In this document: positions 1 through 20,000 of the stretch, one piece after another | Position numbering within the stretch: the first letter of the stretch is position 1 | Layout: every line of letters starts with the position of its first letter | DNA from: an uncultured virus (IMG/VR IMGVR_UViG_3300020357_000003) | Taxonomy: Duplodnaviria; Heunggongvirae; Uroviricota; Caudoviricetes | Reading direction: 5' to 3' (one strand) | Length of the DNA: 20,000 nucleotides | IMG/VR virus record: IMGVR_UViG_3300020357_000003 | Made by a program: the position numbers and the translations under genes | Notes under the pieces: generated by a model | The model's input: the letters and a program-made list of their open reading frames with translations, nothing else | Databases searched by the model: none | Told to the model about the DNA's origin: nothing

Positions 1-29
1 TAGATCTACCATAATATAGGAGTACAGTT

Positions 30-347
30 ATGCCAGTATGGGCAGTAATACCTAAATTTAGTAAGCTTGTATCTGCTGCAATGAAAAAAGCAGGAGGTAC
101 TCCTGCAGCAAGACAGAAAGTTATAAAAGAAAACCCTAGCTGGTTTAAATATATGCCTGGAAAGGCTGGAAAAAAAGCAGGTAGTACACCAGCTAAAGCT
201 AAACCTAAAGCGACAACAGCTAAAAAGGGAAAAGGTGGTTTTAGTGAAGTACAGTTAGAAAAATACAGAGACATGTATAGAAACAGAAAGAATGATAAAA
301 GATGGGATCGCTTATCCCCAGATATTAAAAACAAGCTATTAAAATAG
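30..347 (+). CDS. Small, very basic Lys/Ala/Pro-rich hypothetical protein (105 aa), possibly nucleic-acid binding
   Basis: ORF with SD AGGAG at 18-22. Hand count gives about 22 Lys + 6 Arg versus 7 acidic residues. Internal repeat KKAGGTPAA / KKAGSTPAK. Confidence 0.75.
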   Translation: MPVWAVIPKFSKLVSAAMKKAGGTPAARQKVIKENPSWFKYMPGKAGKKAGSTPAKAKPKATTAKKGKGGFSEVQLEKYRDMYRNRKNDKRWDRLSPDIKNKLLK

Positions 348-355
348 GAGGAACT

Positions 356-988
356 ATGGAAGATGTGAAGTTAACACCAATTGATCAAATGACTCAGGAC
401 GAACTCAAACAAGAGTTAAAAGAGTATGGAGTTGTGTTTCACCATAAAACAGGTCAAGCTAAATTAGCGGAATTACTAGCTGATGTTAGAAAAAATCCTG
501 AAAGCATGGTACAGGATTTTGATAATGAAGACGTAGCTACAGATCGCCCATATGAAGGCGGTAATCCTAATGCAAGTGAAGCTGCTATAGCTGCAGCTAC
601 TAAAGCAATGAAACGAACTGGAGAACAAGAAGCATTAAAATTAGTTCGTATTGTAGTTACTCCTAATGATCCACTTATGAGTAGTTACCCTGGCCTTATA
701 TTTACAGTAGGAGCTTCTGGCCTTAATAACGGAAGAATGATTAAGAAATTTGTTCCATTTAATAACGAAGAAGGCTGGCATGTTCCTAATATTATTTATA
801 ATCAGATAAAACATGCTGAGATGCAAAAGTTTAAAACTGTTACTCGTCCTAATGGTGAGAAAGTATTAGAGCCTTACATTACTCAAAAATTTAACGTACG
901 AGTATTGGATCCCCTTACTAAAGAAGAATTGGAAAGACTAGCTGCCGCTCAAGCAGCTAATCCAGCATTCCATACGGGAGATAACTAA
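356..988 (+). CDS. N4 gp55-like protein (210 aa)
   Basis: SD AGGAGG at 346-351. N-terminal helix-extension-helix-like segment (ELKQELKEYGVVFHHKTGQAKLAELL). C-terminal LVRIVVT...PGLIFTVG...KFVPFN...WHVP...KFNVRVLDPLTKEELERLA resembles recalled N4 gp55 homologues. Synteny agrees. Confidence 0.8.
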   Translation: MEDVKLTPIDQMTQDELKQELKEYGVVFHHKTGQAKLAELLADVRKNPESMVQDFDNEDVATDRPYEGGNPNASEAAIAAATKAMKRTGEQEALKLVRIVVTPNDPLMSSYPGLIFTVGASGLNNGRMIKKFVPFNNEEGWHVPNIIYNQIKHAEMQKFKTVTRPNGEKVLEPYITQKFNVRVLDPLTKEELERLAAAQAANPAFHTGDN

Positions 989-1512
989 TGGCTATTACTA
1001 TTGCTGATTTAACTGCTGGAGTTGCTACTGATGCTAATAACGTAGTAACAGGTACAGGTGTATTTGATGATCTAATGGAAACAGTAAATGCACATATGGC
1101 CGCTCAATTTAATTTAGGTCGTATTACTGGCAGTGACTACGCAACAGTGTATTTGACCGCTATGCAAGCAGCTGTTCAGCAAGCTGTAGCTTATGTAATA
1201 GGGATGCAAAAAGGCAATGCTGAAGAATCCCTACTTTTCCAAAAAGAAGTTACGGAATTTGCTCAAACTGAACAAAGTACTAAAACTGCCCCAACAACTA
1301 CTTCTGTAGCAGGGAGAGCAAATAACTTGTCTACTGAACAAGCTAAAGGGTTTAAATGGAATGCCGATCAGAAATACCTTAAAACTCTATTAGACGCTTG
1401 GAGCGTAAATGTCTCAACTGCTGGTGTTGCCTCTACAGGTGTAGTTGCTCTTAATACAACTGGAACAGGTAATATTAATACGCAAATAACTAACGCAGAA
1501 CCTACAGGATAA
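988..1512 (+). CDS. N4 gp54-like virion structural protein, probable tail tube (174 aa, compact)
   Basis: TAATG stop/start overlap with the upstream gene and GGAG SD. DLT...GTGVFDDLM...H...RITGSDYATVY and C-terminal K..LDAW.V are typical of recalled N4 gp54 homologues. Synteny agrees. Confidence 0.8.
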   Translation: MAITIADLTAGVATDANNVVTGTGVFDDLMETVNAHMAAQFNLGRITGSDYATVYLTAMQAAVQQAVAYVIGMQKGNAEESLLFQKEVTEFAQTEQSTKTAPTTTSVAGRANNLSTEQAKGFKWNADQKYLKTLLDAWSVNVSTAGVASTGVVALNTTGTGNINTQITNAEPTG

Positions 1513-1517
1513 TAGCA

Positions 1518-4334
1518 ATGGGGTTTATTGCTAATATTTTTACCGCTATTGTTGATGTTGTTGTAGCGATAGTTGAAGCAGTTGTACAAGTAGTTGAGAT
1601 GGTTGTGCAGTTAATTATGGTATTACTTGGGTGGGATGGGGGTTCCACCCAAATAATTGAGTATTACGAAGTTCAGAATATCCCCTTGTTTGATGATGTA
1701 GATAAGAAAAATCCCACCGCCTCCGCTATTCTTCAAAGTATCCTGGCAGATAAAGACTTAGTTAGTAGTCTTATTTATCATCTTGCGTTTCGTAGCCTTA
1801 AAGGAAACGTTAAAGAATTTATGGATTTTATTGACAATGGGAACTATTTTGAAAACTTTCCCGCAATAGAATCATATATTTTAACTATAGATTATGATGA
1901 AGTAACTGATGTATTAAATACTATTAATGGTGTCCCTTGTACAATTGAAAATGCGTATTTAAGAGCTTTATCAAAATCTGATTGGGTTAAGTCTTGGTTA
2001 CAAGATAATAAAGGATATGATGTAGGTCTTAATCGACTGGGTACCGAATATCGAGAAGTAACTACCACGCCTAGTATTCCTGCTGCGGATACTGTTAATG
2101 TCACGCCATCAGTAAATCATTTTCAAATAGATATAACTAGTGAAATGGCTACGTCAGACGATGTCTTAGTTGATATGCGGTGGTATGTTAATTTAAATAC
2201 TATTGTGTATAATTCAGGCACAGACGACTATACTGTTGAAGCTTATAATGACGCTGGTGTAACAATAACCCTCCCTTATACTGTTCCATCACGACCGGGA
2301 CAAGTTCATTATGTTGTAACTTATTATAGAGATGTGGATCCAAGTAGAATCTATCTATTTATTTATCAAGCAGGATCTGGAACATATACAGATTTAGATA
2401 CAATAGAGGATCCTATTGATATAGATGGCAGTACGCTTGAAGTTCTTCCCGCAGTTCCTTTAAGAATAAGTAATTCTAACTACACTACATTTGGGGCAAC
2501 TAAACAAGCAGCAATAGAAGATATATTAAAAATAATACATCTAGATGCAGCGGAAGTTCTAGACTCTATTTTAACTGACCCTGGAGTAGCAAGTAATCTA
2601 GGGGATATAGATAATATTTATGTAAATTTCGGTGTAAGAATGTGGGATACATCTCAAGCAGGTATGTCCTATTTATACAGAATGTTTGAGAATTTATACC
2701 CAGCCCAAGGCACCACACAAGGAGATTATGATAATTCTCCAGCAGGGGATGATAAACCGCAGAATAATATCCTTACTTCGACAGATGACAACGAATATGC
2801 ATTTCAGTTTAGCTATATTACCTATACACATACCCCATTAATCGATATTGATGCTGATACTGGGAGTGTCGAAAATGGTATCTACTATTCAGATATGTCT
2901 AAATTTGGGGATGATGGACTATTAAAATATAACTACTATAGTTCCTCTGGTAAAGGGACGTATAACGTAGGGTATAAAGCGGATAATTTAGATGAAGTAC
3001 AGGATTTCTTAGATGGGAATGGGGTACCTAATCCTGGTACTACGTCTGGGGAAGCAACTAATTGGTTACAAGTAACTGAAAGAATGAGCTATAACAATCC
3101 TTCTCCTGTATTACAGGAATCTGATGGAAGTACTAGCTCATTAATATATCTAACTCCTGACGCAGTTTATGAAAATAATGGATCTGGTGTATTACGCTTA
3201 GTTCAGCAAGCTTCAGAAGAAACAACTATAGGACAATCAATAACTTACTATTGCATTAAACCATCAGGATTAGATGCATATACAGTTGCCCAGCCAATAG
3301 GTGCTTTAAAAGTTATTGATGGAGATACTGGTAAATTTAAAATGGTTAAATTTAACCTTGGGGCTCAACAGGATCTCATGGTTCCATTTATTCATACATT
3401 TATTAAGGATCTATCTCATGCCGAAGTTAGTAAATTATTTTTAGCAGGATGTCATGTATCTATCTATATAGCTCATTATGAAGTAATAGTCCACGCAGGC
3501 ATGAGTTTTCTTACGGCCTTAGTAATGATTGTAGTTATTGTAGTTATAGTCGTAATTGCTTGGCCAACAATTAAAGCGGGTTTTGCAGCTATGAAGGCGG
3601 GTATAGCAAAATTAACATCAGCTGCACTAGCAGGAAACTTTTTAAGCGTAGCATGGACTATGTTTTTAGAAGCTATCCCTAGTATGCTTATAAAATTTGC
3701 TGCTCAGTATGTAATTCAGCTAGCAATTGAGGAGATAGCTAAGGATAACCCAGAATTAGCCATGATTCTTAATATCGTAGCCTCAGTAGCTATATCTATG
3801 TGGGATCCTGGCGTAACATTTGGGCCAACAGGTGCTCCTATAGGTACTTATGGGCATACAGGAGGAGCGACACTTGGAGCAGGAGGTGGTAGTTTAACTA
3901 CGCCTTCACCTAGCACATCATGGAGTTTTAGATCTACGGGAATGAAATTTAAAAGTCTATCTTCTTTGACTTTTTTAGATTTAGCTGAAATAGCTACAAA
4001 ATTTGTAACAGGTATAGGAAGTTTAGAATCTATGGCTGTAGGAGCTCTAGCTGAGACTTTAGCAGCAGATACCGCAGCATGGGGCGTAGAAAGAGCAAGT
4101 AAGTTACAGGAAATCAATGAAATGGAGAATTGGTTGGATAGTCGTAAAGCAGTGAATCTAGCACCAGTACTAACTGCACAATGGAGAGTAGGAGGAGGAC
4201 GATCTAATAATGGATTACCAGAAGGTATATCGGCTCCTGTGTATCTTGATGCTTGTATAGGAGCATATGTTCCTATGCGTATTGATTCTACTTTTATGTA
4301 TCCTTGGGATCATGATCCTTATGATTACGCATAA
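1518..4334 (+). CDS. N4 gp53-like large virion protein, tail plug/tip candidate (938 aa)
   Basis: Follows the gp54-like gene. Central PAVPLRI...LGDIDNIYVNFGV...YLYRMF block and C-terminal hydrophobic segment (FLTALVMIVVIVVIVVIAW) as recalled for gp53 homologues. Confidence 0.72.
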   Translation: MGFIANIFTAIVDVVVAIVEAVVQVVEMVVQLIMVLLGWDGGSTQIIEYYEVQNIPLFDDVDKKNPTASAILQSILADKDLVSSLIYHLAFRSLKGNVKEFMDFIDNGNYFENFPAIESYILTIDYDEVTDVLNTINGVPCTIENAYLRALSKSDWVKSWLQDNKGYDVGLNRLGTEYREVTTTPSIPAADTVNVTPSVNHFQIDITSEMATSDDVLVDMRWYVNLNTIVYNSGTDDYTVEAYNDAGVTITLPYTVPSRPGQVHYVVTYYRDVDPSRIYLFIYQAGSGTYTDLDTIEDPIDIDGSTLEVLPAVPLRISNSNYTTFGATKQAAIEDILKIIHLDAAEVLDSILTDPGVASNLGDIDNIYVNFGVRMWDTSQAGMSYLYRMFENLYPAQGTTQGDYDNSPAGDDKPQNNILTSTDDNEYAFQFSYITYTHTPLIDIDADTGSVENGIYYSDMSKFGDDGLLKYNYYSSSGKGTYNVGYKADNLDEVQDFLDGNGVPNPGTTSGEATNWLQVTERMSYNNPSPVLQESDGSTSSLIYLTPDAVYENNGSGVLRLVQQASEETTIGQSITYYCIKPSGLDAYTVAQPIGALKVIDGDTGKFKMVKFNLGAQQDLMVPFIHTFIKDLSHAEVSKLFLAGCHVSIYIAHYEVIVHAGMSFLTALVMIVVIVVIVVIAWPTIKAGFAAMKAGIAKLTSAALAGNFLSVAWTMFLEAIPSMLIKFAAQYVIQLAIEEIAKDNPELAMILNIVASVAISMWDPGVTFGPTGAPIGTYGHTGGATLGAGGGSLTTPSPSTSWSFRSTGMKFKSLSSLTFLDLAEIATKFVTGIGSLESMAVGALAETLAADTAAWGVERASKLQEINEMENWLDSRKAVNLAPVLTAQWRVGGGRSNNGLPEGISAPVYLDACIGAYVPMRIDSTFMYPWDHDPYDYA

Positions 4335-4341
4335 ATAGGTA

Positions 4342-4370
4342 ATGACAATTTATTTAAATAACGGTATTAT
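4342..4370 (+). promoter_or_regulatory. Putative host sigma70 promoter for the ejection-protein/vRNAP operon
   Basis: ATGACA (4342-4347), 17-nt spacer, TATTAT (4365-4370): 5/6 and 5/6 consensus matches, in the largest intergenic gap of the window. SD AGGAG at 4386-4390. N4 late genes are transcribed by host sigma70 RNAP. Confidence 0.6.
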
Positions 4371-4396
4371 TAGGGTAATAAAGATAGGAGTTTGAT

Positions 4397-5272
4397 ATGG
4401 CAGAAAATAATATTCCTTTATGGCAACAATATATTAATCAATATGCCCGTAGAGCAAGTAGACCTACATGGGGCAGACCGCAACAACCTCCTGGGTGGGA
4501 ATATCTAGCTAATCCACAACAATCAATGCCCGCAGTGATACCCACAGATTCAGCAGGTTCATATAGTTGGGCAGATCAGAACGCTTATTCTGTAAATCCA
4601 CAAACAAAAGAAAGGTATTTACCTGGGTGGAAAGCGAATCCCTATAGTGCTACTGGTGGTGTGGATGCAAGAATGCCTAGCTACTATGCAATGTCAGAAG
4701 GCGTAGTTCCAGATGATTGGAATTTCGGTGGTGGTGGTAGTGGTCGTGATAGATGGAAAAGTCTAGCAAGGCTTAGTGGAAATCAAAATTTTCTTAACCT
4801 ACCCACAGCAAATGAGCTAGCACAAACATACGGTAGTGCTAATATTGGTGGTAGTAGTTGGTTTGATACGGATACTGGTACTGGTACTGGTACAACTAAG
4901 GATGAAGATGATCCAGATTTGTATGATCCATTTGATGTAGGTGAACCTTCAGTAGACCAGATGAGATCATCCGCTACAGGATTAATTGATCCCTCTAAGT
5001 ATGGATCAGATTCAATATGGAGCGGGATTAAAGAGTGGACAGGCAAGAATCCAATGAAAGCTGCAGGTATTGGTTTAGATTTATGGAAACAAATAAACCA
5101 AAATAGAGCTTTGTCACAAAATAAAGCATATATGGATGATGTACGAAAAGCCATGGCATTTGATCAAGCTGATGTAAATAGACGTTGGGATCTAACTATG
5201 AAAGACTACAATAGACGAGTAGCTTTAGATGATAAATTCTTAGAGTCTCAAAAATTACCTACAGCAGTTTAA
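4397..5272 (+). CDS. N4 gp52-like ejection protein with long low-complexity N-terminal extension (291 aa)
   Basis: SD AGGAG. C-terminal amphipathic helix plus coiled coil (SIWSGIKEW...AAGIGLDLWKQ...AMAFDQADVNRRW...YNRR). Cys-free. Positional equivalent of gp52. Confidence 0.6.
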   Translation: MAENNIPLWQQYINQYARRASRPTWGRPQQPPGWEYLANPQQSMPAVIPTDSAGSYSWADQNAYSVNPQTKERYLPGWKANPYSATGGVDARMPSYYAMSEGVVPDDWNFGGGGSGRDRWKSLARLSGNQNFLNLPTANELAQTYGSANIGGSSWFDTDTGTGTGTTKDEDDPDLYDPFDVGEPSVDQMRSSATGLIDPSKYGSDSIWSGIKEWTGKNPMKAAGIGLDLWKQINQNRALSQNKAYMDDVRKAMAFDQADVNRRWDLTMKDYNRRVALDDKFLESQKLPTAV

Positions 5273-5282
5273 AGGAGTTATT

Positions 5283-5489
5283 ATGAGAGAACACATGTTA
5301 AATGCTTTACGAGCCTACTACACAGGGCATATTGAAAAGCATAAAATGAACATTGAAAATCTTATAACGAATAATGTAGGTGTTGCAGAACACCCAGACC
5401 ATATTGAAACTATATCGAAAGAAGTGGAATCCTTGGCTAAATACGATGAAATGCTACATATGGTAGATAAGTATTTTAGTCCAGAATAA
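5283..5489 (+). CDS. Small helical-hairpin hypothetical protein (68 aa), family recalled from marine phages
   Basis: SD AGGAG at 5273-5277. The pattern L.AL..Y..G.I.KH..N.E....N.VG..EH.D....I..E...A.Y.......KYF resembles small conserved ORFs I recall from marine T4-like cyanophage-type genomes (not searched). Confidence 0.8.
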   Translation: MREHMLNALRAYYTGHIEKHKMNIENLITNNVGVAEHPDHIETISKEVESLAKYDEMLHMVDKYFSPE

Positions 5490-5498
5490 GGAGCTATC

Positions 5499-7565
5499 AT
5501 GGCAAGAACTAACTTACCAGGGAATATTTTAAAAAGCCTTAATACCAGATTATTAGGCAATTTAAAAAGTGGAGTTGATACTAATATCGACTTAATGCAG
5601 GGTCAAGCTAATCTAGCTGAGCAGGGAGTTCAACGATATGCAGATATCTCTGCACAGGATTTTCTTTCAGATATAGAAGCTGTTAATACGGGTGATCCTA
5701 CACAGGATCTTTTAGCGAGAAATCAGTTAGTTCAACAAATGAAAGCAGACCCTGGTTTAATTGATATGGGTAAAGTTAATGTAGGACTGAGAAATATTCG
5801 AAAACAAGCTCCTATTGATTATTTAAAAGGTCAAGAGGCACAAAAAGCATTTAAAACGCAACATGATATTGACTGGGATACAAAGCACATGCGTGATCTT
5901 CCTAATCAATTTTTAGATGACGGTTCCGTAAATCCTGCTTTTCAAACAAGCTTAGAAAGTAATATTGCCGAAGCTAGAAGAAACAATATTGCTATTCCTC
6001 AAGAAAAAGCTCTGTATCGAAGTATATTCGATAATGATCCCTTTACACTATCAGCAGATACGACTACTACGTTAGAGAATCTATCAAAAGGTGGTGCAAA
6101 AGCATTTACTAAATCAGCACAAGCAGGTGTGATTAATAAAATAGCCGATAACATGGCTAAAAAATATCCTGGAATAACAGACAGGTCTGTATTCAAAACT
6201 AGAGCAGGTACTTTACTAGCTAATTCTAAATACGGTCAAAATTTTACATTAGGAATTGCAGATGAAGCTACTGATACAATTGATACGCTTGCAATAGAAC
6301 GAATGCAAAGTGATATAAGTAACGCTGCTCAGAATTATGGTAAAGGAACGGGAGAAGTCCTTGCTCAAAATAATAAAGTATATAGAGATAGTGTTAATGC
6401 TTTAATTACTTTTATGAATAAAAATAATATTGGAAGCGATCATCCAAACGCAAAAAATCTACAAGCTCCAATATTAAGAGCACTACAACGAGACGGCCTA
6501 TCTTTAGACAGTGTTGTTAAAAACAATACTAGTTGGTTAGCAGAATTAAATAGTGGTGCAATTAAAGTTAGTACTGCACAAAGCATAAAAGGGGCAATAC
6601 GTAGACACTACCAAAATCTATATCCTGAACTTACAGATGGTATTTTTGATCAGCACTACGACAAACTCAAAAATAACGCAGGAAGTGGTATATCAGCAGC
6701 TATTACACAAGGAGCTGCGAATGCTGCAGCTAGGGCAAAGACTATTGCCATAGATATGAAGAACAAAGAGGAATTCTGGTCAAGAGCGAACAGAGATGCA
6801 AATGCAATGGAGTATGAAACTGTTGAGGGTCATATTACTAGATCGTTAATGGAACAACTTAAAAGCGACTATAAAGATGAAGACTTTGACCCAGGTACTG
6901 GGATGGAACTTCAGGAATCAATAAGAAGGACTAAAAATCTATATGATTATGCTATAGGTCGAAAACTTCCTGAAAGCGGCCCCGAAAGGGATGCTTATAA
7001 TTTAGCTCTTAAACGAACAATGCTAAATAGTGTTACTTGGGACACAAAATTCACAGTCGGAGGATATACTGTAGTAAAAGCTGATTTCGGAATGGTAGGC
7101 GCCCCAGGGAATATAAGTCCTGAATGGTGGGATAATTTTCCAAATAAAGTAGATCTGTATAATAGATTTAAAGAGAATATTATACCTGCTAACGCTCTTA
7201 GAAAAGCTGAGAAAAATGAAAGAAAACTTAAAGAAGGATCTAAAAGCCTAATAACGGCAACCAATGACGCTCTTAAAAGTGTTAAATCACAAACACCACA
7301 AATATCAAAGTCTAGGGTTAGTTCTACTTATTCACAAGGTCTTGATCCACTATATCAATTTTCACAAGGAGGAGTAGGAAATCGTTATCAACCATCTACT
7401 ACTGGTCAACCAATTCCAAGTCAGAATACAGGAGGAACTCCGACTGCAAATCCAAACGTTGTAGAATTAGACAATGGAACCTTTCAGGTAACTTTACCTA
7501 ATGGTAAGACGGAAATAATAAGTAGAGAAAAAATGGCAGCCTACACTCTAATGGGTAGGCAATAA
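5499..7565 (+). CDS. N4 gp51-like ejection/internal virion protein (688 aa)
   Basis: SD TAAGGAG at 5487-5493. Directly upstream of vRNAP, helical Ala/Asn/Gln-rich composition, no Cys, size similar to gp51. Assigned mainly by synteny. Confidence 0.6.
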   Translation: MARTNLPGNILKSLNTRLLGNLKSGVDTNIDLMQGQANLAEQGVQRYADISAQDFLSDIEAVNTGDPTQDLLARNQLVQQMKADPGLIDMGKVNVGLRNIRKQAPIDYLKGQEAQKAFKTQHDIDWDTKHMRDLPNQFLDDGSVNPAFQTSLESNIAEARRNNIAIPQEKALYRSIFDNDPFTLSADTTTTLENLSKGGAKAFTKSAQAGVINKIADNMAKKYPGITDRSVFKTRAGTLLANSKYGQNFTLGIADEATDTIDTLAIERMQSDISNAAQNYGKGTGEVLAQNNKVYRDSVNALITFMNKNNIGSDHPNAKNLQAPILRALQRDGLSLDSVVKNNTSWLAELNSGAIKVSTAQSIKGAIRRHYQNLYPELTDGIFDQHYDKLKNNAGSGISAAITQGAANAAARAKTIAIDMKNKEEFWSRANRDANAMEYETVEGHITRSLMEQLKSDYKDEDFDPGTGMELQESIRRTKNLYDYAIGRKLPESGPERDAYNLALKRTMLNSVTWDTKFTVGGYTVVKADFGMVGAPGNISPEWWDNFPNKVDLYNRFKENIIPANALRKAEKNERKLKEGSKSLITATNDALKSVKSQTPQISKSRVSSTYSQGLDPLYQFSQGGVGNRYQPSTTGQPIPSQNTGGTPTANPNVVELDNGTFQVTLPNGKTEIISREKMAAYTLMGRQ

Positions 7566-7597
7566 TCTACTAATCTAGATATGAATAACTCAGAAAT

Positions 7598-10500
7598 ATG
7601 GCACTTAAAGAAGAGCTACATAACGCAGACATTGTTCAAGCGTTAACTAATGGCGCAACTCCACCAAAACCTTCCGCAAGAGACTCCCTTTTACAGACTA
7701 AAGCCGCTAGTTTAGCTAATGTACTAAATGCTAAACGCAATAGTGTCCATAATCTTAAAGCTACTAGATTAGCACAGGTTATAAATCACAAATATGGTAT
7801 GGGTGGGGCAACTCCCAATGTAGTCGGTACTAACAGTGATACTTTATCTACAGGTGAATTTGGTAATGTTACGTTTTCTGATAAAGTAAATCCAGACCCT
7901 GTAGTTACAGATGTAACAGCTGACCCTCTTACTACTCCTAAATCTTTTACAGAAGAAAATGAGATTTTTACGGCTATAGATGGAGCTGCTGAAGAATTTG
8001 GACTTCCTAAAGCATTATTTCGTTCGTTAGTTTTTGAAGAATCAGGCAATAAACAAACTGCTAAATCTCCAACCAATGTTAGAGGTATAGCTCAAGTAAC
8101 ACAACAAACCATGGAAGAAATGTTACCTGGTGGCGATGTAAATAATGCCGCTCATCAGTTGTATGCTGGAGCTAAGTACTTATCTAAGCATGTTAATAGA
8201 TGGAAACTTAAAGGATTTGACGAACGACAAGCTCAACAGTTAGCTGCTGCATCATATAATACTGGTTTTAGTCGTGTGCTGGAAGCTATTAAAGCAACTA
8301 AAAAAACTCATCCTACAATGCAAGAAATAGAAACTGCTGGTATTGCTCTATTTAAACAACGACCATTTAAAGGTGGAGTTAAAGAAGGCCCTGGTGGAAA
8401 AAAAGTAGCTACCAAAAAACGTAAAGATCTTGATAGTTTTAAAGAAGGTATGGGGCATTGGAAAAAAATTCATTACAAAGATGGTGTATTACAAGATTTT
8501 ACTAAACCTACTCCTCAAACACCGTTTGTTACAAAAATGCCAGAAGCAGTTGAGGAGACGTCCAAGCCAGTATCTAGTCAAACACATAAACCAGAAGACA
8601 AACCAACACCTCCTCCTATTAAAACAATTGATCCATCTGTTGATATTAGTGCTCCTGGTGGTATTGCAAAGGCTGTACAAGAAGCTCCTCCTGCTGATGT
8701 AGATTTACGAGATACTGGGGCAGATCGTAGAAAAGCTGAAAGACTACAAGCACAAAGAAGAGAATTTAAACGAATAGATGAACTTAGAAAAATTACTAAT
8801 AAGGCAGATAAAGAAGAAGTTGTTTTAACACCTACTCACAAATTACCTCATCTTAAAGAGCACAAGCCTCCTACACCTATTACTAAACCTCCTAGTGTTG
8901 ATATAGATAGAAGAGATCCAGGTAAAGACCGTGCAAGAGCAGAAAAACTGCAAGCAGAACAACGAAAATTTAAAAGAATAGATCAAGAACTAAGTAGCCG
9001 TAAAAAACAAAAGAAGTTTAGTGTGGATAGTCTTAGTGGTTATGGAGATTTTGCAACTGGACGTCAGGATCTTTCCGCAAATCAGTATTTAAATTCTGGT
9101 CTTGATACCATTATGGACAATGTCCAGACCAATAAAAAAATTATAGAAGATAAACATGATTCTGCTTATTTTGATAACAAACGTAAACAAGCTCTTACAA
9201 AGAGAGCAGAAATTATTTCTGATCCTAAAGGAACTTATCAACAACCTGCTGTTACTCCTGAAGTTCCAGAAACGGTACCAGAAGTAACACCAGAAGCAGT
9301 TCCGCAAATAGATGTTCCAGAGCCAGATATTTATAGTCCTCGATCTGTACCAAAAACAGTTAGTGAAAATATTTATAGTCCTGCTACTCCTCGCCCTGCT
9401 GAGGCTAAAACTTATGAGGATTTATACAGTTCTTACAAAACTCCTAATGAAGCACTGATTAAAGAAATTTATAAACTACCAGATTTTACTCCATCATCTC
9501 CAATAGTATCTGTAAATCGTAACTTAGTAGAATTACAAGATGGAACATATCGTCTACTTACACAAGACGGTACATGGATGCCTTTTAGCGATAAAATCGA
9601 AGCTCAAGTATTCATGGCTTATGATATTGCAAACTATCAAGCTAATCTTTTGGATCATCCTGAAGAAACATCAGTATCAGGAATGTACAATAAATTAGTA
9701 GGAGGTTTAGTTGATCCTGTTGAAACTATATTTCAAGGATTTGTAGGAGCTACAACTTTAACAGAACATATTAATGATCATAATAATAGACTTAAAGCTG
9801 GAAGTTTTCTGTCGTCTATTACACATGATCCTAATGATGAAATTACTCAGCAAGACAAATTAAACTATTTAGCAATTCAAGAAAATAAAGGACTATCAGC
9901 TGAGTTGCAGGCATTTAAGGATAGTGAAAAGTATCAAGTAATTGCTACTTTAGATAAGGATGCGAAAGAAAACCAAGACCAACAAGCTAAGCTTAAAGAA
10001 TTCTCTAAAATATGGCATGAAGCACATCCATATAATAGAAAATATATTGAAAGTGCTACTACAGCAATGCGTGTAATTGCTAAAGAGCATGGCAATGCGG
10101 CAGCAGCTTTAGAGCTATTTAAAGAATACAAAGGTACTCTTGCCCTACAAGGTCTTGATAGTTTTGGATATACGGTAGCATTAGTATATGGAAATATACC
10201 TGTCCAACTTGGGCTACTTACTGGCTTAGCTAGAGGCAGAACTAAGGCTAATATTGAGCAGTATGTTGCCGAGCATGGTGAAAAGGCATTAACACCTGAA
10301 ATACTTACGGATATTAAAATATTTTCTACTTTACAAGAAGTATCTGAAAAAGTAAGTGCAGGTATAGTTGTAAAACAACTTAAATTAATCCCAGGATTAG
10401 GTGGTGCTGGTTTATGGGGCACACAGATAACGAATGGTGTATTGGCAACTATACATCCTACTGTACGTACGTTAGGTAAAGTAGTATGGGCTCCTCCTAA

Positions 10501-13500
10501 AATGTTTGGTGCTGAGTTTGTACAAGGAACAACTAATTCAATGCTGGAACAAGCGGCATTACAGAAAAAAGTTGATATTGGTAAAGCAGCAGTTGAAGGA
10601 GGAATTCCAGAAGGATTTGCAGTTGGTACTATGGCACCAGCAATGGCAGTTGGAGGAACAGCCAAAGAGGTAACTAAAAAAGTTGCTAAAAAAGCATGGG
10701 ATCCTTCTGGAAAGAAAGCAGCAGCTAAAACAGACAAAGCAACTAAACAAAAAATTGAAAATGAAATAAAGAGCACTCAAGAAAAAATAGAAAAAATTAA
10801 AAAGATGCAAGAAGCACCTTCTAATTTAAAATCTAAATTAGACGCTCTTACTGAACAATTAACTGATTTACAAGATGCTTATGATGAAATACCCAATCTA
10901 CACGGTAAAACTTTAAGTTTACCTGGTCGACCTGGAAAACTGGAAACTACTAATACCTTACTGAAAAAGCTATATAAGCCTTATGAACAGTTAGTTTCAG
11001 ATGGTGCCATGTCATTAGATGACGCTATCGAAGCAATGAATGATGATTTAGAAGCTGAAATAGAGAAAAGACTAGAAGAGAAAACTAATTTAGAAGAGCA
11101 ACTGCCTGATCCAATCACACTTGAAGATACTGTTGAATATGTACAACATGAGGGCAAAGCAGTACCTGTAGGGATTGGGGCAAGAAAAATGACTGAACTC
11201 TTAGAACTTGAACTCCAATTAGAAACAAAAATAGCTGAACATAAGAGTAATGTTGAAAAGATTAATCAAAGTGACATACCTGGGCCGAAAAAACAGGAAG
11301 CTATTAAAATAGAAGAACAGAAACATGCTACATACCTAGAAGGAGCAATTAAAAAACAGGATAAATTGCTTAATGAGTTACAAGCTCCTCTTAACCCAAC
11401 AATGCTCAAAGTCTATGAAAAACAATTAATAGACGTTAATGATAGAAGAACTAAGGTACTTGAAAATGAATCATATAAAGCAAGTCCTAAGTCTCCGACT
11501 ATGCCAGGATCCGCAAATCCAAAAGGATTTAGGGCTGATGGAACAGGTAGAGATGTAGACAAAATTTCAGATGAAGAAGTTGATGCTCAAATTACATTAA
11601 TTAAAAAGATGAGCGAAGAAGAAGATCCAGATATTACGAATTTTGATCCAAGTGGAAAGTTTAAACCAGGAGACGTAGTTCATTTAAATACAACTGATGA
11701 AGAATTACTTAAAAAAGGTGAACAAGGATTTGTTATTGAAACAATCCTAGGCAAACAAGAAAGAGATGGGAAGGTTCATGTAAAACTTGCAGGAGTAACT
11801 GAAACTGTCCCAATTGATTCATTAATATTTGGAAATAAACCACGAACTGATACAACTCCTTCTACAAAATTAGATCATGTAGAGGCATTAATTGATAAAG
11901 ATTTAACTGATGCACAGATTACAAAAGTACGAGAACAACTCTCAAAAGAAATAAAAGAACTAGAAGAAAAAATAGGAACTGGTAAGAGAGTTCTAGGGTC
12001 ATTAGAAGATAGGCTTGATGAAATAGAAAAGTTAACTCCAGAAGAATTAGAAAAGAAATTAGCAGAAGCCAAGTCCCCAGATGACATAAAATTCTGGACA
12101 GCTAAACTTAATCAAAAAAGAATTCAAAAAGAAAGAGGTGAAAAACAAGACGCTATTGATAAAGATATGGCAACGGTACATGAGGAAATTCTTGAAGGGG
12201 AGAGCAAGAAATTTAAAGGATTACATGCTTACTACACAGACATTGTAACAGCCCTTACTGAATTAACAGATCATGTAAAACTCACAAGACGACTTGAATC
12301 TCTTGTTTCAGATATGCGTACTCATGCTACTAATATAAACAATAAATTAAATGCATTTGATAATGCCTATGAAATATTTACTAGTACTGGTAAAGCCGTA
12401 GCTGTTGTGGGTACTAAAGCTGAAAATAGTAGAGATATGACCTATGAAGTAGTAACAGATATGACCGAGACTCAAATTGATGAAGCACATAAAAAGAAAT
12501 TATATAATGGAAAATTTGCGTATGTTACAAAAATAGATAAAAACTCAGGTAGATTAATTGATACGCTTGCTGGGGAAGTAAATTATGGTAATTGGATTAT
12601 GGGGGTAGTTGAAGGACATAGAAATACTTCTATGGCTAAAAATGAATTCAATAAAGCCCGAAATCTTGCTGAACACGAAGAAGTTTTAAGAAGATTAAAA
12701 AAAGCTAAAGATTCTCTTAAAGCACCTGAAATAGATGAAGCAACAATAGAGGGAATATCAGTTGAAGACATTCCTACAACTCCGACTGCTATTCTTAAAG
12801 AAAACCTAGAAGCTATTTTACAAAGAGGGTTGGAACTTAAAAAGAAAATAGACGAGGGTACAATAACTCCAGAGGAAAAAAATGAACACGAATCTCTCCA
12901 ACAAAGCTATATTGCTCTCAATAAAGAAATTCAAGGACGAGAAAAGATTGAAGGAGCAGAACCAGGAGAACAACTTGACCTTTTTCCAGAAGGTGAAGTC
13001 CCTGAAAGATCTGATGAACCACCTGGCCCAACTACTACACCTTTTGATGAGACTACTCCACCTCCTAGACCGGGTGAAAAAGGAGAGCAACTCTCGTTAT
13101 TCGACAGATCTGCCGAAGATACAACAGAAAAAGGAACACAATTAAATCTGTTTCCTAATTTTATTGAAGGCAGCAAACGAATATACAAAAGAGCTATTAC
13201 AGGAGGTGTACTTAAAGTATTAGGCGGTAAATTAACGGCTACTAATTTAGAACGGCAGTTAAAAGTACTTGGTGCGTATTTTACAGACTTAGTTCAAATC
13301 GGATCCACACGACCTACATTAAAAGATGCTGTTAATACTCTGATGGATGAAGATTTTGATACTCAGGAATCGTTAGTTAATGCCTTAATGAATTTAGGTG
13401 TAACACAAGCATCGGCTGAAACATTATCTAAAAACTTTACGCATTTTAAAAATAGATATGATCAAGTTAGTTCTATAGATTTATCAAGAAAAGAGGTTGT

Positions 13501-16500
13501 AATACGGACGGTTAATAATGTTACAGACGTAGATAAAGATGGGAATCCTATTCTATGGAAAGTAGAAGAATTAAGTAGAGACATAAATGATGCATATGAT
13601 AAAGATGGTCAATACACTAGAGTAAGTAGAGAGATTAAAGATGCATCTGGTAATATTCAGACCACGACTAAGGTATTGCCTACATCTGAACTATTAAATG
13701 TTAGAAATCATGCTTTAAGAGCCCCGTTAACTTTACTTCTTCAAGAAGATCCTACTGGTAATAACAATCAAGGTGTACTACCTAATCAGATAGTATTTAC
13801 CATGATGTTAACAGCTATGTCTTTTAGACAACGTACCCCTAACAATAATAGATTTAAGGATAACGACTTTGCAAAAGAAGCTTTTCTATATAGTGGTAAG
13901 AACCAAACACTTAATAGAAATGAAGATGAGGAACTTAATGACGTTGGTTTTGGGTACCATGATGCAGCTATGGATATGGGAAACCATGCTATTAGTATTT
14001 TAGATCTAAGAGCTAAAAAAATCCCTAAAGACAGTCCTATAGACCAAGTAGGAGCGGATCTATATTTTGAACTCCTAGCTCCTGCACTTGGAATGATGGC
14101 CTTAGAAATTGCTCAAGGCACTGATAAAGGTGCTTATTTTTCTGTAGAGAAAAAATATTGGAATTTTGATGATTACAATGAAAATAGGGCTTTTAACAAT
14201 GCACCTACGCATGAAAAAGTCTCTGATAATGAAGAGATTAGAAAAAAATATCCAGAAGGTAAACCTATACCATTAGAACAACAACAGCATTACTTACATA
14301 TTAAAGTAGATGAAAATCAAAAATGGAACCAAAGTACTTTTGATGCCTTAGAAGAAATGAAAAGTATCTCTAAGGCTAATATGATTAATAGTCCTGGCCC
14401 TTTTCAAACTCCTCCTCCAATAAACCCATCTACAGGTACTTTTACAGAAGCTCCTAAAGGTGGGGAAGTTTATGAAACACTTAAAAGACTTCAAAATGTT
14501 GTATGGAGTAAATTAGAGTCCATGGATCTTGTGGCTGATTTACGAGACACAGATGTCTTGAAAGAGCTAATGGATGTTGAGGAGTTATACGAAACTACTG
14601 AGGATGGTGAAAAAATACAATTATTCCATGACGTTGAAATAGCCAGTAAAACATCTAGAAATAATGGAATGCTAGATACTTTGCAGGAACTATTACAGGC
14701 ATATGATCGTGGGGAATTAACAGCATTTCATTTAGCTTGGAAATTACAAAGCCACCATAGGTATATGCAGGTAGGTAAGATTAATCCTCAAAATAGTAAA
14801 CTTACTAGAGGCTTAGTAGGTGCTTGGGGACTTAATAAAATTTCCGTAGATAATGAACAACAGTTTACTAATTTTAAATTAGCAATTAATGAAGCTTTTG
14901 CTGTAGAGAAAAAAGATTTAGTTGAATCAGAAGAAGCCTTTCAGAATATTATTAATCACTCAAATGTTCTAGCAGCTGTAGAAGCTATGCAACGTCTTAA
15001 TGCCGCTAAAGGAATTCTTAGAACTAAACCTAAAGATGCCAAGGCTAAGAAGGATAAAGACAGAGCTTCTCAAGATCTATCCTCAGCTTTATCAGCAATT
15101 AAAAAAGATAATACATTTAAAGAAGCTGATATTACTCTCCTAAATGGTATTACTGCATTATCTAAATACATGACAGTAGAAGCTATTCAGAAAACTAAAG
15201 CAGGTTATCCAAGTAGAAATAAAAGATATACTAAGAATTTTAGACGAATTGAAGACAAATCAAAATCTACTTTTGAAACTGATCTTTATACTGAAAGGGA
15301 CGGTACTTCTAATGGTTGGGCTATAAATGTACTCCAGTTTCCTATGTGGGACAAAGAAGAACGTATACGTAAGAATAGTCAAGTAGGCCATAATCTTAAA
15401 GATAAGTCCTTTGATCCAAAAGAACCTGGTGTTTATGAAGATCTAGTTAAATTTATGCAGAATAATGACTCTGCTGATGTTGCTTGGGAATGGTACAAAG
15501 ATAAGTATAAGAAAAAAGTATTTTCAAGAGTGTCAAAAGACCTAGTTGATAAAAAAAGATATACTCTGACAAAAGAGGGAGAAGCTAATTTTAAAGAGGA
15601 CTATAACAAGATTAATGCCGCTCTTATAATTATCTATCCAGAGTTTAGAGATCAGGAATCTATGAGGGAGGTTGTTAAGTATCCTTTTATTATGAAGATG
15701 TATGGTGGAGGAATAGCTAATATAGCTAATGAGGTAAGTAATGAAGTAAATAAAGCTATGTACTCACGAATTAGTACTATTCAAAAAGAATACAAAGAGA
15801 TTTTTAATAATGAAGAAGAGGAACTCCTACGTTCAGATATACCTGCATTCCTTACTAAAGTTACTAATAGAAAAGGAGTACCAGACGCTAAACAATATGC
15901 TAAAGAAGATCTTACAAATAGAATTTATACATTAAGAATTTTTAATTCTAATACTATTCCAGGATTAACTGCATCTCAGCATTTTGGAAATCCTTGGGCG
16001 TCTAGAGATATCCCAGGTACTATCAAAACACCAGATATAAAAACTGCTGTTAATAATTATAAAGCATGGTTAGAGGGTACAGCCCATCAAGATGTAGAAC
16101 CTAACCGTAGAAAATGGATTCGTAAACAAATTGGTGATGGTAATTTAGATGATAAAGAATTAGTTTACTACACGACATTGTCGGAACCTAGCCATGCAGA
16201 TGTACTAAGAGATTTGGTAGAAGAAACCTCAAAAACAGCGCTTCCTGTAGACACCCATAAATACAAAAGATATGGATTTTTTGAAAATAGAAAAAATTAT
16301 GAAAAGCAAATTATTACACCTTTTATGGATGCTTTAGAAACACTAAATGCATTTAATCAAACAGATCGAGGAGCTCTTGGTCGAATGTTAATAGAAGGTA
16401 CTAAAAAAGATTTAGGTATAACTCCTCCTGCTTTTAAAGTAAAGCTTAATGACATACAGGTACGTGCAGAATTAAATACTCGTGTTGCTCCTAGATTTGA

Positions 16501-19500
16501 AGCTAGTTTAGATGAGTTACTTGGGGATACTGTAGAACCTCGACAATCAATAGTCGAAATGGGAGACGTACTACACCAAGTATTTATGGTTCATTTTGAA
16601 GAGGCTATTAAGAATAAATTAGATGAAATTAATTTAGATGCCCCTGTTATGGAAGATGTACCTGTTGAAGTTACACAAGGCGCCTATACGTTTAACGTTA
16701 TAAAGACTAAAGATGGCTTTAGCATTACTAATAAGAAAACAGGCAAACCTGCTCCTAAAAACATGGCAGCGAAGACTCGCAAAGCTATTGAGGATAAGGC
16801 TACTGAGCAACTTAGGGCTGTTAGGCCTGGTTTAACTAAACAAGAAGTTATTGATCTGGTTAAGGATAAACAAGGCTTAATGAAATTCTACCCTCAAGTA
16901 GCTGGTGCTTTAGCTACAAGGCTCCAAGATGGAACAATTGAAGGTGGTATTGATTTAAGTTCTACTAAATTTACAACTAACAAAGGTGATATAGAAGAGA
17001 ACCAAGCTGAAATTAACTTTTATGATCGTGAAAGACAAAAAGATACATCCAGATCTACACCTAAACGATCATTGGTATTCGATGCAGCTGGATTAGCTGT
17101 GCTAATTCGTCAGGTTATCAACCAAGACGCATCAGCTATGACTAGGCTACTTTTGAAAAAAGCAGAAATAAATGCTCTTCATGATGGATTTAATGCCAGT
17201 AGTAATTGGGCAAATTACTTAACAAGAACCTATAACAAAATACACTGGGAACTCAATACAACCCATAGCATTATGGAAGCAATGCATAATCAAATGCTAG
17301 GGGTTCTGCGTAATACAGATCGTAAAGATATAGTAGATGCTATAGAACTAACTGAGAAAGAACAAAAACGAATAGCTAGAGAAGAAAAATTAACTGCTAA
17401 AGCTATTCAATTAATGGAAGAGTTTAGACAAGATATAGATAATCGAACTAAAGCTGCAAAATTAAATGATTTTATAAAGGAACATAAACTTGACGCTGAC
17501 AGATTGAGAATGGGATTTAAGAATGCCAAGGTAGGTAAAACACTTACTAGATTAGATAAAGTAAAAATGCGTGTATGGGAAGCTAATCCAGAATACCTTG
17601 AGTGGAATGACAAATCTAGTCTTAGTGTTATATCTGAAAGAGCTAAAGCAATTACACAAAAAGTACGTGAGCAAAGACAAAAGCTACTAGAAGATGGCTA
17701 CACTAATATAGACCATATGTATAATTTATCTAATGAAGAATTATCTGAAACTGACACACTAAATGAGTTTGAACAAAACTATAATAAGAATACAGAAACA
17801 TTTAGCTTTACATCTTTTGAAGCAATGGGAAAATCTATGGGTTATAACCCAAAGATATCTAGAGATAGTGGTAATTTTAATAAACACTATAGAGAGCAAA
17901 CTAATTTATTTCCTGCTTATAATAAAGATTTAGATATAAAACTTACAAAATTAGGTAAAAAATTGGGTCTTCATTCTTTAGACGCTTTTCCTAAAGGTGA
18001 AATAACTTCTACTGAAGAACTAGGGGCTATTACTAGTGATAATGTTAGATCACTATTTAATAAATTTAAAGCTCTTTCAGGTAAGTACTACGATAGTCAA
18101 GATGAAATGGATTCACATACATCTACGTTAAATGAAGTATTAGATATTATATCTGACGGGTTTCAAGAAACTAATGATCTTACTTTAACAATGGAGAAAA
18201 TAGAAGGAATTACTCAAGCAACTTATGAACCAGAAAGTGAACGCATAACTATGTCTGTTAGTCAATTACCTCCTAGAGGGCGTAATGGGCAATCACCACA
18301 GGAAGCATATCTTCATGAAATGGTTCATGCTATGACATTGGTTGCACTGGAAGAAGATCCTGTATTAGCAGATAGACTTGAAAGCTTACATAATGAATTA
18401 GAAGCTGAACTACATAAAGATTTTAAGGGTGAGGGCTGGAAAGTATTCCGTCCTAAAGGAACTAGTCCAGTTAATTTAGCTACAGGTGCAGAAACTAATC
18501 TAGCAAAAGCACAATATAAACATGCTTTCGACACAGCAAATTCTAAGGATAGACTAACTGAGTTTTTATCAATGGCTCTTACGAATAGATCTTTAATTGA
18601 TTATATGAAATCAAAACAACTTGCTAAAGATCGAAGCTATTTAACTAAATTTATGGAATTCGTTCAATCAATTGTAAATGCTTTTAAACGAATACTTAAT
18701 AAGAAAGTAGAGTCCAATAATACGACAGCTTATGCTGAAGCTATAGCGATTACGGAACAATTAGTTGCTATGCAAAATAAACATAAAAGTAAATATGGTC
18801 AATTAGATAGTAAAACTATTCAATTTTTAGAACGCTCTGACGCTCGGATAATTGAATTTTTTGATCAAGCTGTTGCAACAGTAGCTGCTGAAACAGAAAA
18901 ATACGGGCCAGGTGGAGAAACGGCTCCAATACCATTTAAAGTTGCAACTATGGGTACATATGCAGGGTACCTAACCATGAGTGATAGTGTTCACGCTAAA
19001 GCAACTAGAGATCACATTATGGGTTTGCTTAATTTTACTATGCGTGGTGTTGCTAAAGAAATAGGAGGCGGTGCTTTAGAGAATCCGAAACTGGTAGAAC
19101 AACTACTTCATTCTAAAATTAATATATCTAAAAGACGTAGAGAAGCAGAGACATTCTCTAATGAATGGTTTAAAACTATCTGGAAATCCAGACCAGATGA
19201 TAGTGGAGATGATAAATGGATGTCTTTTGAAACTCGAGAAGCTCTTACTGATGTACTTTTAAGAGCAGATCTATCTAGTCTTCGTAAGATGCATACTTTA
19301 GGATTTGCAGATAAAGATCCTAATGCTACTAGAAAAATTATGAACTTATTAGGAGAGGATAAGGTTGCTAGAATTGAAAGAAGTAGATTAAAAGATCAAA
19401 TTAGAAGGCAACTTGGGTTAACTAAAGATAGTGAAGCTATAGCATATGCAGATGAATTAGGTTACTGGATTGCAACTGGTAAACGCAAAAAACATGATGC

Positions 19501-20000
19501 ATATACTAATGCGTATTCTATTGCTCTTGACCACTTAGAAGGAGACTTTACTCCAGCACAAGTTAATTTATTAGATGCATATGCGACTATATCTTCTATC
19601 CCTCATCTTGATATTCAACAACGGGAGAAAGTTCAGCAACTATCTACTAGAGAATTTAATGCAGATCCAGATGCTAATGGAATGATTGATTTACTCGATA
19701 ATCATATCTGGTACAAAACAAAATCTCAAAGAGATCTGTTTGATGGAGATCCTGTTCAAATGGTTAAAGGCTATATTGTTGAACGTCTGGATAATCTTAC
19801 AGATATTAAAATTGGATCAGCTGCGGATAAAGATAAGATGGCTGCTCGTGGATATAAACACTCGTACCCATTAGGTAAAATAGATAGATCACAAACACTG
19901 GATACAATGTATATCAATAGAAATATTCCAGAAGTAGCTGATATATCCGGGATTATGTCTACGACCAATCAACGACATATGGGAACCTCATTAACTGAAA
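7598..20000 (+). CDS. vRNAP: Giant virion-encapsidated RNA polymerase (N4 gp50-like), >4134 aa, 3'-truncated by the window
   Basis: Manual translation from ATG 7598 (in-frame TAA at 7586-7588 upstream) shows no stop to the window end. Polymerase motifs: QSHHR...NPQ (14747-14791), motif A LYTERDGTSNG (Asp 15299-15301), motif B REVVKYPFIMKMYG = Rx3Kx7YG (15665-15706), motif C ALHDG (Asp 17183-17185). HEMVH at 18314-18328. Confidence 0.95.
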   Translation, partial: MALKEELHNADIVQALTNGATPPKPSARDSLLQTKAASLANVLNAKRNSVHNLKATRLAQVINHKYGMGGATPNVVGTNSDTLSTGEFGNVTFSDKVNPDPVVTDVTADPLTTPKSFTEENEIFTAIDGAAEEFGLPKALFRSLVFEESGNKQTAKSPTNVRGIAQVTQQTMEEMLPGGDVNNAAHQLYAGAKYLSKHVNRWKLKGFDERQAQQLAAASYNTGFSRVLEAIKATKKTHPTMQEIETAGIALFKQRPFKGGVKEGPGGKKVATKKRKDLDSFKEGMGHWKKIHYKDGVLQDFTKPTPQTPFVTKMPEAVEETSKPVSSQTHKPEDKPTPPPIKTIDPSVDISAPGGIAKAVQEAPPADVDLRDTGADRRKAERLQAQRREFKRIDELRKITNKADKEEVVLTPTHKLPHLKEHKPPTPITKPPSVDIDRRDPGKDRARAEKLQAEQRKFKRIDQELSSRKKQKKFSVDSLSGYGDFATGRQDLSANQYLNSGLDTIMDNVQTNKKIIEDKHDSAYFDNKRKQALTKRAEIISDPKGTYQQPAVTPEVPETVPEVTPEAVPQIDVPEPDIYSPRSVPKTVSENIYSPATPRPAEAKTYEDLYSSYKTPNEALIKEIYKLPDFTPSSPIVSVNRNLVELQDGTYRLLTQDGTWMPFSDKIEAQVFMAYDIANYQANLLDHPEETSVSGMYNKLVGGLVDPVETIFQGFVGATTLTEHINDHNNRLKAGSFLSSITHDPNDEITQQDKLNYLAIQENKGLSAELQAFKDSEKYQVIATLDKDAKENQDQQAKLKEFSKIWHEAHPYNRKYIESATTAMRVIAKEHGNAAAALELFKEYKGTLALQGLDSFGYTVALVYGNIPVQLGLLTGLARGRTKANIEQYVAEHGEKALTPEILTDIKIFSTLQEVSEKVSAGIVVKQLKLIPGLGGAGLWGTQITNGVLATIHPTVRTLGKVVWAPPKMFGAEFVQGTTNSMLEQAALQKKVDIGKAAVEGGIPEGFAVGTMAPAMAVGGTAKEVTKKVAKKAWDPSGKKAAAKTDKATKQKIENEIKSTQEKIEKIKKMQEAPSNLKSKLDALTEQLTDLQDAYDEIPNLHGKTLSLPGRPGKLETTNTLLKKLYKPYEQLVSDGAMSLDDAIEAMNDDLEAEIEKRLEEKTNLEEQLPDPITLEDTVEYVQHEGKAVPVGIGARKMTELLELELQLETKIAEHKSNVEKINQSDIPGPKKQEAIKIEEQKHATYLEGAIKKQDKLLNELQAPLNPTMLKVYEKQLIDVNDRRTKVLENESYKASPKSPTMPGSANPKGFRADGTGRDVDKISDEEVDAQITLIKKMSEEEDPDITNFDPSGKFKPGDVVHLNTTDEELLKKGEQGFVIETILGKQERDGKVHVKLAGVTETVPIDSLIFGNKPRTDTTPSTKLDHVEALIDKDLTDAQITKVREQLSKEIKELEEKIGTGKRVLGSLEDRLDEIEKLTPEELEKKLAEAKSPDDIKFWTAKLNQKRIQKERGEKQDAIDKDMATVHEEILEGESKKFKGLHAYYTDIVTALTELTDHVKLTRRLESLVSDMRTHATNINNKLNAFDNAYEIFTSTGKAVAVVGTKAENSRDMTYEVVTDMTETQIDEAHKKKLYNGKFAYVTKIDKNSGRLIDTLAGEVNYGNWIMGVVEGHRNTSMAKNEFNKARNLAEHEEVLRRLKKAKDSLKAPEIDEATIEGISVEDIPTTPTAILKENLEAILQRGLELKKKIDEGTITPEEKNEHESLQQSYIALNKEIQGREKIEGAEPGEQLDLFPEGEVPERSDEPPGPTTTPFDETTPPPRPGEKGEQLSLFDRSAEDTTEKGTQLNLFPNFIEGSKRIYKRAITGGVLKVLGGKLTATNLERQLKVLGAYFTDLVQIGSTRPTLKDAVNTLMDEDFDTQESLVNALMNLGVTQASAETLSKNFTHFKNRYDQVSSIDLSRKEVVIRTVNNVTDVDKDGNPILWKVEELSRDINDAYDKDGQYTRVSREIKDASGNIQTTTKVLPTSELLNVRNHALRAPLTLLLQEDPTGNNNQGVLPNQIVFTMMLTAMSFRQRTPNNNRFKDNDFAKEAFLYSGKNQTLNRNEDEELNDVGFGYHDAAMDMGNHAISILDLRAKKIPKDSPIDQVGADLYFELLAPALGMMALEIAQGTDKGAYFSVEKKYWNFDDYNENRAFNNAPTHEKVSDNEEIRKKYPEGKPIPLEQQQHYLHIKVDENQKWNQSTFDALEEMKSISKANMINSPGPFQTPPPINPSTGTFTEAPKGGEVYETLKRLQNVVWSKLESMDLVADLRDTDVLKELMDVEELYETTEDGEKIQLFHDVEIASKTSRNNGMLDTLQELLQAYDRGELTAFHLAWKLQSHHRYMQVGKINPQNSKLTRGLVGAWGLNKISVDNEQQFTNFKLAINEAFAVEKKDLVESEEAFQNIINHSNVLAAVEAMQRLNAAKGILRTKPKDAKAKKDKDRASQDLSSALSAIKKDNTFKEADITLLNGITALSKYMTVEAIQKTKAGYPSRNKRYTKNFRRIEDKSKSTFETDLYTERDGTSNGWAINVLQFPMWDKEERIRKNSQVGHNLKDKSFDPKEPGVYEDLVKFMQNNDSADVAWEWYKDKYKKKVFSRVSKDLVDKKRYTLTKEGEANFKEDYNKINAALIIIYPEFRDQESMREVVKYPFIMKMYGGGIANIANEVSNEVNKAMYSRISTIQKEYKEIFNNEEEELLRSDIPAFLTKVTNRKGVPDAKQYAKEDLTNRIYTLRIFNSNTIPGLTASQHFGNPWASRDIPGTIKTPDIKTAVNNYKAWLEGTAHQDVEPNRRKWIRKQIGDGNLDDKELVYYTTLSEPSHADVLRDLVEETSKTALPVDTHKYKRYGFFENRKNYEKQIITPFMDALETLNAFNQTDRGALGRMLIEGTKKDLGITPPAFKVKLNDIQVRAELNTRVAPRFEASLDELLGDTVEPRQSIVEMGDVLHQVFMVHFEEAIKNKLDEINLDAPVMEDVPVEVTQGAYTFNVIKTKDGFSITNKKTGKPAPKNMAAKTRKAIEDKATEQLRAVRPGLTKQEVIDLVKDKQGLMKFYPQVAGALATRLQDGTIEGGIDLSSTKFTTNKGDIEENQAEINFYDRERQKDTSRSTPKRSLVFDAAGLAVLIRQVINQDASAMTRLLLKKAEINALHDGFNASSNWANYLTRTYNKIHWELNTTHSIMEAMHNQMLGVLRNTDRKDIVDAIELTEKEQKRIAREEKLTAKAIQLMEEFRQDIDNRTKAAKLNDFIKEHKLDADRLRMGFKNAKVGKTLTRLDKVKMRVWEANPEYLEWNDKSSLSVISERAKAITQKVREQRQKLLEDGYTNIDHMYNLSNEELSETDTLNEFEQNYNKNTETFSFTSFEAMGKSMGYNPKISRDSGNFNKHYREQTNLFPAYNKDLDIKLTKLGKKLGLHSLDAFPKGEITSTEELGAITSDNVRSLFNKFKALSGKYYDSQDEMDSHTSTLNEVLDIISDGFQETNDLTLTMEKIEGITQATYEPESERITMSVSQLPPRGRNGQSPQEAYLHEMVHAMTLVALEEDPVLADRLESLHNELEAELHKDFKGEGWKVFRPKGTSPVNLATGAETNLAKAQYKHAFDTANSKDRLTEFLSMALTNRSLIDYMKSKQLAKDRSYLTKFMEFVQSIVNAFKRILNKKVESNNTTAYAEAIAITEQLVAMQNKHKSKYGQLDSKTIQFLERSDARIIEFFDQAVATVAAETEKYGPGGETAPIPFKVATMGTYAGYLTMSDSVHAKATRDHIMGLLNFTMRGVAKEIGGGALENPKLVEQLLHSKINISKRRREAETFSNEWFKTIWKSRPDDSGDDKWMSFETREALTDVLLRADLSSLRKMHTLGFADKDPNATRKIMNLLGEDKVARIERSRLKDQIRRQLGLTKDSEAIAYADELGYWIATGKRKKHDAYTNAYSIALDHLEGDFTPAQVNLLDAYATISSIPHLDIQQREKVQQLSTREFNADPDANGMIDLLDNHIWYKTKSQRDLFDGDPVQMVKGYIVERLDNLTDIKIGSAADKDKMAARGYKHSYPLGKIDRSQTLDTMYINRNIPEVADISGIMSTTNQRHMGTSLTE
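7976..8473 (+). other. SLT-family (GH23) lytic transglycosylase domain at the vRNAP N-terminus
   Basis: IDGAAEEFGLPKALFRSLVFEESG (catalytic Glu 8039-8041), AKSPTNVRGIAQ (GLMQ-type motif 8084-8095), QLYAGAKYL, AAASYNTG (AYNxG motif, to 8266). Confidence 0.88.
8687..8983 (+). repeat. Diverged ~31-aa internal duplication in the vRNAP
   Basis: PPADVDLRDTGADRRKAERLQAQRREFKRID (8687-8779) versus PPSVDIDRRDPGKDRARAEKLQAEQRKFKRID (8888-8983). Confidence 0.85.
9251..9382 (+). repeat. Pro/Glu/Val/Thr low-complexity repeats and an exact 14-bp direct repeat in the vRNAP linker
   Basis: VTPEVPETVPEVTPEAVP. ATATTTATAGTCCT at 9327-9340 and 9369-9382 (DIYSP / NIYSP). Confidence 0.8.
11660..11824 (+). other. 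KOW/SH3-like beta-barrel domain in the vRNAP
   Basis: FKPGDVVHL...GEQGFVIETI...DGKVHVKLAG..ETVPIDSL: F-x-x-G-D-x-V start and strand pattern typical of KOW/Tudor/SH3 barrels, embedded in coiled-coil sequence. Confidence 0.6.
12971..13153 (+). other. Three tandem beta-sliding-clamp-binding-like motifs
   Basis: QLDLF 12971-12985, QLSLF 13088-13102 and QLNLF 13139-13153, in an acidic Pro-rich disordered linker. Bacterial consensus is QL[S/D]LF. Confidence 0.75.
13250..17720 (+). other. Single-subunit (T7-superfamily, N4 mini-vRNAP type) RNA polymerase domain; boundaries approximate
   Basis: Motifs A, B and C in the correct order. NPQxxKLxR, AGLAV...DA preceding motif C, and terminal IDHM (N4-like VDQM). 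Confidence 0.9.
15923..16219 (+). other. DUF4326-like domain inserted within the polymerase between motifs B and C
   Basis: IYTLR...HFGNPW...AVNNYKAWL...LDDKELVYY...PSHADVL parallels the recalled DUF4326 pattern YIGR...WGNPF...Y..WL...L.GK.L.C.C...CH.DVL, with the Cys residues replaced. Confidence 0.7.
18180..18610 (+). other. Zincin-like metallopeptidase domain in the vRNAP C-terminal region
   Basis: Beta strands (ATYEPESERITMSV), then EAYLHEMVHAMT (HEXXH at 18314-18328), then a downstream candidate third ligand in RLTEFLSMALTN. Confidence 0.8.

Follow-up and report, generated by a model that had tools for sequence, protein, structure and literature searches.

Genes and features at the locus

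The window analysed here is the whole 20,000-nt stretch of DNA, from an uncultured virus of the Caudoviricetes, in which a run of virion-module genes leads into one very long open frame. The features on which the analysis draws are listed below by position in the window, with residue numbers referring to the long protein.

356-988 and 988-1512, + strand: two virion-module ORFs at the positions of N4 gp55 and gp54 (phrog_2130, E 1.7e-40; phrog_2050, "virion structural protein", E 2.3e-33)
1518..4334, + strand: 938-aa ORF at the N4 gp53 position (phrog_2220, E 6.2e-51; position)
4397..5272, + strand: 291-aa cysteine-free ORF at the N4 gp52 position (position relative to N4; 0 Cys)
5499..7565, + strand: 688-aa cysteine-free ORF at the position of N4 gp51, an ejection protein (position relative to N4; 0 Cys)
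7598..20000, + strand: virion RNA polymerase (vRNAP) gene of the gp50 type, codons 1-4134 of 4638 (PHROG 2206, E 5.2e-87)
7976..8308, + strand: SLT lytic transglycosylase domain, residues 127-237 (Pfam PF01464; PHROG 342)
8682-8782 and 8886-8986, + strand: two-copy 101-nt repeat encoding a basic helical unit (copies 73% identical)
9245..9328, + strand: Pro/Glu/Val-rich low-complexity stretch, residues 550-577 (sequence)
10175..10234, + strand: hydrophobic segment, residues 860-879 (Kyte-Doolittle 1.47 over 19 aa)
11615..11827, + strand: conserved small beta-rich module, about residues 1340-1410 (GD.V...DGK..V...G invariant in the clade)
12947..13153, + strand: Pro/Glu/Thr-rich linker between N-terminal domain (NTD) and RNA polymerase, residues 1784-1852 (composition, low conservation)
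12971-12985, 13088-13102 and 13139-13153, + strand: QLxLF motifs QLDLF 1792, QLSLF 1831 and QLNLF 1848 (sequence)
13154..17992, + strand: single-subunit RNA polymerase domain, about residues 1853-3465 (PHROG 2206; motifs aligned to N4)
15293-15316, + strand: ExDGxxxG/motif A, ERDGTSNG at residues 2566-2573
15665-15712, + strand: motif B (aligned to N4)
15797..16228, + strand: DUF4326-type domain after motif B, residues 2734-2877, 144 aa (homology to DUF4326 members)
17177-17191, + strand: motif C (aligned to N4)
17993..20000, + strand: C-terminal domain, continuing to residue 4638 (PHROG 2206; tblastn; PDB match)
18314-18328, + strand: zincin-like HEMVH, residue 3573 (aligned with N4 HELVH 2228)
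18557-18586, + strand: TEFLSMALTN with Glu3655 (invariant in the clade)

A preliminary description, made from the letters of the window, had proposed an uninterrupted frame of more than 4134 aa that was missing from the ORF track, and both observations hold. When open ends are allowed, the ORF listing gives a single frame with an ATG start (7598..19999, + strand; 4134 aa) that is free of stops to the end of the window; it is absent from the default track because open-ended frames are not listed there. Contig G001:C12 ends where the window does, and the virus record extends just 87 nt beyond it. The missing stop codon is found on another IMG/VR contig (L012), which differs from the window at 6 positions in 11,902 overlapping bases; there the stop lies 1515 nt after the window ends, giving a full protein of 4638 aa. 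The same protein, at the same length, represents a cluster of 21 member sequences (P0003) whose longest contig is 52.6 kb. We regard the gene as not chimeric because independent marine metagenome contigs tile it without a frameshift. In marine metagenomes all 30 of 30 depth bins were covered in four runs from three studies not flagged as possible sources, and neither an overlooked stop or frameshift nor chimerism, the errors against which the preliminary description had cautioned, was found in the contig tiling or the depth bins. It is thus extremely improbable that misassembly produced the long frame, whether as a chimera or by joining at least two genes across a missed stop or frameshift: both contigs carrying the window sequence do terminate within the vRNAP gene, a possible sign of an assembly problem, but an independent IMG/VR contig keeps the same frame open over 4621 codons, a single 10,322-nt contig from run X9 bridges 7000-16323 with 1 difference, a homologue at 57% identity is a complete 4558-aa ORF, 15 of the 18 IMG/VR relatives having both start and stop exceed 4100 aa, and the indels in a variant strain are all in frame or compensating.

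Identity of the long protein and its relatives

Profile search matched the protein to PHROG 2206, "virion RNA polymerase" (3406 positions), in four stretches at E 5.2e-87, including residues 2108-2488 against positions 1073-1420 and residues 3504-4133 against positions 2280-2892; searched as fragments, the polymerase reached E 4.9e-25 and the C-terminal domain E 1.9e-50. A match was also found to PDB chain 11fw_A, the N4 "Virion DNA-directed RNA polymerase" (E 2.6e-7). With tblastn, residues 3135-4134 retrieved 96 phage records, all of them Schitoviridae-type vRNAPs at about 21-24% identity; residues 1835-3134 had no match at E<=1e-5 among 50,697 phage records, and the Pfam N4 domains stayed under their cut-off (N4_RNAP_helical, 19.5-22 bits vs. 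27). Judged by sequence, the polymerase core is very divergent from those of described phages. The rest of the vRNAP C-terminus is located on another contig of the same genome bin (G001:C22).

The catalytic motifs of a T7-like single-subunit RNA polymerase (the T/DxxGR region and motifs A, B, and C) are all present and, where compared with N4, align as LYTERDGTSNG/LYVEADGVTNG, REVVKYPFIMKMYGGG/RGIAKNPLTITIYGSG, and LHDGF/IFDGM (here/N4), so that the polymerase proposed in the preliminary description stands on both profile and motifs. D2568, R2690, K2694, Y2702, and D3196 do not vary among 10 clade members, and the ExDGxxxG motif is the one described as a screen for vRNAPs in PMC10654107. The conserved NFIE at residue 1854 starts the polymerase domain, leaving the roughly 1850 aa ahead of it that had been proposed. 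Cysteine is absent from all 4638 residues, as it is from 27 of 28 examined vRNAPs longer than 3000 aa; cysteine suppression is a published trait of the family (PMC11445570).

Gene context points the same way. Comparison of ORF positions with N4, together with the PHROG matches, gives the order of N4 gp55 to gp50, and a homologue of the N4 gp56 capsid protein (56% identical) lies just upstream of the window (G001:C12:20548-21495). The two features by which membership of the Schitoviridae was judged, an N4-type major capsid protein and a late-operon order ending in the vRNAP, are thus both present. Pfam and PHROG searches with the 688-aa ORF at 5499..7565 returned no match. The homology, the intact polymerase motifs, the domain content, the gene context, and the contiguity are established, and the product of the ORF is very probably an RNA polymerase of the N4 gp50 type, 4638 aa when complete, which an uncultured N4-like podovirus from the sea carries in its virion and delivers into the host. 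The genome bin that holds the phage contigs (G001, 1.4 Mb) was not taken as an indication of the host, since among 81 genomes of the bin's family a single one carries the vRNAP.

At 4638 aa the protein is far longer than the 3500 aa of N4, as had been claimed, and beyond the range of reference vRNAPs, although length is here a descriptive and not a defining trait; reference isolates are described as spanning 2842-3820 aa (PMC10654107), with a family mean of 3476 +/- 176 (PMC11445570). The phage belongs to an uncultured marine clade whose vRNAPs run to about 4200-4808 aa and in which relatives' contigs of 74.0-75.5 kb are rated 100% complete. Because identities are 21-24% to described phages vs. 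35-57% inside the clade, we consider the clade a separate deep branch, and profile, motifs, and gene order bear out the divergent N4-like lineage first suspected.

Domain modules and known architectures

The N-terminal wall-lysis domain is well supported: the SLT domain passes the Pfam gathering score (PF01464, E 5.5e-13; 48.9-51.7 bits vs. a cut-off of 21.3), and the same region matches PHROG 342, "internal virion protein with endolysin domain" (E 2.7e-11). It contains FEESGN at 146-151, GIAQV, and SYNTG (ES, G.AQ, YN.G), which we take to be the SLT signature motifs. In tblastn searches of phages with residues 1-1000, the only matches were two to the SLT domain, in Acinetobacter phage records. 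T7 gp16-type internal virion proteins are likewise ejected and open the wall with an N-terminal SLT-type domain, but they carry no polymerase and the similarity is confined to the SLT domain.

The repeats reported earlier are real, both copies encoding a unit of the form ...D.RD.G.DR..AE.LQA.QR.FKRID..., and in a related strain the Pro/Glu/Val-rich stretch takes an in-frame 12-nt insertion after 9259. The hydrophobic segment is also present, if modest, and may be a helix by which the NTD inserts into the membrane; the N4 NTD has membrane helices according to PMC13434306. The proposed coiled coil is a candidate only, indicated by a composition proxy and by Pfam matches to coiled-coil families that stay below threshold. 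The KOW domain proposed for the beta-rich module was not recovered: with fragments as queries Pfam gave no KOW (PF00467) match at E<=1, and none of 8 clade members had one at E<=5. The module is more likely a generic SH3-like barrel; its Atlas neighbours (TraI_2B, SH3_13, and Pif1_2B; score 0.86) provide a lead only.

Beyond the polymerase, the zincin-type HExxH is where the preliminary description placed it, and H3573, E3574, H3577, and E3655 are constant in the clade; E3655, downstream of the motif, would be the third ligand expected of a zincin-like metallopeptidase. The motif is family-wide (HELVH at 2228 in N4, HELNH at 2305 in Vibrio phage 1.026.O) and is described in the N4 cryo-EM paper; the zincin-like assignment of the domain follows the account in PMC5512222. 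The accompanying label of protease was overstated; one N4 paper calls the N4 vRNAP an "unprocessed polyprotein" (PMC13492108). The domain is an ordinary family feature and a putative peptidase.

The insert after motif B resembles DUF4326, as first suggested, through transitive homology only. Its own scores against Pfam DUF4326 (PF14216; 13.8-14.8 bits) fall below the cut-off of 25, and a 165-aa piece containing it matched no Pfam family at E<=0.01. A first homologue search with the insert alone found just two metagenomic fragments, and an exhaustive phmmer search found 394 homologues at E<=1e-3; one of these, the canonical DUF4326 member P0141, matches the insert at E 7.4e-9 and itself scores 35.9 bits against PF14216. 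Among 42 aligned relatives of the insert, DUF4326 was detected in 6, NADAR in 2, and a SLOG family in 1, the same fusion partners of DUF4326 that are described in PMC9503650. That paper also predicts a rhodanese-phosphatase-like fold and catalytic residues for DUF4326. The predicted structure of the insert (pLDDT 86) gave no Foldseek match in the PDB at E<=1e-3, and in a VIA search the best hit (RapZ, Z 4.3) was within noise, with NADAR at Z 3.1 and dual-specificity phosphatases at Z 2.2-2.7. Because Tyr or Ser stands in the insert where P0141 has Cys, the domain may lack catalysis. It is missing from several close relatives, and another strain has a diverged cassette there.

How unusual is this combination? 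N4 gp50 (3500 aa; PDB 11fw; PMC13434306, PMC13492108) is described with the same plan of NTD, flexible linker, single-subunit RNA polymerase, and C-terminal domain with HExxH; its polymerase motifs align with those found here, it lacks cysteine, and it occupies the same late-operon place after the genes at the gp51 and gp52 positions. In contrast, our protein is 1138 aa longer, BLAST at E<1e-5 aligns the far C-terminus only (22% identity), the polymerase domain is about 1610 aa vs. about 1095, and N4 is without a peptidoglycan hydrolase, QLxLF motifs, or a DUF4326-type insert. Closer in one respect is the 3366-aa vRNAP of the marine N4-like Vibrio phage 1.026.O (Schitoviridae, Pontosvirinae), which has an N-terminal wall-lysis domain with a lysozyme-like InterPro annotation, a C-terminal domain 21% identical over about 1200 aa, the HELNH motif, and no Cys. 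However, its domain is of the Phage_lysozyme type and below the Pfam cut-off, where ours is SLT, and it is 1272 aa shorter and without either the linker motifs or the insert.

The architecture is not new in kind. Iyer et al. (2017; PMC5512222) describe N4-like RNA polymerases as polyvalent proteins in which a zincin-like metallopeptidase domain is a constant fusion partner and lysozyme/transglycosylase, ART, or PBECR1 domains are occasional ones, so that lysozyme/transglycosylase, polymerase, and zincin HExxH had been published together in 2017. Their examples include Moraxella prophage DR90_1081 (lysozyme/transglycosylase, PBECR1, polymerase, and metallopeptidase) and the Roseovarius Plymouth podovirus 1 vRNAP (ART domain). 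Compared by description, the likeness is to an injected giant that joins a polymerase and zincin-like HExxH to variable effector or lysis domains; DUF4326 has 0 occurrences in the main text of that paper. As to whether the architecture is common among described Schitoviridae, SLT, polymerase, and HExxH occur together in relatives, and a lysozyme domain was seen in one described Schitoviridae vRNAP. This vRNAP belongs to a known kind of protein, of which it is an enlarged form that exceeds the textbook one in length by about a third, and the clamp-binding-like motifs conserved in its linker and the mobile DUF4326-type domain inside its polymerase are possibly new parts.

Linker motifs and a proposed entry mechanism

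The bacterial beta-clamp-binding consensus pentapeptide is QL[SD]LF. The three QLxLF copies reported earlier compare with 0.05 expected per protein, and only 2 of 20,000 shuffles contained at least three. What stands of the proposed "clamp motifs" is a sequence match to the clamp-binding pentapeptide, and nothing beyond it. From its composition and lack of conservation the linker is probably disordered, and would thus offer a QL[SD]LF-type peptide in an accessible, disordered region, as expected of a clamp motif.

One reading, unlikely though the better of the two for these motifs, is that they bind the beta sliding clamp. On this view the vRNAP, once ejected and anchored in the membrane, would seize the DnaN clamp of the host, whether to tether early transcription or help it along, or else to upset the host's replication. 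QLDLF and QLSLF equal the consensus and QLNLF nearly does, all three lie inside 61 residues of the linker, and motif islands are retained where the surrounding linker is not: the linker of L055 has QLDLF and QLKLF, that of L056 QFKLF and QLGLF, that of L071 GEQLELPF and YQLPLPF, and those of L061, L063, and L064 GEQ[LIF]EF[SP]F. Any bound clamp would be the host's, because a clamp gene was not found in the records of 5 relatives (3 of them rated complete). However, the motifs are absent from L057/P0007, L060, L067/L075, P0012, N4, and Vibrio phage 1.026.O, and relatives carry QL.LF within their folded C-terminal domain as well (e.g., L056 at 4121; L075 at 3772 and 3976). Further, the copies may be mere duplications, and the last adjoins the invariant NFIE and could be structural. 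An N4 virion holds about four vRNAP copies, which could bind few clamps. There is a precedent in phage Mu, whose MuC requires clamp-binding motifs for late transcription; MuC and the T4 late-transcription system (which uses T4's own clamp) are described as transcription factors with clamp-binding, near-consensus QLxLF-type peptides, although these are small activators of host RNA polymerase and the putative sites here lie in the polymerase's own linker (PMC12867686).

More doubtful still is that the protein's own zincin-like domain docks at the motifs or cuts there, or that the motifs contact an ejection channel protein. They lie exactly at a domain boundary, the HExxH and its downstream Glu are invariant, Iyer et al. 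suggest a role for the metallopeptidase in splitting polyvalent proteins into separate units (PMC5512222), and the N-terminal part of the vRNAP is described as binding the tunnel protein in DEV and N4 (PMC13434306). However, purified N4 vRNAP is reported as undegraded and described as unprocessed (PMC13434306, PMC13492108), and N4 has the zincin domain yet is without such motifs.

For the protein as a whole, we infer packaging, ejection, enzymatic activities, and the binding partners of its motifs as follows. By analogy with N4, a few copies would be packed in the capsid and ejected after the two smaller ejection proteins encoded directly upstream; the N-terminal region would remain at the cell envelope, and the polymerase and C-terminal domain would regain their fold in the cytoplasm and carry out early transcription, which in this family starts from hairpin promoters. 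A single ejected chain with a periplasm- or membrane-facing N-terminus and a cytoplasmic polymerase, as the preliminary description envisaged, agrees with the N4 model as given in PMC13434306. During entry the SLT domain would cut peptidoglycan. No peptidoglycan hydrolase belongs to N4's own ejection proteins as PMC13434306 presents them; here, in contrast, the vRNAP itself would probably supply one. The enlargement relative to N4 is due to add-on modules, namely the SLT domain, a longer N-terminal region (repeats, helical stretches, and the beta-rich module), the disordered linker with its three QLxLF motifs, and some 500 extra residues in the polymerase domain, including the 144-aa DUF4326-type domain. 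Because DUF4326 is predicted in the literature to act on ADP-ribose-derived molecules, this insert may serve as an injected counter-defence module. In its fullest form the proposal is speculative: up to three host-clamp-binding peptides in the flexible tether that joins the membrane anchor of the injected vRNAP to its catalytic domain would recruit the replication clamp at the entry site, and a DUF4326 domain in the fingers that degrades ADP-ribose signals would act as a counter-defence in the first minute of infection.

Few known single-chain enzymes match the vRNAPs in size, and a vRNAP has to pass through a phage tail. In this abundant, uncultured marine branch they have reached 4200-4800 aa through exchangeable modules (wall hydrolases, DUF4326, 2OG-Fe(II) oxygenase, and helicase-like domains), which makes the vRNAP a carrier for first-strike effectors. 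If the linker motifs do bind the host clamp, its recruitment might load or hold the vRNAP on the entering DNA, or take over replication in a marine host that is small and grows slowly, and this would be the first case in which an injected RNA polymerase of a phage is connected to the replisome of its host.

Reading frame and completeness of the vRNAP gene

The virion RNA polymerase (vRNAP) gene is real, intact, and can be completed. An ORF list that allows open ends shows its frame as 4134 codons on the + strand with no stop, starting with the ATG at 7598 and ending with the final complete codon of the window at 19999. The last 20 kb of contig C12 (genome bin G001) make up the window, beyond which the virus record (G002) extends by only 87 nt. 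An IMG/VR contig, L012, which differs from window 8098-19999 at six of 11,902 bases, carries the frame on to a stop 1515 nt past the window, giving a protein of 4638 aa. Exactly the same protein is found in the protein database (P0003, whose cluster has 21 members, the longest contig among them being 52.6 kb), and a second contig of the bin, C22, also has the C-terminal end that is missing from the window.

The preliminary description had reported one uninterrupted frame from 7598 and had proposed looking for a missed stop or frameshift and, by read mapping, for chimerism; the frame stands, and we saw none of these faults. The stretch is contained in 20 marine-metagenome runs from five studies (eight rows flagged as possible sources), and contiguity was checked in four runs from three studies, none flagged as a possible source of the window. 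An assembly artefact as the source of the long frame is contradicted by coverage of 30 of 30 depth bins in each of the four compared runs; by a single 10,322-nt contig in run X9 that spans 7000-16323 with one difference; by a ~96% identical strain in run X17, in which indels are all in-frame or compensating; and by a homologue, 57% identical, whose 4558-aa ORF is complete from start to stop.

A 280-aa antisense ORF inside the gene (9934-10776, -), seen in L012 too, is probably open by chance, the DNA being AT-rich. In the virus record L002 (G002:C1), four codons of the vRNAP gene are masked (N, translated as X) ~140 nt after the overlap begins.

Identity and anatomy of the protein

The phage is N4-like and the window gene is its gp50, because of vRNAP-family homology, composition, and gene context. 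The PHROG 2206 "virion RNA polymerase" profile matches at E 5.2e-87, with residues 2108-2488 aligned to profile positions 1073-1420 and residues 3504-4133 to positions 2280-2892 (of 3406). A tblastn search with residues 3135-4134 retrieved 96 phage records, and every one is an N4-like vRNAP gene, at ~21-24% identity; the polymerase core, which is too divergent, gave no tblastn match at E<=1e-5. An N4 cryo-EM chain (11fw_A) was matched at E 2.6e-7. The catalytic motifs align with those of N4 gp50 and are invariant in ten members of the clade of uncultured marine relatives, and the vRNAP screening motif ExDGxxxG (PMC10654107) is present. The 4638 residues include no cysteine, and 27 of the 28 vRNAPs >3000 aa examined, among them N4 gp50 and that of Vibrio phage 1.026.O, are cysteine-free (the exception has two), as has been published for Schitoviridae ejection proteins (PMC11445570).

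Upstream, the order and approximate sizes of the five larger ORFs are those of N4 gp55 to gp51, and three have PHROG matches; the N4 capsid protein has a 56%-identical homologue on the same contig, just upstream of the window. The two ORFs adjoining the vRNAP gene (4397-5272 and 5499-7565) are also cysteine-free, versus four cysteines in the 938-aa ORF at the gp53 position (1518-4334), a pattern consistent with the published avoidance of cysteine in ejected proteins (PMC11445570). Three relatives lie on 74.0-75.5 kb contigs rated 100% complete. The phage itself is split across at least two contigs (C12 and C22) of the bacterial genome bin G001 (1.4 Mb, 98% complete); because the vRNAP occurs in only one of the 81 genomes of the bacterial family concerned, these contigs may represent binning carry-over or an infected cell, and we claim no host.

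Features of the vRNAP (residue numbers; gene on the + strand)
127-237, SLT lytic transglycosylase (Pfam 48.9 bits, cut-off 21.3)
362-463, basic unit in two copies (DNA repeat 101 nt, 73% identity)
550-577, Pro/Glu/Val-rich stretch
~620 onward, clade-wide conserved sequence
860-879, moderately hydrophobic helix
~1040-1790, mostly charged, helix-favouring sequence (by a composition proxy only)
~1340-1410, conserved small module breaking the helix-favouring stretch
1784-1852, Pro/Glu/Thr-rich linker with QLDLF, QLSLF, and QLNLF
~1853-3465, polymerase domain (~1610 aa), invariant NFIE at its start
2734-2877, DUF4326-type insert, after motif B
3466-4638, C-terminal domain, HEMVH at 3573 and invariant Glu3655 in TEFLSMALTN

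Much of this layout had been anticipated: the SLT domain, the repeats, the hydrophobic segment, three QLxLF motifs, ~1850 aa ahead of an RNAP, and an HEXXH motif are all recovered. HEMVH and TEFLSMALTN align with HELVH and NEFMAWGLAN of N4. The KOW domain proposed for the ~1340-1410 module is not borne out by Pfam, which finds none there or in seven relatives; language-model neighbours of the module are SH3-like "2B" domains of TraI, RecD, and Pif1 (score 0.86), a kinship that is only a lead. Whereas the N4 polymerase domain has ~1095 aa, the domain here carries extra sequence before the T/DxxGR region, after motif B, and both before and after motif C. The X17 strain has a 12-nt in-frame insertion at window 9259, adding four residues to the Pro/Glu/Val-rich stretch.

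Linker motifs and the DUF4326-type insert

A protein of this composition is expected to hold 0.05 QL.LF motifs, and three or more occurred in two of 20,000 shuffles. Related motifs are present in the otherwise unconserved linkers of relatives (L055, QLDLF and QLKLF; L056, QFKLF and QLGLF; L071, GEQLELPF and YQLPLPF; L061, L063, and L064, GEQ[LIF]EF[SP]F); none was found in the linkers of L057/P0007, L060, L067/L075, P0012, N4, or Vibrio phage 1.026.O. The three peptides match the bacterial clamp-binding consensus, and they might bind the host beta clamp, although we consider this rather doubtful. No clamp gene was found in the records of five relatives, and phage transcription that depends on the clamp has a precedent in MuC of phage Mu (PMC12867686). 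Two points speak against clamp binding: the third motif directly adjoins the conserved beginning of the polymerase domain, and relatives have QL.LF in their folded C-terminal domain too. A different motif, approximately SKQ[AST][LF]xx[LV][FY]PE, lies in this part of the linker, ~80 aa upstream of the NFIE/DFIE anchor, in more distant relatives lacking QLxLF (L080, L069, L014, L082, L081, L085, and L087).

P0005, P0006, and the 57%-identical homologue all lack the insert at 2734-2877, which is present in P0004, otherwise near-identical to P0005. Its earlier description as DUF4326-like holds by homology and not by its own Pfam score (14.8 bits versus a cut-off of 25): exhaustive phmmer gave 394 homologues at E<=1e-3, among them a clear DUF4326 member (P0141, 35.9 bits), and many lie within 2000-6600-aa proteins. 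Among 42 aligned short relatives, DUF4326 was found in six, NADAR in two, and a SLOG domain in one; NADAR and SLOG are DUF4326 fusions reported by the Aravind group, who predict DUF4326 to be a rhodanese-phosphatase-type enzyme with ADP-ribose-derived phosphates as substrates (PMC9503650, PMC7824862). The insert is modelled confidently by AF2 (pLDDT 86); Foldseek with this model gave no PDB match at E<=1e-3, and the best VIA hit (RapZ, Z 4.3) is at noise level. Its catalysis is uncertain because the cysteines of the canonical member P0141 are replaced by Tyr and Ser. DUF4326-type domains occupy other positions in the vRNAPs of L067 (1666-1796), L075 (1732-1862), and L083 (1137-1309), and in the N4-like P0028 (3509 aa; 1033-1165).

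In the X17 strain, window 15823-16258, exactly the insert, is of the same length and diverged between close flanks, which suggests cassette exchange or fast evolution of the module. Many homologues in the P0015-P0163 set lie in unannotated proteins of 2000-6600 aa, and these giants look like a large set of polyvalent proteins; 11 scanned with PHROGs comprised one N4-like vRNAP and others with DprA-like, exonuclease, or Dda-like helicase domains.

Size and variable modules

Reference vRNAPs have 2842-3820 aa (PMC10654107), with a mean of 3476 +/- 176 aa (PMC11445570), and the vRNAP and its clade are well outside this range. Database relatives have 4326-4582 aa, and 15 of the 18 IMG/VR relatives having a start (assigned mechanically) and a stop exceed 4100 aa, the longest at 4808 aa. 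The N-terminal cassettes vary within the clade: over residues 1-900, Pfam finds SLT in four of the 18 relatives, LysM in two, a 2OG-Fe(II) oxygenase in one, and no family in 11. L082:559-3258 has a 2OG-Fe(II) oxygenase at its N-terminus. Scans of full-length proteins add, in the N-terminal region, DUF7831 and a 2OG-Fe(II) oxygenase in L081:220-14640 (4807 aa) and a PIF1/AAA_30 helicase-like domain in L095:9821-22561.

The preliminary description's picture of a large N4-like vRNAP with added modules is partly right, but for the most part it restates a polyvalent concept that was already published: Iyer et al. (2017) classed N4-like RNAPs among polyvalent proteins, with a zincin-like metallopeptidase in every fusion and lysozyme/transglycosylase, ART, or PBECR1 domains in some (PMC5512222), and the N4 structure paper points out the HExxH (PMC13434306). 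The vRNAP is an unusually large form of a known kind of protein; what merits experiment is its linker, with the clamp-like motifs, and the DUF4326-type module, which is mobile and sits within the polymerase.

Follow-up and report, generated by a model that had tools for sequence, protein, structure and literature searches.

Late transcription in bacteriophage T4 uses the phage's own sliding clamp, gp45, together with gp33 and gp55, a C-terminal motif different from the one discussed here, and the core of the host RNA polymerase (RNAP). Besides T4 with its own clamp, the only other case of a clamp employed in transcription described to date is phage Mu, which was reported in 2026 to rely on the host clamp via an activator of the host RNAP (PMC12867686). 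This activator, MuC, is a phage transcription component that carries near-consensus clamp-binding motifs (CBMs) and requires the host clamp (PMC12867686). The motif recognized by the bacterial β clamp (DnaN) is defined as Q-aliphatic-x-[L/M]-[F/L] or, in its hexameric form, as Q-aliphatic-x-[L/M]-x-[F/L]; among consensus peptides, QLDLF is given as the strongest, QLNLF is the motif of Pol V, and negative flanks are stated to favour clamp binding (PMC11139829).

The virion RNAPs of phage N4 (gp50) and Pseudomonas phage DEV (gp71) consist of an N-terminal region, a long flexible linker, the RNAP, and a sizeable C-terminal domain (PMC11445570, PMC13434306). In N4 gp50, the N-terminal domain is described as membrane-inserting and is followed by a low-complexity linker of 100 aa (residues 907-1006), a flexible tether that anchors the cytoplasmic RNAP to the membrane (PMC13434306). 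Gyrase and SSB are the host factors presented in PMC4496689 for the step at which the N4 polymerase engages DNA and early transcription begins. The main text of the paper on the N4 structure never uses the word "clamp" (PMC13434306), and our literature searches found no published description of a clamp-tethered virion RNAP, in agreement with a first-pass annotation of the DNA analyzed here, which knew of none.

In this study, we analyzed a 20,000-nt stretch of DNA from an uncultured virus (IMG/VR record IMGVR_UViG_3300020357_000003), hereafter the window; all features described below lie on its plus strand. The window contains the gene of a giant virion RNAP (7598..19999; phrog_2206, E 5.2e-87) as a single open frame of 4134 aa, which corresponds to codons 1-4134 of 4638, the 3' end lying beyond the window. 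The full-length polymerase (P0002) comprises 4638 aa, and its last 348 aa were found on contig C22 of the genome G001 (phrog_2206 "virion RNA polymerase", E 7e-36). With N4 gp50 and DEV gp71 the protein shares the RNAP fold, the PHROG, the gene neighbourhood, and the domain architecture given above; compared to these, it is ~1100 aa longer and has two additional domains, an SLT domain at the N terminus and an FGNPW domain as an insertion. The SLT lytic transglycosylase domain spans 7976..8308 (aa 127-237; PF01464, E 5.5e-13), and the N-terminal region also matches phrog_342, "internal virion protein with endolysin domain". A hydrophobic segment at 10172..10231 (aa 859-878; Kyte-Doolittle mean of 1.47 over 19 aa) is kept in relatives and represents a candidate membrane-spanning helix. 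Based on homology and on the N-terminal SLT domain, which is typical of internal virion proteins, the polymerase is presumably packaged and ejected into the host.

The N-terminal and central part of the RNAP core occupies 13154..15697; it was modelled to aa 2700, and the core extends further. The AlphaFold2 model of the RNAP part reached a mean pLDDT of 78.4 and a pTM of 0.73. Since phmmer against the PDB returned 0 matches for the whole polymerase, a fold search was used. Foldseek of the folded part after the linker gave the N4 mini-vRNAP (3c3l_B, E 2.4e-8) as the best match; all ten top matches were N4 mini-vRNAP or gp50 entries, and mitochondrial and T7 RNAPs came next. PF21894 matched weakly at aa 2690-2733. 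The polymerase's C-terminal domain matched 80 phage records at ~23% identity, with the Schitoviridae lineage confirmed in all three records fetched. In tblastn searches against named phages, neither aa 1601-2600 nor the 76-aa linker (E up to 10) had a match. The empty searches with phmmer against the PDB and with tblastn for aa 1601-2600 indicate that the polymerase is very divergent. Inside the polymerase region, the inserted "FGNPW...SHADVL" domain is located at 15845..16267 (aa ~2750-2890). This domain (query positions ~1050-1190) matches more than 100 proteins that are unrelated in other respects, and [FY]GNP[WFY] is present in 90 of 158 stored proteins. Pfam assigned no family at E 0.01 to the domain or to four stand-alone homologues, and the domain is placed before the RNAP core in P0018, P0011, and L051.

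The genomic context was compared with that of N4 and CB4. Three genes upstream of the polymerase (1518..7565), encoding proteins of 938, 291, and 688 aa, occupy the position of the N4 ejection genes gp53/gp52/gp51. The 938-aa protein belongs to phrog_2220, the other two are without family, and the gene order relative to N4 and CB4 suggests that the three function in ejection. The context is further N4-like in that it includes an N4-type portal and capsid, RNAP II, a family A DNA polymerase, and a primase. The two phage contigs in G001, C12 and C22, amount to ~70.6 kb, and a metagenome contig with the same sequence has 70.8 kb. Their annotation with PHROGs and Pfam revealed a DNA polymerase, helicase, primase, SSB, ligase, and exonuclease. 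Taken together, the gene is best explained as that of a giant virion-packaged RNAP of a deeply divergent N4-like marine phage.

An acidic, Pro/Thr-rich disordered linker (12938..13147; aa 1781-1850) connects the N-terminal region to the RNAP core. Of its residues, 18 are acidic, 7 are basic, 11 are Pro, and 8 are Thr. By position, it corresponds to residues 907-1006 in N4 gp50, which are without CBM. The first-pass annotation had placed three clamp-binding motifs at 12971-13153 (aa 1792, 1831, and 1848), within an acidic Pro/Thr-rich linker ending at the polymerase domain. Translation reproduced these coordinates and residue numbers exactly, AlphaFold2 left the linker (model residues 21-90) at pLDDT <50 and without secondary structure, and the Foldseek match to the N4 mini-vRNAP begins thereafter. 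Motif A (PGEQLDLFPEGEVPE; 12962..13006) contains GEQLDLFP, with QLDLF at 12971-12985 (Q = aa 1792). Motif C (PGEKGEQLSLFD; 13073..13105) contains GEQLSLFD, with QLSLF at 13088-13102 (Q = aa 1831), and motif D (KGTQLNLFPNFIE; 13130..13165), which adjoins the folded RNAP domain, contains GTQLNLFP, with QLNLF at 13139-13153 (Q = aa 1848). TPFDETT (motif B; 13037..13057) represents a second conserved linker element. QLDLF, QLSLF, and QLNLF fall within 62 aa of the polymerase and all satisfy the published β-clamp motif definition, as had been claimed, and the acidic linker fits the statement that negative flanks favour clamp binding (PMC11139829). That the motifs are neither buried nor docked on the polymerase itself is predicted for A and C, which lie inside the segment left unstructured by AlphaFold2 (pLDDT <50); no self-docking of the linker on the modelled RNAP part was seen. 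Motif D may be less accessible because it straddles the start of the folded domain, with pLDDT climbing across it from 39 (model block 81-90) to 77 (block 91-100).

The linker motifs follow the same pentapeptide grammar as the bacterial CBM ligands Pol III alpha, Pol II, Pol IV, Pol V/UmuC, Hda, MutS/MutL, and delta. As in these ligands, they reside in a disordered segment with acidic flanks, and hexameric QLxLxF forms occur in relatives. Unlike the bacterial ligands, the carrier of these putative ligands is a phage virion RNAP and not an enzyme of DNA replication or repair, and there are three tandem copies on an inter-domain tether instead of one at a terminus. The likeness to Mu MuC consists in a phage transcription protein bearing clamp-type motifs. 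However, MuC is a small activator that acts late, with host RNAP and sigma70, whereas here the motifs are on the polymerase itself, which is single-subunit, delivered with the genome, acts first, and has no homology to MuC. With T4 late transcription, the system would have in common that a sliding clamp is linked to the transcription machinery of a phage (PMC12867686); unlike in T4, no phage clamp was found here by PF02768, PHROGs, and Pfam on C12 and C22.

We examined whether the motifs could have arisen by chance. QL.LF is expected 0.053 times per whole polymerase, and at least three occurrences were obtained in 2 of 20000 whole-protein shuffles. When the 85-aa linker was shuffled, at least two motifs appeared in 1 of 200000 shuffles and three in none of 200000, which excludes chance as their source. 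All 6 Leu of the 85-aa linker fall within the motifs. In the ~70.6 kb of the phage, the three are also the sole occurrences of Q[LM].[LM]F in six-frame ORFs of at least 70 aa. The Leu/Phe codons differ among the copies (CTT/CTT/TTT, CTC/TTA/TTC, and TTA/CTG/TTT), and we therefore rejected a recent tandem duplication at the DNA level. We also considered a site for a maturation protease and dropped this reading, as the pattern is unlike any cleavage motif known to us.

Relatives were located by means of a degenerate DNA pattern for the LP[DN]Q..F.MM box downstream of the linker, which yielded 22 loci. A long open frame was present at 13 of the 22, and 12 were taken as relatives; over the linker, the remaining locus, L054, matches the very protein encoded in the window. 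Close relatives in IMG/VR were just two contigs, both 100% identical to the window. The relatives with motifs at the same positions are 30-45% identical elsewhere, and their homologous linker positions read QLDLF, QLGLF, QLPLF, QIPLF, QLELPF, QLPLLF, or QLPLPF. Counterparts of motif A are GEQLDLFPEGTLPEG, GEQLGLFPEGTLPEG, GEQLPLFEEGEIPEG, GTQIPLFEEGEIPEG, GEQLELPFKEGELP, and QQGELFPEGELP, and those aligned with motif B are EVFDETT, DIFDETS, PISDETT, PVSDETT, PVSDEAP, and PGSDEVA. For motif C we found GEKGYQLPLLFG, TGYQLPLPFG, TGYQPPLPFG, GEKGYQSPLFG, and GETGYQSTLFD, and for motif D KGEQLKLFPNFIEG, KGEQLKLFTNFIES, KGEQLEFPFTGKNFIE, and PGEQFEFSFAGKNFIE. Q, an aliphatic residue, L, and F are retained at the homologous positions, position 3 is variable (D, G, P, S, K, N, E), and the pentameric forms alternate among relatives with hexameric QLxLxF (QLELPF, QLPLLF, QLPLPF). 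Several relatives have non-canonical variants, namely QLEFPF, QFEFSF, QPPLPF, QSPLF, QSTLF, and QGELF. The flanks are conserved too: position -2 is Gly, motif A is followed by PEGxxPEG, and motif D directly by NFIE.

Loose motifs were counted 8 times in 3414 linker residues compared to 12 times in 222212 other residues of the same proteins, which corresponds to a ~43-fold enrichment. The scan of virion RNAP linkers that the first-pass annotation had proposed gave a divided answer. A canonical motif was present in 7 of 28 linker clusters compared to 1.27 expected from shuffles, 3 further clusters had a near variant only, and 18 of 28 had neither; with a narrower span of 150 aa, the canonical motif was found in 3 of 28 clusters. 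On the other hand, the motif cluster is absent from all four named Schitoviridae virion RNAPs examined, that is, N4 gp50 and three others. As far as these sequences go, the motif appears patchy, belonging to part of the clade and not general to Schitoviridae.

The genome G001 carries both phage contigs at 100% identity and has a similar G+C content; by co-assembly and composition, it is a candidate host. Its DnaN is identical to that of E. coli at 16 of 18 pocket residues, the changes being R246K and V344N, and ends with MPMRI. Judged from these residues, the candidate host clamp has a canonical pocket. In the same genome, DnaE carries QVSLF and an Hda-like protein begins with MKQLLLDI. Co-folding of the DnaN dimer with the 76-aa linker, also suggested earlier, gave ipSAE values of 0.56, 0.57, and 0.57, compared to 0.00 for the best of three controls. 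The runs share at least 70% of contacts, and the partner pLDDT is at least 47; the output listed no interface. Of 157 solved complexes, 116 attained the mark applied, as did 2 of 215 mismatched pairs, and scores of up to 0.60 were seen for just 18 of the 157 solved complexes, plus both mismatches that passed. The value of ~0.57 shows no more than a likeness and lends weak support to docking, and as solved clamp-peptide complexes exist, the pass may reflect memory of these.

Overall, we consider it somewhat probable that the motifs bind the host DnaN, whatever the role of this binding. It is rather unlikely that Gx-Q-L-x-L-F(-PEGxxPEG) addresses another partner and resembles a clamp motif by coincidence. 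Such a partner could be another ejection or virion protein (with a part in packaging, in unfolding, or in building the trans-envelope channel), domains of the polymerase itself, or a different host hub. The conservation of Gly at -2, PEGxxPEG, and NFIE goes beyond what clamp binding needs and could mean a different or additional partner. The same linker holds the second conserved element, h-[FS]-DE-T-T, and Phe at position 4 (QLEFPF, QFEFSF) is outside the canonical clamp definition. Parts of the DEV and N4 virion RNAPs are described to contact the periplasmic tunnel protein (PMC11445570, PMC13434306), which would suit a partner within the virion. However, the AlphaFold2 model shows no docking of the linker on the modelled RNAP, the co-fold score was 0.00 when an unrelated protein replaced DnaN, the substitution pattern with its alternation of pentamers and hexamers specifically fits the clamp motif, and we know of no alternative partner motif.

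As for the role, we regard binding to DnaN that serves as a tether or recruiter as the most likely reading, a proposal that we hold tentatively and with slightly less than even confidence. After ejection, the N-terminal region would remain at the inner membrane, and the linker and the RNAP would face the cytoplasm, which has been proposed for N4 gp50. In this position, the motifs would insert into the hydrophobic cleft that domains II and III of the host DnaN form between them. Recruitment or tethering could mean that the membrane-anchored complex for ejection and transcription retains a clamp, or that the polymerase is kept on DNA bearing a clamp. In both cases, the benefit would be to early transcription, to genome entry driven by transcription, or to the hand-over of early transcripts to replication. 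We infer cytoplasmic exposure, DnaN binding, and the downstream role alike. The roles raised by the first-pass annotation, namely an aid to processivity or genome internalization, coupling to replication priming, or sequestration of the clamp, are likewise hypothetical. The phage DNA polymerase is without a Q[LM].[LM]F motif (six-frame ORFs of at least 70 aa), so that a hand-over to replication has no obvious receiver. A further point against the clamp reading is that a clamp is useful on DNA only when loaded, and its loading onto incoming phage DNA lacks an explanation. An improbable variant is that the tether keeps the host β clamp where the ejection channel opens into the cytoplasm, so that the incoming linear DNA end would thread the ring without a loader. 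The RNAP would become topologically locked to the genome and, assisted by the clamp, act as a motor drawing the DNA into the cell; later, early RNA 3' ends could be passed by the same clamp to a DNA polymerase. If true, the threaded clamp would add a third case in which a clamp has independently been coupled to phage transcription, and the first to involve a single-subunit virion enzyme.

Binding to DnaN might also serve a takeover, in which the motifs fill the clamp's only protein-binding cleft on entry and drive out Pol III, Hda, and repair factors, leaving host replication stalled or mis-regulated. This reading shares the sequence evidence for binding, namely the motifs, the shuffles, and the host pocket, and three motifs per chain provide a multivalency that suits competition. 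Overexpressed Mu MuC disturbs Hda/DnaN-dependent control via its motifs (PMC12867686), and a separate early inhibitor of N4 targets the clamp loader, according to a title cited in PMC4496689, making the clamp machinery a known phage target. In addition, the candidate host genome is very small (1.4 Mb), and clamp numbers may be low. Nevertheless, few polymerases enter the cell, with 4 ± 1 gp50 per virion in N4 (PMC11445570), so that stoichiometric sequestration would be unlikely except in a cell with very few clamps. For this purpose, an early protein free to diffuse would also be better suited than a membrane-tethered linker, and we consider a takeover unlikely.

It is very unlikely that the motifs are an evolutionary relic or a neutral repeat with no present function. 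Many relatives and the four named Schitoviridae are without motifs, and disordered linkers evolve fast. However, the three copies are kept at the protein level despite their diverged codons, the linker has no Leu outside the motifs, relatives that are only 30-45% identical elsewhere show them at the same positions, and the motifs are ~43-fold enriched relative to the rest of the proteins. A phage-encoded clamp as the partner instead of the host's, which T4 late transcription brings to mind (PMC12867686) and for which several phage ORFs without annotation leave room, was considered and judged highly unlikely, since PF02768, PHROGs, and Pfam revealed no clamp or clamp loader in the ~70.6 kb of C12 and C22, PF02768 had the host dnaN as its sole match in G001 and none in the virus record, and the motif is of the bacterial β type.

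With binding to the host DnaN as the preferred reading, the clamp motif would provide a well-understood docking signal on the polymerase. If the motifs bind, the phage's first enzyme in the cell may seize a part of the host replication machinery. Their location on the presumably cytoplasmic tether of the polymerase offers a hypothesis for how DNA is engaged and pulled in and for an early link between transcription and replication. Even if binding fails, the linker represents a conserved multi-motif module (A, B, C, and D). If the hypothesis is true, the motif-bearing polymerase would widen the theme of clamp-coupled transcription and point to marine N4-like phages with a rewired host dependence.

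The giant N4-like virion RNA polymerase (vRNAP) is encoded on the plus strand by an ORF (7598-19999, 4134 codons) that is still open at the window end; the full-length protein obtained from the protein search (P0002) has 4638 aa. It strongly matches phrog_2206 'virion RNA polymerase' (E 5.2e-87). The first-pass annotation had placed three clamp-binding motifs in front of the polymerase core, and translation of the ORF reproduced their positions and residue numbers exactly: motif A (QLDLF, 12971-12985, aa 1792), motif C (QLSLF, 13088-13102, aa 1831) and motif D (QLNLF, 13139-13153, aa 1848), all on the plus strand. This cluster is far from chance. The expectation for QL.LF in the whole giant protein is 0.053, three or more copies arose in 2 of 20000 whole-protein shuffles, and shuffling the 85-aa linker alone gave at least two copies in 1 of 200000 trials and three in 0 of 200000. 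All leucines of the linker (6/6) lie inside the motifs, and no other Q[LM].[LM]F motif was found in six-frame ORFs of at least 70 aa on both phage contigs.

We found that the motif-bearing linker is predicted to end where the polymerase begins, as had been proposed. In an AlphaFold2 model of aa 1761-2700 (42-row alignment; mean pLDDT 78.4, pTM 0.73), model residues 21-90 (aa 1781-1850) lack secondary structure and score under 50 in pLDDT, and motifs A and C therefore lie in a predicted disordered linker. The pLDDT changes from 39 in model block 81-90 to 77 in block 91-100, and Foldseek with the folded part retrieved the N4 mini-vRNAP and full-length gp50 (N4 vRNAP) structures first (3c3l_B, E 2.4e-8), followed by mitochondrial and T7 RNAPs. 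Burial or self-docking of the motifs had been raised as a concern; in the model, A and C are free of the modelled part, whereas D (aa 1848-1852) straddles the fold start. The linker is the positional counterpart of the NTD-RNAP tether of N4 gp50, described in the accessible part of the 2026 structure paper as a 100-aa low-complexity linker (residues 907-1006) that joins the membrane-inserting NTD to the RNAP; RNAP and CTD are proposed there to refold in the cytoplasm, with the linker anchoring both to the membrane (PMC13434306). The same membrane-tether topology is proposed in the accessible part of a study of the Pseudomonas phage DEV (PMC11445570). By homology to the N4/DEV tether, the linker studied here would be exposed to the cytoplasm.

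Relatives came from a word-indexed search (7 long homologues), an exhaustive HMMER search (263 proteins at E <=0.001, the best 150 of 263 being listed) and a neutral DNA pattern for a downstream box (22 metagenome loci). Long open frames were present at 13 of these loci; 12 are relatives, and the thirteenth, L054, agrees with the window's own protein across the linker. Aligned on the RNAP-domain start, the relatives share a linker plan with four positions. Position A reads PGEQLDLFPEGEVPE here and GEQLDLFPEGT[LI]PEG, GEQLGLFPEGTLPEG, GEQLPLFEEGEIPEG, GTQIPLFEEGEIPEG, GEQLELPFKEGELP or QQGELFPEGELP in relatives; position B (13037-13057) is TPFDETT here and EVFDETT, DIFDETS, P[IV]SDETT, PVSDEAP or PGSDEVA elsewhere. 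Position C, here GEKGEQLSLFD, is represented by GEKGYQLPLLFG, TGYQLPLPFG, TGYQPPLPFG, GEKGYQSPLFG and GETGYQSTLFD, and position D, here KGTQLNLFPNFIE, by KGEQLKLF[PT]NFIE, KGEQLEF[PA]FTGKNFIE and PGEQFEF[PS]F.GKNFIE. Across relatives, Q, the aliphatic residue 2, Leu and Phe are kept, residue 3 is freely variable, and pentamers alternate with QLxLxF hexamers. Motif B (hydrophobic-[FS]-D-E-T-T) is conserved across more lineages than are the QLxLF motifs.

Of 26 proteins, 5 have loose motifs within the 130 aa that precede the anchor; this makes 8 in 3414 linker aa, compared to 12 in the remaining 222,212 residues of this set of proteins. Canonical motifs occurred in 3 of 28 non-redundant linkers within a 150-aa window (5 motifs vs 0.55 expected) and in 7 of 28 clusters within a 330-aa window (1.27 expected), the latter analysis undercounting slightly because the anchor excluded QFEFPF of the relatives P0004 and P0010 and the second motif of P0022. 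The suggested scan of Schitoviridae linkers thus revealed enrichment on the one hand and absence on the other: 3/28 clusters have near variants only, 18/28 have neither canonical nor near motifs, the ten distant classical-size vRNAP linkers of the 330-aa-window set have none, and N4 gp50 lacks a clamp-binding motif anywhere. In each of three more named Schitoviridae vRNAPs, a single loose hexamer pattern occurs and QLxLF pentamers are absent. Judging from this distribution, the feature is a short linear motif confined to certain lineages and subject to turnover, and not a family trait.

At the sequence level, the giant protein is very divergent. Neither phmmer against PDB nor tblastn of aa 1601-2600 against 50,697 phage records gave a match; the C-terminal part matches 80 phage records at ~23% identity, and the three that were fetched are classified as Schitoviridae. 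An N-terminal SLT lytic transglycosylase domain (7976-8308; PF01464, E 5.5e-13; phrog_342 'internal virion protein with endolysin domain') would give the polymerase, by fusion, a cell-wall-cutting function like that of T7 gp16, whereas N4 encodes its muramidase separately; a hydrophobic segment lies at aa 859-878. In the relatives P0005, P0006 and P0007 (4900-5000 aa), RecD/UvrD-type helicase matches (PF13604, PF13538, PF13245, PF13401) share one giant polypeptide with the SLT and vRNAP domains. The polymerase region also contains an inserted FGNPW domain of ~140 aa (15845-16267, aa ~2750-2890; signature [FY]GNP[WFY]...RR.WI...SHA..L), which matched no Pfam family at E 0.01, has matches in over 100 proteins that are otherwise unrelated and is present in 90 of 158 stored proteins. 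It precedes the RNAP core in the relatives P0018, P0011 and L051 and, given this difference in position, behaves as a mobile module. QLDLF or QLSLF also occurs in four stand-alone or multidomain FGNPW proteins (contexts NKQLDLFADN, PTQLSLFEEQ, PNQLSLFGEL and PQQLSLFDNQ), at linker-like or near-C-terminal sites in P0105, P0135 and P0154 and mid-protein in P0130, and there are hints that this domain family is often clamp-associated.

With ORFs that match PHROGs of N4-type virion proteins, the window covers the structural half of the N4-like phage genome. The same sequence, without differences, forms one end of C12, a 47.7-kb contig in the 1.4-Mb bacterial genome G001. C12 additionally carries major head, portal, terminase and tail genes, while contig C22 (22.9 kb) of the same genome encodes the final 348 aa of the giant protein, N4-like RNAP II, a family A DNA polymerase (39% identity to N4's), helicase, primase, SSB, ligase and exonuclease. 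Together they form a nearly complete, lytic-type phage genome of ~70.6 kb inside the 98%-complete G001; L054, with the same translated linker region as the window, lies on a 70,845-bp metagenome contig. Host genes flanking the phage sequence were not found on C12 or C22, and the contigs could stem from infection of the culture or sample or be an artefact of binning. Their co-assembly and the similar G+C (phage 34-38%, G001 host loci 30-37%) are suggestive, not proof, of G001 being the host. At least eight phage ORFs, an unusually high number, match phrog_81 or phrog_61 as 2OG-Fe(II) oxygenase paralogues (C12, L007:7258-16243 and L008:4682-5257; C22, L044:640-1224); they adjoin a radical SAM protein and a DNA methyltransferase, which suggests DNA or nucleotide modification chemistry. 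A RepL plasmid replication family ORF (L008:3680-4021, minus strand, 113 aa; PF05732, E 4.8e-12) lies near the terminase genes.

According to the accessible part of a beta-clamp review (PMC11139829), canonical motifs take either a five-residue form, Q-aliphatic-x-[L/M]-[F/L], or a six-residue form, Q-aliphatic-x-[L/M]-x-[F/L]. Binding is described there as tightest for QLxLF and QLxLxF; QLDLF is the strongest of the peptides, and the motif of Pol V is QLNLF. The single-copy dnaN of G001 encodes a clamp closest to proteobacterial solved beta clamps, with the C-terminal end MPMRI and 16 of 18 E. coli pocket residues, as listed in that part of the review, identical (exceptions R246K and V344N). 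G001's own clamp clients use the same code, since DnaE carries QVSLF and an Hda-like protein starts with MKQLLLDI. Sequence logic, conservation pattern and the canonical host pocket make the identity as clamp-binding motifs well supported. The suggested modelling with DnaN gave a pass of the class 'weak support': co-folding the DnaN dimer (29-row alignment, G028 left out) with the 76-aa linker yielded ipSAE values of 0.56, 0.57 and 0.57 compared to 0.00 for the best of 3 controls. At least 70% of contacts were shared among the runs (partner pLDDT >=47), and the output included no interface. The pass mark is reached by 116/157 solved complexes and 2/215 mismatched pairs; only 18 of the 157 solved complexes, but both passing mismatches, have an ipSAE <=0.60. 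Since many clamp-peptide complexes have been solved, the pass may be memory; to the co-fold model the linker resembles a clamp ligand, a likeness and not proof of binding.

We consider it probable that the linker binds host DnaN, and there is a somewhat less than even chance that this binding serves tethering or recruitment. The host clamp could be held at the membrane-anchored ejection/transcription complex or, alternatively, the polymerase could be held on clamp-bearing DNA. The main mechanistic difficulty is how incoming phage DNA would become encircled by a clamp. Clamp loaders use primed sites such as RNA:DNA hybrids on single strands. Such hybrids remain after N4 vRNAP transcription of single-stranded templates unless SSB is present, according to the accessible part of one study (PMC4496689), so that by analogy a role in priming or hand-over can be envisaged; no clamp-binding motif was seen in the phage DNA polymerase, which counts against hand-over. 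A minor but appreciable chance remains with a different partner, which is favoured by flanks superfluous for clamp motifs (Gly at -2, PEGxxPEG, NFIE), by Phe-4 variants among relatives and by motif B, which clamp binding leaves unexplained. Interference with host replication via the clamp is unlikely, as few polymerases enter (4 +/- 1 gp50 per N4 virion in the accessible part of PMC11445570), although a very small cell makes it less implausible. It is improbable that the motifs are a functionless relic; Leu and Phe codons differ among the three copies, and the repeat is therefore maintained at the protein level. Binding to a phage clamp is very improbable, and searches of the phage contigs with PF02768, PHROGs and Pfam detected neither a clamp nor a clamp loader.

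For clamp binding by a virion polymerase, T4, with its clamp-linked transcription, is one of the two nearest precedents in phages. The other is Mu MuC with the host clamp, as presented in the abstract of PMC12867686. N4 reportedly has an early inhibitor of the clamp loader. The view that a clamp-tethered virion RNAP had no earlier description held in the literature searched, where no clamp-binding motif was linked to such a polymerase. The N4-like phage and vRNAP matches listed do not mention a sliding clamp, and the word 'clamp' is absent from the main text of the gp50 structure paper (PMC13434306); among the matches listed for QLxLF, QLSLF and QLDLF, the titles concern bacterial clamp clients, transposases and Mu. 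Overall, with binding and role putative, the sequences point to a docking motif that is known in itself but has a new carrier and setting.

What the first reader, a model, noticed from the sequence alone, without database searches (positions are those of the whole stretch)
15782..16300. Cys-free DUF4326-like domain inserted inside the polymerase fingers region
Seen: the motif B Arg to motif C Asp distance is 506 aa, against ~285 aa recalled for N4 mini-vRNAP (R666 to D951). Shortly after motif B lies a ~100-aa unit with HFGNPW, YKAWL and SHADVL. Recalled: DUF4326 is a function-unknown domain common in phages, normally with a C-x-C...C-H cluster; here the Cys positions read YY and S while the His is kept. 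Inference: an accessory nucleic-acid- or nucleotide-binding, possibly counter-defence, module grafted onto the catalytic core and purged of Cys to suit ejection. Its location gives a functional handle on DUF4326.
Basis: partly seen in the sequence, partly recalled or inferred. Interest (0 to 1): 0.72.

Follow-up and report, generated by a model that had tools for sequence, protein, structure and literature searches.

The report
Cysteine-free DUF4326 passenger in injected polymerase
A small enzyme-like domain of unknown activity, rebuilt without its usual three cysteines, rides as an optional passenger inside the giant RNA polymerase that an N4-like phage injects with its DNA, probably as an early counter-defence tool.

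Summary
The open frame 7598..19999 is the N-terminal 4,134 residues of a 4,638-residue, cysteine-free, N4-like virion RNA polymerase. About 60 residues after the motif B arginine it carries a discrete insert of about 140 residues (nt 15845-16276). Eight of ten homologues lack this insert, including two that are 91-95% identical in the flanks.

Its 104-residue core (nt 15920-16231) is homologous to DUF4326:
- Pfam alone is sub-threshold at 15-16 bits against a cut-off of 25.
- A profile of five copies finds PF14216-annotated proteins at E down to 5.7e-18.
- hhalign gives 99.9% probability.

The canonical C-x-C-x4-C-H reads Y2857-x-T2859...S2865-H2866.

The module belongs to a large cysteine-free clade with an invariant Tyr at the first Cys position. 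On a tree of 223 modules it is separated from the cysteine type by one change. The clade roams among giant cysteine-poor phage proteins and uses three different sites within this polymerase family alone. It often lies beside NADAR or SLOG domains.

It is therefore a passenger, not a polymerase part. The most likely role is injected NAD/ADP-ribose-linked counter-defence, which is inferred and not shown. This scan has noted DUF4326-like passengers in other virion polymerases before.

The parts
7598..19999 (+). Giant ORF, open at the 3' end: first 4,134 aa of a 4,638-aa N4-like virion RNA polymerase / polyvalent ejected protein with 0 Cys
7976..8308 (+). N-terminal SLT lytic transglycosylase domain (aa 127-237)
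   Evidence: PF01464 E 5.5e-13, 48.9 bits against cut-off 21.3
15293..15316 (+). Polymerase motif A region (ERDGTSNG; D2568 invariant)
   Evidence: E2566, D2568, G2569, N2572, G2573 invariant in 9 homologues; assignment to motif A is by recalled T7-like pattern
15665..15712 (+). Polymerase motif B (R2690, K2694, Y2702, GGG)
   Evidence: spacing K+8=Y as for N4 K670/Y678 (PMC2784036 passage); PF21894 N4_RNAP_helical match 2690-2733, sub-threshold here but above cut-off in P0003 and P0004
15845..16276 (+). Whole insert (aa ~2750-2893): linker + module + linker; absent in 8 of 10 homologous polymerases
15920..16231 (+). Cysteine-free DUF4326-like module (aa 2775-2878)
   Evidence: AF2 model pLDDT 78.9, pTM 0.75
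15980..15997 (+). HFGNPW motif (canonical H-[FY]-G-N-P-F; G, N, P in 116 of 116 small relatives)
16166..16195 (+). Former cysteine loop: Y2857-Y-T2859-T-L-S-E-P-S2865-H2866, aligned to canonical C-x-C-x4-C-H
17174..17191 (+). Polymerase motif C (ALHDGF; D3196 invariant)
18314..18328 (+). HEMVH zincin-type motif in the C-terminal region (H3573, E3574, H3577 invariant)
   Evidence: an HExxH motif in N4 gp50 subdomain C1 is described in PMC13434306 (passage)

Best explanation
The insert is a passenger domain, not a working part of the polymerase. It is a member of a cysteine-free sister clade of DUF4326, spliced through two short linkers into a tolerant surface region after motif B of an N4-like virion RNA polymerase.

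The polymerase is packed in the capsid and ejected with the DNA, so the module reaches the cytoplasm before any phage gene is expressed. This step is inferred from N4 and DEV. There it most likely binds, and probably hydrolyses, a phosphorylated ribose, ADP-ribose or NAD-derived nucleotide, either a host immune signal or an adduct. It would use the residues kept in both clades: H2795, G-N-P, W2824, R2837/R2838, W2840, H2866 and D2868. It would not use a thiol.

On this reading, the three cysteines of canonical DUF4326 are not needed for whatever function the two clades share. They were replaced once (Tyr, a variable residue, Ser/Asn/Met) in a lineage adapted to cysteine-suppressed ejected proteins.

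Shown: homology, discreteness, optional presence, roaming, absence of cysteine, and co-occurrence with NADAR and SLOG domains. Inferred: ejection, the ligand class, catalysis and the counter-defence role.
For: Homology:
- The A1 profile finds 153 small proteins at E<=0.01. Of the 120 listed, 113 carry PF14216, and the best of these has E 5.7e-18.
- hhalign of A1 against 82 canonical proteins gives 99.9% probability, E 3.6e-34.
- The ESM Atlas lists DUF4326 for 30 of 30 hits.
- 13 of the top 50 BFVD rows are DUF4326 proteins.

Optional passenger:
- The insert is absent in 8 of 10 homologues.
- P0003 has it, while P0004 and P0005 lack it at 91-95% flank identity.
- In this polymerase family the module also sits at about aa 1838/1854 (P0092, P0042) and about aa 2327/2362 (P0009).
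- 787 representatives match at E<=0.001. The listed 150 are mostly giant proteins with the module anywhere along their length.

Cysteine-free clade:
- The first Cys column is Tyr in 109 of 109 hosts of 700 aa or more.
- There is one state change on the tree of 223 modules with the Cys columns removed, branch support 84.
- Host proteins hold 0.094% Cys.

Context:
- NADAR occurs in 7 of 63 mid-size carriers, 3 of them above the Pfam cut-off, and in P0164.
- cpYpsA, YAcAr or DprA-like SLOG domains occur in P0013, P0014, P0103, P0020 and P0060.
- This matches the fusions and the ADP-ribose-processing prediction in PMC9503650 and PMC7824862 (passages).

Ejection and cysteine suppression are described in PMC11445570 and PMC2784036 (passages). 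Presley and Nepra vRNAPs have 0 Cys.
Against: - No activity, ligand or structure is known for any DUF4326 protein. No PDB relative was found by sequence or fold.
- Pfam itself scores the window module below its cut-off, 15.2-16 bits against 25.
- If DUF4326 is a thiol phosphatase of the rhodanese-phosphatase superfamily, as proposed in PMC9503650, a clade without cysteine cannot use that chemistry and may be inactive.
- H21, E60 and R63 are less conserved in the cysteine-free clade: 85/109, 45/109 and 73/109, against 104/107, 100/107 and 104/107 in the small proteins.
- The window protein has no NADAR, SLOG or Macro partner.
- Only the best 150 of 787 hits were seen, and the query profile itself was cysteine-free, which biases the sample.
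- The tree is FastTree only and the key branch has moderate support.
- The insert was not resolved in the core model, where its pLDDT was below 50.
Confidence: 0.5

Rival explanations
1. Pseudoenzyme or binder. Canonical DUF4326 uses a catalytic cysteine, read as C-X5-H in the strand-loop-helix. The cysteine-free clade has lost catalysis and survives as a ligand-binding module. It would act either as a sponge for a host nucleotide signal or as a sensor, delivered with the DNA.
For: - The second Cys column has no consistent replacement in giant hosts: gap 31, T 26, K 15, G 14, A 9 of 109.
- Several canonical polar residues are relaxed in the clade.
Against: - N24 (109/109), Y83 (109/109), W50, R64 (101/109) and H92 (90 of 92 aligned) stay nearly invariant. 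That is compatible with catalysis as well as with binding.
- The window copy keeps every non-Cys canonical residue.
- The rhodanese-phosphatase fold was not recovered for the model, which is inconclusive.
Confidence: 0.25
2. Polymerase-linked role. Placed in the fingers near the motif B loop, the module either clears ADP-ribose-type adducts from the template ahead of the enzyme or gates early transcription in response to a ligand.
For: - The fingers site recurs in 4 representatives: the window protein, P0003, P0015 and P0079.
- The module is more conserved than its flanks, 69% against 42-49% between the window protein and P0003.
- In N4 the motif B loop and the fingers are regulatory (PMC4496689 and PMC13492108, passages).
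- NADAR neighbours elsewhere suggest an adduct-removal context.
Against: - Polymerases 91-95% identical in the flanks lack the insert.
- The same module sits at two other sites in this family.
- In most listed carriers no polymerase part of this family was detected. Only 3 of 153 had the motif A-B region at E<=1e-5, using a narrow profile.
Confidence: 0.1
3. Inert bead. The module is a decayed domain kept only as a folded spacer in a 'beads on a string' ejected protein, with no biochemical function.
For: - N4 vRNAP is described as flexibly linked globular subdomains (PMC13434306, passage).
- The insert is dispensable in near-identical relatives.
- The cysteines are lost.
Against: There is strong purifying conservation of polar and aromatic residues across 109 giant hosts. 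385 representatives match at E<=1e-10. The module is more conserved than its polymerase flanks.
Confidence: 0.05

Closest known systems
DUF4326 (Pfam PF14216), small stand-alone phage and giant-virus proteins
   Same: Same length and motif order: H-[FY]-G-N-P-F, W-L-x-G, E-P-x-R-R-x-W-I, H-[GA]-[DE]-[VI]-L. Profile-level homology. Same domain partners (NADAR, SLOG) as reported in PMC9503650 and PMC7824862 (passages).
   Different: All three conserved cysteines are replaced: Y2857, T2859 and S2865. There is a two-residue insertion before the last strand. The module scores below Pfam's cut-off. It is embedded inside a 4,638-aa protein rather than free-standing.
N4 gp50 virion RNA polymerase and Schitoviridae homologues (PDB 9pnr, 3c3l; DEV gp71)
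   Same: T7-like motifs A, B and C; giant size; no cysteine; HExxH motif downstream of the polymerase; C-terminal region homologous at 22-29% identity; synteny with ejection-operon-type genes.
   Different: No sequence-level PDB hit, even with a profile. The protein is 4,638 aa long and has an SLT domain fused at its N-terminus. The motif B-to-C spacing is about 220 residues longer, of which about 140 are the DUF4326-like insert. Presley and Nepra vRNAPs have no such module.
Polyvalent proteins of phages and conjugative elements (Iyer et al. 2017, PMC5512222)
   Same: A giant multidomain protein that combines RNAP, a zincin-type motif and a lysozyme/transglycosylase, with swappable effector domains predicted to act right after injection (passage).
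   Different: In that paper 'SLOG', 'NADAR', 'rhodanese' and 'cysteine' have 0 occurrences. The domain is inserted inside the catalytic polymerase region here, not appended.
Rhodanese-phosphatase superfamily (proposed parent of DUF4326, PMC9503650)
   Same: The strand-loop-helix with a conserved His and acidic residue after the loop could be read as a C-X5-R-type cradle. That reading is my inference from the alignment.
   Different: There is no cysteine nucleophile at all. No rhodanese or phosphatase chain is among the listed fold matches.

Membership tests
DUF4326 (PF14216) | Match to the Pfam model at or above the gathering score (25 bits) | tested here: not met
   15.2-16.0 bits, E 0.02-0.036. 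4 of 5 clade members have DUF4326 as top hit, best E 0.0031. 0 of 63 mid-size carriers reach 25 bits.
DUF4326 (PF14216) | Profile-level sequence homology to annotated members | tested here: met
   113 of 120 listed hits of profile A1 carry PF14216, best of these E 5.7e-18 in 5.8 billion sequences. hhalign 99.9%, E 3.6e-34, 81 columns.
DUF4326 (PF14216) | Conserved non-Cys motifs (HxGNPF, WLxG, EPxRRxWI, H-[GA]-[DE]) | tested here: met
   H2795, G, N, P, W2824, E2834, P2835, R2837, R2838, W2840, H2866 and D2868 all align to columns conserved in 76-116 of 116 small relatives (D2868 lowest at 76, the others 104-116).
DUF4326 (PF14216) | C-x-C-x4-C-H cysteine cluster | tested here: not met
   The columns hold C in 112, 109 and 112 of 116 small relatives. 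The window has Y2857, T2859 and S2865, and the His is kept.
DUF4326 (PF14216) | Shared fold with predicted DUF4326 structures | tested here: inconclusive
   13 of the top 50 BFVD rows are DUF4326 proteins (TM 0.38-0.57, probability up to 0.96), but no row has E<=0.001.
N4-like virion RNA polymerase (T7-like single-subunit RNAP) | Catalytic motifs A, B and C in order | tested here: met
   D2568; R2690, K2694, Y2702; D3196. All are invariant in 9 homologues.
N4-like virion RNA polymerase (T7-like single-subunit RNAP) | Fold match to N4 vRNAP | tested here: met
N4-like virion RNA polymerase (T7-like single-subunit RNAP) | Packaged in the virion and ejected | not testable with these tools
   Inferred from homology, cysteine absence and the literature.
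Polyvalent proteins (Iyer et al. 2017) | Several unrelated effector-type domains in one giant phage protein | tested here: met
   SLT, RNAP, HExxH motif and the DUF4326-like module.
Rhodanese-phosphatase superfamily | Active-site cysteine in the strand-loop-helix cradle | tested here: not met
   0 Cys in the module and in the whole protein.
Rhodanese-phosphatase superfamily | Fold similarity to solved members | tested here: inconclusive
NADAR | Fold or sequence similarity | tested here: inconclusive

The most novel reading that the evidence does not exclude
The cysteine-free DUF4326 clade is a fully active, thiol-independent enzyme that phages inject ready-made. In this polymerase it sits beside the template path so that ADP-ribose-type marks on the incoming DNA (DarT-like) or NAD-derived alarm nucleotides are erased in the first seconds, before any phage gene is expressed. 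If so, the canonical cysteines are only a metal clasp, and the proposed thiol-phosphatase mechanism for DUF4326 is wrong.
Probability: 0.12. Interest if true: 0.8.

Novelty: new variant of a known kind. Interest (0 to 1): 0.55.

Why it matters
DUF4326 is common in phages and giant viruses, but its activity is unknown. The only published proposal I found, in passages of PMC9503650, is a rhodanese-phosphatase-type enzyme acting on ADP-ribose products.

A large natural clade keeps every other conserved residue but replaces all three cysteines. That is a ready-made mutagenesis experiment. It indicates which residues to test (H2795, N2798, R2837/R2838, H2866), and it makes the thiol mechanism directly falsifiable.

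The finding also shows that cysteine suppression in ejected phage proteins extends to acquired passenger domains. Pfam-invisible DUF4326 relatives are a frequent cargo of giant injected proteins. Natural pairs of polymerases with and without the module, 91-95% identical in the flanks, offer a clean genetic test of its counter-defence value.

Tried and rejected
- Single-sequence phmmer of aa 2201-3500 against PDB found no polymerase. A six-sequence whole-protein profile found nothing at E<=0.01. The link to N4 therefore rests on PHROG, Pfam, tblastn and fold matches.
- Alignment A2 had 6,197 columns, over the 6,000 limit of the PDB search, so it was not sent. The smaller A3 was used instead.
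- megablast of the whole window against 'phages' found no match. tblastn against 'phages' also found none for aa 2301-3300 or for the module at E<=1e-3.
- The 1,001-residue core model was too weak in the insert (pLDDT below 50 for model residues 440-597) to show whether it is a separate surface lobe. Exact N4 fingers boundaries could not be read because PMC2278199 is not held.
- An intein or homing element was considered and rejected. The insert has no nuclease or splicing motifs in Pfam, it is in frame, and its GC equals that of the ORF, 0.345 against 0.347.
- Local profiles of the window protein's regions found polymerase or C-terminal parts in only 10 of 153 carriers. I therefore dropped the idea that all carriers are N4-type polymerases.
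- The search of earlier findings by sequence and by place returned nothing.

Full report
**What is in the window.** One open frame runs from 7598 to the end of the window: 4,134 residues, open at the 3' end. An identical, complete protein of 4,638 residues is on record (P0002).

It is an N4-like virion RNA polymerase of the 'polyvalent protein' type:
- PHROG 2206 'virion RNA polymerase' matches at E 5.2e-87.
- An SLT lytic transglycosylase domain lies at aa 127-237, E 5.5e-13.
- The C-terminal 631 residues match 80 phage records by tblastn at 22-29% identity. All are N4-like, and many are annotated 'virion RNA polymerase'.
- Sequence searches against PDB found no polymerase, even with a profile, so this is a distant relative.

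The protein has no cysteine in 4,134 residues. Twelve of the 13 proteins returned also have none, and the remaining one has a single Cys.

**The observation.** HFGNPW (aa 2795), YKAWL (aa 2821) and SHADVL (aa 2865) are present. The N4 residues K670, Y678 and D951 are quoted in PMC2784036 (passage).

A local alignment of ten homologous polymerases shows a clean insertion at about aa 2750-2893 (nt 15845-16276). Only the window protein and P0003 have it, and the flanks align well in all ten. BLAST layouts agree. P0003 is 91-95% identical in both flanks to P0004 and P0005, which lack the insert. The polymerase therefore exists with and without it.

The module is 69% identical between the window protein and P0003, whereas their flanks are 42-49% identical. 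GC and GC3 of the insert equal those of the rest of the ORF.

**Is it DUF4326?** Pfam alone is not decisive: 15.2-16 bits, E 0.02-0.036, against a cut-off of 25. Four of five copies have DUF4326 as their top hit, best E 0.0031.

A profile of five copies from giant proteins (A1) settles the question:
- Among proteins of 53-184 residues it finds 153 at E<=0.01. Of the 120 listed, 113 carry a precomputed PF14216 annotation, and the best of these has E 5.7e-18 in a database of 5.8 billion sequences.
- hhalign of A1 against 82 of these canonical proteins gives 99.9% probability, E 3.6e-34.
- The ESM Atlas returns DUF4326 clusters for 30 of 30 hits, score 0.91.
- A model of the module (pLDDT 78.9, pTM 0.75) finds DUF4326 proteins in 13 of the top 50 BFVD rows and 6 of the top 10. 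No row has E<=0.001.

**The cysteines.** I aligned the module to 116 small relatives. The canonical columns hold C in 112, 109 and 112 of them, followed by H in 116 of 116. The window has Y2857, T2859, S2865 and H2866. All other conserved positions are kept: H2795, G-N-P, W2824, E2834, P2835, R2837, R2838, W2840 and D2868.

**A large cysteine-free clade that roams.** The exhaustive profile search found 787 representatives at E<=0.001 and 385 at E<=1e-10. Only the best 150 were visible, and the query profile was itself cysteine-free, so the sample is biased.
- Of those 150, 3 have any cysteine in the module.
- Most are proteins of 1,000-6,800 residues, with the module anywhere from residue 1 to residue 6,577.
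- The 103 carriers of 700 residues or more hold 291 Cys in 310,486 residues (0.094%). The 116 small proteins hold 3.3%.
- In 109 of 109 modules from hosts of 700 residues or more, the first Cys column is Tyr. The third is S, N, M or T. The second has no consistent residue.
- On a FastTree of 223 modules the cysteine-free and cysteine types differ by a single change. The three Cys columns were removed, and 35 of 258 rows were dropped for fewer than 75 filled columns. The branch has support 84.
- P0165 ('LVCY-NHKNCCH') looks intermediate.

**Several sites within one polymerase family.** Within this polymerase family the module uses three sites:

| Site (window protein numbering) | Carriers |
|---|---|
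| After motif B | window protein, P0003, P0015, P0079 |
| Between residues 1838 and 1854 | P0092, P0042; perhaps P0016, which ends nearby |
| Between residues 2327 and 2362 | P0009 |

Only 10 of 153 carriers share any region with the window protein at E<=1e-5.

**Context.** Known neighbours in carriers come from the NAD/ADP-ribose set.
- NADAR occurs in 7 of 63 mid-size carriers at E<=0.001, 3 of them above Pfam's cut-off. It often lies within 30-60 residues of the module. It also occurs in P0164.
- cpYpsA SLOG lies directly after the module in P0013 and occurs in P0103.
- YAcAr occurs in P0014.
- DprA-like SLOG lies directly after the module in P0020 and occurs in P0060.
- SF1 helicases and DUF7831 also recur.
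- Most giant carriers have no Pfam or PHROG match at all: 9 of 12 and 7 of 12 scanned, respectively.
- The window protein has no such partner domain.

**Literature.** 'DUF4326' occurs in 9 papers of the library. I read passages only.
[quoted passage not shown] - A 2025 preprint notes DUF4326 fused to homologues of the anti-Avs protein ORF83.
- None of the passages I saw mentions a cysteine-free form or an insertion in a virion polymerase.
- The polyvalent-protein paper PMC5512222 has 0 occurrences of SLOG, NADAR, rhodanese or cysteine.
- Cysteine suppression in the Schitoviridae ejection operon is documented: 0.00075% in gp71 homologues against 0.865% proteome-wide. It is attributed to passage through the periplasm (PMC11445570; PMC2784036).
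- I confirmed 0 Cys in the Presley and Nepra vRNAPs, against 0.8-1.5% in the primase, a gp42-like protein and two unannotated Nepra proteins.
- N4 vRNAP is described as flexibly linked globular subdomains (PMC13434306).

**Reading.** The insert is an optional passenger in an ejected polyvalent polymerase, drawn from a pre-existing cysteine-free DUF4326 lineage. Its biochemical role is unknown. The best inference from its partners and conserved residues is action on an ADP-ribose- or NAD-derived nucleotide right after injection.

Losing all three cysteines while keeping the other invariant residues argues one of two things. Either the shared function does not need a thiol, or this clade is a binding-only derivative. 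I favour the first only slightly.

The 'fingers' placement follows from T7-like topology and from the N4_RNAP_helical Pfam match, which ends about 17 residues before the insert. It was not resolved structurally.

**Earlier notes of this scan.** AI notes of this scan, which I did not check, describe DUF4326-like passengers in crAss-like virion polymerases and a 'roving' DUF4326 module in a DNA polymerase on other DNA. The theme is therefore not unique to this window.

Noticed in passing
window 12971-13153 (aa 1792-1852): Three G-[ET]-Q-L-[DSN]-L-F motifs (QLDLF, QLSLF, QLNLF) lie within 60 residues of a Pro-rich linker before the polymerase region. About 0.05 QLxLF are expected per protein. A single copy is conserved in P0003-P0005 and P0007. 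The pattern resembles the bacterial beta sliding-clamp-binding consensus, which I recall and did not test. The same linker is where P0092 and P0042 carry their DUF4326-like module.
   Followed up: partly
window 7976-8308: The SLT lytic transglycosylase is fused to the N-terminus of the polymerase here. In Acinetobacter phage Presley an SLT-containing protein is a separate gene just upstream of the vRNAP.
   Followed up: partly
window 18314-18328: The HEMVH zincin-type motif is invariant in 9 homologues (H3573, E3574, H3577). It matches the HExxH noted in the C1 subdomain of N4 gp50 (PMC13434306, passage).
   Followed up: no
window 8672-8791 and 8876-8995: Two copies of a ~40-residue unit of the form '...D-x-RD-x-G-x-DR-x-x-AE-x-LQA-x-x-R-x-FKRID' lie 68 residues apart in the N-terminal region. 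Their function is unknown.
   Followed up: no
window 30-7565: Five of the six upstream ORFs have 0 Cys (105, 210, 174, 291 and 688 aa). Only the 938-aa ORF at 1518-4334 has any, with 4. The 174-aa ORF matches a virion structural PHROG. This fits the cysteine-suppressed ejection operon described for Schitoviridae (PMC11445570).
   Followed up: partly
G001:C12 and G002:C1 (loci L002, L001): The same DNA lies on a contig of a 1.4-Mb, 98%-complete genome bin and in a 24.8-kb linear viral record rated 35% complete. Whether the bin is the host or merely co-binned was not examined.
   Followed up: no
P0023, P0067, P0121, P0084, P0039: DUF7831 (PF25176) recurs in carriers of the module. It was found in 5 of the 75 carriers scanned with Pfam. 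It is another uncharacterised passenger of these giant proteins.
   Followed up: no
P0165 (154 aa): This small PF14216 protein has the two-residue 'GI-LDNK' insertion typical of the cysteine-free clade but still carries cysteines ('LVCY-NHKNCCH'). It is among the C-type proteins nearest to the cysteine-free clade on the tree and may be an evolutionary intermediate.
   Followed up: partly
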